From the IMG/VR virus record IMGVR_UViG_3300009184_000002: DNA of 64,000 nt. The stretch is one strand, 5' to 3'. Position 1 is the first letter of the stretch, and each line of letters starts with the position of its first letter. A program made the position numbers and the translations under genes. Positions 1-64,000 of the stretch are shown one piece after another. The notes below the pieces were generated by a model that was not told the origin of the DNA, did not search any database, and saw nothing but the letters and a program-made list of their open reading frames with translations. The stretch is from an uncultured virus (IMG/VR IMGVR_UViG_3300009184_000002). Lineage: Duplodnaviria; Heunggongvirae; Uroviricota; Caudoviricetes.

Positions 1-463
1 AGAAGCTCTCTGTAGTAACCAAGTCGCCAGAGGTAGCGCCAGTAGCCAAGACCACGGTTGTGCCGTTAGTAGCAGTGTAGTCAGCAGCACCAAGGCGAGC
101 TCCGTTACGGTAGACATTGATGAACCCCGCTGTGTATGATGGTGGTGTGAATGTAGTCTGACCCGCAGTGGCAGTGAAGTCGGTTACTGTACGGTAGGCT
201 GTCGTGGTAATGTTGCTCGCTGGGATGCCTAAGTAGCGCACTGAGATGTTGCCAGTGCCGCTTGGAGGGGCTGAGCTGAAGGTCAGTGTCAGACCGGATG
301 TTGAGTAGGTTGTTGGGTCTTGTAAGACACCAGAGACGGCGACAAGGATAGAGGCAGTGTTGGCCGGGGCGGCAGAGAGCGTGTACGCTGTCTGGGAGCC
401 GGTGCCACTGAACTGGTCGGTAAGGAATGCTACCGATGTGGGTTGATTACCAATATAGCTCAT
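1..463 (-). CDS. Tail fibre / receptor-binding protein, 5' part (runs off window start)
   Basis: Manual translation MSYIGNQPTSVAFLTDQFSGTGSQTAYTLS...VAVSGVLQDP...LTFSSAPPSG. N-terminus is paralogous to that of 1366..2724. No stop before position 1. Confidence 0.75.
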   Translation of the reverse strand, partial: MSYIGNQPTSVAFLTDQFSGTGSQTAYTLSAAPANTASILVAVSGVLQDPTTYSTSGLTLTFSSAPPSGTGNISVRYLGIPASNITTTAYRTVTDFTATAGQTTFTPPSYTAGFINVYRNGARLGAADYTATNGTTVVLATGATSGDLVTTESF

Positions 464-465
464 TG

Positions 466-717
466 TTAGTTTCCTGTTAAGGCTTTGATTTCAGCGTCAG
501 TCAAGCCAAGTTTAGCTAGTTTGCTGAGGGCTGATGTTTTAGCTGCTTCTGCGTCTTGTTGAGCTGCCACTTCGGCTGCTTGAAGTTCTACCAATTTAGC
601 TTCTGCTGCAGCTAGGTCGTATGCAACTTCTTGTTCGTTTGCATCGTAGGCCACATCACCACGAACAGTAACTACGGATGGATTAAGTGAGTAAATAGCA
701 TCATGAATAGTAATCAT
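466..717 (-). CDS. Small tail-fibre-associated protein / chaperone
   Basis: Paralog of 62985..63233 (AIxxLNPS, SALSKLxxxGLTxxEIKAL); follows a fibre-like gene. Confidence 0.6.
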   Translation of the reverse strand: MITIHDAIYSLNPSVVTVRGDVAYDANEQEVAYDLAAAEAKLVELQAAEVAAQQDAEAAKTSALSKLAKLGLTDAEIKALTGN

Positions 718-1199
718 CCTGCAATCTCCAAAAGTTGCATAGTAGCAGTAGCACCATTTATATTAAAATAAGTTGCGGCTGAGGTATTGTAGCCAGCGTA
801 TTGAATTTTATAAGTTACTGCAGAAGCAGAAGATGGTGAGTCTAAGTAATTAATTGTAGTTGTAGCATTCCATCCAGTTGTAAAATAGGATGAATAATAT
901 TTAGGGCCGCTGTCATATCCGCTAGTCCAAATTGTTGTGCTATTCCTAACAATTCCAAAACCAATTCCGTTATTACCAGCACCACTACCCATTGTTTGAA
1001 AAATAACTAAAATTTTGCTTGTTGATGATCTAGGGGTAATAGTTGCGGTTAGTCCAGAATCAGTAAGTGTTGCGGTAGTAGCAGAAGTTGTAGCTGTTAA
1101 AGTAGCTTGAACAACTTGCAATACACTACCCGCTGGCATATTAGAGCTTGCTGGTACGCCACTAGCCAAGCTGTTTGAGTTGATTAAACTAATAGCCAT
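714..1199 (-). CDS. Short fibre/spike-domain protein
   Basis: GSVLQVV...GLTATITP.SSTSKILV...YLDSP..ASAVTYKIQ; paralog of 63230..63703. Confidence 0.65.
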   Translation of the reverse strand: MAISLINSNSLASGVPASSNMPAGSVLQVVQATLTATTSATTATLTDSGLTATITPRSSTSKILVIFQTMGSGAGNNGIGFGIVRNSTTIWTSGYDSGPKYYSSYFTTGWNATTTINYLDSPSSASAVTYKIQYAGYNTSAATYFNINGATATMQLLEIAG

Positions 1200-1363
1200 T
1201 ATGCGTTCTCCGCTGGTAGGGGGGTGTTGCCTTCAGCCAGCCACTTAAGGTAGGCTTGGTAGTCGGTGTTGTCTGGGTCGAATGGGATGTTAGCGTTATC
1301 TGATAAACGCACAACAATTTGAACATTACTTACTATTGGGTTAAAAGGTAAAAGTTTATACAT
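1199..1363 (-). CDS. Tail fibre assembly chaperone-like small protein
   Basis: [26 protein letters not shown] motif of the kind found after phage fibre genes. Start placed at MYKLL. Confidence 0.65.
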
Positions 1364-1365
1364 AA

Positions 1366-2724
1366 TCATAACTCCGCAGAAGCAGTCCAACTGCCTTGTA
1401 ATGTGCTATCAGCAGTTACACCAGTAACAGATATTTCAAAAGAATTTTCGCCAACAGTATTTGTTGTTGGGGTTCTGCTTGAAGTTGAAGGTAATGCTAC
1501 CCAAACATTTGGTGTACCTCCGTTTGTGTAATATGCCATAGTAGGTGCGGTTCTTTTTGAAACTTTAAAATATAAACTAGCACTATATTCGTTTCCAACA
1601 AAAGGTGTTACATACACTCGAAAAGCAAGCACACCACTTGCACCAACAGCTTCATTTTGATTGTAAGATTTTTCAAAGTAGCGTTGGCACAAAGCCAATT
1701 CGGTACCATAGGAGCGGTAATCGAAAGTCGTTGCCTGTGTGCCTACCTCAAGCTGAAGACCAGTTATATACCAAGTAGCTCCAGATGTACCAACTACCGA
1801 AACTGCACTTGTAGCTGAGAAATAAGATGCAGTAGCCCAAGCACCAGCGGTTCCGCTTACAGTAGCCCCACAACCCATACCAAAAGTTACACGCAATCCT
1901 ACGCCATTGGTAGTATTCCATGTTCCGCTAGTATCCCCAGCAACAGTAATGCTAATTTGTGTCCAAGTGTTTGCTGCTGATATAGTATATGTAAATGGAT
2001 ATGAACGAGTAGCATCTACATTATTAATAGCTCCACCAAATGTTCCTGTCAATGAGCTACGAACCCAAAACGAAACAGTAATAGTTTTTGCGTTAGCTGT
2101 TCCAAATGCTAAATCAGCAACATTGTATCCTTCTAGCCTTTGTTGAATTGTAAATATATCACTTGACCCAACTGCGTATGCAGAGGAAGAAGTTACACCA
2201 AGATAATAAGTAAATCCTGTTGGTGGTGTTACAGAACCAGCGTTTTGTTGAACTGTAAATTTACTTGAAACACTTCCATAATCACTCCATCTATCTAGCG
2301 AGTATTGTGTGCCAGAAGTATCTTGAGTAATACTAGCACCATTGTTACGCTGGTCAATTACACAGGCACCATTAAAAACACGGTTCTTGAAGCTAATACC
2401 TAAGTCTTGCTGTACATCAGCGTTTAAAGTACTCCAGCTAACTGTGCCTTGGCTCGGTGTGATTGACTGAGTAGTGGTGGACAGGTAGCGAACATAGATG
2501 TTGTTAGTGCCAGCTGACGGTGCAGAGGTGAACGTGATAGTCGTGCCGTTAACGGTGTACGCATCGTTAGGTACTTGAACAACGTTATTGACTGTAGCTT
2601 GAATGTCATTAGCGGAGACAACGCTGCGTGATAAGGTGAACGCAGTGGCGCTTCCGGTGCCATTAAAGTAGTCAGTCCCGGCTATGAAGCTCTGGGTTGT
2701 TGGTGTTGAGCCAATGTATGACAT
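1366..2724 (-). CDS. Tail fibre / receptor-binding protein
   Basis: N-terminal adaptor repeat, then FKNR..NG...[35 protein letters not shown] (carbohydrate-binding-like fibre head). Confidence 0.8.
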
Positions 2725-2733
2725 TTAAGCCTC

Positions 2734-3060
2734 TTAGGTAATGTTCAGAACAGATGTAACTACGTCAGCAGATGACGCGGCAGAGGTAATTACCTTAAGT
2801 GCGTCAGAGGTAATCATAACAGTCTTTTGGTCACCGCCAACAACTACCAAGGAAGAGCCGACGGGTACTGTGGCGTCCTTAATCAAGTAGTAGTCAACCG
2901 CAGAGCGTGTGATGTACGCGCTAACTGTAATTGGTGAAGTAGTAGTGTTTGCAAAAGACAAACCAATGATGGTCGTCTGTGTGCTTGCTGCCACGGTAAC
3001 AACGGTAGAAGCGGATGTACCAACGTTTTTTGTTAGGTACGATGTAAAGTTATTTGCCAT
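2734..3060 (-). CDS. Small tail structural protein
   Basis: 108 aa, beta-rich, in the tail cluster. Confidence 0.55.
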   Translation of the reverse strand: MANNFTSYLTKNVGTSASTVVTVAASTQTTIIGLSFANTTTSPITVSAYITRSAVDYYLIKDATVPVGSSLVVVGGDQKTVMITSDALKVITSAASSADVVTSVLNIT

Positions 3061-3069
3061 TATGGTTCC

Positions 3070-3546
3070 TTATCCCAGTGCAATTGCCATAGCGACACCA
3101 GTGCCGACCTGATCGGCGCCTACTGTGCTGTAGTCGATAGTGACAGCTGCGCTGCCGTTAAATGTTGCCGGTGCTGCTGCACCGCCAGTTAATGCTATTG
3201 TCAAGCTGCTGCCTGTTGTACCAGATGGTGTAATGTAAGCCAACGCACCACCAGATACACCTAACACCTGACCGTTTGACCCGATGCCTAACTTACTAAG
3301 TGCAGTAGAGCTAGATGCGTATAACAAGTCGCCTGTTGTGTAGCTAGTCTGTCCTGTACCACCGGCAGTTGCTGGAGTTGTTTTCCAAGCAATAACTTGA
3401 ACAGCACCAGCGTTATCCTCGTAGAATAGCTTACCATCGGTAATGTTGATTGCCAACTCGCCTGGAACTAAATTAAGCGCTGTTGGTGACGTTGCTGCTG
3501 TTGTGCTGTAGTACAGCGAAATTGGTGTGTAGCCGCTCTGTGCCAT
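3070..3546 (-). CDS. Tail fibre-related protein
   Basis: GELAINITDGKLF and GGTGQTSYTTGDLLYAS fibre motifs; C-terminal AMAIALG. Confidence 0.7.
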   Translation of the reverse strand: MAQSGYTPISLYYSTTAATSPTALNLVPGELAINITDGKLFYEDNAGAVQVIAWKTTPATAGGTGQTSYTTGDLLYASSSTALSKLGIGSNGQVLGVSGGALAYITPSGTTGSSLTIALTGGAAAPATFNGSAAVTIDYSTVGADQVGTGVAMAIALG

Positions 3547-5607
3547 TTAGAATGTACCTCCGGATATACCGACGTATGTTGTTGCTGTTATAGTTGTGCC
3601 GGTGATAGCCGCTGCCGTACTTGCACCGATTGTTGTTCCGTTAATTGTACCGCCAGTTATTGCAACTGAGCTGGCGTTTTGTGTTGACATTGTGCCAAGG
3701 CCAGTAATATCGGTGCTTGGTATTGTAGCGCTTGCTGTAAGGGCAGATGTTCCTGTGCCCTTTACATAGCCAGTTAGTGTCACTGCACCAGTACCGCCAT
3801 TACCAACTGGCAATGTGCCTGTTACGCCTGTTGACAAAGGCAGACCAGTTGCGTTGGTCAGTGTGCCACTTGATGGTGTACCTAACGCGCCACCGTTAAC
3901 AACTACCGCACCTGCTGAGCCAGTGTTAACTGCTAGTGCAGTTGCAACGCCAGTTCCTAAGCCAGTAATAGACCCAACTGCTGGGGTTACTGTTGTATTG
4001 CCGGCTAGTGTTAGTTGGCCTTGTGCATTTACAGTGAACGTACCAACTTGAGTAGCAGAGCCATAAGATGCTGCGGTTACTGCCGTGTTGGTAAGACTAA
4101 TTACTGTTCCAGCAACTGTTATACCTGTGCCGCCGGTGTATACTAACGAGCTACTAAACTCAGCAAATGTGATTGCTGTTGTACCAAAGGTAATTGTGCC
4201 AACTGTTGTAACTACATACGAAGTGCCCTTGTTGACAGTTCCGTTTTGTGTAAAGAAGTAATCATTTTGGCTAAGTTGGTTAACGCCGGTGCCATAAGTA
4301 TCTGCGTCAGTTGCACGGGTTAATACTGTACCGCCAGTTGCCCATGTGTAAATACCATTATGCGCTTGGTTAACTTGGTCTTTAACCAGTATGCGGTTTG
4401 TGTTAAGTAATGTGTAACCATCCAAAACAGTTAATGGGGTAGTAAGCGTGAGTGTGGCTCCAACACCTGCTACACCATTGTTGTAAACAACCACACCAGC
4501 TAGTGGTGCAGTAGTCGCTGCTTGCACTGGCTGGTGATATGTCAAACCAGTAGCAACTAAACCATCAACATATTGCTTGGTTGTTAATTGCAGTGCTAAG
4601 GTTGGATCTGCCGTTACAGTAACACTAGACAAACCATCTAATGTAAGACTTGTTGCACCTAGTGCAATGTTGGTTGTACCAACGGTCAACGAGCTGTTTG
4701 TAAGGCTTGCGTTGCCAATGTTAGTCAGTGTATTACTTGCACCACTGATTGTCTTGTTAGTTAATGTTTGGCTACCAGTTAAGGTTGCCACTGTGCTGTT
4801 AATAGCAATTGTTACTGCAGATGATCCGTTGTAGCTAGTGCCTGTCAAACCAGTGCCAATTGTCAAGGCATTGGTTGCTGTGGCTGTTACGGTTGTTGAG
4901 CCACCTAATGAAACAGAGTTACCGTTAATAGTAATTGCACTATTTGCTAACTGGAGGTTGGTAATTGTTCCAGATAAATCTGTTGTTGGAATACTTGCCA
5001 CTGCAGAGAACGGGGCTACGCCGTTACCTTTAAGATAGCCCGTTAGTGTAGTAGTTCCTGTGCCGCCGTTAGCTACATCTAATGTGCCTGCTAATGTTAA
5101 TGTGCCAGCCGCAGTAATTGGGCCACCAGAAAATGTTAACCCTGTTGTGCCACCAGAGGCGTTAACGCTAGTTACTGTACCAGTACCTGTTAGTGTAAGC
5201 CAAGCTGTTGCATAATCAACTGAACTGGCTTTAATGAGTACCTGACCAGCTGTACCACCTGCAGCTACACCTGCACCAGGGGCGCCTGTTGCACCAGTAG
5301 CTCCTGTTGCACCTACGTCACCACGTGGGATGACAAAGTTAAACATGGCTGTTTGCAGTGAGCCAACGTTTGTTACACTTGCGCTAGTTCCGGGTGCGCC
5401 AGTTACAGTAGAGTTAACTTGAATTGTTGCGCCGGGGCCTGTGGGACCTGTGGGACCTTGTGGTCCAACGGGGCCTGCTGGGCCGCCTAGGTTAGCAATA
5501 CTTTGTAACTGGGTCTGCTTGGTGATGCCGTTTTGAACGACAACCGTAAGCTCATTGCCGGTTAGCGTAGTTGCTGTACCTAGTTGTGATATACTTTGAT
5601 CGGCCAT
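3547..5607 (-). CDS. Long tail fibre with collagen-like segments
   Basis: Gly-X-Y runs ([31 protein letters not shown]), repeated GTLxVxNGGTG, G/T-rich, ends GGTF like 57013..58296. Confidence 0.85.
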
Positions 5608-5611
5608 AGTC

Positions 5612-5965
5612 TTATATAATTATGTCGCCAGATTCGCCGGCGGTTGTTGACTGTTGCTGGTCCCGAGTAATAAATATTGAATTACGTCTGGGGTTGTTTG
5701 GTGATGGTGCAGTTACTAGCTGCTGCCCAGCTACGGGGCCAGTTGCCACAGAAACATCTGGGCGCGGGAAGCGTAGTGCAATGTTTTCTGTTTGAATGGC
5801 AGGAAGACGCCATGGGTCAAACTTATCTAGGTCATCCTTACACACGCGCATACCCGGAAAGTTTGGGTCTGGCATTAAATCTACATACGCAAATTTCCTA
5901 CTGCAGCGATCACAGATTGCCACAGACAAGACTGAGTTACCTCGAGTATCAAGGTAAACGGGCAT
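5612..5965 (-). CDS. Conserved virion-module protein with Cys motif
   Basis: CDRC...RVC; lies between head and fibre genes. Confidence 0.55.
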
Positions 5966-5968
5966 TAT

Positions 5969-6253
5969 TTAGCCCCAGAATATGGTAATAGCTGCAGAAG
6001 CGGGAAGCGTAATATAGCAACCATTTGAAAAACGAATTCCATTACCTGGCAATATTGTTGAGATAACTGCGGTATTGGTTGTTAAATCAATTTCCATTAC
6101 TGCTGTTCCAGTTGCTGAAGTATTGTCATAGAACAATATTGAGCCGGCTGTTCCACCGGGTTTTACTTGCCATCCGGCAAGGCGTCCGGGACCTGTAAAG
6201 GTCTGACCACTTGCGTTTAAATGGTTTGTGAATACATCTACTAATGTTGTCAT
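5969..6253 (-). CDS. Small structural protein
   Basis: 94 aa, AGGAG RBS, structural operon. Confidence 0.55.
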   Translation of the reverse strand: MTTLVDVFTNHLNASGQTFTGPGRLAGWQVKPGGTAGSILFYDNTSATGTAVMEIDLTTNTAVISTILPGNGIRFSNGCYITLPASAAITIFWG

Positions 6254-6299
6254 AATTTCTCCTATGCGGTGAAAGAGGCGGGTTACCCCGCCGTCTTAA

Positions 6300-6761
6300 T
6301 TAGTTATTTGTATAACCAGAACCGTAGGCAGTAATTGAACCGTCAGTGTTGCGACCTGTGTACTGAATAGACAATGTACCAGCAGAAGCTGCTTCAGAGG
6401 CTAGAGTTACTGTGCAGTTGTACGCGCCAACGTTAGCCAACAAGTTAGCTACGGCGGCAGAGGCTGTAAATACTACAGCAACTTTACCGAGGGCAGTAGT
6501 TGTCAATGTGCCAACGGCAGTAGTTGTGCCGTTAACTGTCAAGCTAACAGCACGTGAGGCTGCGCCAACTACGTTTAAGTAGCCGTCGATTGAGTGAATA
6601 ATTGAACCAGCTGGGATTACATCGGTTAACGCAGCACCTGCTACAATAGTAGACTGCTGAGAAATCATTGCGGCACCAGTGTTGTCGGCAGAGATTGTGC
6701 CGTCGTTGCTGGTAGTTTGGCGCGTATTTAAACGCATTGGTACTGTAAATGTGCTTGACAT
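6300..6761 (-). CDS. Putative capsid-associated / decoration protein
   Basis: A/T/G-rich 153 aa gene immediately after the MCP, with its own late promoter copy. Confidence 0.55.
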   Translation of the reverse strand: MSSTFTVPMRLNTRQTTSNDGTISADNTGAAMISQQSTIVAGAALTDVIPAGSIIHSIDGYLNVVGAASRAVSLTVNGTTTAVGTLTTTALGKVAVVFTASAAVANLLANVGAYNCTVTLASEAASAGTLSIQYTGRNTDGSITAYGSGYTNN

Positions 6762-6856
6762 TTGGGTGTTTCCTTATCTTAGTGGGTATCCCAAGCTGTC
6801 TCTAAGTCGTCTCACCGGGAAGTGTCGGCGGTCAGAAAGGGATTATCTTCCTATAA

Positions 6857-6889
6857 CTACTTATGCAAGAATTAAATAAAAAACGCCCT
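6857..6889 (-). promoter_or_regulatory. Phage-specific (late) promoter
   Basis: AGGGCG-N16-TGCATAAGTAG on the minus strand. Confidence 0.8.
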
Positions 6890-6928
6890 AAAAAACAAAA
6901 AGACCACCTTTTGGGTGGCCTTTCTGAT
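6889..6928 (-). terminator. Rho-independent terminator after MCP
   Basis: Minus strand AAAGGCCACC-CAAAA-GGTGGTCTTT followed by a T-run. Confidence 0.75.
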
Positions 6929-6947
6929 TTACTACGGGGTATTTCTA

Positions 6948-7865
6948 TTACAAACCAGCTGTACCAAAAATGTTACGAGCATCATGCCAACCGGTCGCAT
7001 AGCGCTCAGTTGCTTTGTAACGCATGCTGTCTGTCTCGAAATCGCCTTCCATGGATTTCTCCATTGGACGACGCATTACGAGCATTAGACCGTTTTCTGC
7101 GTCAGTCTGTACCCACCAAGCCTTAGATGAGCTCAAACGAGTAACAACGTGTGTGCCTTTTGGCAACATACCTGTTGACTTGATTGGGTTCAAATCGTTG
7201 TCAGCTGTACCAGAACGGAGAACCGACTTCAGAATTACTTCTGCTTGGAACTCGAGTGCTGGAGGAACAACTAACTGCTCGGCCTTTAGACGAATACGCT
7301 TACCGTTGTTGTCAATAGCGCCACGGATTTGAATCAACATCTGTTCAACAGAAGTTTGGCTCAAAGAAGCAGCGGTTGTCAACGAGTTGCTATAGGTTTG
7401 ACCGTTAGCAATTGGGTGAGCTGTGTTAATCAAAGTTACGCCGTCGCCACCAACATAGCCAGCTGTGAACGCAAAGTTCAACAAGTTAGCACAGAGGGTT
7501 TCCTTAGTTTCAATCATAGATTGAGCCAAGTGCTTAGCGAATGTGGAGCCGATACGGATGTGATCGCCGTCTTCCATCAAAACTTTAGTCAAGGCGTATG
7601 CCAAGCCATAGATTTGGTAGATGAAACGGGTGATGTACAATGTACCACCTTGATCGTAGCTAACTGGAGTGCCGTCAGGCATTGCAGGAGCTGCGTTCAT
7701 ACCGAAGAGCATTACTTCTTCGTGGTAGTTACGTGGAATACCTTGGATCTGTTCTACAAATCCCTTCCACTCATCGGCGCGTTGTTCGTAAACACCGTCA
7801 AAGACTTCGTTGATAATCGGTTCGACTACCGCACGAAAGTCCGTACTACGCATTGGGGTTGCCAT
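6948..7865 (-). CDS. Major capsid protein (HK97 fold)
   Basis: 305 aa, LVVPPALEF, GDFETDSMRYKATERYATGW; highly biased codons; after scaffold and followed by a terminator. Confidence 0.9.
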   Translation of the reverse strand: MATPMRSTDFRAVVEPIINEVFDGVYEQRADEWKGFVEQIQGIPRNYHEEVMLFGMNAAPAMPDGTPVSYDQGGTLYITRFIYQIYGLAYALTKVLMEDGDHIRIGSTFAKHLAQSMIETKETLCANLLNFAFTAGYVGGDGVTLINTAHPIANGQTYSNSLTTAASLSQTSVEQMLIQIRGAIDNNGKRIRLKAEQLVVPPALEFQAEVILKSVLRSGTADNDLNPIKSTGMLPKGTHVVTRLSSSKAWWVQTDAENGLMLVMRRPMEKSMEGDFETDSMRYKATERYATGWHDARNIFGTAGL

Positions 7866-7891
7866 AGCTTATTACCTTTCTTTCGTTATAA

Positions 7892-8554
7892 TTAAACCGA
7901 GACCTTAGGAGCGCGGAATGTGTTGTTAGAGATTTCGACTTGAACGATGGTGTATGTATCACCCCAGTTGTTCAATTCGCCCGATGGGTACGCTACTTCA
8001 CGACCCAGACCAACCACACGAACTTGACCTTGTGCACCAGAAGCAACTGCACTAGCAGCTAAAGCTGTAGTAGAGAAGCCTGCGCCACCTGTACCAATTA
8101 CATAACCATCAGCGGTTGTTTGGTTAGTACCAGCGGAGAAGTTGTATTGTGAACCAATGGCTGCAGAAGTTACTGAGCCAGCTGCTTGGATTTCATATAC
8201 TAATGCTGGGTCTTGGAAGATCCAAAATACGATAGAAGAAGCGGCATCTAAAGAAGCTTTGGAGATTGATTTACCTACTGTACGACGACCTTCAGCGGTT
8301 GTATATTCTACACCGTCAAATACGCCATATACAGGGCTTGTTGCAGCTGCGGTAGCAGCAATTGTTAATTGGCCGGAAGCTGTGATCCCAACTGGTTGAT
8401 ACTGGAAGAAAGACTGACCAGCGCTCAAAGAGTAGGGAGCAGAGTATGACACACCAGTGATAAAACTGTTCGTACCAGCGAATGGTACAGAACGGTCTAG
8501 ACCGCTTGGGTGATACACAGGCTTCATGCCAAAGGGACGTAATGTTGTTGACAT
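7892..8554 (-). CDS. Capsid cement / auxiliary capsid protein
   Basis: PFGMKPV...GVFDGVEY...DPALVYEIQA; directly upstream of the MCP. Confidence 0.65.
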   Translation of the reverse strand: MSTTLRPFGMKPVYHPSGLDRSVPFAGTNSFITGVSYSAPYSLSAGQSFFQYQPVGITASGQLTIAATAAATSPVYGVFDGVEYTTAEGRRTVGKSISKASLDAASSIVFWIFQDPALVYEIQAAGSVTSAAIGSQYNFSAGTNQTTADGYVIGTGGAGFSTTALAASAVASGAQGQVRVVGLGREVAYPSGELNNWGDTYTIVQVEISNNTFRAPKVSV

Positions 8555-8588
8555 TAGTTTATTTCCTTTGTTTTATTTTTGAAGAATG

Positions 8589-9146
8589 TTATTGAAAACG
8601 AATGTTTTTATTATTCGCTCTTGCGGTATCTTTTTCCATTTCCAAAAGACCACCCTCAAGAACTGAACGACCACCTTTATTACCTTGCGCTGTATCACGA
8701 ACTTGCGCAGTAATATTACGTTGGTGTTCTAGCGGATCCTCTAAATGGAGCATACGCATTACTTCTTGATAGATATCCTCTGGTAACTTAAAAAGTACCA
8801 TTTCGTTACAACTAACACAGCCTTCAAACTTGCCCGAGCTCATCTTGCCTAGTCCTTCAAAGCCTTTTCCTAATTCCGAAGCTTTAACTGGCTCATAACC
8901 CAACGCCATACGTTTGTCGATACTGTCGTAAGTATTGGTTGTGGACAACCAACACAAGTGCATCCCCGGAATAATCCCCGCAGGAAGATCGGGCAACGCA
9001 CTATTTGCCCACTTGTCTCTAAACGCATCAAGGCGTTCACGACGTGCAATGTCATCTGGTGCAGCGCCGTTTGAGCGCTCAATCACCTCTTGGGCACGAT
9101 CTGCTAAGCGATCATCTAAGTCCCGTTTAATTCTTGAATTTGCCAT
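8589..9146 (-). CDS. Conserved head-module protein
   Basis: PGMHLCWLS...KRMALGYEPV; between scaffold and capsid genes. Confidence 0.55.
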   Translation of the reverse strand: MANSRIKRDLDDRLADRAQEVIERSNGAAPDDIARRERLDAFRDKWANSALPDLPAGIIPGMHLCWLSTTNTYDSIDKRMALGYEPVKASELGKGFEGLGKMSSGKFEGCVSCNEMVLFKLPEDIYQEVMRMLHLEDPLEHQRNITAQVRDTAQGNKGGRSVLEGGLLEMEKDTARANNKNIRFQ

Positions 9147-9157
9147 TTTAATTTATC

Positions 9158-10156
9158 CTATCGATTTTCTTTATCAAAGTTTGCGTAAGCCTTAATCATT
9201 TTGCTGCGTTTTGCGGGGTCATCCCACGCACCAGCGTCTTTGATTGCTTGCACTCTTTGCGGACTTAAAGTAATTGTTGTTCCCACTTTTCCAGAAGGGT
9301 TTGCCGTTCTACTAGATGCCGTAGGACCACCCCGCTTGATACTGGTATTACTTTTTGCCGCGTACCGATGAGGTAAACGAGCAGATAGTCGACTATCCAA
9401 TTCGTCCCAATATTCTGAGTCTGCTGGATCCCAACCTTCTGCGGCTAAATCTTGGTCAATTACTTTAGCAATTCGACTATCTGTGTCTCTTGCGTCAGTA
9501 TCATACCATTTGTTATTCTTTAACCAAGCTGTTGCGTTACGTTGAACCTCAGTAGAGATTTGATTTGGAACATTTTGCTTGGGTTGCCTAGCTTCTTCCA
9601 ACTGTTGCTTTTTATAAGCTTGGATTTGAGCTAGTTTATTCTTTGCATCTTGAAGCTGTTCTAAGTACTCAACTTGAGCGTTAGCGTCATTTGCTTGAGC
9701 TGCTTGAACCAATTTCATTTTAGCGTATTCAACACGAGTTGCCTCGTCCTCTAACGCCTTATCCACTTGAGCAAACTTGTAAGATGCCGCTGTTGACTCT
9801 ACTGCAGCCAAACGACGAGCTAGATCTTCATTACGCTTTTCAAGGGCACTGATCTTGTGCTTCGATGTGAGGTCACGCTGTTTTGCGAGCTCTTTCTTGA
9901 GTTTTCGCTCTTCACGACGTGCTTCACGAATTTTCTCACGATCTTCATCTGTTTCATCATTTTGATGATCGTCAGAATCTTCCACATGGGCTTCAATGTC
10001 TTCGTCATCAGTATCATCATCTGACTCGTCATCTTTTTGTGCTTTTTTGGTTTCTTTATCTTCTTCGGGAAAAGGATCTTTCTCGTGTTCCATTGAAACT
10101 AAAGCACTACCATCTTCCTGTTCTTTTACAGGGATATCTTTATCATTTTCTGCCAT
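9158..10156 (-). CDS. Capsid scaffolding protein
   Basis: Acidic N-terminus, long coiled coil, position upstream of capsid genes. Confidence 0.7.
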   Translation of the reverse strand: MAENDKDIPVKEQEDGSALVSMEHEKDPFPEEDKETKKAQKDDESDDDTDDEDIEAHVEDSDDHQNDETDEDREKIREARREERKLKKELAKQRDLTSKHKISALEKRNEDLARRLAAVESTAASYKFAQVDKALEDEATRVEYAKMKLVQAAQANDANAQVEYLEQLQDAKNKLAQIQAYKKQQLEEARQPKQNVPNQISTEVQRNATAWLKNNKWYDTDARDTDSRIAKVIDQDLAAEGWDPADSEYWDELDSRLSARLPHRYAAKSNTSIKRGGPTASSRTANPSGKVGTTITLSPQRVQAIKDAGAWDDPAKRSKMIKAYANFDKENR

Positions 10157-10168
10157 AATTTATCCAAA

Positions 10169-10609
10169 TTAGTCTACAAAGGCTTTCATTTTCTGCGCAT
10201 ATTCAAACGACTCAATGCGAGAAATGATTTCACGGGCTTGCAATGTAATAAATACCACCGCACCACCATCATCACCAGGATCTACAACAAAACGATCACC
10301 GCCGTATTTAATTGTCCTTACTAAGTCACCTTCTTTACACCAAGGACCTTCGATCCATGGGGTTAAATCTTCTGGTGATCGGTACGCTAACGGACCAACT
10401 TGTACGACTTTAGCTACTGTCTCATTGAATTTCAAGGTTTGCTGAGTTTCCTCAACAAAAATAATGCCACCTTTGCTTTTTACCTTTTGTCGGCGCAACT
10501 GGACTAAAACTCGATCTCCAGCTACTTCAACACCATGATCTATGAAAGGAAAACATTCTTCCTCGCTACGAAGATCTGGTTCTTCGTTACTTTTAACATC
10601 TATTGCCAT
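10169..10609 (-). CDS. groES: Co-chaperonin GroES-like protein
   Basis: GDRVLVQ...KSKGGII...AKVVQVGPLAY...CKEGDLV...KYGG are Cpn10 motifs. Confidence 0.85.
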   Translation of the reverse strand: MAIDVKSNEEPDLRSEEECFPFIDHGVEVAGDRVLVQLRRQKVKSKGGIIFVEETQQTLKFNETVAKVVQVGPLAYRSPEDLTPWIEGPWCKEGDLVRTIKYGGDRFVVDPGDDGGAVVFITLQAREIISRIESFEYAQKMKAFVD

Positions 10610-10635
10610 TCGGCAACCTCCTTAAACCATACGGT

Positions 10636-10827
10636 TTACGTTTCTTCGTCATCCTCCGTTAAGAGGTCTTCTATAATCGCTAGAGCTTGTTGTAAACCCT
10701 CACGAGTACCCAATATTCTTTGATAAGAATCAAAGTTGTGGATGTTGGAGCCAGAAGCTAACGCTTCGGCTGTAATATTGTCAGCATCTTTCAGACGCTT
10801 AATAATTGATGAAATTAGGTCTCCCAT
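10636..10827 (-). CDS. Small head-module protein (probably leaderless mRNA)
   Basis: 63 aa; ATG is 4 nt downstream of the promoter -10 box. Confidence 0.6.
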   Translation of the reverse strand: MGDLISSIIKRLKDADNITAEALASGSNIHNFDSYQRILGTREGLQQALAIIEDLLTEDDEET

Positions 10828-10831
10828 ATAA

Positions 10832-10864
10832 CTACTTATGCAATACGGGAGAAAATTCCGCCCT
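10832..10864 (-). promoter_or_regulatory. Phage-specific (late) promoter
   Basis: AGGGCG-N16-TGCATAAGTAG. Confidence 0.8.
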
Positions 10865-10866
10865 AA

Positions 10867-11088
10867 TTAATAGAAATTTCCGCCGCCAATGTCTTTGAGG
10901 TTCTTATCTGGACCGACTTTTTTGTCTTTAGTCAATTTGCACTGAGCTGCGCCAATCTTCCAGTTGTTGTTACGCTTAGAGCCAGATGGTCCAGCATCTA
11001 TAGTTTTTTCACCAGGGCCACCGCCGCTGGAAAGTTTGCCAGTTTCCTGGTATGTTTGACGAAAGCCTTGTAAATTATTATCGGCCAT
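10867..11088 (-). CDS. Hypothetical protein downstream of portal
   Basis: 73 aa ORF overlapping the portal stop, with a GGAG RBS. Confidence 0.5.
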   Translation of the reverse strand: MADNNLQGFRQTYQETGKLSSGGGPGEKTIDAGPSGSKRNNNWKIGAAQCKLTKDKKVGPDKNLKDIGGGNFY

Positions 11089-13954
11089 TAGTTTCTCCTG
11101 TGGGGGGTAAAGGGGGTGTAGGGGGTTGTAATGCTACTTGTTGTTGCTGTTGTGCTAATGCTTGTTGATGAGCTTGATCATTCTGCATTAACTGTTGTTG
11201 GTGTTGCTGATTTGCTAATGCCGCTTGTTTTTCAGCATCAATTTGTGATGCTACTTGACTAGCTTGTTGTTGGAACTGTTGTTGCTCAACATTAATACCA
11301 TGCTGGCGTATATCCATTTCGGCAGCTTTCGTTGCCTCAAAAGCAGCCATATCTTGCTCATGTTGAAGCATTGATTGTTGTTGATCCATCTGAACACCAG
11401 CATTAATCTGAGCTACACGCTCTTTTGCGGCGTTGTTGATGTTAGCTAGTGCAATAGTTGTTGCATTTTGTTGGCTGTCCAAATGCGTCTGAGTGCTGTA
11501 CTTAGTTTGCAACTCTTGAACCTTTTGTTGCAACTCTGCCACTTTGAGCTGGAACTCTTGTTGCGACTTTTGCATATCAGCTTGCATCTTTGCTTGTGAC
11601 TCTTGAGCTTTACGCTGAGTCTCAGCCATCTGAGTCTTCATGATGACTTGTGCAGTTGGATCAGCCTCAGCTGCCATTTGCATTTGAGCTTGACGACCTT
11701 GCTGGACTTTTTGTGCGATTTGCTGGATAGCTGGAGCGATTGGTTGGAATGCCACTTGACCATCTTGAGCAACCATCTGACATGCAATTGCCAAAGCTTG
11801 CTCGCTTGTTTTATCTAGCGGACGCTCTTCGTTCAGTTTAAATATATCTTTACCATCACCAGAAGCTTGACCAACATAGTCACGCATGGATTGTAGGTAA
11901 TGAAGCGTAATGTGTTGCTTGAGGTGCTCTAAGAGATGCGGGGCATATGCTGGTCCGATAATTGGACTGCTACCATAGTTAGGATCCATAGCAAAGGTTA
12001 AATGCACCTTAATATGAGCTAAGTGATCTTGATCCGGGTAAGCGGCAGCTGCTCTTCCCATTGCCATCGAGACATTCTCGAGTGCCGGGTTAGATTCTTT
12101 TACGCCATCTGGGTTTGGCAAAATGTCTTCGATGTTAGGAATCTTCATCTGTCTTAGCACACGCAAGTGAGCTTGACGCAAATCATAGAGCTGGGGTGCT
12201 GAAGAAGCTAACTGTAAAATTGCTTGTGCTTGAGCCAGACGCTGGGTTTCAGAGAAAATGTTAGGATCTGAAACTGGACGCACATCGTTGTTCGATGCAA
12301 AGTCACGGATTTCAATCTCTTCACCAGATTGGTTGTCCATCTCTTCCAAGTACCAGTGATTGATACGAGAAACAATTTGGAGCGATTTAGCTTGGCTACG
12401 ATGTAAGCGTGCGTGAATGCTGGAGAATACTTTAGCCCCTTGCTCGATCAGAGCTTGGGTAGTGCCCACTGGCATGTTGCTATTAGCGCCAGCAATCTTT
12501 TCTTCGGATGTAGTAACCACGCCTTTAGCGGCATCAGTTAACCAACCTAGAAGATTAAACAATACATTAGATGGAGCATTGAAGGGCATTGGCATGGCGA
12601 TTTTTCTGACATCGTCAACACCAGGTGCACCTTCAATTTCCATTACTTGAGTGGGCTCAATCCTGTCACTCTGTCCACCAATTCGTCCACCTTTGAGCTT
12701 AAGCATCGTCTGACTGTTGCTGATATGAGCAGAATCCATAAGAGCACGTAGAGCGCCAGTAAGAGCAGCAGACAACCCGCCAATAAGATGGGGAAGACCA
12801 ATGGCATAAGCACCACGCCAAGGAATAAATTTAAATTCGACGTACCAATCCAACTTTTCAAGTTTCTCATCACCGTAGCACCAATTTCTATACAACGCCA
12901 GTACTTCACTACTGGATTCGTCGATGGTTAAAATATATGGAGCTCGGCGACCATCGGTTTCATCATCATCTTCTAAACGCAAAAAGCAAGTGATTTCATA
13001 AACGCGGCGTACGCCATCCACATTTTTCTCGGGCTTATCTTTGCCCTCAATTTTATTGTTCGCTTTTTGCGAACGAGTCATCTCTTCTGGGCCAAGGTCA
13101 GAAATATAAGTACTATCGATATCACGATAGACACCTTGATCAACTCGCTGTTCAAACACATCTTGCGTAATGTCTTGAACTTCAGTTACACGAGCAGAAG
13201 TATAAAAGTTGGTTGTGGAGTACGGGAGCAGAATGTTATCAATTGGAATCCACTCTGTCATTGGACGACGCTGTTCGCTGTCGTAACGCCATTTAAGATA
13301 CTGCGAACCCCCCAATGGTAACTGAGTGAGAAGAACTTCCATCTCATCACGATACTCGGGAACTTGTTCTGTTAACTGCCAGTTAAGGAAGTTTACTTTG
13401 CGGTCTGCGGTTTCTTGGCGTTGCTTGTCTGGTTCGCCTTTAATATACGATCTGACAAGCCCGTCAGCTGGGAGAATTTCTCGTGCAGCTGATGCTGCAA
13501 AGTCAACGCAGCTTTCCGCCATAACAGGATGTACCACCTTAGAAGCGCCATCAAATGTTGCTCCACCAGGTGCATCTTTTCCAAGACCCGTTCTACGAAG
13601 TCCTTCTTCATATTGTTTGTCTCTTTCTGATCTAGCTTCACGATCAACCTCAATTAATTCAAGATACTCGGTTGCTAAAGATTGGAGTACATCTTCGTCC
13701 ATTGTTTCCGCCAAGTTCGCATAGAACTCTGGGTTTTGCATCGGACCTTCAGTTGGTGTGTAGTTAACAATTACTGAACCATCGTCTAGTTCAATTACTT
13801 CTTCGTCTAAAGTTTTAGAGTCACCTTCTAAACCGAGAGCCTCTTCGTACTCTTCGATTTCTTTTTCACTCATCTGAGTCTGTTCAATTTCTTCATCTCT
13901 TTGGAGGGAAGAAAGATTAGAACCAGTTTGGATTGGTAACTGTGGTGCGGCCAT
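11078..13954 (-). CDS. Portal protein
   Basis: 958 aa, VVHPVMAESCVDF, FIPWRGAYAIGLPHLIGGL, long Q-rich C-terminal coiled-coil barrel as in P22-like portals; follows TerL. Confidence 0.88.
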   Translation of the reverse strand: MAAPQLPIQTGSNLSSLQRDEEIEQTQMSEKEIEEYEEALGLEGDSKTLDEEVIELDDGSVIVNYTPTEGPMQNPEFYANLAETMDEDVLQSLATEYLELIEVDREARSERDKQYEEGLRRTGLGKDAPGGATFDGASKVVHPVMAESCVDFAASAAREILPADGLVRSYIKGEPDKQRQETADRKVNFLNWQLTEQVPEYRDEMEVLLTQLPLGGSQYLKWRYDSEQRRPMTEWIPIDNILLPYSTTNFYTSARVTEVQDITQDVFEQRVDQGVYRDIDSTYISDLGPEEMTRSQKANNKIEGKDKPEKNVDGVRRVYEITCFLRLEDDDETDGRRAPYILTIDESSSEVLALYRNWCYGDEKLEKLDWYVEFKFIPWRGAYAIGLPHLIGGLSAALTGALRALMDSAHISNSQTMLKLKGGRIGGQSDRIEPTQVMEIEGAPGVDDVRKIAMPMPFNAPSNVLFNLLGWLTDAAKGVVTTSEEKIAGANSNMPVGTTQALIEQGAKVFSSIHARLHRSQAKSLQIVSRINHWYLEEMDNQSGEEIEIRDFASNNDVRPVSDPNIFSETQRLAQAQAILQLASSAPQLYDLRQAHLRVLRQMKIPNIEDILPNPDGVKESNPALENVSMAMGRAAAAYPDQDHLAHIKVHLTFAMDPNYGSSPIIGPAYAPHLLEHLKQHITLHYLQSMRDYVGQASGDGKDIFKLNEERPLDKTSEQALAIACQMVAQDGQVAFQPIAPAIQQIAQKVQQGRQAQMQMAAEADPTAQVIMKTQMAETQRKAQESQAKMQADMQKSQQEFQLKVAELQQKVQELQTKYSTQTHLDSQQNATTIALANINNAAKERVAQINAGVQMDQQQSMLQHEQDMAAFEATKAAEMDIRQHGINVEQQQFQQQASQVASQIDAEKQAALANQQHQQQLMQNDQAHQQALAQQQQQVALQPPTPPLPPTGETNGR

Positions 13955-13957
13955 TAA

Positions 13958-14803
13958 TTAATTTCCAGAAAGGTGTTTTTGTATGAGTAATTTACTCATG
14001 TCATAAAAAGGAGTTGTTGAACCACCAGCGGCATATCGTCTGCCCGGTTTGTTTTGTTCTACTGTTGGCACATAACTACCCATAGGATCTGCATACTCGT
14101 TTGCACCCAGATTCAACTTCTCGGGCTCTTGGTAATTATACGCTGAATTGATTGTGTTCATCAACTCTGCATTTTTAGGATGATCCACTGCGTAACCAAA
14201 TTCATTGAAGCGTTGGTTGTGCTGTGCACCAGTTCTACCAGTCATGCCAGAGCGACCAGTGCCGTTCCATACTTCTTGGAATGGTTTGTTGATTCGATTA
14301 GCGAGTTGTTGTTTGTCGTACAGTGCTGCTGCAAAGTCAGAAGCTACTCGGTTGTGACCCATTTCATTTAACAAAGCGGCTTTTTCCATTGCGGCTTTGT
14401 TATTTTCGTTTAGTGCATTAAAACCAAAGTCACCACGACCTTCAACTAGTAACATCTTGGCTAGTTGATCTTGTGTGAGTTGTGGTATTCCAAGAGACTG
14501 TCCCGCACGCATCGCTTTGATGTATTCCTCAATGGTCGTTTTATCCAAACGAGTCGGCATTGTTTCCATGCGATCTTTCCCGCCGTAACGACCAGTGGGG
14601 TCAGCACGATACACATTGATAGGATTTGGTGAGGTCATGTCTACACTCTGACCCGAACCAGCCAAACCAGCACCGTACCCCATACCGAGTGTGTGCGGTT
14701 GCATGTAATGAGTCATTGGTGGGCGACCACCCGCTTGCATGTGCGGAATGCCAGCTTGCTCGTACAGCATTTCAAGGGGGGATTTGATTAACGGAGAGCT
14801 CAT
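13958..14803 (-). CDS. Putative internal virion protein
   Basis: Between TerL and portal, has its own late promoter, carries MQAGG and YAAGG tags. Confidence 0.5.
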   Translation of the reverse strand: MSSPLIKSPLEMLYEQAGIPHMQAGGRPPMTHYMQPHTLGMGYGAGLAGSGQSVDMTSPNPINVYRADPTGRYGGKDRMETMPTRLDKTTIEEYIKAMRAGQSLGIPQLTQDQLAKMLLVEGRGDFGFNALNENNKAAMEKAALLNEMGHNRVASDFAAALYDKQQLANRINKPFQEVWNGTGRSGMTGRTGAQHNQRFNEFGYAVDHPKNAELMNTINSAYNYQEPEKLNLGANEYADPMGSYVPTVEQNKPGRRYAAGGSTTPFYDMSKLLIQKHLSGN

Positions 14804-14811
14804 GTCTATTA

Positions 14812-14844
14812 CTACTTATGCAAAAGGAGCAAGGTTTCCGCCCT
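14812..14844 (-). promoter_or_regulatory. Phage-specific (late) promoter
   Basis: AGGGCG-N16-TGCATAAGTAG. Confidence 0.8.
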
Positions 14845-16289
14845 TACTGTGCATACGGGTTGTATCTCTTTTTGGCTGCATCATCATCCGAATAACTGTA
14901 ATCACGAGAAGGCAGTGCATCTAAATGAATCCAACCCGAGTCTCTTAGTACTCGCAAGGCTTGTGAAAGGGAATCCACATAGTCATCATGCCCACCAGCT
15001 TCTGGAAAAGAACACACTTGGCGGATAAACCGCTTTGCCCATTGTGACACCTCGTTTTTAATCTCGGGATCTTCTGGGATGTACACCTTGCCTTTAGCCA
15101 CCAAGGGAGCCACAATGTTTACACGCTGGACTTTATCTGCCTTGCCCGGATTGTAGCCCCGTACGGGCACATAGGCGCCTTGGAGCTCTTGTATGAGGCT
15201 GATACCAGCGGACTTGTCTTCCATCAGTATGAGGTCTGCTTTACGCCCCTTGGCAAAGTCGTTGTCTGATCCGTACACCACTTCCTTGTAATCATTAATC
15301 ACTTTCCTACGCAACTCGGGGTATGACATATGCTCATCCCACGCATCAAGCAAGATGATGCTGGTGCCGGCATCTTCTTTTTCAAAGATACCCCATACCG
15401 TACATGCTGTTGGGTCGTTGGTAGTTTTTTCTGAGGTTGCTGGGTCGTATGAGGCAATCACATACTCCAGCTTGGGTGTGGGTTTGTTAGCTGGCCAGAG
15501 CTTAAACCATTTGCGTTTGATAATACCCGCATCTTCTGGGTCAAGGATTGCACCGTAGATCTCTTGTTTACCAAGGTCGGTGCCCTCGTATGTCTCAAGG
15601 GCTTTAAAGAAGGACGAGGAGAGGTTTGCTCGGTTATCATACGAGCTGGCGTTGACCACATACACATCACCCCCTACCTTACCCTCGTTGAGGTCTACAA
15701 TGAGTTCTCTTGGCTTTGGGGTGGTGGTAACAATCTGTTGCACCCTAGGAAAGCGAGCATCACGCAAACGCAATGTAAACTGTGCTTGATCCCAAGCGTC
15801 ATCAATGTAATCAAACGCCGCCAACTCGTCAAACCACGCTCCATGATACTGCTTACCACGATAACGCTCTGGTTCGGTGCCAGGAATACCTTGGATGATA
15901 GAGCCGTTCTTAAGGTGGATCTCAAACAACGACTTGTTGTAGGTGTCAATCAAGGACGGTGGGATGATGTTTAGAAGGCCAGAGTCACCCTCAAAGCAAG
16001 TTGCCCGTATGTCGCTGGAAGTTGGTGCTGTGACAAGCCAGCGCGTTCCATTGTAAAGAGCTGCACGCTGTCCAATCCAATTGGAAGCTGTGTAAGTTTT
16101 ACCTGCGCCACGACCAGCAAGCATAAGCATGGTATCATACTCGCCATCCTCTGGCTCTCGCTGATGATCTAGCGCGGTCAACTCCCATCGTACTCTCCAT
16201 AGGGCAAGATCAAGCTGATCTTTTGGCCAGTGTTTGTTTTGTGCTGCAAAAAGAGCAAGAATCTTTTCTTGCTGTGTGTTTAATGCCAT
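14844..16289 (-). CDS. terL: Terminase large subunit
   Basis: Walker A LAGRGAGKT, Walker B AWFDE, nuclease motifs SYDPA and HDDYVDSLSQ. Start placed at MALNTQ. Confidence 0.92.
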   Translation of the reverse strand: MALNTQQEKILALFAAQNKHWPKDQLDLALWRVRWELTALDHQREPEDGEYDTMLMLAGRGAGKTYTASNWIGQRAALYNGTRWLVTAPTSSDIRATCFEGDSGLLNIIPPSLIDTYNKSLFEIHLKNGSIIQGIPGTEPERYRGKQYHGAWFDELAAFDYIDDAWDQAQFTLRLRDARFPRVQQIVTTTPKPRELIVDLNEGKVGGDVYVVNASSYDNRANLSSSFFKALETYEGTDLGKQEIYGAILDPEDAGIIKRKWFKLWPANKPTPKLEYVIASYDPATSEKTTNDPTACTVWGIFEKEDAGTSIILLDAWDEHMSYPELRRKVINDYKEVVYGSDNDFAKGRKADLILMEDKSAGISLIQELQGAYVPVRGYNPGKADKVQRVNIVAPLVAKGKVYIPEDPEIKNEVSQWAKRFIRQVCSFPEAGGHDDYVDSLSQALRVLRDSGWIHLDALPSRDYSYSDDDAAKKRYNPYAQ

Positions 16290-17260
16290 ATTGGTAAAAA
16301 TCCCTGCCCTACTACGAAGGGCTCTGCTGTTTTGATATGAACACAACTCCGAATCGGTGCTGTATCAATCTTTGTTATCATTCTTCGACCAGCGTTTTTC
16401 AAATTGGTCACAATTTCTTGCTCTTTGGTCAGCGGAATGTTGGTTTTAAAGCGTAATTTGTGGGTAATGCTGTGGTCTCGTGAAAAAACTTGGGTTTTCA
16501 TTCCCAAAGATTCACAAATTCCCTGTATGGTGATCAAAAATCGCAAGTCAGTACTAAAAATTTCAAATTCTTTGCACTTTTTGTTGTAGGCATTGGGTCT
16601 TAGTGCCAAAAATCCTTGCAACAACTCCACTCTTTGCTTGATTGCCCCAAAACAATACTCTGGCGGTAGGACTTTAGGTACGGTGGGGTACTTTGTAATG
16701 AACGAATGGTTAATGGACGGGCGAATTTCAATGAGGTTGCCCGACTCCTCCACATAATTCCAACCATACGAGCGGATTTTCTTTTTAATAAACTCGCTAT
16801 TCTCTGGTTTAAGAATAAACCGACCTCGCATATTGCGTTTTGTCATCCACATTCCCACAATAAAGGGCGGTACTGGATGATCCTCCCAAATAAACTGGAT
16901 GGGAGCTGTATTATTAATGGAAAATATCCGATCACCCCGCTGGGTTGTTAATCCCACATCCAATAGTTCTTGGGGTGTGGCAAACTTCTGCACCGATCGT
17001 TGCTTTCGTTTGGCTTGATACTGATTTTCTACCCAGCGTCGGTTAATATCACTGACAGGCAGACGAGTATGATTATCAACCAAGACAGATACTCCGTCGT
17101 TTAATAATACCTCATAACAATTAGTCGGTATATATTCATGAGTACCGACAATTTGTATTGGCAATCCTTTGGAAGAAAAAACATAATCACCTTTTTTTAA
17201 ATGCTTTGCCAGTGCCCAACCATTTGGAATAGGGACGGGGGTATTAGCTTCGATTGCCAT
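16280..17260 (-). CDS. Free-standing degenerate intein (Hint + LAGLIDADG-like)
   Basis: N-terminus AIEANTPVPIPNGW...LKKGDYVF resembles intein block A. PPFIVGMW and QRVELLQGFL are LAGLIDADG-like. C-terminus CVHI...FVVGQGFLPIWH resembles blocks F/G without the terminal HN. Confidence 0.75.
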   Translation of the reverse strand: MAIEANTPVPIPNGWALAKHLKKGDYVFSSKGLPIQIVGTHEYIPTNCYEVLLNDGVSVLVDNHTRLPVSDINRRWVENQYQAKRKQRSVQKFATPQELLDVGLTTQRGDRIFSINNTAPIQFIWEDHPVPPFIVGMWMTKRNMRGRFILKPENSEFIKKKIRSYGWNYVEESGNLIEIRPSINHSFITKYPTVPKVLPPEYCFGAIKQRVELLQGFLALRPNAYNKKCKEFEIFSTDLRFLITIQGICESLGMKTQVFSRDHSITHKLRFKTNIPLTKEQEIVTNLKNAGRRMITKIDTAPIRSCVHIKTAEPFVVGQGFLPIWH

Positions 17261-17522
17261 TACAAACCCAATAATCTAACCACTCATTCATCGGGGTTCT
17301 TAATTGGTTGGCAATATTATCTGGAAGCTTTCTCACATCCAAATAATTATTTACTGAGAGGCGATATTTAAAATAAGCAAGGAGTTCGGGTTTAAATATC
17401 TCTGCCGGCACATCGACCAGTTCTAAAACATCAGCAGTACACACCGCTACTCTAAACCCTCCGACTTCCTTATTGGGTTTTTCTAAGACGCCTTTGATTT
17501 GGTAAACATATTTTTTACACAC
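17244..17522 (-). CDS. Hypothetical protein
   Basis: 92 aa ORF overlapping both neighbours in the TerL operon. Confidence 0.5.
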   Translation of the reverse strand: MCKKYVYQIKGVLEKPNKEVGGFRVAVCTADVLELVDVPAEIFKPELLAYFKYRLSVNNYLDVRKLPDNIANQLRTPMNEWLDYWVCNGNRS

Positions 17523-17769
17523 GGTTTTCTTTCAATCGTTCACGCTTGCCACGTGTCATCCGAATGGGTTTTCCATCCTGCCGCCGTTTTTTGTGCTTAA
17601 TAAATCGATCCCTAGTTTCAGCGGCTTTAAACGCTTCTGGGCTTAACCATTGTTCATAGCGGTAGCCATTGCTCCCGACTTTGGTTCTATAGTTAAAGAA
17701 CCGATAGCCGTCTTCTCGCATATCGCCATATTTGAAGGGTTCGTTTGTGGTTGGATTGTTTCTCTTCAT
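17515..17769 (-). CDS. Hypothetical basic protein, first gene of the packaging operon (probably leaderless)
   Basis: ATG is 4 nt downstream of the promoter -10 box; PFKYGDMREDGYRF. Confidence 0.55.
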   Translation of the reverse strand: MKRNNPTTNEPFKYGDMREDGYRFFNYRTKVGSNGYRYEQWLSPEAFKAAETRDRFIKHKKRRQDGKPIRMTRGKRERLKENRV

Positions 17770-17773
17770 ACAA

Positions 17774-17806
17774 CTACTTATGCAAATTCTATATCAAAAC
17801 CGCCCT
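17774..17806 (-). promoter_or_regulatory. Phage-specific (late) promoter
   Basis: AGGGCG-N16-TGCATAAGTAG. Confidence 0.8.
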
Positions 17807-17847
17807 GCCCAATATTTTGATATAGAAGGAGGCAGGGTATCCACGAT

Positions 17848-18192
17848 CTTATTACTATATCAACGCTATCCTGTCACCCTGTGAGCCATACTGGGCGTGC
17901 CCTATCCACGGTATCCATAGTATCCACGGTCAAAACACACTTAGGGGGTATATGTGTTTCTCTATTTTATTAAAAAATAAAAAAATAAAGAAATACTATG
18001 GATACCCTGTCTTATTACTATATCAACTATATAGAATAAGGGCTGGCGGGTCGTTTTGGAGACACCATGCGATTTTGTATCCTGTCACCTTATTACTATA
18101 TCAAACACACTTTATCTTTTAAAAACAAAAACTTAGGAGCGTTTTTAGGAGACAGGATGCACTTTTTGTATCCTGTCTTATTACTATATCAA
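17848..18192. repeat. Iteron-like direct repeats plus inverted repeat around an AT tract (ori/pac candidate)
   Basis: CTTATTACTATATCAA at 17848, 18011, 18089 and 18177. Inverted repeat GGTATCCATAGTAT (17910-17923) / ATACTATGGATACC (17993-18006). Confidence 0.75.
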
Positions 18193-18327
18193 CAGTTTAT
18201 TTACACTAAAAAATAAAAAATTTGGAGGAAAACAGTCTGAGCTTGTGCTTGGTGTGAGCCTCCGCCGGCCCCATTCACTGGAATCCTATTTGGGTGGTGT
18301 GGTAAAAAAACAACACCCCCTCATTGC

Positions 18328-18580
18328 GAAGTGAGTACTTACTAACCGGATTGGCGCACCAATGTGGTGCATAGGCGAAGTGAGTACTCACTAACCTGGC
18401 CAGCGCACCAATGTGGTGCATTGATATGTTGCACCGCACCAAGTTAGTGGACGCTTACATTGCCAATGCACCAATATGGTGCAGCATGTAAGTGAGTACT
18501 TACTAACCTGGCCAGCGCACCAGTTTGGTGCATCAAGTGAGTGCATACTAACAGTTTGCTCAGCGCACCAGTTTGGTGCA
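18328..18580. repeat. Tandem ~49-bp operator-like array with five NtrC-consensus boxes
   Basis: YGCACCA-N3-TGGTGCA at 18355, 18404, 18467, 18516 and 18564, alternating with AAGTGAGTACTTACTAAC-like elements. Confidence 0.85.
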
Positions 18581-18961
18581 TGATGCGTGCGTGAGAGAGC
18601 GGTAGGGTATTCCCTTAGTGGATTACCCTAACCACCATGCACCCGTTGTACCAATACAACACACAGGGTAAACACCTATTGACAATCCAGTTGTTGTAAA
18701 TATGCAACACCTAGCCTAGGGTAAACCCTAACGATCAGATCGTGCCATATTGAACGATCGACAATGCCCTAATGCAAGTAGATCAAGTGAGAGCAAAACC
18801 GCTCTAATGCCCCATAAACCCGCTTAAAATCGATTGCCTATTTTTTAGGCAACCTGGCCAGGGTAAACCCTATTAGGGTTAATATATTTAAAATTTACTG
18901 TATAAGTGATTTAAAATTATGTTAGTAGTAAATTTATTAAACAATTACACAAAGGGAATAT

Positions 18962-19714
18962 ATGCAGATCAATAAACCATTAACCCGTAAATCATTATTA
19001 GGGTTTGACACAAATGCCAAAACAGTAAAAGGGGAGCAATTAGGTTTTTTAACTGGCATTCTATATCTTGCCCCTTCAGATATAAGCGGGTTTAATGTAT
19101 GCCCCATGGCAAAAATAGCACAATGCGAAAATGCTTGCTTATATACAGCGGGTAGAGGGGCATTCAATAGCATTCAATTAGCTAGAATTAATAAAACCCA
19201 ATATTTTTTTGAAGATCGTCAAAATTTTATGCTCAATATTGTGAAGGATATTGAGAAGGGAATTAAGCAAGCAAAAAAAGCGGGTTTAACTCTACTTATT
19301 CGATTAAATGGTACAAGTGATATTAAATGGGAAAATGTATTTTTTGATTATGAATTTATGCATGGCAAGATTAGATCTATTAATATTTTTGATCTATTTC
19401 CCGAAATTCAATTTTATGACTATACCAAAATTGCCAATAGAATAGATCTACCAAAAAATTATGATCTTACATTCTCATATAGTGGCGTAATTCAATATCA
19501 ACCATATGTTAAAAAAGCAATTAATAATCAAATGAGAATTGCCACAGTATTTAGAAGAGTAGAAGATATTCCCACAAGCTTTTTAGGTTTGCCAGTAGTA
19601 AGCGGGGATAATTCAGATATCCGCCATTTAGATAATCAAAATAGTATTGTGGCATTGTATGCTAAGGGTAAAGCAAAAAAAGACAATACTGGGTTTGTAG
19701 TGGATACCATTTAA
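18962..19714 (+). CDS. GP88-family (radical-SAM-like) phage protein
   Basis: VCPMAKIAQCENACLYTAGRG Cys cluster, IRLNGTSDI, QFYDYTK, YDLTFSYS; very AT-rich. Confidence 0.7.
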   Translation: MQINKPLTRKSLLGFDTNAKTVKGEQLGFLTGILYLAPSDISGFNVCPMAKIAQCENACLYTAGRGAFNSIQLARINKTQYFFEDRQNFMLNIVKDIEKGIKQAKKAGLTLLIRLNGTSDIKWENVFFDYEFMHGKIRSINIFDLFPEIQFYDYTKIANRIDLPKNYDLTFSYSGVIQYQPYVKKAINNQMRIATVFRRVEDIPTSFLGLPVVSGDNSDIRHLDNQNSIVALYAKGKAKKDNTGFVVDTI

Positions 19715-19732
19715 GCAATTAGGAATAACCCC

Positions 19733-19761
19733 ATCCCCGCCAATAAGCGGGGATTTTTTTT
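19733..19761 (+). terminator. Rho-independent terminator
   Basis: ATCCCCGC-CAATAA-GCGGGGAT followed by a T-run. Confidence 0.8.
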
Positions 19762-20531
19762 ACCTAAATTTCGGGCCGTGGTATAAAAACAACACACAGG
19801 GTATTTACCTATTGACAAGCAAAGTGTGGCAGCAAAACAACAATCTGGCCAGGGTAAACCCTAACGATCAGATCGCGCCATATTGAACGATCGACAATGC
19901 CCTAATACACTAGCTCCAAGTTTTTTTGATGAGCTATAAACCCCCTTAAAACCCGTCTAAATCGATTTACCTATTTTTGCCTATTATTTAAGCATGACAA
20001 AAAATTATTTTTTCATTTGTGGCAGCAAAACAACACACAGGGTATCTACCTATTGACAATTCAAGTGTTGTAAATACCCAACACCTGGCCTAAGGGTAAA
20101 CCCTAAGGACCAGATCGTGCCATATTGAACGATCGTTTACCCTCCAATACACTTGTAAGCAAAACCACTAAAACCCGCCAAAACCCGTTTAAATCGTTTT
20201 TAGGGGTATAGGTTGTTGAGAATTATTCTCAAATGGTATTTTTGCCTACCCTGTAAGGGTTTCCCCTAATAGTTATTCTATACCATTCCTATAAGATAGT
20301 GATAGGGCAATTGTGCCTATTATTTGGAGGGTAATTATATGGTAGTTACTTACTATAGCAAACCAATTAAAACCATTCAGTATCACCAATTTAAAATTGA
20401 TTATGTTGACTGGGATACTGGTTTTAGATTGTTGGAAGTAAATCAAGTGCCACATCAATCTATGATTAATTACGATTTTAGTTTTTTTATGAATGTATTA
20501 CTTAAACTTAGAACAGAAGGGAAAATTTAAT

Positions 20532-23500
20532 ATGCAACGATCAATTTCCAGTATTGCTTACGATATAAAGCGGGTTTGGGCAAAACCATATTTTGGTGCT
20601 AAACCTTATTTAGATGCAATGACACAATTAGGTAGTATCAACGATAAATTTATTGACGATGATGCCCGCTCTATTGTGATGTATTTTTTAGCGAATGCAT
20701 CAACCTTTAGAGGCAACGATGCCAAAGTATTAAAGCAAGAATTAAAAACACTTTTAAAGGGAGCATAAAAAATGGTAGAGGAATTCAAACCCGCAAAATT
20801 TAAGCTTGATTTTTTTGAAGATGATCAAGCAGTAGATGGCATGACATTCGGAAAATCTTGGAATGGATGGGAATGCCCTTATTTCACCCCCGAAAATGCC
20901 AAGAAAATTGTTGAATTATTTACCGATGGATTTTTGACATATGATGCCGAAAAGGATGTTTATGTCTACGATCCTAATCAAGATCCAGAAGATATAGATA
21001 TATTTGAACCTAGCAATGTCGATGGGCAAAAATACTATGCAATTGGATGGGGTAGTTGGTGTTGGTGGACACCTTATGATTTTGAGAAAGGGGAATAATT
21101 ATGCAATATCAGAAAGCTTTAGATATTTGGAAGTTATCTGATAAATCCATCGCTCAGTTACAAACTGGGCAATGGGTTTTTGGAGGTGATACTAAAAACT
21201 TAGGTAGGTTTTTAGGTGTTAAAAAATCGGGTACTGTAGTGGTGGCATGGCAAGGCAATGCCAGTTTTCAAAAATCTTATATTGACTACATCAAGCAATT
21301 ACTTAACTACGCAAAGGCAAATTAATATGGATAACTATACGGCAGTAGGAATAGCAGAGGGTTTTATTGAGTGCGACTCAGAAGAGCAAGTACTGCAAGC
21401 ATGGCAGTACTTGCATGACACCCGCATAGGGTATGGATTGCAAGGGTTTTTTGGCAGAACGCTCAAGCAATTACTGGATGAGGGATTGATCAACCCCTAG
21501 GCAGCAAATGTTGTTTTTATACCACGGCCAGGTTAGGGTATACCCCTATTGATCTACTAAAAACCATTCTGTAGAGTGGTTTTTGTTGGAGTCAGTAGTT
21601 TAATTTAACAATGGAGGATGTATGGCAAATTGGAAATATCAAATCAATCTCTCAGATATTTTTGAGAATGTTGAAGATCAACCTATCGAAACAACTGCAA
21701 TGGAAATTTATCAACGCTTTACCAATTTTATGGATGCACATCCAAGCTTATTTGAGGATGAGTATTCAGTAGTAGATGCAATTGACGAATTAAAATATTG
21801 TGAGTCGACTGAAGAGATCGATTACCAATTGTCAGCATTGTATGATTTTGCAGATGAGCATCGTATTTGGATCAACACTTGGGAGGTAGCATGAATTTTC
21901 AAATTAAAGGTTTTAAAACTTGGAATACCGATGATGGTGGCGGATATCAATTCAATTTGTATTTGGATAAAAAGAAATTCGCTTATGTCCACAACGATGG
22001 CAATGGTGGATGCATAGACATGAAATTCTATGATCTTAAATTTATGGGTGGGCAGTATGGATGGGATGAGTCACCATCCGCCATTGTTTGGAATAAGTAT
22101 GTCAAATCATTAGGTCAATGGAAATCTGATTTTGGTGCGATCAACGGCACAGAATGGTTTGATCACGATACTGAAACTGCAATTGGTATATTGGTAGAAG
22201 AGTATGAGATGTCTAAGCATCGTAAGAAGGGCATTCTATTTCGCTTGTTGACTGATAGTGAGAATGCATTCCGCACCATCACAACGCACGATATGGATAA
22301 AGCAGTCGCTTTCCTTGACAAGCAGTATGGTCAGGGTAAGTACCTACTTGTTTAGTATTGCTTAGTAAGGCATTCTATGAGTGTCTTACTGGATCAATAT
22401 TGATCAACACTTGGGAGGTAGTATGAGCAAAACATATGCCATATTTAGTCAAAAACATGATGCTGAAATTTGGGTTAATCTTAAACTGGGCGATCGTGAA
22501 AGCATTGATACTGCAAAGGAATTAATTTTCTCAGAGATGGATGCAGACGATAGTTTAGAGGGTGGATATGTTGAGTCATACCCGTTCTTTCAAGCAGATT
22601 GGAAAGTAGTAGGTGGTCGATTGGATTATCCATTCGATTTTGATCAAGTAATGGAAGTAGATAACGATTGGGGAGCATTCGATGTCACAGAAGAAAATTA
22701 AAATCAGAGTGAACACTCAGTTTGATTTAGAAGTATCGGAAGAGTACTTGGAGAAATTACAGAAGTACGATTTCAAATGGGCAATTTCTGAAAATTGTTT
22801 CCGCAACAATGCAATGCAAAATGTAACCGCAACCATGGAGGTATTAAAAAATGAAACAGTTTGAATGTTTTTGGGGTGATGGATATCGCAACATGGATAA
22901 TAAATCCATCCTTGAATACCACGATTTACATTTTTTTAATGAAGATCGTGGGTATAGTTTTATTGACTCAACAAAAATTAGCACTCTTCAAATTGGTGAG
23001 TACGCACAATTTCAAGAGTCTGGCGATCATTGGGTGCGGAGGATGTCATGACAGTCGGTGAAATCATTCAAGAATTGCGTAGGTTTGATCCATCCTACCA
23101 AGTAACTGTTTTTGTGGATAACGAGCGTTGCGAGATATGGGACATTGACGATTCATTTATCGAGCAAGGCATCATCGAATTAAATGCGGAGATATCATGA
23201 AAAAATGGCAAATACAAGCATTGTTTTTTAATGAAGGGTGGGAGTGTCCCGAAGATTGCCCTACCCTTTACGATACCAAGGAAGAGGCGGAAATCGAACT
23301 TGAAGATCATCTCACCGACATGGAGTATGCAGTAGAGATGGGTTACATGAGCGATTATGATGCCCATGATTGGCGGGTCGCAGAGGTAGAAGTGTGAGGC
23401 AGCCCCAAGAGTCAATAGGGGTAATCCCTGGTCCCAGAATTCCGGATTCGGCCAGGGTAACTACCTATTTACTTTTATTGTAGTGGCAGTAATATTGAGT

Positions 23501-25536
23501 CTTCAACAAGGAGAATGTTATGAAATTTAATTTAGTGGTGGACATTGATGATTCATACATCGATGAGTATTTAGCAGAAAACCCAACAGTTACTTTGAAA
23601 GAACTTGAGGGTCAATTGAGCAATGCTTGCTATCTTGGTTTAGATTGCACCAATGCCATCATCATGCGACAGTTTAGTTTTGGCATTTGCGATACCTATG
23701 TCAAGAAAACAGTTGTGTGGGACAAATCATGGGGTCAATACTGGGGCGACAATTTTCCAACAGAAAACGACTGCTCTATGGATGTAGTTAAACACCATGC
23801 AAGCACCAACAGAGTCGCATTGACTAAAGAGGCTATTAACTTCGGATTGTCAATGTGGAACGAGGGTAACTTAGCGGAGAAACTATCATGAAAATCTATC
23901 GTGCGTATTATGACAGTCGCAATTTCTCATTCGAGGCATATAGTGAGGACGAGGGTGTTGCTATGTCTACTGTACTTAAGGCATTGCGTATCCATACCAA
24001 GCAATGTGATCTCGAACCCGATTGGTATATGTTTGGTGATAGTGACGGCATTGAGTGTGATGAGTACCAATTAAACAAACCTTATAGAGATAGGAGCATC
24101 GTAAAATGATTTTATACGGCATAGATGACCTACACTTTTCGGTCAATGACATCCACGAACAATGGGATGAAGGTCAGATCCATTACGATGATGCCCAAGA
24201 ACTGTTAGTTAAATGTTGCAAAGAGTTTATTAAACAAGCGGAGCAAAAACAAAATGAAAAGTAATTACGAAAAGGCAGTACAAGTGTATGAAGATGGTGG
24301 CATGATTGCAGTCTTTGATGCAGTTAGAGATGGGTTTTTAACGCATGATGGTTATTATCATTGTGTACCATGTGAGTGCCAAACCCCTCATGAGGGCAGT
24401 ACTTGCCTCGTTTGTGGGACTGACGAACCAAGGCAGCCCGAGGTCGGCCAGGTTTTGGATCACCAAATTTTCTTCAAAACTGCAAGTGATTGCCACTTGT
24501 GGTTAGAAGAGAATGAGATCTACAATCCAGTAACGCTAACTATTCACTTAGGAGATTAATATGAAAGACGGATTATTTACTCAAAACCCCGAATATCATA
24601 AGGGTACATTCATTGAGGATTCGGATGATGTTATGCATTTTCTTGTAGAATTAAGTGAAAGATTGGCAGACGAACCCGATTACGATGATTATTTAAAACT
24701 TAAATTAGTTAGTGCTTTAGAATTTTTAAATGGAGATTAATATGAAAATGTATATCAATGAAGTAATGATCCGTCATTGGATCGGTAGTGACCATGACAA
24801 TAAAGATGCAGTACTTGGTTTGTTGGTCGAGTTATTAAATGGTAAGTACTCCGTTGAGGAGATGCGTAACGATGTATTGGAATTGTGGGAGGACACAGTA
24901 TGAATTCTAACGACTACGCACAAGGTGATGGTATGAAGTTGGTGCTTGTCATTACTGCCGATGATCCAGTATCATTGGATGAGGGCTTGCGTAATGCCCT
25001 TAAAGATATGCAGTTTGGTGTACAGTCAACAAAACAAGCGTCAGATGATTATTTTTATGCGTTTGAAATACTTAATCGTAAAAAGGAAACAGTATGAACT
25101 GGGAACAACAATTCGTGGAAAGCTTTATCACCAAACTGGTAAACCCTCCAGTAAACAACGATGATTTAATGGACAAAGTAATTAATCAAATTAAATCTGA
25201 TTTATCTGATGGCGATGTAACTGCCATTGAAGAATTACTAAATTGTGTACCAGTTAAAAATTTACAAGCATTTTTGGGGGAACTATGAACTTACAAGCAA
25301 AAATCAACGGCATTCAAGAGGCAAGGCGAGTAGGTAATAACCCGCTGCCTTGTGGCGAAGGTGTGCATCGTGACTATGACCTTGAGGCACAACGCAGAGA
25401 ATCAGCGTGCGATGAAACCCAAGCGATCATTGAGAAGTATGGTTCAATTGCAAACTGGAGAGCATGGGAAAAAGAATTCTATGCATCGTCACCCGAGCGT
25501 AGAGCAGAAATGCTTGCGGAGGAAAAACGCAAATGA
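20532..25536 (+). other. Early region: cluster of about 20 small hypothetical CDSs (e.g. 20532-20768, 20772-21098, 21101-21325, 21327-21500, 21622-21894, 21891-22355, 22423-22701, 22682-22864, 22851-23051, 23197-23397, 23520-23891, 23888-24109, 24254-24559, 24900-25097, 25094-25288, 25285-25536)
   Basis: Tightly packed, often acidic ORFs with strong GGAG/GAGG RBSs and ATGA overlaps, typical of host-takeover regions. No functions recognised. Confidence 0.75.
21549..21577 (+). promoter_or_regulatory. Putative sigma70-type early promoter
   Basis: TTGATC-N17-TAGAGT preceded by an AGGGTATACCCCT element. Confidence 0.5.
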
Positions 25537-25850
25537 AACGCACTTTAGCGATAGCCTTAATTCTATACCACACAACCACGCTTGCTCAGCCATTGGCGGT
25601 AACTCCCAATGTAACGGGCGGGTACACCATACTAACGGACGAAGATTGCACTACCAGTACCAAATACCTCCAAGCGTATGCAACCAATGAGAAAGGTGAT
25701 GTCACCAAGGCGTGCTGGTATCCCGAAGGTGAATTCATTTACTTTGTGCCAAAGAATGGTAAACTAAGAAGATTGCCCATTGATCAGTTTGAGATCGTTG
25801 TGCCACCAGTAAAGAAGAAAGTCAAAGAGGGTAGTAAGGTCAATGTTTAG
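25533..25850 (+). CDS. Exported small protein with signal peptide
   Basis: MKRTLAIALILYHTTTLA-QP resembles a signal peptide; two Cys. Confidence 0.55.
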   Translation: MKRTLAIALILYHTTTLAQPLAVTPNVTGGYTILTDEDCTTSTKYLQAYATNEKGDVTKACWYPEGEFIYFVPKNGKLRRLPIDQFEIVVPPVKKKVKEGSKVNV

Positions 25851-26018
25851 ATACTTAGTTTATGAGGATGGTGAGCTAGTGCGTAAGTTTGCCTCACGCA
25901 TTGAATGCGAACCATACCTCAGAACTGGGTGTACGCTCAAGGTCTTACCCAAACCTAAGAACCCAACACCAACGATGATCATGCAACACGCTCATCAATT
26001 ATGCGGAGATGCCCCCTT

Positions 26019-26594
26019 TTGAAAACAAGAAAGAACTCACTCTCAGATTACATGAGATCGCTATATGGAATACCCACGCTTACAGTAATAGAAGAGCGAA
26101 ACCTGGCCGACCGAATTGCAACAGGGGACGAGCTTGCGCTGGAAAAGCTAGTGACTCACAACTTACGATTTGCAGTCACGACTATTAAAAACACCCCAAC
26201 TTGGAGGCATTCTGGAGTTGACATGGAAGACCTAATTGGGTTTGGCAACGAGGCATTGCTCCTTGCAGCCCGAAAATGGAAACCCATTAACGACATTCGT
26301 TTTGTGTCATATGCTCGCCAAGTAATTCTTACCGAAGTCAATCGGGGTGTGGCAAACACCAAGAATCTAATTCGTCTACCAGTAAATGTGACCGAAGAGA
26401 TACGGCGCATGAGGTACACCGAAAGAACATTGAGTCAAGAACTGGGAAGAGAACCAAGCTACCACGAACTTGCTCAAAAATTAGGCGTGTCACCATTGCG
26501 TATTGCTGAACTGAATGGTATACTCGACAAAGAACCCATTAGTTTGGAAAATTTCAATACAGAGCATTTAGGAGATGAGGGATATGACACTTGA
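26019..26594 (+). CDS. Sigma70-family factor, regions 1.2/2/3 only (no region 4)
   Basis: SLSDYMRSL, ALEKLVTHNLRFAV, EDLIGFGNEALLLAARKW, RFVSYA, LIRLP, LSQELGREPS..ELAQKLG, EPISLE, then a stop about 13 aa later. TTG start inferred from a GGAG RBS. Confidence 0.85.
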   Translation: MKTRKNSLSDYMRSLYGIPTLTVIEERNLADRIATGDELALEKLVTHNLRFAVTTIKNTPTWRHSGVDMEDLIGFGNEALLLAARKWKPINDIRFVSYARQVILTEVNRGVANTKNLIRLPVNVTEEIRRMRYTERTLSQELGREPSYHELAQKLGVSPLRIAELNGILDKEPISLENFNTEHLGDEGYDT

Positions 26595-26931
26595 TCTAAC
26601 AGAAGAGCAATTAAAAGCTTATCGCAGATTTATACGAGCAAGAGATCTAGTCAAATTAGTTAAAACCAATGATAATATACGAAACCCGTACATTCCCCAT
26701 CGTGATTACATCGACTCAATACGATTTGAAGGTTGCAATCATTCCGTGTTTATCCAAAATGACGAATGGTTGGAATACAAAGAGGCATCATCAGCGTGGT
26801 GGCAAATTGAACCAAGGTTTAGGCACGACCAAAGAATGCGAGCCAGCCGTGGTGATTATGGTGTCGAAGACAACTGGGATGAAGATGGATCAGATGTCGT
26901 GGACATATACCAATACTTCAAGGAGGAGTAA
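26584..26931 (+). CDS. Hypothetical protein
   Basis: ORF overlapping the sigma stop, with an RBS. Confidence 0.55.
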   Translation: MTLDLTEEQLKAYRRFIRARDLVKLVKTNDNIRNPYIPHRDYIDSIRFEGCNHSVFIQNDEWLEYKEASSAWWQIEPRFRHDQRMRASRGDYGVEDNWDEDGSDVVDIYQYFKEE

Positions 26932-28341
26932 ATGAAATACTTATCAGTATGTAGTGGAGTCGAGGCGGCTACTGTAGCATGGCACGACCTTGGGTGGAAA
27001 CCGATTGCCTTCTCGGAGATCGAACCTTTTCCATCAGCAGTACTAGCACATCGTTTTCCAAACGTTCCCAATGTAGGGGACATGACTAAATATAAGGAGT
27101 GGAACTTAAATGATTCAATCGACCTTCTCGTGGGAGGCACACCTTGCCAATCCTTCAGCGTCGCTGGGCTTAGAAAAGGACTTGAAGACCCAAGGGGTAA
27201 CCTCATGCTTACCTATGTGGGCATTCTTGACAAATTTAGACCCAAGTGGTGCGTTTGGGAAAATGTGCCAGGTGTCCTCAGTTCAAACGGAGGACGGGAT
27301 TTTGGTTCCTTCCTTGGGGCGTTGGTCGAACTCGGGTATGGGTTCGCCTATCGGGTGCTTGACGCTCAACACTTTGGAGTACCACAAAGACGCAGAAGAG
27401 TCTTCGTTGTTGGATGTCTTGGAGACTGGGTTAGTCCCGCAAAGGTTCTTTTTGAGTCAGAAAGCTTGCTCGGGAATTCTAAGACGGGCAGAGGTAAGAA
27501 ACAAGACTCTTCCGCCACTTCTACATCAAGCACTGAAATCAATGGCGGAGCAGACAGAATAGCTCATGCTATCTCAACCAAAACAAGACATGATCCTACA
27601 ACCAATACGCTGATCCCTTGTCCACCCGATGGAAAAGATACCATTGGAACTTTGATGGCTCGGGATTACAAAGGTTTTGGAAACCAAGACATGAAAGACG
27701 GACGAGGATTAATTGTTTATGAAAACCATCCCACTGATTCTCGAGTCCGAGAAATGGGGTCTGTATGTACCACTGTTACTGCGAGATGGGGAACTGGTGG
27801 TGGGAATGTGCCTTTTGCTCTGGCAGAAAATACCATTGGAAGACAACCCATGAATGGCGGTAACGGCAATGGGTTTACTGAAGGTGGGCCGATGTACACT
27901 CTGAATGCTACTGGCGTACATGGTGTGGCGTATGGGTTTGAACCCGGAATTGCCAAGCGTGACGGCAACCCAAATCGTTTTGTAGAGGATAAGACTCCAA
28001 CATTGCGTGCCAATATGGGTGACAATCAAACGGCTACGGCATACGCAGTTGATGTGTATAACCAAGCGGTTGATGGTGATGTGGCTGCTACACTAACAAG
28101 TGCGTGCGGTGGTACAAACACAAGCGGACCTAAGCTCATGCAGAACATGGCGGTGCGTAGGCTTACTCCAATTGAGTGTGAGCGGTTACAAGGCTTTCCC
28201 GATAACCACACCAACATTCCTTGGCGTAAGAAAGAGGAGTCGCCCGATGGACCACGCTACAAAGCGATGGGCAACAGTATGGCAGTGCCAGTAATGCATT
28301 GGCTTGGACAACAAATTCAACAAGTGGAGGTATTATCATGA
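26932..28341 (+). CDS. dcm: DNA (cytosine-5) methyltransferase, large subunit
   Basis: Motif I LSVCSGVE, IV GGTPCQSFS, VI WENVPG, VIII PQRRRRVF, IX RRLTPIECERLQGFPD, X GNSMAVPV. Confidence 0.92.
   Translation: MKYLSVCSGVEAATVAWHDLGWKPIAFSEIEPFPSAVLAHRFPNVPNVGDMTKYKEWNLNDSIDLLVGGTPCQSFSVAGLRKGLEDPRGNLMLTYVGILDKFRPKWCVWENVPGVLSSNGGRDFGSFLGALVELGYGFAYRVLDAQHFGVPQRRRRVFVVGCLGDWVSPAKVLFESESLLGNSKTGRGKKQDSSATSTSSTEINGGADRIAHAISTKTRHDPTTNTLIPCPPDGKDTIGTLMARDYKGFGNQDMKDGRGLIVYENHPTDSRVREMGSVCTTVTARWGTGGGNVPFALAENTIGRQPMNGGNGNGFTEGGPMYTLNATGVHGVAYGFEPGIAKRDGNPNRFVEDKTPTLRANMGDNQTATAYAVDVYNQAVDGDVAATLTSACGGTNTSGPKLMQNMAVRRLTPIECERLQGFPDNHTNIPWRKKEESPDGPRYKAMGNSMAVPVMHWLGQQIQQVEVLS
27110..27562 (+). 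CDS. Nested alternative-frame ORF, probable beta subunit of the C5-MTase
   Basis: 150 aa in another frame ending LLDVLETGLVPQRFFLSQKACSGILRRAEVRNKTLPPLLHQAL, with AGGAG/GGAA upstream. Same arrangement as M.EcoHK31I alpha/beta. Confidence 0.6.
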   Translation: MIQSTFSWEAHLANPSASLGLEKDLKTQGVTSCLPMWAFLTNLDPSGAFGKMCQVSSVQTEDGILVPSLGRWSNSGMGSPIGCLTLNTLEYHKDAEESSLLDVLETGLVPQRFFLSQKACSGILRRAEVRNKTLPPLLHQALKSMAEQTE

Positions 28342-29530
28342 TGGTATCAGTACTTACAGGTTTCTTTTTATCTTCTGGTGACGCTCATTGGGGCTGGTGG
28401 ATGTTATTTTGGTTAGCATTCTTTGCACAATTTATTCTTACGACTATAATCAGTATGTTTTTAGTAGTAAAAAGAAAATGATTAGTTTTAAGTTTCGTAA
28501 GATCATTCGTCGCAATGCCTTTACTCAGGTATTTAAGAGTTTTGGAAAGCGACGTTCGATGTTGGATTACAAGCATTTAAAAATAGTATGTCGTAACCCA
28601 AGAGCAAAGCGAACCAGCAATCAAATGATTCGCAGAGCCAATCAGGGTCATCGTAATAAAATATATGGACGCATCAACGCAATTAAGACACGATTAACAT
28701 TTGGCAGATACCCAAAAGTTCCACAATTTAGGAGATAGTATGGACACAAAAGAATTGATTGAACAACTAGATCAACGATACGGCAACCCGCACGCTAAAG
28801 AGTGTGCTCTCATTCAAGAGGCTATCCGTGTGTTGCGTTACCAACAAGAAGAGCTTGAGGCTCTAATGGATCAGATCAAATGAGTGAACCTAAACGCAAG
28901 ATGATTGACCCACCCAGTGGTTGGAAGTATGGTTTTCCTAAAGAGATACCCGAGCACGTCGACAACACGCGCCAGTGGTTATTAGATAACGGCTACCCGC
29001 AGTCAGAGATCGACGCCTGCGGTGATCAATTTTTTGTAAGGGGTTGGTACGAATGACCACATTCACCACACAAGACCGGCAAGATGCGCAACGTACTCCG
29101 TTGAGCGAAGAAGAGATTTTTCACTTAGCTAAAAAAAGTGGCAATGAAAAACAAATTCTTTTATGGGAACTAAACCCGTATGAGTTCGCCCGCGCCATCG
29201 AACGCGCCCACGGAATAGGCGAATGAGCTTTACCATCTACCAAGCAGACGGGCTCAAAACCATTCAATGGTTTTCCTCAGTGGACACCCTAATTGCCAGC
29301 ATGCTGGCCAACCCCAATAATAGGTATTGGAGAAATACATGAAAGCAAGACAAGTAGAAGTGTTTGACCAGGATGGCAACTTAGAAAAGATTGAGATTAC
29401 ATTAGAAAACGGGACTCATCTTTTTGACGCACAATGGGATGAAAACGATGAGCAAACCGAAAATAATCGAATTGCTTTTCGAGAATGGACAAAACGCATG
29501 GTCAGTCAGCAAGGACATGACCTTACTTAA
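28338..29530 (+). other. Cluster of small hypothetical CDSs (28338-28481 membrane, 28478-28738 basic, 28740-28883, 29053-29226, 29339-29530 and others)
   Basis: Consecutive overlapping ORFs with RBSs. Confidence 0.55.
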
Positions 29531-29533
29531 CAG

Positions 29534-29558
29534 ATGCCCTTCGGGGCATTTTGTTTTA
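29534..29558 (+). terminator. Rho-independent terminator
   Basis: ATGCCC-TTCG-GGGCAT followed by TTTGTTTT. Confidence 0.75.
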
Positions 29559-29575
29559 TGGTGCGCCGCAAAAGA

Positions 29576-29770
29576 CACAGTATCCACCCTATATTTGACT
29601 TTACCCCCTACTGTGTTTTCTTTTATTAAATTAAAATAGAAATAATAAAGAAATACTATGGATACTGTGGATTGCATGAAATTTCAATAGAATTATCAAA
29701 TGGAATCAACAACATACAAACTAAATGGTGCGCCGCGATACAACTTTTTCACCAAATTGTATCCTGTCTT
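29576..29770. repeat. Second copy of the ori-like element
   Basis: Inverted repeat CACAGTATCCA / TGGATACTGTG around an AT tract. Shares AATAAAGAAATACTATGGATAC with 17984-18005 and GTATCCTGTC with the 18.1 kb repeats. Confidence 0.65.
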
Positions 29771-29847
29771 CTATGGATAATGATTACTTTTAGTTATATG
29801 TATATTACTTTTATGTCTAGAAATAGTACAAAAGGTATGGCAAAATT

Positions 29848-29858
29848 TGCATAAGTAG
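29848..29858 (+). promoter_or_regulatory. Phage promoter, -10 box only (upstream of primase)
   Basis: TGCATAAGTAG with no AGGGCG at 16 bp. Confidence 0.65.
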
Positions 29859-29878
29859 ATAGCACACAAGGAAAATAG

Positions 29879-32188
29879 ATGAAACCAAAGACATTACCCG
29901 TTCTATTTCAGAACATACCGCTAGGATTGCGGTCAGTACCAAGATGGACACTATGGAATTATGTATTGATTGGTGAAGGCGATACCCAACGCTGGTCAAA
30001 ACTGCCAGTACAACCCACTGGCAAAGCAGCCAGTTCAACTAACGCAACAACATGGACAGACTTTCTGAGTGCAGAAGCTGCCTACTTAACTGGGAGATTT
30101 GATGGCATCGGCTTTGTGTTCACTGGGGACGATCATATTATTGGTGTCGATCTTGATGATTGTTTTGATGATGTAAGCAACCAATTCACCAATGCAGAAC
30201 TAAAGGGCATTGCAGACGGCATTCAAGGTTACATGGAAATCAGCCCATCGGGTACAGGTGTGAAAATATTTACCCTAGCTGATCTTCAAGGTGCTCATGT
30301 GGATCACGATAAGGGATTGGAGATTTACCCCAAAGGTCGGTACTTCACTGTTACGGGTCACAAACTGAGTGGTGAATTACCATCTGAGTTGCAAGACATT
30401 ACTCACCTTATTCCAGAACGAACAGTCCGCTCATCAGGCGATGCCTTTGCAGACTACAATCCACCCCTAGAAGGGTGGGACATGGCCAAGGTAGAGGCAG
30501 AGCTACTCCCACAGTTTGATCCTCACTGTGGGTACACAGATTGGCTCCAAATGGGTATGTGCCTACACCACCAGTTTCAAGGCGATCTAGAGGCTTGTGA
30601 GATGTGGGATCGTTGGTCGTATGGTGACGGCAGTGTAGTGAATTACACTACGAATGCTTGTGAGAACAAGTGGAAGACATTTAACCAAAAAGGTGGTGGT
30701 GCGACATTGCGTACACTAACCTTTAAGATCTCACAAAACAATCGTAGCGAGGCACTAGCCAAGGGTGACTTGATTCTTGGTGTAGCCCCAATGGAAAACG
30801 CTCAGACATTCTTGGACGCTAAATTCTCATGCGAAGAGGGAGTCAAACTGGTTCATTACAGTAGTGACTTCTTTGCTTACAAGGGCACACACTATGCAGA
30901 CATGGAAGAGTCTACAGTACGCTCAGATCTATACAAGTTTTTAGATCGTTGCAAAAAACAAGATCGTAAAGGTAACATCGTGCCGTTCGCACCAAACCCA
31001 GCCAGTGTGAGTGCTGCTATGGACGCTACTAAAGCATTAGTACATTTGGAGAACCATGCCAACACACGGCCACCAGTATGGCTCAATGGTTACAGTGCCA
31101 ATCGACCCGAGGCAAGCAAACTGGTAAGTTTAAAGAATGGTTTGTTTCATTTGGAAGACAACATCCTACTGCCACACTCATTAGGATTCTTCACACAAAA
31201 CTCGTTGCCATTCTCATATGACCCGTTGGCACAGTGTCCGCAGTGGTTACAATTTTTAGATGATGTGTGGTCAGAAGACCAAGAGTCAATTGATTGCTTG
31301 CAAGAAATGTTTGGGTACATTTTATCAGGGGATACACTACAACAGAAATTCTTTAATATTATTGGACCAAGACGCTCGGGTAAAGGAACAATCAACAAGG
31401 TGTTGGTTGAATTGCTCGGTCAGCATAATACTGTAGCACCAGAATTAGGAGAACTTTGTGATACCTTTGGACTTCAACCTTGGCTCGGAAAACTTTTGGC
31501 ATCTTTTACTGATGCTCGTGCTCCTGATCGTGACAGGGGTGCCGTTGTTAGTCAGCTATTACGTATTGTTGGTGGGGATACTGTTACTATCAATAGAAAA
31601 AATAAAGAAGCATGGAACGGCTACCTACCGACACGCATTGTTATTTATTCAAACGAAGTTCTTCAGTTAACAGAATCGTCTAACGCACTTACTGGTCGCA
31701 TGATCGTACTAAAAATGAGCAAGTCTTTCTACGGTAAAGAAGACACCGCTCTGTCAACCAAATTGATGGCTGAACTATCGGGCATTTTTAACTGGGCGAT
31801 GGTCGGCTTGCATAAAAGAATTGAGCGGGGTGGTTATTTTGTACAACCTACCACGGGTCAAGAGTTATTAGAAACCATGGAAGAGATGAGCAATCCGATT
31901 GGGTCATTCATCGAAGACGCTTTGGAATATGAAACGGGTGTTGAAGTAGATAAAGACGATGTATTCCTATGCTACAAACGATGGGCGGTTAAGCATGGAC
32001 TTACACCAGGAAATGATTTATCATTTAAGCGTAGATTCCTTGCAGCTACTCAAGATAAAGGTGTATCGGCAACTGCAATAAGAATCGATGGTAAGCGTCA
32101 ACACAAGTACAGTGGTATGAAACTAAACGAAAAGGCTCAAGCATTTATCAACAAGCAAACTATGTTTGATGAAGAGGAATTATTTTGA
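29879..32188 (+). CDS. Primase-polymerase (AEP) / PriCT / D5-type SF3 helicase
   Basis: IGVDLDDC, EISPSGTG, EIYPKGRYFTVTG; WLQMGMCLH..WDRWS (PriCT); GPRRSGKGT Walker A. Confidence 0.9.
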   Translation: MKPKTLPVLFQNIPLGLRSVPRWTLWNYVLIGEGDTQRWSKLPVQPTGKAASSTNATTWTDFLSAEAAYLTGRFDGIGFVFTGDDHIIGVDLDDCFDDVSNQFTNAELKGIADGIQGYMEISPSGTGVKIFTLADLQGAHVDHDKGLEIYPKGRYFTVTGHKLSGELPSELQDITHLIPERTVRSSGDAFADYNPPLEGWDMAKVEAELLPQFDPHCGYTDWLQMGMCLHHQFQGDLEACEMWDRWSYGDGSVVNYTTNACENKWKTFNQKGGGATLRTLTFKISQNNRSEALAKGDLILGVAPMENAQTFLDAKFSCEEGVKLVHYSSDFFAYKGTHYADMEESTVRSDLYKFLDRCKKQDRKGNIVPFAPNPASVSAAMDATKALVHLENHANTRPPVWLNGYSANRPEASKLVSLKNGLFHLEDNILLPHSLGFFTQNSLPFSYDPLAQCPQWLQFLDDVWSEDQESIDCLQEMFGYILSGDTLQQKFFNIIGPRRSGKGTINKVLVELLGQHNTVAPELGELCDTFGLQPWLGKLLASFTDARAPDRDRGAVVSQLLRIVGGDTVTINRKNKEAWNGYLPTRIVIYSNEVLQLTESSNALTGRMIVLKMSKSFYGKEDTALSTKLMAELSGIFNWAMVGLHKRIERGGYFVQPTTGQELLETMEEMSNPIGSFIEDALEYETGVEVDKDDVFLCYKRWAVKHGLTPGNDLSFKRRFLAATQDKGVSATAIRIDGKRQHKYSGMKLNEKAQAFINKQTMFDEEELF

Positions 32189-32394
32189 AAAAGTTAAAAG
32201 TTGTTTATGAAGAAGGGTGTTTTGATGAACTGGCGGAAGAAATGACGCAAGAAGAAATCGATGCACTAACAAAAGAAATTGAAGATTTAGCTGATAGTGG
32301 TGAGCTATTTGAAAACTCCCAACAATTATCCGAAGAAGAGTCAGACATGATATTAAGAAGACTAGACAACATGGAAAAGAATAAAAGACAATGA
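32185..32394 (+). CDS. Small acidic hypothetical protein
   Basis: 69 aa, E/D-rich. Confidence 0.55.
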   Translation: MKKLKVVYEEGCFDELAEEMTQEEIDALTKEIEDLADSGELFENSQQLSEEESDMILRRLDNMEKNKRQ

Positions 32395-32942
32395 AAAAAC
32401 TATATCGTGTTTTTAGTGTGCCTATTTTTCCAGCAAACATTTATATTTGTTTGGATGAAGCTGGGTTTAGGCAATTACTCAAAGATAAAAATGTGCCACA
32501 AAAAATAGAGTACCTTGAGGGTGGTGCTATGGCCGAGGTTCACTCAACCCCTACCGCAGACGGACGCACGCTGATATCTTTAATAATAGATCTGAGTGCA
32601 ATTGACGATTTGGATGCTACTTTAGTACATGAATCAGTACACCTTGTGTATCGCATATTTGAATACATGAATGAAGAAACCCCGGGCGAAGAGATTCGTG
32701 CTTACTTAACTGAATACATTTTTAAAGAGGTTAGAAAAATTTTAGATGAGCCTAATATTAGAAAAAGATATAGAAAAATACTTGAACAAAAGAATCAAGC
32801 AGTTATCGGGGCTCTCATTCAAATGGCTGAGCTCGGTGACGGGAGTGCCAGATCGGATAGTGATCCTAAACCAAAAAGTAATGTTCGTAGAACTAAAAAC
32901 AGAAACGGGAAAGTTATCACCAAGACAAATCCTCGTGTTTGA
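32391..32942 (+). CDS. HExxH-motif protein (putative metallopeptidase)
   Basis: TLVHESVHLV...EEIRAYL. Confidence 0.55.
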   Translation: MKKLYRVFSVPIFPANIYICLDEAGFRQLLKDKNVPQKIEYLEGGAMAEVHSTPTADGRTLISLIIDLSAIDDLDATLVHESVHLVYRIFEYMNEETPGEEIRAYLTEYIFKEVRKILDEPNIRKRYRKILEQKNQAVIGALIQMAELGDGSARSDSDPKPKSNVRRTKNRNGKVITKTNPRV

Positions 32943-33024
32943 TGAACTGGGAGAAGCTGGATTTCCAGTGCATATCTTAAGATCATACGACGATATTGAG
33001 GAGTTTATTCGTGGCACAAACTAA
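32746..33024 (+). CDS. VRR-NUC domain nuclease
   Basis: EKDIE...GVPDRIV...FVELKT..GKLSPRQ. Confidence 0.85.
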   Translation: MSLILEKDIEKYLNKRIKQLSGLSFKWLSSVTGVPDRIVILNQKVMFVELKTETGKLSPRQILVFDELGEAGFPVHILRSYDDIEEFIRGTN

Positions 33025-33706
33025 AAAAGAAATACAACTTAATACTATGTTTCGTGATGCTAGAACTAGGTCACGAAAAAACAATCTACCGTTTAATATA
33101 ACAAAAGAACATTTAAAATCCATTGCCACGGATCAGTGCCCAATTTTTAAAACTCCTTTTGAGTGGGGACATTCAGGATTAGGGAGCGGTAAATGTAAAC
33201 CTAATGGACCACAGTTAGATCGTATTGTTCCAGAGTTAGGATATGTAGAAGGAAATGTAGCATTCATATCACACAGAGCAAATAGAATTAAAGACAATGG
33301 TACAATGCAAGATCATTACGACATCGCAGACTGGATATGGGCTAACACACATGCTGGACAAAAAGAATCTACATCCGTATCAAAACAACATTCTGGCCAA
33401 AGCAGAAAAGATGGCGCATCTAGGTTTATTCCTCGAGCCAGGATTGGGCAAGACTGTAACGGCTCTCACCATCATAGCGAACAGCCCGAAAGGAAGAACA
33501 CTGATTGTGGCACCAAAAAGAGTTGCAGAATCTGTGTGGTCTCAAGAGACAACAAAATGGAAACACTTGTCGCATCTTACCGTTTCAACAGTTTTGGGGA
33601 GCCTTTCGAGACGCTTGAGCAGTTTGCAAGAAAACTCGGATGTGTATGTTATCAATGTGGAGAACATTCCTTGGTTAGTAGAGAACTGGCCAGCGAAAGG
33701 ATTTGA
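33011..33706 (+). CDS. Putative His-Me-finger (HNH-like) endonuclease
   Basis: CPIF...PQLDRIVPELGYVEGNVAFISHRANRIK. GTG start after GAGGAG. C-terminal half overlaps the helicase gene. Confidence 0.7.
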   Translation: MAQTKKEIQLNTMFRDARTRSRKNNLPFNITKEHLKSIATDQCPIFKTPFEWGHSGLGSGKCKPNGPQLDRIVPELGYVEGNVAFISHRANRIKDNGTMQDHYDIADWIWANTHAGQKESTSVSKQHSGQSRKDGASRFIPRARIGQDCNGSHHHSEQPERKNTDCGTKKSCRICVVSRDNKMETLVASYRFNSFGEPFETLEQFARKLGCVCYQCGEHSLVSRELASERI

Positions 33707-34682
33707 TTACCTCATTGTTGATGAGTCATCTCGCTTTAAAGACAGCAGTACAAAAAGATTTAAAGCTATCAAAAATGTGTTAAAAAGTTTTAAACGTCGT
33801 ATAATTCTTACTGGTACACCCACACCACAAGGGTATGGGGATTTATGGAGTCAAGTAACAATCCTAGATCTGGGGCAACGGCTGGAAACCAGCCTTACAA
33901 AGTTTAGAACTAAGTATATGCGTCCAAGTCGAGTGAATCCCCATACCCGAGTGGTGTACAACTGGGAGCTTATCCCCGGCGCTGATACAGTAATACAAAA
34001 CAAAATTGGTGACATTTGTATGTCACTTAAAGCAGAGGATTATTTAAATCTACCCAAATGTACCTATGTATACCACAGTATATCTTTAGACAAAGATGTT
34101 AGAGAAAAATATGAGCAACTTAGAAAGAATATGGTCGCTGAGATCGGTAAGAGGCAAATCACAGCTCCAACAGCAGCGACACTGGCGAACAAACTCCTCC
34201 AGTTCACATCGGGCGCTGTTTACGGAGAAGATGGAGAAGCGCAAGAAGTACACCGCGCTAAACTGGAATATCTTGAGTCGATCATGGAAGAGTCTTCCTC
34301 CCCTACGCTGGTCTTCTATCACTTCAAGCACAGCCTCAATAGGATACGTCTTCAATTCCCGCAGGCTGTGGTGCTGGACGATGACAACATTACAGCGTGG
34401 TGTGACGGCAAAATTCGTATGCTCCTTGCCCATCCCCAAAGTGGGGGAATCGGGCTTAATCTTCAGTGCAACGTTGGTGAGACGGCCCAAACGGTGTGGT
34501 TCGATTTACCATGGAGCTCAGAAAACTACATCCAGGCCAACGCACGGATTTATCGCCAAGGGCAAGAAAAACCGGTTATTATACACCATCTAACAGTGTC
34601 TGACAGCATTGACAAACATGTAGTAAAAGTATTAGAAGGTAAGATCAATTTACAAGATGCATTAATGGAATCATTAAAATGA
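33351..34682 (+). CDS. SNF2-family helicase
   Basis: LHPYQ, EPGLGKT, IVDESS, LTGTP, GIGLNLQ, QANARIYRQGQ. Confidence 0.9.
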   Translation: MLDKKNLHPYQNNILAKAEKMAHLGLFLEPGLGKTVTALTIIANSPKGRTLIVAPKRVAESVWSQETTKWKHLSHLTVSTVLGSLSRRLSSLQENSDVYVINVENIPWLVENWPAKGFDYLIVDESSRFKDSSTKRFKAIKNVLKSFKRRIILTGTPTPQGYGDLWSQVTILDLGQRLETSLTKFRTKYMRPSRVNPHTRVVYNWELIPGADTVIQNKIGDICMSLKAEDYLNLPKCTYVYHSISLDKDVREKYEQLRKNMVAEIGKRQITAPTAATLANKLLQFTSGAVYGEDGEAQEVHRAKLEYLESIMEESSSPTLVFYHFKHSLNRIRLQFPQAVVLDDDNITAWCDGKIRMLLAHPQSGGIGLNLQCNVGETAQTVWFDLPWSSENYIQANARIYRQGQEKPVIIHHLTVSDSIDKHVVKVLEGKINLQDALMESLK

Positions 34683-34969
34683 CAGAACAAGAACTAATTG
34701 TATTGATTAATGAAATAGTGTTATTGGCAACCCCATTAAACTCCAACATGGTTGATATTCAATCATTGGACGATAACCTAGCAGATACGGGCTTAGACAG
34801 CTTGGATATGCTGATGGTAGGGATATACCTTGGCGATGTCTACGGAGTCTCTGAGGACGATTTAAAGGCTATACAAGCAACTACAGTAAGACAGTTATTT
34901 GAGTACATGTGTCAACACAAAACCAAAGAACCTAAAACAATAAAAGAAGCATTGGAATCTATTCAGTGA
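34679..34969 (+). CDS. acpP: Acyl carrier protein
   Basis: Acidic 96 aa with LADTGLDSLD phosphopantetheine attachment motif and ATTVRQL. Confidence 0.8.
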   Translation: MTEQELIVLINEIVLLATPLNSNMVDIQSLDDNLADTGLDSLDMLMVGIYLGDVYGVSEDDLKAIQATTVRQLFEYMCQHKTKEPKTIKEALESIQ

Positions 34970-36072
34970 TTTACTTAACTGATTATCAAACTGCGTCTAC
35001 AACAGATACACATATGATCGAGGATATAAGCTATCCCCAGCGTGTGCATTGGTTTGCAGATACCTACGCCAGAAAAGACACTGGCTTAGTGTACGCGCCC
35101 CACAAGTTAGCAGAAAAGGTTTTAAATAAAACTCTTTTAGTAGACTTAAAAAACCGTGGTGGTAAGACAGCCTTTATTTTGGCCGCGGGTAATCAACATT
35201 TTGCCGGTATCAACCCCAAAGATTCAGAACCAAACAGTCTAGCATACGATTACAAAATGCTACCCCTCACACTAACTCAAGTGTATGCTGGTCGAATTGC
35301 CCAAGCTTGTGGTGCTGAAGATATGGTGATTACAGATGCCAGTGCCTGTGCGTCTAGCCTTAAAGTGATGATGAATGTACACGAGCTATTTGCTCTCTAT
35401 CAATTTGATAGGGTGATCGTACTGGCCGTGGAAGACGCCGTGTCCAATCCAGTATTAAAGTTCTTTGGTGAATCCAAAGCAGTACTTACTAAAGAGCAAG
35501 AAGAACAAGGCGTTTTACCATCGGCATTTGACCAAATTAATTTTGGTTTTAACATTGGTCAAGGAGCGGTATTCGCTGTATTTGAAAATGAAAAATATGC
35601 AAAGAACCCTCATGCTCGGTTGCTTGGTGCGTACAGTGCATCGGAAAGAAGTACTAACGCTATTGGTCAGCGTGAAGACGGAGAAGGATTTATTAAAGCC
35701 GCGCATGGCGCAATGTCTATATCTAAAATTAGTCCCCGTCAAATAAACATAATAAAGACCCATGGTACAGGTACAAAATCAAACAATACTGCGGAACGCA
35801 ATGCTCTTAAAACATTATTTGATCACCGCTTTGTAGCAACATCATATAAACAACGAATTGGACACACCATGGGTGCGTCAGGTTTATTGGAAACTTGCTT
35901 GCTGTTAGACAACATTAAAGATTGCCTAATAACGCCAATTAAAAACAGAACTCAGAGAGACAGTGTCTTCATATCAGATCCGTTGCATATTTTTGGACCA
36001 CAAAAAATACTTTCCTTGGCAGCGGGAATGGGTAATATTTACTCGGCAGCAATTTTTGACACACAACTATGA
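34966..36072 (+). CDS. Beta-ketoacyl-ACP synthase (FabB/FabF-like)
   Basis: Intact Cys-His-His triad: SACASS, KTHGTGT..N, SYKQRIGHTMGASG; also GFNIGQGA and AGMG. Confidence 0.88.
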   Translation: MIYLTDYQTASTTDTHMIEDISYPQRVHWFADTYARKDTGLVYAPHKLAEKVLNKTLLVDLKNRGGKTAFILAAGNQHFAGINPKDSEPNSLAYDYKMLPLTLTQVYAGRIAQACGAEDMVITDASACASSLKVMMNVHELFALYQFDRVIVLAVEDAVSNPVLKFFGESKAVLTKEQEEQGVLPSAFDQINFGFNIGQGAVFAVFENEKYAKNPHARLLGAYSASERSTNAIGQREDGEGFIKAAHGAMSISKISPRQINIIKTHGTGTKSNNTAERNALKTLFDHRFVATSYKQRIGHTMGASGLLETCLLLDNIKDCLITPIKNRTQRDSVFISDPLHIFGPQKILSLAAGMGNIYSAAIFDTQL

Positions 36073-36368
36073 GAATAACAATAAATTGCAGTAAACCTCG
36101 TTTATCGGATGAGGAGATGGATCCGATTGAGCAAGATGATGTTGATGGAGTATCGCACCACCAGTCTGAAGGGTGGTTACCATGGGATCTTGACGATCTT
36201 ATAGATATTAAGCGTATAATAGACGAGCGCATGCCTTTTAAACAAAAGCAAGTGCTAGAAGGATTTCTCGTCGGGATGAGTTTTACCGACATGGGAATGA
36301 CGGAGAAATATTGGCGGTATCATTACGACAAAGCGGTAGAATTTATTCAAGAGGAACTGGGCACATGA
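36069..36368 (+). CDS. Sigma region-4-like HTH protein
   Basis: Acidic linker followed by IIDERMPFKQKQVL...GMSFTDMGMTEKYWRYHYDKAVEFI, resembling sigma4 with a shortened HTH. Confidence 0.5.
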   Translation: MRITINCSKPRLSDEEMDPIEQDDVDGVSHHQSEGWLPWDLDDLIDIKRIIDERMPFKQKQVLEGFLVGMSFTDMGMTEKYWRYHYDKAVEFIQEELGT

Positions 36369-36550
36369 GCACATATATTATTGAACACAATTATAAGGGC
36401 AGTTATGTTATGGAGACGATTGCTGGTGTGGAAGACATTGACACGAGCATATACAAAGATTTATTGGGAATCTGGGTTTGTGATAGCCCGGAAGAAGTTA
36501 AAGCAGTCGAAGATGAACTTAAGAGGTTAAGAAATGCACGACCCAGTTAA
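36365..36550 (+). CDS. Hypothetical protein
   Basis: ORF coupled to the upstream gene by ATGA. Confidence 0.5.
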   Translation: MSTYIIEHNYKGSYVMETIAGVEDIDTSIYKDLLGIWVCDSPEEVKAVEDELKRLRNARPS

Positions 36551-36758
36551 TCATCCCAAACATTATCAAGGCAAAGTAGAGTGCATTGATGCCATTGAGT
36601 CTGCTATTGAAGGACTTAGTGGCATGGAAGCAATGTGCACAGGCAACGCTATTAAGTATTTATTTCGTTGGAAACAAAAAGGTGGCGTAGAAGATTTACG
36701 CAAAGCAAAGTGGTATATTGATAAAATAATTAATCATGAAGTGGAGTGTGGAAAATGA
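36534..36758 (+). CDS. DUF3310 (T7 gp1.7-like) protein
   Basis: DPVNHPKHY...ECIDAI...GNAIKYLFRW..KGGVEDLRKAKWY. Confidence 0.85.
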   Translation: MHDPVNHPKHYQGKVECIDAIESAIEGLSGMEAMCTGNAIKYLFRWKQKGGVEDLRKAKWYIDKIINHEVECGK

Positions 36759-37725
36759 TAGTAGAAATTGATGACGATTGTGCAGATCAAATCTTGGTGT
36801 CCAGTTTAGCTTGGGCTTATGTAAGTTTAAGTCGAGATTTAAAAAATCCAAACAAGTGGCATGAAGATGACATTGAGCATTGGAAACAATTACTACCAGC
36901 ACTTAAGTTGGTAGGTCAATGGTATAGCATTGACTTTGATGCCGAAATAAAGAAGGCAAAAAAGAAATGAAAAAGTACACACACTTTGATTTAGAAGATG
37001 CTATTTACAAAGTATGGCAAACAGCCGATGATATTGAAACATTGTTTATGTATCATGGTGACGCAGAAAAGCCAATGACAGAAGACGAAGTGGCAAACGC
37101 ATTACTTGGTTTGAAATCTTTGCATAATATGCGTTGTTGGCAGTTGATGGATATGTCAGCAAGAGTATTTGAATTAAATCAGTATTGCACTGATCCAAAG
37201 AAGTTAGCAGCAAGAGAAGCCATGCTTGGCGAGGCACTAGATTTTTTAAATACAGCAGAACCAAAAGTTAAAATGAAAGGTAAGAAAAAATGAGTGAGAA
37301 AGAGCTCCCGTCAGTAGATGACTTTGTAGTAAATTTAGAGTTTGCAGTAAAAGATGTAAACACATTATTGAATATTTTAAATATGCCAAGCCAAGCACCA
37401 GTAGTTACTTTGGCCGCGTTTATCAATGGTATCCAAATGCAAGCAGGTCCGCAAGTACAAAAAGCACAAGACAGCTTAGCGGCTGTAGCAAAGGCTCAAG
37501 ATGAACCTCAAGCAACTACTTAGAAACGCTGGCATCAGCAACAACATCATTAAGGAAGTGGAGCGTAAGGCAAAACAAACCAACGCCCAAACAGAGCAAG
37601 AGCACCAAGAAAAGGCTATGGCTATGACCAAGATGATGTTGAACGATGCCCTTCGTTATCGTAAAGAACATGGTGACAACACGCCACCATCCAAACCTAA
37701 AAAAACCATAATCATTCCAAATTAG
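36746..37725 (+). other. Four hypothetical CDSs (36746-36970, 36967-37293, 37290-37523, 37501-37725)
   Basis: Coupled ORFs, no recognised domains. Confidence 0.55.
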
Positions 37726-37756
37726 GGCGAAAAAGGTTAAAAGTTTGCATAAGTAG
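37724..37756 (+). promoter_or_regulatory. Phage-specific (late) promoter driving the TerS operon
   Basis: AGGGCG-N16-TGCATAAGTAG. Confidence 0.8.
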
Positions 37757-37827
37757 ATATGGGAGTACAACTCGTTGTGAAACGCTTGGAAACCTATTCT
37801 TACACACAACACACAGAAAGAAATAAA

Positions 37828-38085
37828 ATGAACCCATTTGAATTACGCTTTTCCGTATTTAATACAGCCAAAGATTTGATGATAAGACAACATGAAGCCA
37901 GTTTGGCTGCGTGGGACGCACTTGATAAAGCTACTAAAGATGCAACCGATTTAGCTCCTAAGTTTCCAACCATGGAAGAAATCATTGATAAAGCTGTAGA
38001 AATCAACAAGTTTGTTAGCGACGCCAATGAGCGTGAGCTAACTAAAATCGTTAAACGTGCCAACGGTATTGGCATCGTATTTTAA
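37828..38085 (+). CDS. Conserved hypothetical phage protein
   Basis: MNPFELRF...FPTMEEIIDKAVEINKFVS. Confidence 0.6.
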   Translation: MNPFELRFSVFNTAKDLMIRQHEASLAAWDALDKATKDATDLAPKFPTMEEIIDKAVEINKFVSDANERELTKIVKRANGIGIVF

Positions 38086-38119
38086 AAACTTTACAATCAT
38101 TTAGGAAAACTTTACAATC

Positions 38120-38269
38120 ATGGCAACTAAACCTGGCTTATACGCCAATATTCATGCTAAACAAGAACGCATAAAAAACGGATCTGGCGAGAAAATGCGT
38201 AAGCCAGGTGCCAAGGGTGCTCCTACAGCTAAACAATTTAAAGAGTCTGCAAAGACGGCTAAAAAGTAA
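38120..38269 (+). CDS. Small basic protein (not in ORF track)
   Basis: MATKPGLYANIHAKQERIKNGSGEKMRKPGAKGAPTAKQFKESAKTAKK, AGGA RBS. Confidence 0.65.
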   Translation: MATKPGLYANIHAKQERIKNGSGEKMRKPGAKGAPTAKQFKESAKTAKK

Positions 38270-38535
38270 TGGCAACTAAAAAGAAAAGTGTATCGCTTGC
38301 AATTGGCCGTGGTGAAAAGTTGCCAGCATCTCAGGGTGCTGGGCTTACCGCCAAGGGTCGTGCTAAGTATAATGCGGCTACTGGCTCGCATTTAAAAGCT
38401 CCACAACCAGAAGGTGGTGCTCGTAAAGACTCATTTTGCGCTCGTATGTCTGGCGTTAAAGGTCCAATGAAAGACGAGAATGGTAAACCAACACGCAAAG
38501 CCGCCGCTTTAAAAAGGTGGAAGTGTGGTAGCTAA
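38269..38535 (+). CDS. Basic protein (DUF6321-like)
   Basis: GLTAKGRAKYN...RKDSFCARM...ALKRWKC. Confidence 0.65.
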   Translation: MATKKKSVSLAIGRGEKLPASQGAGLTAKGRAKYNAATGSHLKAPQPEGGARKDSFCARMSGVKGPMKDENGKPTRKAAALKRWKCGS

Positions 38536-38911
38536 ATACACATTTAAAAAAGAGATGTGCGATAAAATGATCGAGCTGGGAAAGCTTGGTGCATCGCAAA
38601 AAATGATTTGGAGCGACCTTGGTATTACCAAAGATGTAGCCGCTGGTTGGCGTAAGAAGTACCCGGAATTTGCTGATGCTTTAGACATGGCATTGGTGCA
38701 CTCACAAGCCTATTGGGAAAGAGAAATGCTTGCCAATGTAGGTAATAAAACCTTTAATAGTCGTATTGCTGAAATAGCCTTGCGTGGTCAATTCCCAACG
38801 GATTATAGGGAACGCATGGATATTAAACAAGAAGTCAAAGCTGATGTTACAATTGATTTTGCCGGCGCAGTAGGAGATTTAATCAAACAGTTACGAGCAG
38901 TTAAAGATTAA
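38525..38911 (+). CDS. terS: Terminase small subunit (P22 gp3-like)
   Basis: KY...MCDKMIELGKLGAS...WRKKYPEFADAL...AYWE; under a late promoter. Confidence 0.65.
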   Translation: MVAKYTFKKEMCDKMIELGKLGASQKMIWSDLGITKDVAAGWRKKYPEFADALDMALVHSQAYWEREMLANVGNKTFNSRIAEIALRGQFPTDYRERMDIKQEVKADVTIDFAGAVGDLIKQLRAVKD

Positions 38912-38932
38912 ATAAAAGTTTCTCACATTATG

Positions 38933-38965
38933 AAAAAGGCTAGGCATAAAAACCTAGCCTTTTTT
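38933..38965. terminator. Bidirectional-looking terminator
   Basis: AAAAAGGCTAGG-CATAAAAA-CCTAGCCTTTTTT. Confidence 0.75.
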
Positions 38966-38975
38966 GCATAAGTAG
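38965..38975 (+). promoter_or_regulatory. Phage promoter -10 box (no canonical -35) upstream of the nuclease/SSB/RNR operon
   Basis: TGCATAAGTAG. Confidence 0.65.
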
Positions 38976-39013
38976 TTATACTCAGATAAGTTAGTTAAAA
39001 AAGGAAACCAGTT

Positions 39014-40150
39014 ATGTCAACAACGACACATGCCGTACTATCAGCCTCTTCTTCAAAAAGATGGTTGACTTGTACACCAAGCGCTCGACTCGAGCAAACT
39101 CTGCCAGAACCAAAGCGATCTATCGGTGCATTTGACTTTAGTCAAGAAGGCACAATGGCTCACTCTTTGGCAGAAGTTAAATTACGCCACCACTACAATC
39201 AAATTAGTATTGAAGAATACGAAAGCGAATATGAAATCATCAAAAACACACCCTACTACAACGACGATTTCGAGGCTCACGTTGATAATTACGTTCTATA
39301 TGTCCGTTCTCAAATCGGTGAAAGCGATACCCCGTTATTTGAACAGCGTGTGGACTTCAGTGATTGGGTACCTGACGGCTTTGGTACAGCCGATGTGGTT
39401 ATACTTTCTAAGCACGCCATTCGAGTCATCGACCTCAAGTTTGGAAAAGGCATCCCCGTCTCGGCGCAAGACAACCCGCAACTTAGGCTCTACGCGCTTG
39501 GAGCGTATAGCAAATTTAAAGAAGAATTTCCGGAACTCAAGGAAGTCAGCTACACAATCCACCAACCCAGACTTGACAGTATCAGTACCGACAGCACCAC
39601 CGTCAGTAAACTTATCGACTGGGCCAGCTACTTCGTCAAAGCCAAAGCGAAAAAAGCGTGGGCAGGCACGGGCGACTTCATCCCCGGCGACCACTGCCAG
39701 TTCTGCCGTGCCAAAGCGCAGTGCAGGGCGCGCTCGGACTTCAACAACGAAATAGCAACATTAGATTTCCGTCCAGCACCATTGTTGACAGAAGAAGAAT
39801 TTGATGTGGTATTATCTCGTGTAGCAGACTTAAAAACATGGGCTAATGATGTTGAAGAATTTGCAACACAAAGAGCAATTAATGAAAACATTGTGCCAAC
39901 TGGATATAAGTTGTATACTCCAAAAGGTAATCGTAAGATTGCAGATACAGATTTGGCGGCAACAGTGCTTACAGAAAAATTAAATATCAACAAAGATGAT
40001 TTGTATGAAGTTAAATTTAAATCTGTGGCACAATTAGAAAAGCTTGGACAAAAAGGTCAAGTTGCGGCAACATTAGGTGCATTGATTTTGCGTCCAGATG
40101 GTAGTCCAAGGTTAGTTAAAGATGAAACTTTAAAGGCAGATTTTTCATGA
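39014..40150 (+). CDS. DUF2800 PD-(D/E)XK (Cas4-like) exonuclease
   Basis: HAVLSASSSKRWLTC, FGTAD, VIDLKFGKG, NPQLRLYALGA, HCQFCRAKAQC. Confidence 0.88.
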   Translation: MSTTTHAVLSASSSKRWLTCTPSARLEQTLPEPKRSIGAFDFSQEGTMAHSLAEVKLRHHYNQISIEEYESEYEIIKNTPYYNDDFEAHVDNYVLYVRSQIGESDTPLFEQRVDFSDWVPDGFGTADVVILSKHAIRVIDLKFGKGIPVSAQDNPQLRLYALGAYSKFKEEFPELKEVSYTIHQPRLDSISTDSTTVSKLIDWASYFVKAKAKKAWAGTGDFIPGDHCQFCRAKAQCRARSDFNNEIATLDFRPAPLLTEEEFDVVLSRVADLKTWANDVEEFATQRAINENIVPTGYKLYTPKGNRKIADTDLAATVLTEKLNINKDDLYEVKFKSVAQLEKLGQKGQVAATLGALILRPDGSPRLVKDETLKADFS

Positions 40151-40290
40151 GCACACCTTTAATAATTATTTCAACTCTGATATACTTGGGCGTAGCAGTA
40201 GATCAGTTTATGAAAGGTGCTGTAGGACCCGGAGTAATGTTTTTAGGGTACACTGTAGGAAACTGTGGTATACTCTTGACAGTACGGTAG
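40147..40290 (+). CDS. Small membrane protein (not in ORF track)
   Basis: MSTPLIIISTLIYLGVAVDQFMKGAVGPGVMFLGYTVGNCGILLTVR, coupled by ATGA. Confidence 0.55.
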   Translation: MSTPLIIISTLIYLGVAVDQFMKGAVGPGVMFLGYTVGNCGILLTVR

Positions 40291-40343
40291 AGATTGGCGC
40301 CGTTGAAGTCCAATCAAAATTAGTAAATAAGGAAATCAGTCAA

Positions 40344-40862
40344 ATGGCTACAAAGAATCCTCGTGTTGTAACTGGTAAAGTTCGTTTCTCTTACACCAAT
40401 GTGTTCACTCCTTTAGATAAGGGCGATGGCAAGACACCTAAGTATTCTGTGTCTATCATTATTCCTAAGTCTGATAAAGAAACCATTGCTAAGATCAACA
40501 AAGCTTTTGAAGAAGCTAAGACATTGTCCGCTGGTTATTTCGGTGGCACAGTACCTAAGTTACTCAAAGGTGGCTTGCGTGATGGCGACTTGGAAAAAGA
40601 AGATGGTGCCTATGCAGGTTCTATGTTCATCAATGCCAATTCAGTTAAGAAACCAGGTGTTGTTGATGAAGACATGAATGCAATTTTAGATGCAGAAGAG
40701 TTTTACTCTGGTTGCTATGGTCGTGCAGCAATTGAATTCTATCCATACAATATGGAAGGTTCAAAAGGCATTGCTTGCGGTTTAGGTAATGTACAAAAAC
40801 TTGAAGACGGCGAGCGTCTTGGTGGTGGCGGTGTATCCGCAGCAGTAGATTTCGCAGTATAG
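40344..40862 (+). CDS. ssb: ssDNA-binding protein (DUF2815)
   Basis: VRFSY, KYSVSIIIPK, LRDGD, FYSGCYGRA, GIACGLGNVQK..DGERLGG. Confidence 0.88.
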   Translation: MATKNPRVVTGKVRFSYTNVFTPLDKGDGKTPKYSVSIIIPKSDKETIAKINKAFEEAKTLSAGYFGGTVPKLLKGGLRDGDLEKEDGAYAGSMFINANSVKKPGVVDEDMNAILDAEEFYSGCYGRAAIEFYPYNMEGSKGIACGLGNVQKLEDGERLGGGGVSAAVDFAV

Positions 40863-40887
40863 TAGTTCTCCTTGTGGTAGTACCTTA

Positions 40888-40916
40888 GCCCCGTCGAAGT
40901 TTGGCGGGGCGTTTTT
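40888..40916 (+). terminator. Rho-independent terminator
   Basis: GCCCCGTC-GAAGTTT-GGCGGGGC followed by GTTTTT. Confidence 0.7.
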
Positions 40917-40943
40917 CCCTCCAACATATAACAAAAAGAAAAC

Positions 40944-42818
40944 ATGGATCAATATCAAGAATATATCGCGGCATCCCGCTATGCTCGTTTCCAAGATGAC
41001 AAGGGTCGTCGTGAAAGCTGGCCAGAGACAGTAACCCGTTTTACAGATTACATTTTTGCTCGTACACCAGCAATTACAGAAAACACCGAATTAAAAGCCG
41101 AGTTGTATAACTCTATTGTTAACCTTGAACTAATGCCATCCATGCGTGCCATGATGACGGCTGGAAAGAGTGCCGATCGTGATAATACTTGTGTGTATAA
41201 TTGCTCTTATCTTCCTGTCGATGATCCTAAATCATTCGACGAAGCTATGTTTATTTTGCTCTGCGGTACAGGAGTTGGGTTTAGTGTTGAATCGAAATAT
41301 ATCAATCAGTTGCCCGAAGTGCCCGAAAAATTGTTCGAGTCAGAACACACCATCTCAGTCCACGACTCCAAAGAAGGATGGGCAAAGTCATTACGTCTAC
41401 TCCTCGCCAACCTCTGGGCTGGAGAAGTCCCAAAGTGGGACGTGTCCAACGTCCGCCCTGCCGGAGCACGACTCAAAACTTTTGGTGGAAGAGCTTCCGG
41501 GCCGCAACCATTAGTAGATCTGTTTGAGTTTACTGTAGCTACATTTAAACATGCTAAAGGTCGTAAGTTGCATTCACTAGAGTGCCATGACCTAATGTGT
41601 AAAATTGGTGAGGTAGTTGTAGTAGGTGGCGTACGTCGCTCTGCAATGATCTCGTTGTCTGATCTTGATGATGAAAGGATTCGTCATGCTAAAGCTGGTC
41701 CATGGTGGGACACTGCACCTCACCGTGCACTCGCCAACAATAGCGCAGTTTATAATGAGACACCTACCGTTGGAAAGTTTATGGAAGAATGGCTTTCTCT
41801 ATACAATTCACACAGCGGAGAACGGGGGATATTCAACCGTGAGGCTGCGCGTAAAACCGTGGAAAAGTACGGTCACCGTGATCCTAATTTTGAATTCGGA
41901 ACTAACCCATGCTCAGAAATTGTACTTCGGCCTTACCAATTCTGCAACCTTAGCGAGGTAGTAGTGCGTCATGACGACACTAAAGAAATCCTATTGCGAA
42001 AAGTGCGGCTTGCCGCCATCCTTGGTACAATCCAATCCACCTTCACAAAATTCCCCTACTTGCGTAAAGTGTGGCAACGTAATACTGAAGAGGAGCGCTT
42101 ACTTGGTGTCTCGCTCACAGGAATCTATGACAACAAACTCTTGTGTACACAAGGAGAGGAATTAAATGTTTTATTGGACGAACTTAGAGAATGCGCTCGA
42201 GCAACAAATACAGAATGGGCGAACGCTCTCGGAATCCCTATCAGCGCTTCTATCACATGCGTCAAGCCAAGTGGAACAGTATCCCAGCTCGTTGATTCGG
42301 CGAGCGGCATCCACCCTCGCCATTCTAAATTCTATATCCGAAGAGTGCGAGGAGATAAAAAAGATCCTCTCACCCAATTCCTTGTTGGACAAGGAGTACC
42401 AGCTGAAGACTGCGTTTACAAGCCAACCCAAACTACCGTCTTCAGTTTTCCACAAAGAGCCCCAGACGGACTTGTCAGAGACGACATCACCCCAATCGAC
42501 CACCTCGAGCTCTGGCTTACCTACCAAAGACACTGGTGCGAACACAAGCCGTCCGTCACCATCTCTGTGGCGGAAAAGGACTGGCCCAGTGTCGGAGCGT
42601 GGACATGGGACCACTTTGACGAAATCAGTGGAGTTAGCTACCTGCCCTATGACGGAGGAACCTATCGCCAAGCCCCCTACGAAGAGTGTACGCAAGAAGA
42701 GTACGAAAAGCTCAAAGCCAGCATCCCAGTCGTTGACTGGAGTGCCCTCAGAGAAAACACCGACAACGTAGAAGGTGCACAAATGTTAGCTTGCAGTGCA
42801 GGAGCTTGCGAGATTTAA
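40944..42818 (+). CDS. nrdJ: Class II (adenosylcobalamin-dependent) ribonucleotide reductase
   Basis: YNCSY, GTNPCSEI, FCNLSE, TCVKPSGT, C-terminal ACSAGACEI; no beta-subunit gene nearby. Confidence 0.9.
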   Translation: MDQYQEYIAASRYARFQDDKGRRESWPETVTRFTDYIFARTPAITENTELKAELYNSIVNLELMPSMRAMMTAGKSADRDNTCVYNCSYLPVDDPKSFDEAMFILLCGTGVGFSVESKYINQLPEVPEKLFESEHTISVHDSKEGWAKSLRLLLANLWAGEVPKWDVSNVRPAGARLKTFGGRASGPQPLVDLFEFTVATFKHAKGRKLHSLECHDLMCKIGEVVVVGGVRRSAMISLSDLDDERIRHAKAGPWWDTAPHRALANNSAVYNETPTVGKFMEEWLSLYNSHSGERGIFNREAARKTVEKYGHRDPNFEFGTNPCSEIVLRPYQFCNLSEVVVRHDDTKEILLRKVRLAAILGTIQSTFTKFPYLRKVWQRNTEEERLLGVSLTGIYDNKLLCTQGEELNVLLDELRECARATNTEWANALGIPISASITCVKPSGTVSQLVDSASGIHPRHSKFYIRRVRGDKKDPLTQFLVGQGVPAEDCVYKPTQTTVFSFPQRAPDGLVRDDITPIDHLELWLTYQRHWCEHKPSVTISVAEKDWPSVGAWTWDHFDEISGVSYLPYDGGTYRQAPYEECTQEEYEKLKASIPVVDWSALRENTDNVEGAQMLACSAGACEI

Positions 42819-42823
42819 AAAAA

Positions 42824-42886
42824 TTCCCGATCGGGAAGATTTGCTTAAATATTAAGCAAAAAATCCAAAATATTCCCGATCGGGAA
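42824..42886. promoter_or_regulatory. Triple palindrome upstream of DNA polymerase
   Basis: TTCCCGATCGGGAA at 42824-42837 and 42873-42886, flanking TTTGCTTAA-ATA-TTAAGCAAA. Confidence 0.65.
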
Positions 42887-42944
42887 ACTTGTGTTATATT
42901 ACATTTTTAACCGCAGATTCGTCTGCTTGCCATAGGAGCATCAT

Positions 42945-44864
42945 ATGATTTACAGCATTGACTTTGAAACCCGCAGTAGAGCAAATCTTCCCGATGTCGG
43001 TCTAGACATCTATGCCAACGATCCAAGCACAGAAGTTCTGTGCATTGCGTTTGGTAACACCATAGAAACCGTTAAGGTTTTACCTCCCCAAAACCCCGCA
43101 ACAAACCAACTCTGGCCACTGATGCAACATGTCAGTAAAGGTGGCAAGATCCAAGCATGGAACGCCATGTTTGAGTACGCCATTTGGAATTGTGTCTGTG
43201 TACCTAAGTACGACTGGCCACCCCTCAAGCTAACCCAGTGCATTGACACCATGGCTATTGCAGCTTGCAATAATGTGCCACAAAGCTTGGATGAGGCTGG
43301 TGCATTTCTCAATGCGGAATACAAGAAAGACCCTATTGGCAAGAGGCTTATTATGAAGCTGTCTAAACCCAATACCAAGGGATTGTTTAATGAAGACCCC
43401 GAATTGATGAAACAGCTGTTTGATTACTGCGCTCAAGACGTACGCACAGAAATGGCTATAGGAAGCGTTTTAAGGGGGCTTACAGAGGTCGAACAAGCAG
43501 TCTGGGAGGCTACCCAACGGATCAACCTTAGAGGCGTTCCTGTGGACGCTAATGAGCTCCACAACGCTGTCCTAGCTGTGGCAAGGGCACAGGATGCCAT
43601 CGACAACGAATGCGTCGCCTTGACGGGTTTTAGAGCGTCTGAGAGGGATAAATTACTGGGTTGGTTAAATGCCCATGGCATGGATATGTCCAACATGACC
43701 GCTGAGATGGTTACAGCCATGTTGCAACGCACCAATTTAACACCTAATGTACGGCGTGCTTTAGAGTTACGCCAAGAAGGAAGCCAAACTAGCGTGGCTA
43801 AGTACGCTAAGATGATGGAGATACAACGTGAAGGACGGATTAGGAATACACTGGTATATCATGGCGCTAGTACTGGCCGCTGGGCGAGCCGTGGTGGACT
43901 CAATTTGCAGAATATTGCTCGTCCCACACTGTCGGATGAAGACATTAAATCTGCAATACCAAGAGTATTTGGAGAAGGAGTGGGAACGCTCACTGAGCTC
44001 TCGTCCCTTGTCCGGTCGAGTATTGTTGCCCCGGAGGGGAAAACCTTCGTTGACGTGGATTTTAGTTCAATTGAAAACCGAGTTGCGTCGTGGATTGCCG
44101 GGCAACAAGACAAAGTCGAACTCTTCAGACAAGGGCTAGACGAATACAAAGCATTCGCCAGTAGTTCGTTGTACCAAGTGCCATACGATGAAGTCACCAA
44201 AGACATGCGTCAGATCTCCAAGTCAGCGGTGCTTGGTTGCATGTTTGGACAAGGCTACAAGGGCTTGGTGAAGTATGCTGAAGGGATGGGAGTGATGCTA
44301 TCCGAAGGACAAAGCAAACAAGCGGTGGACGCTTATCGGACAGCTTATGCGAAGGTGAAAAACTGTTGGTATGAGTGTGAGCAAAAAGCGATGGAGGCTG
44401 TTAGAAAACCTAACGAGGCTTTTCAAGTTGGCAAGCTAACCTTTAAGTACGCTAAAGATGCGTTATGGATGCGTCTACCAAGTGGGAGGCTTATCTGTTG
44501 GCGTGACCCCAAGGTCGAGAAGCAATTGACTCCATGGGGTGCTCAACGGGACGGCATCACTGTCCGCAGTCAAAACACTTTCACTCGCCAGTGGAGTAGA
44601 AATAGTCTGATTGGTTCTAGTATCTTCCAATCCGCTGTTCAAGGCACGGCTAGAGATATACTCGCCGAGTGTACGCTGTCCCTCGAGACGGCTGGATTTG
44701 AAGTTATCAATTTGATCCATGACGAAGTCCTAATGTTGGCAGATGAAGATAAGGGCGAGGAGACACTTGCTACCGTGACTTCTATTATGACTACTCCACC
44801 AAAGTGGGCGCAAGACTTCCCACTAGCGGCGGAGGGTTGGGTTGATAAGCGTTACAGGAAGTAA
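42945..44864 (+). CDS. polA: DNA polymerase family A (3'-5' exonuclease + polymerase)
   Basis: SIDFETRS exo I, DFSSIENRV motif A, RQISKSAVLGCMFG motif B, IHDEV motif C. Confidence 0.92.
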   Translation: MIYSIDFETRSRANLPDVGLDIYANDPSTEVLCIAFGNTIETVKVLPPQNPATNQLWPLMQHVSKGGKIQAWNAMFEYAIWNCVCVPKYDWPPLKLTQCIDTMAIAACNNVPQSLDEAGAFLNAEYKKDPIGKRLIMKLSKPNTKGLFNEDPELMKQLFDYCAQDVRTEMAIGSVLRGLTEVEQAVWEATQRINLRGVPVDANELHNAVLAVARAQDAIDNECVALTGFRASERDKLLGWLNAHGMDMSNMTAEMVTAMLQRTNLTPNVRRALELRQEGSQTSVAKYAKMMEIQREGRIRNTLVYHGASTGRWASRGGLNLQNIARPTLSDEDIKSAIPRVFGEGVGTLTELSSLVRSSIVAPEGKTFVDVDFSSIENRVASWIAGQQDKVELFRQGLDEYKAFASSSLYQVPYDEVTKDMRQISKSAVLGCMFGQGYKGLVKYAEGMGVMLSEGQSKQAVDAYRTAYAKVKNCWYECEQKAMEAVRKPNEAFQVGKLTFKYAKDALWMRLPSGRLICWRDPKVEKQLTPWGAQRDGITVRSQNTFTRQWSRNSLIGSSIFQSAVQGTARDILAECTLSLETAGFEVINLIHDEVLMLADEDKGEETLATVTSIMTTPPKWAQDFPLAAEGWVDKRYRK

Positions 44865-47800
44865 CTACTCATTAAGGGGATAACGTTCTGTCCAGCTAAC
44901 TAACATTTCTAGCATGTTTTCTAATTGGGCAGTATTTAACTCAGGCATTGAAACAAAATAACCAGGGCCTTGTAATGTATCTAACATGTAGCGAATGTTA
45001 GCTGTATGATTATCTCGGTCTTGGTTTATTAATGTTCCAATAAGGTCATCGTGTATATATCTAGGTAATCTAGCTTCCGGTCTTTGACTACCTCTTAAAA
45101 TACGCATATCTGTCTCATATGGTTCTATCATTTGATCTAGATTAAGATTATCTGCAGCAATATCGTCTGCGTGAGCTAAAAGAACATCTCTTTGCAAATC
45201 AGTTGGTCTTTCTGGTCGGAATTGTTGCGCTGGTTCGGCTTCAAATTGTTGAGCAACATTTTCTAATTCACGACCGGGTGTATGCAAACCTTCATCTCGT
45301 AAACGCTGAACAGCTTCCATAACAGTACCATGAGTATAGTTACCCATACCATATTGCTCGGGGTGATAATAAATATCATTGTTAACAGATTGCATTACAT
45401 CTGGATCACCGTTTGCATATTCTTGTAAATATGGATCTTCATAAGTAAGGCGAAGTTGTTGACTAAGCTTTTCATAAGCCTCTTGTGTAGCTTGTGTGCC
45501 TTTTCTTTTTGGCGGTTCTGACAAATCAATACCCAACTCAGTTGCCTTTAAAGCAAAATCATCCGCAGTAAAAAATCTTGGGATTAATTTTTCGTCAGTT
45601 ACTTTATCAAGGAAATTTTCAACAGTATTAACATCCCAATGAGAATGGTTGTCCATAATATTACCAATGGTATCGTAGGTACGAGTCAGATCACCCACAT
45701 TAGGTAAATGATTTAAATCACGAACATCAGTTAGTTTGTCACCCATACTATTTAACCACTGCACCATTTGAGGAATATATTCTTCTTTAATATCCCCATT
45801 ATCTTTACCTTTCATTTCTGAAATGGATTTTACATTTGCAATAGGAGATAATGCTAATACATCTCTTAATTCGTCAAATTTACTTATAGCCGAGCGCACT
45901 GCGTTCTCTTGACCTCGTCTATTTATGTCAGCACTAAACTCATCAATTTGATCGGGATGGTTTTGTAAAATCCACTCATAAATAATACCTTCCCTATCTC
46001 TATTAGTTAATGATTTTTTGTCTAAATCTAATTTTATTGTAGCTTGAGAAACACCTTTAGGATCTTTTAAACTAGCAACTTCAATAGCACCATTTTTAAG
46101 ACGTTTTAAATAATTATATTTGTCATACTCTACTTTGCCACGAGGAGGTTTACCTGTGTGCGGTACTAAGTATGGACCGTGACCTTGGTAATCTTGAGTA
46201 CCATGACAACCAGCACCAATACATTGATTTAAGTCAATAGTAATTTGACCTAAGTCACGAGCAGTCATGGCTTCATCAGCGTTTGCCATCTCTGGTGTAA
46301 TGATGGTCATTTTAGAACCGTCATCAAAAGCCATAGCAGTTGGCATTGCCGCAGCACGCTTTGGAACCCACTCTTCAGCACCTTTTTTACTTAACTGAGC
46401 TTCCTTAAACTCCGCCGCTTTATCTTTAATCATTTGGCGAGTTACTGTAGCAGGTGTGACATTAGACAACTTAGCTGGATCTAAATTACCAGAAATTAAA
46501 TCTTGGAATACTTGTTTTCTAATTTCTTTAAATCCAGTGCGATCTTCGGGATCATTTAAAAAATCAGAAATTAATTCATTTCTATGTAATTTAGCTGAAA
46601 CTGGAAAACCTTTTTCTGGTCTAAATGAATACGGTCCCTTAGCATAAAGGGAAGCATCCAAATAGTTTTCATATTCCATTCCTTCAGGGGTTGTTGCAGT
46701 TATTTTACCAATTGGTGAGTTTTCTAAAGCCGCCAGTCTTTCTGGTGTATCTGTATAACCGAATAATTTATCGGGAAAATCTTCTCGCCTACTAGCCGCA
46801 CGTTTTGTTATAGTATCTATTTCAAAATCTCTAGGAATTTGTTGCCCAAATATTTCATGGGCAGGCATACCACTTTCGTTAACAGCTTGTAGCAAAGGAT
46901 CTGTTGCAACACCAGTACCCATTTGGTTAGTGATATACTTTTGATATGGACCCATTACCCATGAATTGTAAAGAGGTAATGTTTCTGCAATCTTACTTGC
47001 TGTATGTAATTGTTTATCAAAATCTGGATTTATATCTGCAGCACCAATTCTTTTAGTGTTATACAATTCTGCAAATTCATCCGCTATTTTTTTACTTAAT
47101 TCTTCATTTGAAAGATAACGATCTGGGCTATTTGGATCAAGAGCTAAACCAATACGCTTTGTTCGATAATCCTCAAAATCTGCTAGTAGTTGACGATTAT
47201 CTATATTGCGAGGAAAATGCTTTTTTAACTGAGCTTCAAAAGCAGCTGTAGGATCGTTGTATTGAACTTCAGATAAATGTCTACCAAGTTCACCTTGTTC
47301 TTTCAGAGGAGCAGTACTGCCCAAATTGGTAGGCCAGTTACCACCCTTTGGTTTAACAGCGTACATTGGACCACCAGCAGTTGCTAAACCACTAAGGTTA
47401 GCGCCGGGTCGCATACCATAAACCTCAACACTACTCTCTGGGTTCATGTACATGTCGTATGCTTTTTCAGCAAGCGGACGGGAAAGATCACCAGCTACAT
47501 CAGTAAATTGAGCAGCACGAGAACCGGCAGTAGGGTACTCACGTTGTACACCAGCTTTAGCATTTGCATAATCCATTGGAAAGTTACGGAAGTCTTCAAT
47601 GGCTGTTCTACCAGCAACACGAAGGTCATCTGGCGTAAAACGTCTACCACCCTGTGGCACCCACAACTCGGGCAATGGTCCAACAGCCTCACCTAATTTA
47701 CCAATGCCTTCACTGATATCTCTACCAGCTTGTGTGGGTGGGGTGTACTGCATAGCACGCATGGCTTTAGCAGTATCAGCATTGAAGTTTGCAGTTTGGG

Positions 47801-48125
47801 GATTTACAGCTTGATTGCCAATTCCATATGCCGCGGAACCAGCGAGTTGAAATGGTGCCAAGATGGAAGGCATTAAACCTTGGACAAAAGATGCTCCGGG
47901 CATTCTTTCCATGGCAAATTTAGCCAATCCAGTAGGATCAGATAAATAATTGTTTTTTGTTTGAGCAACAGCTTGTTGTTGACGCAATGCTTCTTCACTA
48001 TTAAGCTGGGCACGCATCTGAGCTACATTGGCTTCGTTGCCAGCTTTAGGCTGGTTGTAGCCCGGCGGAAGTGCATCTAAACTATCAGCAACATAGGCGC
48101 CGGTGATAGGATCAATATATGCCAT
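44865..48125 (-). CDS. Large internal virion / ejection protein with PcfJ-like segment
   Basis: 1086 aa, last gene of the late operon. LNQCIG...IEVASLKDPKG..QATI...ISEMKGKDN resembles the PcfJ-like domain. Confidence 0.55.
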   Translation of the reverse strand: MAYIDPITGAYVADSLDALPPGYNQPKAGNEANVAQMRAQLNSEEALRQQQAVAQTKNNYLSDPTGLAKFAMERMPGASFVQGLMPSILAPFQLAGSAAYGIGNQAVNPQTANFNADTAKAMRAMQYTPPTQAGRDISEGIGKLGEAVGPLPELWVPQGGRRFTPDDLRVAGRTAIEDFRNFPMDYANAKAGVQREYPTAGSRAAQFTDVAGDLSRPLAEKAYDMYMNPESSVEVYGMRPGANLSGLATAGGPMYAVKPKGGNWPTNLGSTAPLKEQGELGRHLSEVQYNDPTAAFEAQLKKHFPRNIDNRQLLADFEDYRTKRIGLALDPNSPDRYLSNEELSKKIADEFAELYNTKRIGAADINPDFDKQLHTASKIAETLPLYNSWVMGPYQKYITNQMGTGVATDPLLQAVNESGMPAHEIFGQQIPRDFEIDTITKRAASRREDFPDKLFGYTDTPERLAALENSPIGKITATTPEGMEYENYLDASLYAKGPYSFRPEKGFPVSAKLHRNELISDFLNDPEDRTGFKEIRKQVFQDLISGNLDPAKLSNVTPATVTRQMIKDKAAEFKEAQLSKKGAEEWVPKRAAAMPTAMAFDDGSKMTIITPEMANADEAMTARDLGQITIDLNQCIGAGCHGTQDYQGHGPYLVPHTGKPPRGKVEYDKYNYLKRLKNGAIEVASLKDPKGVSQATIKLDLDKKSLTNRDREGIIYEWILQNHPDQIDEFSADINRRGQENAVRSAISKFDELRDVLALSPIANVKSISEMKGKDNGDIKEEYIPQMVQWLNSMGDKLTDVRDLNHLPNVGDLTRTYDTIGNIMDNHSHWDVNTVENFLDKVTDEKLIPRFFTADDFALKATELGIDLSEPPKRKGTQATQEAYEKLSQQLRLTYEDPYLQEYANGDPDVMQSVNNDIYYHPEQYGMGNYTHGTVMEAVQRLRDEGLHTPGRELENVAQQFEAEPAQQFRPERPTDLQRDVLLAHADDIAADNLNLDQMIEPYETDMRILRGSQRPEARLPRYIHDDLIGTLINQDRDNHTANIRYMLDTLQGPGYFVSMPELNTAQLENMLEMLVSWTERYPLNE

Positions 48126-48128
48126 CAG

Positions 48129-49073
48129 TTACCTTCTAAAAACTAAACCGCCAGTTGCATATTGAGCAGGTTGTTGCTCATTCCCTTGTTGTGGCTGACC
48201 CCTACGCTTTAAGTATTCTTGGTAAGCCCAGTCAGCACCATGAGCACCGAGTGAGAGTGCACCCATAGGAATGGTCAATGGTGGGTACAATGACGCAGCA
48301 CCAGCTCCAGCACCAATAGTACTTAAAGCTCCACTCACATTGTCACCACGGTTAAATTTGTTGTAAGCATCAGCAATTTCATAAGGCATACTAAATGCTT
48401 GTAACCATGGGTTTGATTTAGATAAAGCTTTACCGCCCAACTCACTAGCCATTGAACCGTACTTACCAAGTCTACCCATAAGGCTAGATTCTTTTAATTG
48501 TTGAGCAATCTGGGCATCTCTTAATGCCGTAGCAGTTGCTCGCTCTGCTTTAAGATCTGGTGGAAGAATAACATTTCCACTTGGACTAATAGAACCACCA
48601 GCAGCCGGACCACCGGGGCCGATTGCACCAGTCATGCTTTGAGCTTGCTTTAAGCTTTCTTTAGTCATTTGTGAACCAGTAGGCGAAATACCACTCATGG
48701 ATTTTGTCCAATTTACATCCGCATTTGGTGTTGCAACACCACGGTTCTGTATCATTTGATTTTGTTTAATCAAATCAGACAACACTTCATTCTGAGTTTT
48801 TTGATTAGATACTACATTTTCTATGGTCTTAGGTATGTTTTTAAATTGGTTAGCAATCTCCACACCTTTTTTAGTAAGCAGAGCCGCTTCACCAAGACCA
48901 CCAGCAATCACTGGAGGGAATTCTTCACCAGCTTGCTTTTTGGATTGAGCTTCAAGATATTGAATTTGATCGTAAATTCCTTGAGCATCTTTATGAGCTT
49001 GGGCATCACCCGCTTGGGCTTTAGCGTCAGCGGCACGAAGAAGTTGTTGCAATTCTTGAATGTTGTCACTCAT
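48129..49073 (-). CDS. Internal virion / ejection protein
   Basis: G/A-rich hydrophobic C-terminal helices; ends QYATGGLVFRR. Confidence 0.55.
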   Translation of the reverse strand: MSDNIQELQQLLRAADAKAQAGDAQAHKDAQGIYDQIQYLEAQSKKQAGEEFPPVIAGGLGEAALLTKKGVEIANQFKNIPKTIENVVSNQKTQNEVLSDLIKQNQMIQNRGVATPNADVNWTKSMSGISPTGSQMTKESLKQAQSMTGAIGPGGPAAGGSISPSGNVILPPDLKAERATATALRDAQIAQQLKESSLMGRLGKYGSMASELGGKALSKSNPWLQAFSMPYEIADAYNKFNRGDNVSGALSTIGAGAGAASLYPPLTIPMGALSLGAHGADWAYQEYLKRRGQPQQGNEQQPAQYATGGLVFRR

Positions 49074-50794
49074 TATTGAATCTCTTTCTTAGTGCCATAG
49101 CGTTGTCTCCAACCTTCTATTTCTTTTGTATCCGCACCTTTAGTTGGGGCTGTTGGACCAAAACCTAATTCGCCACGTTCCATATCGGGAAAATGTTTTT
49201 TCAAACGAGCATCTCGTTCTGCAGTTGCTGCTTTCCAAGCATCTGATTGTTCAAATTTAGCAAACCCAGCTCCTGGATTAGCCTTTTGAAATTTCTGCCA
49301 TTCAACACCAAGTTTATCTAAAGTCCTATAACTTTCTGCTGCAATGGTTGCAAAGAAACGATTTGCCTCAACGCTATTGTCTTTAGATAATCCAGCGGCT
49401 TTTTCAGATAGTTTAGTTTCAAAGTCAGAAATGGCACCAGTGCCTTTAAAGATATCTTGACGAAATTTTAAACTGTTTTGTTCTGCTAAAGCATCAAACT
49501 TATTTCCAGCTTCAATGGCTTCACTTGATAAAGAAGCACGACGAGCAAACGGTTCAATGTCTTTACCAGTTAATAATTTAACGCCTTCAATAGTAGCACC
49601 TAAAGCACGATTTTTATAACCGTAACCAACCGCCTCTGGAGTTTTATCCAAAATGTTTAACATCACATTGGCTGTACTTAAGTTCTTACCAGCATCCACT
49701 GCTGAAGATTCAAATGAACCTTGACGAGTACCAGCGGCTTTACCAGCTTCAGCACCAGCTTTTTCAGTGTAGCTTTTCTCACCAGCTTGCTCAGTTAAAT
49801 ATTGTGAATAAGTCTTAGGCGCACCAGTTGTTGGAGCAGTTGCAGACATTTGAGTTGTGGTTGGTGCTTGCGCTTGTGTAGATACCACTGGTGTTTCACC
49901 AGCTTTTAAGAAAGCATTTTTGCGTTGCTCCATTGGCATTCTGTTAAACAACTCAGAGGCATCAGCACGATTCATAGTATCGCCCTTAAGACCCAATTCT
50001 GTTTTAGCGTACTCATTTAAACGTTGTTTTGCTGCATCACCTAGATTCTCAAAACGATAGACATCACGATTATCAGCTTGTGCAACAGGAGCACTTGGAG
50101 CATTAGCCATAGGAGCGTTAGCTACAGGAGCAATAGGAGCTTCTGCATTAGCTACGAGGGCACTACGAGCAGTAGAAATAGGAGTAGCGCCACGCACTTC
50201 TAATGGAGTGCGGCGTTTCATTTCGCCAGCCTTTTCATCAAAGTAATCTTCTTGCTTGTATGTTCCTGGTGCAGTTAAGAATTTAGTTTCTTCTTTAGCA
50301 TATGAATCAAACACTTCATTTGCTTTAGCGAGATTGCCTTGTTTTATATATGCTTGGTACGCTTTAAATACTTGAACTGGCACTGGCACACCACGAATGG
50401 TATATTCACCAGTAGGGGCTTGAGCACCGCCAGTGGGTAATCCAGATAGACTAGCTTTAGGTTCACCCATAGAGGTATTAGCCTCACCCAATTGAGCAAG
50501 GTTTACTTTACCTTGGGATAGCTGTGCTTGTAAATCTTCTAACTGCTTGGATTGCAACGCACGAGTCTGAGCGCGCTGAGCTAAACCAGCAGATGGACCG
50601 GCCGCACCACCAGACCACCAAGCAGAAGCATCAGCCAAGTCTTGCATAAAGTAATTCTTTTCTGCAAGTTTTTGATCGTACAGCTTTTGCATATCCTCCA
50701 AAATGCCTTGATTGGTAATGCCGGGCTTTGCAGTAGTTCCTGTTTTAGCAAGAACATCTAATGCACCTGATTCAGTTGTTGAGGTTTCAGCCAT
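49073..50794 (-). CDS. Internal virion / ejection protein
   Basis: A/Q-rich helical; GTGAISDFE motif of the type seen in DNA-transfer proteins. Confidence 0.6.
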   Translation of the reverse strand: MAETSTTESGALDVLAKTGTTAKPGITNQGILEDMQKLYDQKLAEKNYFMQDLADASAWWSGGAAGPSAGLAQRAQTRALQSKQLEDLQAQLSQGKVNLAQLGEANTSMGEPKASLSGLPTGGAQAPTGEYTIRGVPVPVQVFKAYQAYIKQGNLAKANEVFDSYAKEETKFLTAPGTYKQEDYFDEKAGEMKRRTPLEVRGATPISTARSALVANAEAPIAPVANAPMANAPSAPVAQADNRDVYRFENLGDAAKQRLNEYAKTELGLKGDTMNRADASELFNRMPMEQRKNAFLKAGETPVVSTQAQAPTTTQMSATAPTTGAPKTYSQYLTEQAGEKSYTEKAGAEAGKAAGTRQGSFESSAVDAGKNLSTANVMLNILDKTPEAVGYGYKNRALGATIEGVKLLTGKDIEPFARRASLSSEAIEAGNKFDALAEQNSLKFRQDIFKGTGAISDFETKLSEKAAGLSKDNSVEANRFFATIAAESYRTLDKLGVEWQKFQKANPGAGFAKFEQSDAWKAATAERDARLKKHFPDMERGELGFGPTAPTKGADTKEIEGWRQRYGTKKEIQ

Positions 50795-50799
50795 TGTTA

Positions 50800-51726
50800 T
50801 TACCTATCAAAATAAAATTCATCATTAGTTCCCGTTTGTGTGTTACCAGAAGCATCTGTGTAGGTATAATCATTCGTTGGAGGATTCATTAATGTATCCA
50901 TACTTTGAGCACCAGAGGGTACAAAACTATTGCTACTACTGCTACTACCACCAGTAATTTTATCGATTAATCCTTGTAAGCCATTCTTAATACCGAATTG
51001 ACCTAATACGCCAGTTGTGCCAGCTGGGCCACCAAGAACAGATACTAAACCAGCAATTTGGTTTAGTGGAGAGAGTTGAGTTTGATTGTTAACTGTGGTA
51101 GGAGCTTGAATACCGCCAAGGATTTTACCATAGTTAGACGCATTGATAAACGGAGCGGCTTGTTGATACTGGCCAGTCTGTAGTAAGTTGTTAATGTTTT
51201 CTTGGGACACAGTGCCAGCACCAATACCAGCTTGTACGCCAGTAGATTGATTTTGTAATGCCGCTTGGTTTTGCTGAGCAAACAGATTTGCTTGTGCGTC
51301 ACCCATTGCTTTATTGTATGCTGTCTGTCCACGCAAGCTACCAAAGTTACCAGAGCCAATAGAAGCAGCATCCACTGGTGCTGTAAACTGTGGCATGATT
51401 TGTTGCAACTGTTGATTTTGAGCTTGAAACAAACCACCTAATGGTGTGCTAGTGTTTGGTGATACTTGACCAGAGGCATTGGTCATGAACGGATTAGCAG
51501 CACCCGATGCAATGCTTTGTAATGTGCCGGCAGCATTGGTAAATGCATTTGTAGGTCCAGACAAAGCATTTACAGCATTTTGAGCAACTGTTTGACCGGG
51601 GGCTGGAGCGCCTGCATTAGCTTGACCAGCTTGACTAACCACATTTTGTTGGGCGGTATCAAACCAACTCGGTAAAGTTGTGGTTTGTTGCCCTGTGTTA
51701 GAAATTAGATTATTTAAACCAGCCAT
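50800..51726 (-). CDS. Internal virion / DNA transfer protein
   Basis: Q/G/N-rich, GNFGSLRG, LNQIAGLVSVLG amphipathic segment. Confidence 0.6.
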   Translation of the reverse strand: MAGLNNLISNTGQQTTTLPSWFDTAQQNVVSQAGQANAGAPAPGQTVAQNAVNALSGPTNAFTNAAGTLQSIASGAANPFMTNASGQVSPNTSTPLGGLFQAQNQQLQQIMPQFTAPVDAASIGSGNFGSLRGQTAYNKAMGDAQANLFAQQNQAALQNQSTGVQAGIGAGTVSQENINNLLQTGQYQQAAPFINASNYGKILGGIQAPTTVNNQTQLSPLNQIAGLVSVLGGPAGTTGVLGQFGIKNGLQGLIDKITGGSSSSSNSFVPSGAQSMDTLMNPPTNDYTYTDASGNTQTGTNDEFYFDR

Positions 51727-51727
51727 T

Positions 51728-54109
51728 TTATTTTCTCGCTTTACGTTTTGCGTCTGTCAAATATGACAAGGGACCTTTACTATCGGGGGGTAGACGACGA
51801 CCACTTGCTTTACGCTTATGTTCTCTAATTACACGCAAAAACTCGTCTAAGATTTTTGCACCTGAATCATTACTACCATTACCTAAATTGGATACCACAT
51901 CCGCTGGAATTACAAACTCACCGTTTGCTAACATAGCCGGTATACTATCACTAGTGCCGTCACCAGAGCCTTTAACATAACGGTTATCTAAGGAAGCACC
52001 ACCCTCAGAATAAAACTGTGGCTCAAATTTACTATTTACTCCAAAATGCCCGTCATTAAAACCAAACTGATTTTCCATTATGCCACCATCGGCTTTAGTT
52101 GGGAGACCAGCTAAATTATAGCTCACATTGTGTTTGGTTAACGCTGCGGTCAGCGGAGTGTCACTAATATTACCGTAGTTATACTCACCTTTATCATTAA
52201 ATAAAGAAGATGAATTTTTAGATGTAGTGGATCCACCAGTTGCGTAATGAGAAAGTCCTGCTAAATCATAATCCATAGGCCTTGTTAAACCCGGTGTTAA
52301 ATTCATTAAACCTGGATTAGTAGCTTGGTTATTTAATTGCTGTGCTGCCAACGCTGATCCACCTACAATGCTACCTAATCCAGAACCAATACCGCCCGAT
52401 CCTCCACCACCTCCAGAACCGCCCGATCCAGAGCCGCCGCCAGCAGTGGGGGGCAACACTGGTTGTATGACAACGGGGCTATTACCACTACCATCGCCAG
52501 AACCGCCCGATCCAGAGCCATCACCGGTACCAGCAATAGGGCCATTACCATTACCGTTACCTGTGCCATCGCCGGGAATTGGTACATTATTACCAGCATC
52601 AATAGGACTACTACCGTTACCACCACCGTTTATAGGAACCGATATTCTTTCACCAGTAGTATTGTTATACGCCCAAGTGCTACCATCTGGAGGCATGACA
52701 GTTGTGTATGCCATTGGTCTATCTAAATTTGGTGGTTGAAGCGAATACCCCTCTGGCACATTCGGTGTTGTTGTAGTGGTAGGCAATCCACCATCATTTG
52801 TATTTTTATCAACACCATCAATTGTTGCAGCTAATGCAGTATCTAATGGAGATGTGTAAGTACTACCATCTTCATTTACTGGTTGACCATCGTTATTACT
52901 AAATCCAGTTGGACTTGTTTTATCAGGAAATGCTTCTGGAGCATTAGCCGCTGGAGTAACTAAAGGAGTAGTCGGTGCTTGAAAATCATCAGCACTAGTT
53001 ACAGTAACACTACCATTAGAAGCCAATGGAGCATATGCGGGTAATGTTGGATCAGAAGCACCTTGTGCTAAAGCTTTTGCTTCATCTGGATTAAACCCAG
53101 CGTCAATAGCGGCTTTGTAATTTGGGTCTTGTGTAATATCAGCAGTTTGTGTTGAGGAAGGTGATGTTGTGTCTAGTGAATTTAAACCACCCTTAACAGC
53201 ATCATAGCCAGCACCAACACCTTGATTAACTAATGAACCACCAGCACTAGTCAAAGCCGCGGTTAGTGGATCGCCACCCATAATAGCTGCTTTAACGGCA
53301 CCCAATCCAGCGCTAGTAATTGCTGGGTTGACATCAGTAGGCATTAGATTAGAAACTGCGCTACTGGTTCCACCAGAGATACCACCAATCAAAGCACCAG
53401 TTAACGGATCACGACCACTTAATACAGCACCCGTTGCACCGCCAGCCGTACCACCAGCAACAGCACCAATTGTTTTGGCGTAATCAGCTAAATCTGTACC
53501 AGCGGTTAAGCCACTAGCATAGCTACCAATACCACCGCCAACAGCACCAGTTAACGCACCGTTAACAGCACCTTGAAGAATGTCACCACCAGTAATAGCA
53601 GACTTAGCAGCACCAATTGCGGCACCTTTAAGTGCTCCTGTTGCAGCAGATTGTAGGGCGGCTTGTGCTGCAGTGCTACCTGCGGCTGCGGCTTCTACAG
53701 TAGCTCCAGCGGCGGCAACACCTTCGGCGGCGGCAACACCAGCGGTAGCAGCTTCGGCGGCAGTTGTTGCTGCAACAACTTCACCAGCTGTGCCCGCGGC
53801 TAAGGCTTCACCTTCTAAATTCACAGTACCAGCAGTAGCAATAGTTGCTGCAATAGCACCGACCATATACCAACCACCGGGGATAACATCGTTAACTACT
53901 TGGTCAACAGCCGCACCAGCTTCACCTATTGCGGGACCAGGATCTATTTGAGCAAACGCATCAGATACACTTTGTGCAGCATCTGAAATGCCAGAGCCTA
54001 CCGATTCAACAACATCACTACCAGCATCAATAACGGATTGACCAATGTCACCTACCGAACTAACGGTATCGCTAACAAAATCCGAAACTGAATCAGCAAC
54101 GGAACCCAT
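51728..54109 (-). CDS. Internal virion / membrane-penetrating ejection protein
   Basis: Starts MGS. Glycine-zipper hydrophobic region. C-terminal GSGDGTSDSIPAMLANGEFVIPADVV motif also seen at tape-measure C-termini. Confidence 0.65.
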   Translation of the reverse strand: MGSVADSVSDFVSDTVSSVGDIGQSVIDAGSDVVESVGSGISDAAQSVSDAFAQIDPGPAIGEAGAAVDQVVNDVIPGGWYMVGAIAATIATAGTVNLEGEALAAGTAGEVVAATTAAEAATAGVAAAEGVAAAGATVEAAAAGSTAAQAALQSAATGALKGAAIGAAKSAITGGDILQGAVNGALTGAVGGGIGSYASGLTAGTDLADYAKTIGAVAGGTAGGATGAVLSGRDPLTGALIGGISGGTSSAVSNLMPTDVNPAITSAGLGAVKAAIMGGDPLTAALTSAGGSLVNQGVGAGYDAVKGGLNSLDTTSPSSTQTADITQDPNYKAAIDAGFNPDEAKALAQGASDPTLPAYAPLASNGSVTVTSADDFQAPTTPLVTPAANAPEAFPDKTSPTGFSNNDGQPVNEDGSTYTSPLDTALAATIDGVDKNTNDGGLPTTTTTPNVPEGYSLQPPNLDRPMAYTTVMPPDGSTWAYNNTTGERISVPINGGGNGSSPIDAGNNVPIPGDGTGNGNGNGPIAGTGDGSGSGGSGDGSGNSPVVIQPVLPPTAGGGSGSGGSGGGGGSGGIGSGLGSIVGGSALAAQQLNNQATNPGLMNLTPGLTRPMDYDLAGLSHYATGGSTTSKNSSSLFNDKGEYNYGNISDTPLTAALTKHNVSYNLAGLPTKADGGIMENQFGFNDGHFGVNSKFEPQFYSEGGASLDNRYVKGSGDGTSDSIPAMLANGEFVIPADVVSNLGNGSNDSGAKILDEFLRVIREHKRKASGRRLPPDSKGPLSYLTDAKRKARK

Positions 54110-54552
54110 TAGGCTTGCTCCTTAACTAGTTGTACAGTAACTTGATACATCTTTCCATCTTTTGATTTTTGGACAGCGTATCCCATGCCTTCGGGTTTAT
54201 CTCGAGCAATGGCTTTAAATATGTTCAAAATAGTAGGATCTTCAAATTGAGTTACCATCACTTTGTAACCCTTTGCTTTCATTTGATCCGTAAATTTTTT
54301 ACTATGTTCAATATAATTTTTAGCTGTGTCGGCGTTTAAAGCACGAAAAAAAACATAGCCAACTCTGTCTTTTTGTGGGTGTACAATAAACACAGTGTTA
54401 CCCATGCGAACTGAAAATGCACCGGGCAAAGTTAATTCTTTCATGACAGCTACAAAAGCAACATGCATAGGATATTTAGACTTCGTCTCTTTGACAGAAA
54501 TCTTGACAATATCCTCAAACTCCAGTTGTTCTTTTTTGCTGTCGACTACCAT
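54109..54552 (-). CDS. Putative GNAT-like acyltransferase (positional analogue of T7 gp13)
   Basis: 147 aa alpha/beta protein between nozzle and first ejection gene. The fold is inferred from position and pattern only. Confidence 0.4.
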   Translation of the reverse strand: MVVDSKKEQLEFEDIVKISVKETKSKYPMHVAFVAVMKELTLPGAFSVRMGNTVFIVHPQKDRVGYVFFRALNADTAKNYIEHSKKFTDQMKAKGYKVMVTQFEDPTILNIFKAIARDKPEGMGYAVQKSKDGKMYQVTVQLVKEQA

Positions 54553-54577
54553 CTTAGCCTTTATGTTTGTCCTATAT

Positions 54578-54610
54578 CTACATATGCAAATATTAGGGTG
54601 TTTTCGCCCT
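54578..54610 (-). promoter_or_regulatory. Phage-specific (late) promoter
   Basis: AGGGCG-N16-TGCATATGTAG (1 mismatch). Confidence 0.75.
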
Positions 54611-54863
54611 ACTGAGAAGGACCATTAATAATCTGAGTAAACTCTAACGCCCAATCCTGCCAATTCTCATACAAATCGGGATCCGAAACTGGGTACACGG
54701 TAAAGCGTGGAAGCTGGGATACATTCTTAGCTACCATTTTCCAATCGTTTTCATCAGTAGTATAAGGAATAAGTTCTGTTCCAAAATACATGATTAAGTT
54801 ACCATTCCAATGTTGCCAATCCATGCCCTCGGGATTAAACGGAAAAAATATTTGCTGATCCAT
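54609..54863 (-). CDS. Small tail protein
   Basis: Trp-rich 84 aa ending YENWQDWA, after the nozzle gene. Confidence 0.55.
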   Translation of the reverse strand: MDQQIFFPFNPEGMDWQHWNGNLIMYFGTELIPYTTDENDWKMVAKNVSQLPRFTVYPVSDPDLYENWQDWALEFTQIINGPSQ

Positions 54864-57013
54864 TATGGGCGCTCGTCACCATATTCTGCGGTAATAAGTA
54901 AACGACCCATTTCATAGTTACCATTAATATCATTAGAAGTAAATGTTAAACTAACTTCTCTATGTTCTACTCTTAAGTCAATCTTACCGGTGTCTGACGC
55001 AAATGAAAATGGCCCAGAAGTTTCTACTGACCCTCTAGCAAATTTACGACCTTGAACATCCAGTGTCATGGTGCCTGACTGTACAAAATCTGGCTCAATA
55101 CGGCGTAAGTGCATGCGTCGATTTGGACCCTGTGGTGTATCTTGTGATGGTGTTCCACCAACCCAACTAATGTCGCAGGTTGTAAAGCTAGATGTAACGG
55201 CAAGTTCTTGTGAGAAGGTTACTTTATTGTAACCATACTCTTGTTGCCAAATTGGATAACCACCCTCTATATAATACGCTACATTACCAACCGTGACAGC
55301 TGGAGAAAAGTTTTTTGTTGCAGTTACTAAAGTAACTCCAGGAGCCGGTACTAGACCAGTGATAATTAATGTGCTTGTTGCAACAACATAAACTGGGCTT
55401 GCTGGATTACCAGAGTTTGAAAAAGAAAAATAATCACCTGCAGAAAAAACTGGTGTTGCATCACCAGCTACATAAAATTGATTTGCTGCGGGGGCTGGCT
55501 GACCAGCGGGTGTTGCAATCAAAGTGTACGGGGAGCTATAAGTTACTTCATAGTCCCAACCACACCAAATAGGTGTTGGGAAAATCTCTGTGGTATATCC
55601 ACAAGAACGACGAGCGCCATTAGCCTGACCAGCGTCATACCAAATCTTGTCTTTTACGTTATAGATAATGGCATCAGTTACTTCTGTGGCCGAACCACGG
55701 GGATAAAAGAACCAGATCTCGTTATAGCGTGGTACTTTAGTAGTCCATACTTTTTGACGTTGCTCAAAGTTAACATTGTCAAATAGCCAGTTTACATTTT
55801 TATCATTAGGCAGAACGCTAACCACACCGTTGTATTGATAGAAACGGTCAACACCAAGCCAGTAATACACACCGTCCATCTCGGCAAAACAAGATGAGGA
55901 CATTGTTGAGATCTGACTAGAAATAATATCGTAACGCCAGTATAGAGGAGCTGCACCAGTAAACGATACACGAATCAATGAATCAGTAGCCCAGAACAAA
56001 CCAGATGGTGAGTTAGTACCGCCCCGTACAGGCATACCCTTAATAACCTTGGAAGAGGACATGTTGATTTGGTTGGCTGTTGCACCGTTCCAATCGGTTA
56101 ATGTCTGAGTACCATAGGTTGAATCAACATGGTTGTTAGCAATGTAACCATTATCACCATACACAAATATGTAGGGGTATAAGACACACACTCCACCGTT
56201 TACACTAATAGGTCGATATGTTGGGTTTTGACCTGTGCTATCAGCCAAGCCATAAAAGTTCCAAACTCCCACAGACACAGGAATAATATCACCATATAAA
56301 ACTTGAGTATTTTCAGCGTTGTCAATGTTAGTTAAATTTAGCCCCGGGTGCGCTAATACTTTTAATGCACCACCCGCTGGAGAATACTGTAGGTCAAACT
56401 GCCACAAGTTACGGGTATCGGCTGCAAATGTTGTATTTGCAATCCATACATTAGTAACTGTTGTTAACGCAGGTAAAGCTGGAGTAAAAGTTACTGTTGT
56501 GTTTGGTGTTGCAAACACTGGTGTGCCGACTGTTGTATATACTACGGGATTAGTCTGACTAAATATAACTTTAGTACCCGCTGGATACACCGTTGAGAAA
56601 TTTTTAATTGGTGTTGATGTACTAGTTATTGTAAAGGTGGTTGTGGTGTTAGCAGAAATAGACTGTTGAGAATAACCGGGAATTATATTTGCAATATACG
56701 GACCAGAACCTACACCAATAGTGTTGCCAGTAATAAACACTTCAATACCATAGCGGTTACCAGTGAAGATGTAGTTAACACCGTTGTATGGACTGACAAC
56801 CATACCCCGTGGTATGGCATTAAACGTACTAAAAATTTCACGGTAGCCACCCATTTTTTTAGGTGTACCACGTTGAAATCTGCACCACACACCATCTTGG
56901 TAATCACGAGATTCAAACTTAGTACCATCACGTTTAATACCAGCTTGTACTGCCAGTGTATACACTAGGTTGTACTGCTCTTGTGCTGTTCCAGAGTTTT
57001 GTTGATCAGCCAT
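54863..57013 (-). CDS. Tail nozzle / tubular protein B-like
   Basis: 716 aa beta-rich; RFQRGTPKKMGG, YWLGVDRFYQYNG, NEIWFFYP. Confidence 0.7.
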   Translation of the reverse strand: MADQQNSGTAQEQYNLVYTLAVQAGIKRDGTKFESRDYQDGVWCRFQRGTPKKMGGYREIFSTFNAIPRGMVVSPYNGVNYIFTGNRYGIEVFITGNTIGVGSGPYIANIIPGYSQQSISANTTTTFTITSTSTPIKNFSTVYPAGTKVIFSQTNPVVYTTVGTPVFATPNTTVTFTPALPALTTVTNVWIANTTFAADTRNLWQFDLQYSPAGGALKVLAHPGLNLTNIDNAENTQVLYGDIIPVSVGVWNFYGLADSTGQNPTYRPISVNGGVCVLYPYIFVYGDNGYIANNHVDSTYGTQTLTDWNGATANQINMSSSKVIKGMPVRGGTNSPSGLFWATDSLIRVSFTGAAPLYWRYDIISSQISTMSSSCFAEMDGVYYWLGVDRFYQYNGVVSVLPNDKNVNWLFDNVNFEQRQKVWTTKVPRYNEIWFFYPRGSATEVTDAIIYNVKDKIWYDAGQANGARRSCGYTTEIFPTPIWCGWDYEVTYSSPYTLIATPAGQPAPAANQFYVAGDATPVFSAGDYFSFSNSGNPASPVYVVATSTLIITGLVPAPGVTLVTATKNFSPAVTVGNVAYYIEGGYPIWQQEYGYNKVTFSQELAVTSSFTTCDISWVGGTPSQDTPQGPNRRMHLRRIEPDFVQSGTMTLDVQGRKFARGSVETSGPFSFASDTGKIDLRVEHREVSLTFTSNDINGNYEMGRLLITAEYGDERP

Positions 57014-58296
57014 TAGAATGTTCCACCAAGAACACCACCGGTTGCAGTAACAGTTTTAGTTGTTGAAATTGTAGCTGGGGTAGTAATTTGAGGAGTACTT
57101 GGATTAGATCCATTTAGCGTTAATATGTTAGCACCGTTTGCTGTTAAACCAAGTGACCCAGCGGCACTTAAATACATACCAGTTGTAGTATCTGTTAAAA
57201 ATGAAAAAGTAGGAAGTAATGCAGAACCATTTGCTCCAGTAAAATAGACAGATGAGCTTTGTGAAAGAATAATTAATTGATTGCCATCTGACAATGCGGT
57301 AATAATACTTCCAGGCGCCAATACAGTAGGCGCTGCCATGGAGCCAGAAATACTAAATGTGATGTTATATAGGACAGTTGTAGTATCATTAATTAAAATG
57401 TACAGGGCTGTTGTGGATGGTAATACTACATTTAAGTTAGTTGTACGTGTGCCAGATAGTGATACATAAGTTTGAATAACTGGGGCAAAAGTAACAAGGC
57501 TTAACGTCGGGCCGACAATATTATCCACATCATAAACGGCAGATGTAAACGTAACGTTTGATGGTGTTTGCAGACCAATGGTGTAAAACTCAGTGGTTGA
57601 CTGCTGGTAAAATATAAAGCCAGATCCACCCGGAGGTACACTAACATTGGAGGCTTTGTTAATTAACTGACCACCAGTTGGCGTTAAAACTATTGAGCCC
57701 GTGCCGTTGTTTCTGAACCCAATCCACCATCCAGCGGAAAGCGTTGAGGCTAGTGGTATGGTAAACACACCGTTACCACCAGTCCAAACAAATGTATTGG
57801 CACGGCTTGCGTTGTTAATAGTTGGGGTGGAGCTAGAAGTAATTGGGGCTTGGGTAACGGCTAACTTACCACTAATAGCGGCAAGACCGGCGCCAGCCAA
57901 AGTAGCAGCATCGGCAGAAGATGTGCCAGTGCCAAAGGTGACATTTTGCCATACACCAGCTGATGTGCTGTTGTTTGACAAATAAAAGTATTTAGACTCA
58001 CCGGCTGCAATACTTACCGAACCAGATCCACCAAACTGTGCAATAAAAAATGGTTGTGCACCAAAGTTACGAAACAGGATGTCGATACCATTAGATCCTT
58101 GTGAGGCATCTGGTAAAAATACTGTTAGGTTACTAGTGGACGGTGTGCAGTCCATAATGCGTGAGGCAGGCACCTGTGTGCCATTAAGAACGGCAGGCCA
58201 GTATAGCTGCGTGTTAGTGCTAAAAGCTAACGCATAGTATGTGACATCCGTCTGCTGGACAACGTCACCGGTAAATGGCGATACGTATGACGGCAT
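57013..58296 (-). CDS. Tail protein / fibre
   Basis: S/T-rich, NGSALLPTFSF..DTTTGMY, ends GGTF. Confidence 0.65.
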   Translation of the reverse strand: MPSYVSPFTGDVVQQTDVTYYALAFSTNTQLYWPAVLNGTQVPASRIMDCTPSTSNLTVFLPDASQGSNGIDILFRNFGAQPFFIAQFGGSGSVSIAAGESKYFYLSNNSTSAGVWQNVTFGTGTSSADAATLAGAGLAAISGKLAVTQAPITSSSTPTINNASRANTFVWTGGNGVFTIPLASTLSAGWWIGFRNNGTGSIVLTPTGGQLINKASNVSVPPGGSGFIFYQQSTTEFYTIGLQTPSNVTFTSAVYDVDNIVGPTLSLVTFAPVIQTYVSLSGTRTTNLNVVLPSTTALYILINDTTTVLYNITFSISGSMAAPTVLAPGSIITALSDGNQLIILSQSSSVYFTGANGSALLPTFSFLTDTTTGMYLSAAGSLGLTANGANILTLNGSNPSTPQITTPATISTTKTVTATGGVLGGTF

Positions 58297-58299
58297 TGA

Positions 58300-58920
58300 T
58301 TAAGGTTCCTGTACTGTTGTATTGCGATCAATACGACGTGAGTTGTCTTCTTTCTTAAGGGAGGCAATACAGTCTGTGTAGTATGCTTTCCATACAGGCA
58401 GTTTGTCTAGTGCCTTTAAGTATCCTTGTGCTTGCAACAAAGTCCCAAACAACATTGCCTGTGGGGCAATTTGAGTAAACAAATTAGTCTGATTAGTTGA
58501 GTCTAATGGTTGCACTAGACTGTAGTAGATAATTTCCACTGGGTAATTTGCATTTGGAGATGGGGCAAAGTTCCAGTTGTTGTAGTCATACTCAGCATAA
58601 AACTTTGGTTGCCCTGTGGTAGACTCAGAGTTGTATTGTGCAATATAATCCTGTGAACGCAATACTACAGGAGCGCCATTAATCTTCATGGAGACTGTTT
58701 TTCTCCAGCGGGTTGGTTTTATTAACACGGGATTAGAGGCAGTGAGTGTAGTTGTCACGACAACCAATTGCAGTAATGTCTTTAACTCAGCGGCAATAGC
58801 AGACTGAGCCAGACCAATTAGGGTCGGGATCATTGCTACAAACTCGGCGTCGTTACGCTCCATGTACTGTTGAACATCTAGCACCAAGTTATCGTAGGTT
58901 TGAACGTAGGCTGTAGGCAT
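58300..58920 (-). CDS. Head-tail adaptor / tail tubular protein A-like
   Basis: TYDNLV...IGLAQSAI...GQPKFY...FAPSP...LFGTL. Confidence 0.7.
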   Translation of the reverse strand: MPTAYVQTYDNLVLDVQQYMERNDAEFVAMIPTLIGLAQSAIAAELKTLLQLVVVTTTLTASNPVLIKPTRWRKTVSMKINGAPVVLRSQDYIAQYNSESTTGQPKFYAEYDYNNWNFAPSPNANYPVEIIYYSLVQPLDSTNQTNLFTQIAPQAMLFGTLLQAQGYLKALDKLPVWKAYYTDCIASLKKEDNSRRIDRNTTVQEP

Positions 58921-58924
58921 TTAA

Positions 58925-60004
58925 TTATCTAGTATAATAACTGATGTTGGGTTGGAAGTAGATTGGTGACTTATCACGATCTTCATCTTCAAATTGCTGA
59001 CGTGCGTCCATTGCTAACTTTTCCAAATACGCAACCCGATTTAAATCAGTGCTTGGTAACTGCATAGCCAATCTATGTGATAGTGCGGTTTGGAAGTAAT
59101 TGAGTGCACGATCTGGCATATACAATTCGTTAGTCAACGATCCAACATCTTGTGGCTGACATTCTATGATTAATGAGAATGCTTGGAAGTTGTTATTTGG
59201 TACTGGCCATAGATACATTTCTGGATCAATCTGACGATTAAACCAATACTGTAGTGAGCGTTGACTAGGGAATTGTTTGTTGGGCAGGGAAAAATAATCG
59301 GTACGATTGAGTCGTGCTAGTGGGATTACTTGTTGTGATTGTGCAAACTGAATAGCACGAAGAGAATAGGTACTGCCACCAGTACGGTTGTTTAGCCTAT
59401 AGTAGCTAAACCCCTGTGTGGGGTCGATGTTGTAGTACTGCCACTGACGGTCGGCTAATGTAACCGTTGGGAATGATTCCCAAGTAGTCCATGTAATGCC
59501 GTCGTTGCTGACTTGAAAGTCAAGGTTGTAGGTAGCACTGCCACCGGGGGCATAGGCATTAAAGCCAACGTAGAATAACCTTGTTGCTTGAGAATAAGAC
59601 GCACCAAAGTAGTTGGCACCCAATGTAGTTGTTGCAAATAGGTTTAAGTCTGCGTTTGTGCTTTGATTAAACAACAACGGAGCGTTAGCATTACTTGTAG
59701 GAAGAGCAGAAGTAATTGCTGGGTTCACAAGGTAAATCCAGTTAGCCTCTAGTACATCAACACAGTTGACTGGCATAGGAAGTACTTGCTGGTTTGTCTG
59801 TGCACCCAATACAACAATCTCTTGTAACCAAATATTAATACCACGGTTGGCTGAGTTTTGGAGAATGTAAAACAGTGCTTGCTTACCAGCTTGCACATAC
59901 TCTGGTGTCATCTCTTCCGAGGTTTTCCCTGCGTCACGATACGCATAGGAAATTAACTGGTCAACATTGACCTTAGTCTGATTGTATGTGCCACTATATG
60001 CCAT
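58925..60004 (-). CDS. Head-tail connector protein with inserted discoidin-like domain
   Basis: ANRGINIW...SNDGITW insert...LNRTDY..LPNK...YLWPVP. Confidence 0.65.
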   Translation of the reverse strand: MAYSGTYNQTKVNVDQLISYAYRDAGKTSEEMTPEYVQAGKQALFYILQNSANRGINIWLQEIVVLGAQTNQQVLPMPVNCVDVLEANWIYLVNPAITSALPTSNANAPLLFNQSTNADLNLFATTTLGANYFGASYSQATRLFYVGFNAYAPGGSATYNLDFQVSNDGITWTTWESFPTVTLADRQWQYYNIDPTQGFSYYRLNNRTGGSTYSLRAIQFAQSQQVIPLARLNRTDYFSLPNKQFPSQRSLQYWFNRQIDPEMYLWPVPNNNFQAFSLIIECQPQDVGSLTNELYMPDRALNYFQTALSHRLAMQLPSTDLNRVAYLEKLAMDARQQFEDEDRDKSPIYFQPNISYYTR

Positions 60005-60007
60005 TGT

Positions 60008-60175
60008 TTAACGACCTCTGCCAGATGCACGCTTCATTACTTGTTTAGGTAAATTCTTAGATACTGGACCAGCTTTCATAAACTCTTTACCTACTTTTTT
60101 AGGAATGCCTAGTGTGCTTTTACCAGCTGCAGCAGCACCCATGGCGCCTTTTTGAGCTTCTGATTTATATGGCAT
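60008..60175 (-). CDS. Small basic protein (not in ORF track)
   Basis: [36 protein letters not shown]...GRGR. Confidence 0.6.
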
Positions 60176-60657
60176 TATGAGCAAGTTCCACCAGACATCA
60201 TCTTCTTAACTTTTCCACCGTTACGCTTGTAACCCATTTTGTTACGTACATTGGTTGGCAATTTAGCTAAACCTGGATTTTCTTGCTCATCAACTTCTTC
60301 TAAAGAGCCACCACCAGCTAACATTTTTGGTTTGCAGTCTTTAGCATCATCCATATTCTTGATGTCTTCTTTGGTTTTCTTAGCACCAAATACACCACCA
60401 CCACATTTGTACTTTTTAACAGTGCCACATTCTTTTTTAGCACGACCACCTTTTTTGAGTTTGGATAGGTCGGTCTTTTCTCCGGGGTGCTCTTGCTTGT
60501 CGTGCATAGCAAATGCTTTTTTAACAACCTTTTTGTCTTTAGAGATGTCTTCTTTCATTTCACTTTTTTCGGAATGACGTGATTTATAGACAGATCCGCC
60601 TTCCTTATAACAAGGAATGTCAGACTTCATTTTGGTATTTTGTTTGTAATCGTTCAT
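60175..60657 (-). CDS. Lys-rich protein with six GG-motif repeats
   Basis: YKEGG, LKKGG, YKCGG, LAGGG, YKRNGG, MMSGG. Confidence 0.65.
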
Positions 60658-60682
60658 ATGGTTTCCTTAAAGACTCCTAATA

Positions 60683-60715
60683 CTACTTATGCAAAAATGG
60701 GGTTGTTTACGCCCC
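60683..60715 (-). promoter_or_regulatory. Phage-specific (late) promoter
   Basis: GGGGCG-N16-TGCATAAGTAG. Confidence 0.78.
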
Positions 60716-61245
60716 TACTCGTTAGCTAAAAACAAAGCTCGTTCTGCTTGTCTACGTTTTTTTAAACCTGGGGTTGTCCAGTTCATAAAGGCGTCTGCCG
60801 CCTTTTGGGTGTCGCCTTGATTAAGGTGGTAGACTACCTCTGAGCGAACCATTCTGTCCGGCCCAATGTTATGGCATAGGCTGTGTAAGGCGTCAGCTTG
60901 GGTTCTGTTAACCATGACCTTTATAGCCGATTCTAGGGCATCTGAGCACATTTTAAGGTCTTGGTGTAGCAACCCTATTACCTCTGCCTCAGAAAGCTCC
61001 CTATGGAGCATATGACGATCCTGTGGGCGTATTAAATGCCCTACTCCAATTGTCCACTTGCCGTTAACATCTTGGTAGGCTTTGGTGCGAAATCCTTCAA
61101 ACCCAGTAATTAAATCAATGGTGGACATTGCCACCCATTCAAACTTCTTCTCGTATTGTACTAGCCAATCACCCAACGGAGGGTAGGTCACAGACCCAAA
61201 AACGATGGCGGCAGTACAGATACAAGATGTAATAATCTTGTACAT
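60715..61245 (-). CDS. GH24 lysozyme, possible SAR endolysin
   Basis: E-x8-D-x5-T (FEGFRTKAYQDVNGKWTIGVGH), GLKKRRQAERALF, hydrophobic N-terminus. Confidence 0.88.
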   Translation of the reverse strand: MYKIITSCICTAAIVFGSVTYPPLGDWLVQYEKKFEWVAMSTIDLITGFEGFRTKAYQDVNGKWTIGVGHLIRPQDRHMLHRELSEAEVIGLLHQDLKMCSDALESAIKVMVNRTQADALHSLCHNIGPDRMVRSEVVYHLNQGDTQKAADAFMNWTTPGLKKRRQAERALFLANE

Positions 61246-61269
61246 GGTACCTCCTATTTCGTAATTATA

Positions 61270-61701
61270 TTACGAAAATGCTCTTGTGCCTGTTTTGTCG
61301 ATGATTAGAGATTGTCGGCGAGGATTACCGCCAGTAGTATTAGGAACAGAAATATGTGTCCAGCGGTCAAATTCTCGAATAAGTTGGTCATACCCAATCT
61401 CCGATGCAATTATTGCCCTTACAACCTCGTCGGGCGTCATGTTAGGGACACGGATGTCTGCAGCGCAGCCCACCCGATGTTGGCTCGAATCTTTGCTTCC
61501 AACGGCATCATTCACGGCCTTAGAGCGAAATGCGCTGTTCACCATAATAGGCTTTCCGCCTAATAGGAGTTTAACATCTTCTAGGAGGCCAGCTAAACGG
61601 ATTAGGTTGGCTGTTTCTTGCGGGTTGGGTGTGTTGTCGAACTCACGGTGGTCCGTGTGCGTTAGTTCGTCTAATGTAAAGTGTACGCTAAGATTTGTCA
61701 T
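61270..61701 (-). CDS. Peptidase M15A endolysin
   Basis: LSVHFTLDEL, SAFRS, SQH..GCAADI, WTHIS. Confidence 0.88.
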   Translation of the reverse strand: MTNLSVHFTLDELTHTDHREFDNTPNPQETANLIRLAGLLEDVKLLLGGKPIMVNSAFRSKAVNDAVGSKDSSQHRVGCAADIRVPNMTPDEVVRAIIASEIGYDQLIREFDRWTHISVPNTTGGNPRRQSLIIDKTGTRAFS

Positions 61702-61961
61702 TTAGTCTTGTTTCTTTCTTCTATTAACTTAACTCGGACATGAAGTTCGTGTAGTTCTTTGTAGATTTCTTCTCTGATCCGTGCCCGTTTTTCTGCTGAT
61801 ATGGGGCTGTCTGTTGGTACGCCTTCAGTTGTAATCAACGCTGGCATCTTGCCTTCAATCTGAGTAAGGCGAGTTTGAAATGAGGATACTTGTCCAAGCA
61901 ACCAGCCCATGCAGACTACAACAATAGGAATAACAGCTTTTAAAAGGTCTTGCATATTCAT
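61698..61961 (-). CDS. Membrane-anchored lysis-cluster protein
   Basis: N-terminal TM segment plus coiled coil. Confidence 0.5.
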   Translation of the reverse strand: MNMQDLLKAVIPIVVVCMGWLLGQVSSFQTRLTQIEGKMPALITTEGVPTDSPISAEKRARIREEIYKELHELHVRVKLIEERNKTK

Positions 61962-62359
61962 TTATTCTTGCTCCGAATTTCGGTTATTTTCTCCAGGCTA
62001 CGTGAGCCGAAATAGGCCCCGAAGACGAGCATGCCCCAGTTACCTAATAGGGTAACGTAGCTCTCGTTGGCGTTGAGTCCAAAGGCGGACATCATGGCAA
62101 ATACAAAGTAGCCGCCAAGGATCGCTATGAGCGCCATGGGTCGAATGTTTTTAGACAGCCAAGAGTCAGAGCTCATGTCGGCCTTCCAACGATCAGATAC
62201 ATTGTTCTGCTCGTTCATGTCGGCTTGGATGTCTGCCAGCTTACCGTCTTGGGCGAGCTTGGCAAGCTCTAACTGGGCTTGTGCCTTTTGGGCTGGGTCT
62301 GGAATTACTTTGTCTAGTATTTTTAAACCAGCACCAACGATGTCATCTATTCCGAACAT
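61958..62359 (-). CDS. Holin (GTA 3TM-type)
   Basis: DSWLSKNIRP, two TM segments, AYFGSRSLEK. Confidence 0.8.
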   Translation of the reverse strand: MFGIDDIVGAGLKILDKVIPDPAQKAQAQLELAKLAQDGKLADIQADMNEQNNVSDRWKADMSSDSWLSKNIRPMALIAILGGYFVFAMMSAFGLNANESYVTLLGNWGMLVFGAYFGSRSLEKITEIRSKNK

Positions 62360-62808
62360 TATTTATAGCCCCAAGTAAGGTACCACGCAATGACCGCAGC
62401 CGCTGCAAAACAATAGAACTGAACTCTTCTAACTGCCTTAAGATCGTGTTGAAACTCTTCATTGTTTTTTCTTTCCATGTTCTCTATGTCTAGTTTTATT
62501 CTGAGCAGAGCGTCCCACTCCTTGGCCCCGTACTTTCTAACAAAGTCAATCTTGAGCTTTGCCTCTTGGTCGGAGATTTGTTTCTTGTGGTTCCACTGCT
62601 CTAGTGCCTTGATGAGCGCGTGTTCTTTTTTGAACTCTGCCTCACGGGCTGCCCGTTTACGTTCTTGGGCTCTTTTGTTTGCAAGGTCGACCGCCTCTTG
62701 TTGTACGTCTGCGATCGACTTGCTTAGTTGTTGTGATCCCTCACGGGCGGAGTCTAAACTCGCTGCAAGGGTCTTTGCGCCCTCTGTTATTCCGAATGGG
62801 TCTGCCAT
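62359..62808 (-). CDS. Coiled-coil protein with C-terminal TM
   Basis: Helical, C-terminal FYCFAAAAVIAWYLTW. Confidence 0.55.
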   Translation of the reverse strand: MADPFGITEGAKTLAASLDSAREGSQQLSKSIADVQQEAVDLANKRAQERKRAAREAEFKKEHALIKALEQWNHKKQISDQEAKLKIDFVRKYGAKEWDALLRIKLDIENMERKNNEEFQHDLKAVRRVQFYCFAAAAVIAWYLTWGYK

Positions 62809-62814
62809 TATTCA

Positions 62815-62985
62815 TCAGTGTATTTTAACAACGATGGATAGTAGTGTAATGATAATAAAGCCCGCCGATCCAATGAGGATGGTCTCCAGACGCTTTAGTC
62901 TGGCGCAGATGGACTCGTAGCGGATCTCACAGATCTGCTCGTGGGCAGACAAGGCCGCCTCGTTCTTGTCAATTAGGTCGCTCAT
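62815..62985 (-). CDS. Small membrane protein, holin/XhlA-like (not in ORF track)
   Basis: MSDLIDKNEAALSAHEQICEIRYESICARLKRLETILIGSAGFIIITLLSIVVKIH. Confidence 0.6.
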   Translation of the reverse strand: MSDLIDKNEAALSAHEQICEIRYESICARLKRLETILIGSAGFIIITLLSIVVKIH

Positions 62986-63233
62986 TATCCGATCAGCGCC
63001 TTTATTTCGTCTGGCGTTAAACCAATTGCGGTTAGTTTAGATAAAGCCGATTCTTTGGCGGCAATTGCGGCTTGTTCTGCTGCTGTTTCGGCAGCTTGTA
63101 ATTCAGCTAATTTAACTTGTGCGGCATTTTTATTGTAGGGTACTTCTTTTTCGTCTTTGTCAAAAGCAACATCATCACGAACAATAACAATAGAAGGGTT
63201 GAGTGCAAAAATTGCTTGGTATAAATGAATCAT
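62985..63233 (-). CDS. Tail-fibre-associated small protein
   Basis: Paralog of 466..717. Confidence 0.6.
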   Translation of the reverse strand: MIHLYQAIFALNPSIVIVRDDVAFDKDEKEVPYNKNAAQVKLAELQAAETAAEQAAIAAKESALSKLTAIGLTPDEIKALIG

Positions 63234-63703
63234 GCTGCAATCTCCATAACAGTAATTGTTGACGTAGAGTTGCCAGCGTTTACTTGAGTTACAACAGTTC
63301 CAGTATTTTCAGAAGCGGCAAATTGTGTTTTATAAATAGTAGCAGAAGTTGTTGCTGGTGAATCTAAATAAGAAGTACTAAGTGTCTGACCATATAAAGC
63401 AATAGTTGTGCCAGTATACAAAGAATATAAAGATAAGTTAGAAATAATAGTTGAGTTTCTAAGAAGACTTAATTTCATATCAGCACCAGCATTGCCACCA
63501 TCTTTTGACACGCCGTTTTGATGAACAAAAACAAGAATTTTACTTGTAGAAAACTTAGGTGTAATAGTTACAGTTAAGCCAGTATCAATAAAAGTGCTTG
63601 TTGAACTTGCTACAAGTGTTGAAGTAAATCCATTAACTACTTGAATAACACTGCCCGTTGGCAGGCTGGAGATCATCCCGCCTTGTACTTGTGTTAACGC
63701 CAT
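63230..63703 (-). CDS. Short fibre/spike-domain protein
   Basis: Paralog of 714..1199. Confidence 0.65.
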   Translation of the reverse strand: MALTQVQGGMISSLPTGSVIQVVNGFTSTLVASSTSTFIDTGLTVTITPKFSTSKILVFVHQNGVSKDGGNAGADMKLSLLRNSTIISNLSLYSLYTGTTIALYGQTLSTSYLDSPATTSATIYKTQFAASENTGTVVTQVNAGNSTSTITVMEIAA

Positions 63704-63780
63704 TATGCTGCTCCTTCATCTGCGGGTAGTGGTGTGTTGCCTTCCTCGACCCATTTGAGGTATTGTTGGTAGTCTTTCAT
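63703..63780 (-). pseudogene. 25-codon remnant of a fibre chaperone
   Basis: [25 protein letters not shown] matches the C-terminus of 1199..1363. Confidence 0.6.
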
Positions 63781-63950
63781 TATGAAAGCTCCTCATCTGT
63801 TGGTTTAGCTAATGTAGGGTGTTCCCACTTAGCTATGTATGCGCCTTTGCCGTCTGAATCGTTTTGAACACGAATAGTTCCACGAGTAGGCATAAAATCT
63901 TCTTCTGTTAACTGTGGATATAGTGCTTTAATTTTTTCTTGTAATCCCAT
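63780..63950 (-). CDS. XkdW-like tail fibre chaperone
   Basis: IKALYPQL...QNDSDGKGAYIAKWEHPTLAKPTDEEL. Confidence 0.7.
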   Translation of the reverse strand: MGLQEKIKALYPQLTEEDFMPTRGTIRVQNDSDGKGAYIAKWEHPTLAKPTDEELS

Positions 63951-64000
63951 TATGCTGCCCTCAATAAACAACCAGTAAATGTTGTTGTGTTACTGTTACT
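63950..64000 (-). CDS. 3' end of another fibre-like gene entering from beyond the window
   Basis: Reads ...TTTFTGCLLRAA-stop, coupled to the XkdW-like start. Confidence 0.45.
   Translation of the reverse strand, partial: SNSNTTTFTGCLLRAA

Follow-up and report, generated by a model that had tools for sequence, protein, structure and literature searches.

The window analyzed here, a 64,000-nucleotide stretch of DNA from an uncultured tailed phage, encodes an acyl carrier protein (ACP) and a FabF-like ketosynthase (KS) that belong to a large virus-only family, in which the two are always found together and are under strong purifying selection. The reading we favor, to which we assign a probability of roughly 0.55, is that ACP and KS constitute a phage-owned supply of acyl-ACP that relies on the FAS II of the host, its probable user being a small protein with a GNAT fold. 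Our analysis suggests that phages carrying the pair build a fatty acyl group for attachment, perhaps to a protein that they inject. Dedicated ACP/ketosynthase pairs are known from cellular pathways of specialized lipids and polyketides, but none is known to form a conserved module of tailed phages restricted to viruses; the family described here spans hundreds of contigs, is deeply diverged, has kept its catalytic residues intact, and is tied by gene order to the GNAT-fold gene. No published account of an ACP-KS cassette was found in the main texts of the open-access papers searched.

Both reading frames are real and begin and end exactly where a first, sequence-only reading of the window had placed them (Table 1). 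All three junctions of the locus are 4-nt overlaps (ATGA between SNF2 and ACP, GTGA between ACP and KS, and ATGA between KS and the 99-aa ORF), in agreement with the translational coupling of ACP and KS described in that reading, and its placement of the pair after an SNF2 helicase was confirmed by the match of the upstream gene to PF00176. Lying between SNF2 and the 99-aa ORF and kept there over a long divergence, the pair would thus be co-transcribed with the replication genes. A scan of positions 32900-36700 for promoters and terminators returned sites no more numerous than in shuffles and, on the plus strand, no terminator-like site. RNR and other metabolism-type genes are found near ACP-KS, and the surroundings consist of replication and nucleotide-metabolism genes, not of virion genes. 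A Pfam scan of the roughly 100 ORFs of the window, from which six small or antisense ORFs of the 102 were left out (17732-17884, 18444-18581, 32180-32440, 32983-33129, 33133-33297, and 37516-37812), detected no PPTase, FabD, FabG, FabI, reductase, or dehydratase. The earlier statement that the window has no reductase, dehydratase, PPTase, or FabD therefore holds at Pfam sensitivity.

Table 1 Features of the ACP-KS locus and of the virion/ejection operon in the window
Feature	Position	Strand	Description
SNF2-type helicase	33297..34682	+	PF00176 3.6e-24; upstream border of the insertion site, outside the ACP-KS module
ACP ORF	34679..34969	+	96 aa, pI 4.1; phosphopantetheine-site Ser41 in GLDSLD; C-terminal tail HKTKEP... 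family-specific
FabF-like KS ORF	34966..36072	+	368 aa, GTG start; Cys128-His266-His300 triad and Lys295
99-aa ORF, function unassigned	36069..36368	+	Borders the insertion site downstream; a native gene of the replication module
793-aa ejection-type protein	51728..54109	-	Start overlaps the stop of the GNAT-fold gene; speculative candidate target
GNAT-fold protein	54109..54552	-	147 aa, pI 9.5; likely acyl-transfer partner
Intergenic gap	54553..54608	-	56 nt; slot holding ACP-KS in type B phages, empty in the window
84-aa acidic ORF, function unassigned	54609..54863	-	pI 4.05; homologues precede ACP in type B loci

HMM searches placed both products in the families expected of them, with scores of 23.0 bits for ACP against PF00550 (PP-binding) and of 38.0 and 58.5 bits for KS against ketoacyl-synt and Ketoacyl-synt_C, each above the cut-off of 20.8. 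The ACP motif had been described as intact, and indeed the serine of its DSL sequence, Ser41, aligns with that of solved ACPs. Among 30 ACP sequences, down to 26% identity, P19, D40, S41, and D43 are invariant; the predicted phosphopantetheine serine is thus retained at the sequence level. Similarly, the three catalytic residues reported for KS are present in their motifs, and Cys128, His266, Lys295, and His300 align with the catalytic Cys, His, Lys, and His of solved FabF. Across 32 KS sequences, down to about 30% identity, C128, H266, and K295 never vary and at least 90% of the sequences share H300, a conservation of aligned residues that is far beyond chance. The predicted model of KS (pLDDT 93.9) shows the thiolase fold over both halves when compared with solved structures, and over its full length it matched FabF, KasA, and act KS in Foldseek (E ~1e-23, TMq 0.75-0.83, about 410-430 aligned columns), at 16-20% identity to solved KS structures. 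Taken together, alignment and predicted model show KS as a full thiolase-fold condensing enzyme with the residue set of decarboxylating, malonyl-ACP-using ketosynthases.

The pair shares with FabF/FabB and AcpP the thiolase fold, the Cys-His-His triad with its lysine, both KS domains, the DSL serine of ACP, and an acidic pI. Unlike FabF-type enzymes, however, the phage KS is about 40 residues shorter (368 aa versus about 410) and carries the motif PSAFD..N.GF in place of one of the RPFD..RDGF type. The Phe of the C-terminal GFGG motif is the gatekeeper of FabF. This Phe is absent from the phage family: the FabF consensus 'sfGfGg' aligns with 'aaGmGn', which reads AGMGN in the window and has Met at the gatekeeper position. 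Scores against the equivalog models are all below their cut-offs, at 106.8 bits for KS against FabF TIGR03150 (cut-off 493.75), 47.1 bits for KS against FabB NF005935 (630), and 18 bits for ACP against the housekeeping AcpP TIGR00517 (70.45). The primer and the chain length of KS are not readable from its sequence.

We surveyed the gene neighborhoods of the family in the best 80 loci per scan, which are not a random sample. The ACP gene lies upstream of KS in all 215 distinct loci, directly adjacent in 214 and separated from it by a DUF2269 ORF in one. The neighbors recorded in 219 KS loci were ACP, the GNAT-fold gene, the 99-aa ORF, FabZ, a di-iron protein, or a portal gene. In the arrangement that we term type B, the order is tail protein, 84-aa ORF, ACP, KS, and GNAT-fold gene, and the GNAT-fold gene directly follows KS in 144 of 204 loci; type A loci have the 99-aa ORF after KS, and neighbors fitting neither common arrangement were seen in 6 of the 204. 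When KS-bearing records at least 90% complete are considered, the GNAT-fold gene is present in 19 of 20; it was not detectable in the complete KS-bearing genome G038. Anchoring the survey on the GNAT-fold gene, we found KS adjacent in 61 of 74 loci and the slot empty in 13. Twelve of these 13 records are fragments (11-63% complete) without a KS match, and in the empty-slot record G006 (67% complete) KS is located elsewhere in the genome.

The sequence-only reading had taken the replication operon as the home of the pair. This did not stand, as most relatives have ACP-KS in the virion/ejection operon, and this location next to the GNAT-fold gene is the usual and apparently the ancestral one. 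In a well-supported tree, all of type A falls on a single branch (UFBoot 100 / SH-aLRT 92) that lies within type B, and in the complete type B record G003 the SNF2 homologue is directly followed by the homologue of the 99-aa ORF, with no ACP-KS between them. The tree and the gene order show that the lineage of the window moved the ACP-KS pair alone, once, from the virion operon into the replication operon. The relocated pair is about 18 kb from the GNAT-fold gene, on the opposite strand, and is still functional-looking. The window thus represents a natural experiment, in which a two-gene pair moved alone and was kept, and this argues that ACP and KS together are a functional unit. As for the 99-aa ORF, it was considered as a further member of the module and excluded, since it adjoins SNF2 in G003, whose ACP-KS is elsewhere; Pfam and PHROG searches with this ORF returned no match.

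The GNAT-fold gene had gone unnoticed in the sequence-only reading. Its predicted model (pLDDT 87.4) had GNAT acetyltransferases as the top Foldseek matches (E 5e-5, TMq 0.5-0.6). VIA-align reached Z 11.3, with 128 residues aligned at an rmsd of 3.0 and 136 chains at Z>=8, and the 50 matches listed were all GNAT-superfamily entries. The family alignment contains 14 invariant residues, E39, N52, T53, N73, and D75 among them. Neither the window protein nor any of 24 family members matched a Pfam acetyltransferase family, none of the 24 matched PF11090 (T7 gp13) or PF11039 (P22 gp14, DUF2824) at E<=1, and no PHROG family matched the window protein. The acyl-CoA loop of GNATs carries the motif Q/RxxGxG/A, which was not seen by eye in the family alignment, where the beta4-alpha3 region reads LNADTAKNY. 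Given the missing Pfam acetyltransferase match and loop motif, catalysis by the GNAT-fold protein is not assured. The similarity of its family to DUF2824 clusters in the Atlas (0.93, with 150 shared features) is a lead only. The protein is basic and ACP is acidic (Table 1); a predicted complex of the two scored 0.00 in two uncontrolled runs, which counts neither for nor against their interaction.

The order in the window is adaptor, tail proteins, 84-aa ORF (without a match in Pfam or PHROG), GNAT-fold gene, 793-aa protein, and further large proteins without Pfam families; the GNAT-fold gene sits directly ahead of the internal virion/ejection protein genes. The 793-aa protein has a conserved N-terminus, M-[G/S]-A-V..., followed by Ala/Gly-rich hydrophobic stretches. 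Of its 98 distinct homologues, which are not independent of one another, 89 have Gly or Ser as the second residue, compared with 12.6% in 714 other ORFs. Among deposited phages, the GNAT-fold family was found in MW202545 only, and the counterpart block of this phage ends with a transglycosylase-domain protein. A GNAT in the internal-virion-protein slot of podoviruses has been described for SIO1 pc40 and the Cobaviruses and likened to T7 gp13 (PMC6775973). The small GNAT-fold gene of the window resembles it in lying just ahead of internal virion/ejection genes. It differs in belonging to a family that has ACP-KS, none being described in the available part of that account, and in that PF11090 and PF11039 are unmatched by its 24 members. 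Because GNAT genes lie beside internal virion proteins in podoviruses for which the same part of the account mentions no ACP-KS (PMC6775973), the slot could be an insertion hot spot.

According to the scheme that we prefer, a host PPTase would turn ACP into holo-ACP, and malonylation and the reductive steps would be left to the FabD, FabG, FabZ, and FabI of the host. KS would condense malonyl-ACP with an acyl primer, and in this way a particular acyl or 3-oxoacyl chain would end up on the private carrier of the phage and not on host AcpP. With less confidence, we infer that this acyl-ACP would be the donor for the GNAT-fold protein, by which the chain would be passed on to an amine; the evidence linking ACP to the GNAT-fold protein is their gene order and co-occurrence. 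As the window encodes no PPTase, FabD, FabG, or FabI, the enzymes of the host would have to accept a very divergent ACP for the scheme to work. The dedicated ACP/KS mini-pathway of the sequence-only reading is consistent with all of our findings, both in needing host FAS II and in not being a recent host copy. As to its purpose, that reading allowed for protein lipidation, membrane remodelling, or a small molecule; what it overlooked was the GNAT-fold candidate partner.

The most attractive acceptor would be a virion/ejection protein, for example the Gly/Ser N-terminus of the coupled 793-aa protein. In a more specific version, which we consider speculative and unlikely, these phages would fatty-acylate their own injected protein: ACP-KS would make the donor, and the GNAT-fold protein would acylate the first, membrane-active ejection protein, either at its exposed Gly/Ser N-terminus or at a lysine, which would ease the insertion of that protein into the host envelope. 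If true, such acylation of a virion or ejection protein would be a new post-translational chemistry of phages, relevant to the way in which podophages get across the envelope. It would also parallel, in a bacterial virus, the myristoylated entry proteins known from animal viruses, with a lipidation system encoded by the virus. The words acyl and myristoyl are absent from a review of ejection proteins.

A different product is conceivable: ACP-KS, with or without the GNAT-fold protein, could give rise to an N-acyl compound that diffuses or to a modified lipid, such as an N-acyl amino acid, an AHL-like signal, or an unusual envelope fatty acid. The GNAT-fold protein would in that case act in the manner of acyl-ACP-dependent synthases of the LuxI or FeeM type, and its fold matches included the AHL synthase TofI (3p2h) and an NRPS acyltransferase domain, each at Z 9.7. 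The accessory genes differ by lineage, as tailoring enzymes do, and the pair in the window lies among genes of replication and nucleotide metabolism rather than virion genes. However, the usual home of the family is the virion operon, in which the stop of the GNAT-fold gene overlaps the start of a large ejection-type protein, the sole Pfam hint (AHL_synthase, E 0.076) is not significant, and the GNAT-fold protein, at 147 aa, is smaller than LuxI-type synthases. We regard such a product as unlikely.

The extent and origin of the family bear on whether the pair is simply a set of ordinary AMGs. A word-index search with KS returned 1614 matches at E<=1e-5, of which the best 120 listed were all family members; KS relatives fall into 48 clusters at E<=1e-30, and at least 549 were confirmed in IMG/VR. 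The relatives of ACP are all metagenomic members of the same ACP-KS family, which is virus-only and has no cultured member and was carried by 1 of 50,697 records of deposited phages. Using KS as the single query, we found 94 candidate stretches in 185,579 species genomes, none of which was confirmed as a cellular relative. A recent copy of host acpP/fabF was therefore ruled out by equivalog scores far below cut-off, the lack of cellular relatives, and the virus-only family; instead of near-identical host copies absent from related phages, we found genes very divergent from FabF and AcpP in hundreds of related phage contigs.

Ordinary AMGs would boost or sustain bulk fatty-acid and phospholipid synthesis of the host, with the adjacency to the GNAT-fold gene reflecting an insertion hot spot. 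This would suit the intact FabF-like chemistry, the FabZ added in two relatives, the nearby RNR and metabolism-type genes, and the retention of the pair after relocation. It also has a precedent, as acpP, fabF, and fabG appear among the AMGs reported for predicted roseobacter prophages, in the order fabG-acpP-fabF (PMC8224337). Yet AMGs of this type are host-like and in host operon order, whereas the phage pair falls far short of the equivalog cut-offs, lacks a close cellular relative, and makes up a clade of viruses only. Moreover, the private ACP is always present (215/215) and a private carrier segregates its product from the bulk pool, and one condensing enzyme without FabD, FabH, FabG, and FabI adds little flux. 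We accordingly give a role in bulk lipid synthesis a rather low probability, lower than that of a diffusible product. A non-catalytic takeover, in which ACP and KS would act as decoys that bind the FAS II enzymes or AcpS of the host and so stop lipid synthesis or a lipid-dependent defense, accords with the strong divergence of both proteins, with ACP being a hub that binds many host proteins (PMC3340395), and with a preprint that predicts host FabZ to be contacted by a phage ACP (10.64898/2026.03.01.708874). It is very improbable, since a decoy need not keep catalytic residues, of which Cys128, His266, Lys295, and Ser41 never vary and His300 is shared by at least 90% of members, and since accessory enzymes such as FabZ point to turnover.

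The arrangement that we propose for the acyl-ACP supply has parallels in cellular systems. In rhizobia, NodF and NodE are a specialized ACP and a FabF-like ketosynthase that borrow the FAS of the host cell, and the separate N-acyltransferase NodA uses the resulting acyl-ACP. The phage ACP is likewise translationally linked to a Cys-His-His KS without the rest of the FAS cycle; unlike NodF/NodE/NodA, the pair is virus-only, and its candidate transferase has a GNAT fold, is not of the NodA family, and is unlinked in the window. Type II polyketide ketosynthases (actinorhodin, 1tqy; AntDE, 6smo) are among the best fold matches of KS (E ~1e-23, TM 0.76-0.80), and the phage ACP stands alone and is encoded beside KS as in these systems. 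In contrast to them, the window contains one KS-family ORF, so that there is no chain-length-factor partner, and has no cyclase/aromatase. HlyC/TAAT enzymes are small and GNAT-like and transfer acyl chains from host acyl-ACP to internal lysines of a membrane-inserting RTX toxin encoded next to them. The logic proposed here would be analogous, an acyl-ACP chain being placed onto a neighboring membrane-active protein, except that the phage carrier is private, whereas HlyC/TAAT use host ACP and internal lysines; among the matches obtained, none by sequence or fold was specific to HlyC/TAAT.

The accessory genes of the family vary among lineages and include FabZ, a di-iron oxygenase-like protein, a 2OG-Fe(II) oxygenase, and a cupin. 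Two relatives (L152 and L291) encode a true FabZ between KS and the 99-aa ORF, scoring 167 and 170 bits against cut-offs of 113 and 155. These FabZ proteins are 42-54% identical to those of bacteria of many phyla and carry no host signal; no tRNA was found in the window, which thus gives no host clue either. Three others (L166, L178, and L186) encode a di-iron protein weakly resembling acyl-ACP desaturases. Its assignment as a desaturase was rejected, as the matches were weak and below cut-off (PF03405, E 5e-4), and it was kept as a 'ferritin-like di-iron protein'. The gain of FabZ or of the di-iron enzyme by sister lineages indicates that the chemistry of the module is real acyl-chain chemistry.

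The window is phage DNA from end to end, as judged from Pfam scans of its ORFs. It encodes head, packaging and lysis genes (terminase, capsid protein, SU10-type adaptor, lysozyme/M15/holin), replication and regulation genes (sigma-70-like factor, C5 methylase, primase, VRR-NUC nuclease, SNF2 helicase, DUF2800 nuclease), an Enc34-type SSB, ribonucleotide reductase and a family A polymerase. No tRNA gene was found. The acyl carrier protein (ACP) and ketosynthase (KS) genes lie where the sequence-only reading had placed them, as ORFs of 96 and 368 aa, the latter starting with GTG. The SNF2, ACP, KS and 99-aa genes overlap successively by 4 nt (ATGA, GTGA and ATGA). Consensus scans of 32900-36700 found no terminator-like site on the + strand and no enrichment of promoter-like sites (6, against 10.1 expected from shuffles). 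Pfam scans that covered about 100 of the window's ORFs, all but six short or antisense ones, likewise revealed none of the PPTase, FabD, reductase and dehydratase genes that the same reading had not recognized.

Positions of the ACP-KS pair, associated genes and other features in the window and in relatives (L-numbers, surveyed KS loci)
Feature	Record	Position	Context
Sigma-70-like factor (regions 2 and 3)	window	26001-26594 (+)	
C5 cytosine DNA methylase	window	26932-28341 (+)	near sigma-70-like factor
Cpn10-like ORF, 146 aa	window	10169-10609 (-)	head-gene block
236-aa ORF, TTG start	window	32996-33706 (+)	other frame, overlaps first 410 nt of SNF2 gene
ACP gene	window	34679-34969 (+)	after SNF2 gene
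KS gene	window	34966-36072 (+)	before 99-aa ORF
793-aa ejection-type protein	window	51728-54109 (-)	start overlaps stop of 147-aa gene
147-aa GNAT-fold gene	window	54109-54552 (-)	
56-nt gap	window	54553-54608	ACP-KS position in type B
84-aa ORF	window	54609-54863 (-)	
DUF2269 integral-membrane ORF	L180	1179-1637	between ACP and KS
FabZ	L152	7124-7555	between KS and 99-aa ORF, type A
FabZ	L291	4168-4632	between KS and 99-aa ORF, type A
Ferritin-like di-iron protein, ~268 aa	L166	5561-6367	after KS; paired EExxH-type motifs
Ferritin-like di-iron protein, ~268 aa	L178	6193-7002	after KS; paired EExxH-type motifs
Ferritin-like di-iron protein, ~268 aa	L186	6503-7312	after KS; paired EExxH-type motifs
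2OG-Fe(II) oxygenase	L186	7309-7896	next after di-iron protein

The ACP passes the PP-binding HMM (23.0 against 20.8 bits, Pfam) and the KS passes both Pfam ketosynthase domains, searches that had been proposed as a check on the pair. In alignments with solved ACPs, Ser41 of the ACP (pI 4.1), within GLDSLD, matches their phosphopantetheine serine, and Cys128, His266, Lys295 and His300 of the KS align with the catalytic Cys, His, Lys and His of FabF. Along its entire length the KS structure model (pLDDT 93.9, pTM 0.94) resembles FabF, KasA and type II PKS ketosynthases (E ~1e-23, TM 0.75-0.83, 16-20% identity), so the N-terminal 98 residues, which sequence profiles miss, belong to the thiolase fold too. 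Judged by equivalog scores, both proteins are far from the housekeeping enzymes: the KS reaches only 106.8 bits against the FabF cut-off of 493.75, and the ACP 18 bits against 70.45. Where FabF has its gatekeeper Phe, the window KS has Met (GMGN).

By its sequence relationships, the pair represents an apparently specialized kind of ACP and ketosynthase, found only in viruses and widespread among uncultured ones. A word-indexed KS search returned 1614 matches at E<=1e-5, the best 120 of which were all metagenomic, ~368 aa long and 62-97% identical, with the longest contigs often 52-68 kb. An exhaustive HMMER search gave 48 clusters (50% identity level) at E<=1e-30, below which scores fall to multi-domain PKSs and ordinary KSs. 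Three deeper IMG/VR scans returned 251, 141 and 539 KS relatives, and at least 549 IMG/VR relatives were confirmed; among prokaryotes, represented by one genome each of 185,579 species, none of 94 candidate stretches was. The sole carrier among 50,697 deposited phage records was MW202545.1, a metagenome-assembled 57-kb phage, whether the window KS or three deep-branch members served as queries, and the remaining matches were FabF/FabB-like at 23-29% identity. The ACP relatives (n=64) were likewise all metagenomic and all in the same family. In a KS alignment of the query and 31 representatives, down to ~30% identity, C128, H266 and K295 are invariant, at least 90% of the sequences retain H300, and the family motif PSAFD..N.GF is fixed; P19, D40, S41 and D43 are invariant in 30 ACPs down to 26% identity. 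ORFs, motifs, Pfam, model and family conservation together bear out the original observation of an intact phage ACP and KS, and at the level of predicted proteins we have shown an intact carrier under selection and a condensing enzyme of the decarboxylating type, always together.

Gene order was surveyed with local HMMs in 219 distinct KS loci from 294 fetched, a non-random sample comprising the best 80 of each scan. Every one of the 215 loci with room has an ACP gene upstream of the KS, immediately next to it in 214; L180 is the sole exception. Downstream of the KS, a homologue of the window's ~147-aa gene follows in 144 of the 204 loci with room, the window's arrangement is seen in 54 (the 99-aa ORF right after the KS in 52, after an inserted FabZ in 2), and 6 have other neighbors. 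These counts define two main arrangements: type A, the window's (SNF2, ACP, KS, 99-aa ORF, in the replication operon), and type B, in the virion operon (tail protein, 84-aa ORF, ACP, KS, 147-aa gene, large ejection-type proteins).

In the window, the 147-aa gene still has the 84-aa ORF as its neighbor (54109-54863), across a 56-nt gap in which no ACP or KS coding remnant would fit. The complete 68-kb genome G003 is of type B and has a related replication module; there the SNF2 homologue sits immediately beside the homologue of the 99-aa ORF. On this comparison of gene orders, the two-gene pair alone appears to have moved, and the 99-aa ORF is outside the unit. A maximum-likelihood KS tree had 105 rows once identical sequences, including the window's row (identical to L003), were dropped. 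A single branch (UFBoot 100, SH-aLRT 92) set all 43 type A rows apart, and 100% of 200 bootstrap trees had one type A/B change. With midpoint rooting, the type A branch lies among paraphyletic type B, with deep clades outside; subject to that root, this indicates that the pair left the virion operon once for the replication operon and was then kept there for long, as type A KSs diverge by up to about 40%. The gap holds a short inverted repeat (TAGGG...CCCTA) just past the stop of the 84-aa ORF. This ORF, acidic (pI 4.05) and of no family, stays beside the GNAT-fold gene in the window and could be a further partner; in type B phages the ACP comes right after its homologue.

The 147-aa protein matches no Pfam or PHROG family. 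Its model, from a 24-member alignment, has GNAT topology (pLDDT 87.4), and the top Foldseek matches are GNAT acetyltransferases (E 5e-5, TM 0.5-0.6). A fold search independent of Foldseek gave Z 11.3 over 128 aligned residues (rmsd 3.0), with 136 chains at Z>=8; all 50 fold-match rows listed are GNAT-superfamily entries, and include N-terminal acetyltransferases (RimI, Ard1, NatA, Naa60/80), the acyl-ACP-using AHL synthase TofI and an NRPS acyltransferase domain. The predicted acyltransferase fold holds for the window's own homologue. The protein is basic (pI 9.5) with 14 invariant residues, and its alignment, read by eye, has no Q/RxxGxG/A motif of the acyl-CoA loop. Sequence gives no support for placing it in PF11090/PF11039, with 0 of 24 members matching.

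Of 20 KS-bearing records with a completeness of 90% or more, 19 have the 147-aa gene, as do 24 of the 28 records searched in all; it was undetected in the complete genome G038, from the lineage with the di-iron protein after the KS. Its only deposited phage is MW202545, which also has the KS. Among 74 GNAT-anchored loci with room upstream, the KS is adjacent in 61 and the slot empty in 13, all fragmentary records, the single informative one of which carries the KS elsewhere. A study of SIO1 and the Cobaviruses describes a GNAT gene next to internal virion proteins, likened to T7 gp13 (PMC6775973); a GNAT at this position thus has a precedent, and the KS/GNAT adjacency could stem partly from a permissive slot.

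Further genes follow the KS in some relatives. The inserts in L152 and L291 score as true FabZ, the 3-hydroxyacyl-ACP dehydratase (167 and 170 bits against 113 for NF000582; 167 and 166 against 155 for TIGR01750), and in cellular organisms their closest matches, scattered over many phyla, reach just 42-54% identity. It would be difficult to account for the recruitment of FabZ into the cassette unless the phage ACP really does carry growing acyl chains. The di-iron protein has weak, sub-threshold matches to Rubrerythrin, FA_desaturase_2 (acyl-ACP desaturases) and AcsF. L162 has a cupin among its neighbors, and L169 and L180 have an SU10-type portal gene after the KS.

The earlier interpretation, a mini-pathway drawing on host FAS II, stands in outline and was incomplete. 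We infer that host AcpS, FabD, FabG, FabZ and FabI would complete the chemistry, with a particular acyl chain parked on the private phage carrier. With less certainty, the GNAT-fold protein may take the chain from the ACP and transfer it to an amine; speculatively, the acceptor could be an ejection protein. A rival end point is an acylated product that diffuses away. Two other rivals, a simple metabolic booster and a non-catalytic decoy, have four points against them: the carrier is private and always paired, the clade is confined to viruses, the pair's home is the virion operon, and the catalytic residues are invariant.

A hint of an acylation target comes from the sequence of the 793-aa protein, which begins MGSVADSVSD and continues with acidic V/D/S repeats, long Ala/Gly-rich hydrophobic stretches, a Gly/Ser/Asn-rich low-complexity middle and a basic C-terminus; its PHROG matches are weak, local and to tape-measure families (E 1e-4). 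Met removal exposes small residues at position 2, on which GNAT N-terminal acyl- and acetyltransferases act. Of 98 distinct positional homologues, 44 have Gly and 45 have Ser as residue 2, whereas the frequencies are 3.4% and 9.2% among 714 other ORFs from these loci; since the homologues are not independent, this is a lead only. Their N-terminal consensus is M-[S/G]-A-V-[V/A]-x-[A/F]-[V/I]-x-D-V-V, and conservation is higher over the first ~33 residues than beyond them. The link of ACP-KS to modification of the ejection machinery is thus unproven and testable. A review of ejection proteins contains neither 'acyl' nor 'myristoy' (PMC8954989). Two sources report fabG-acpP-fabF in host order in predicted roseobacter prophages (PMC8224337) and a predicted phage-ACP/host-FabZ contact (preprint 10.64898/2026.03.01.708874); the literature searched, open-access main texts, yielded no other mention of a phage ACP or KS and no description of the cassette.

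Elsewhere in the window, the 236-aa ORF overlapping the SNF2 gene has no Pfam match, and its N-terminal part resembles, by eye, an HNH-type nuclease motif; the real gene may be shorter and stop ahead of the helicase. The ORF in the head-gene block matches Cpn10, the GroES-like co-chaperonin, above the Pfam cut-off (E 7e-6), and MW202545 has at the matching position a gene annotated 'chaperonin 10 kd subunit'.
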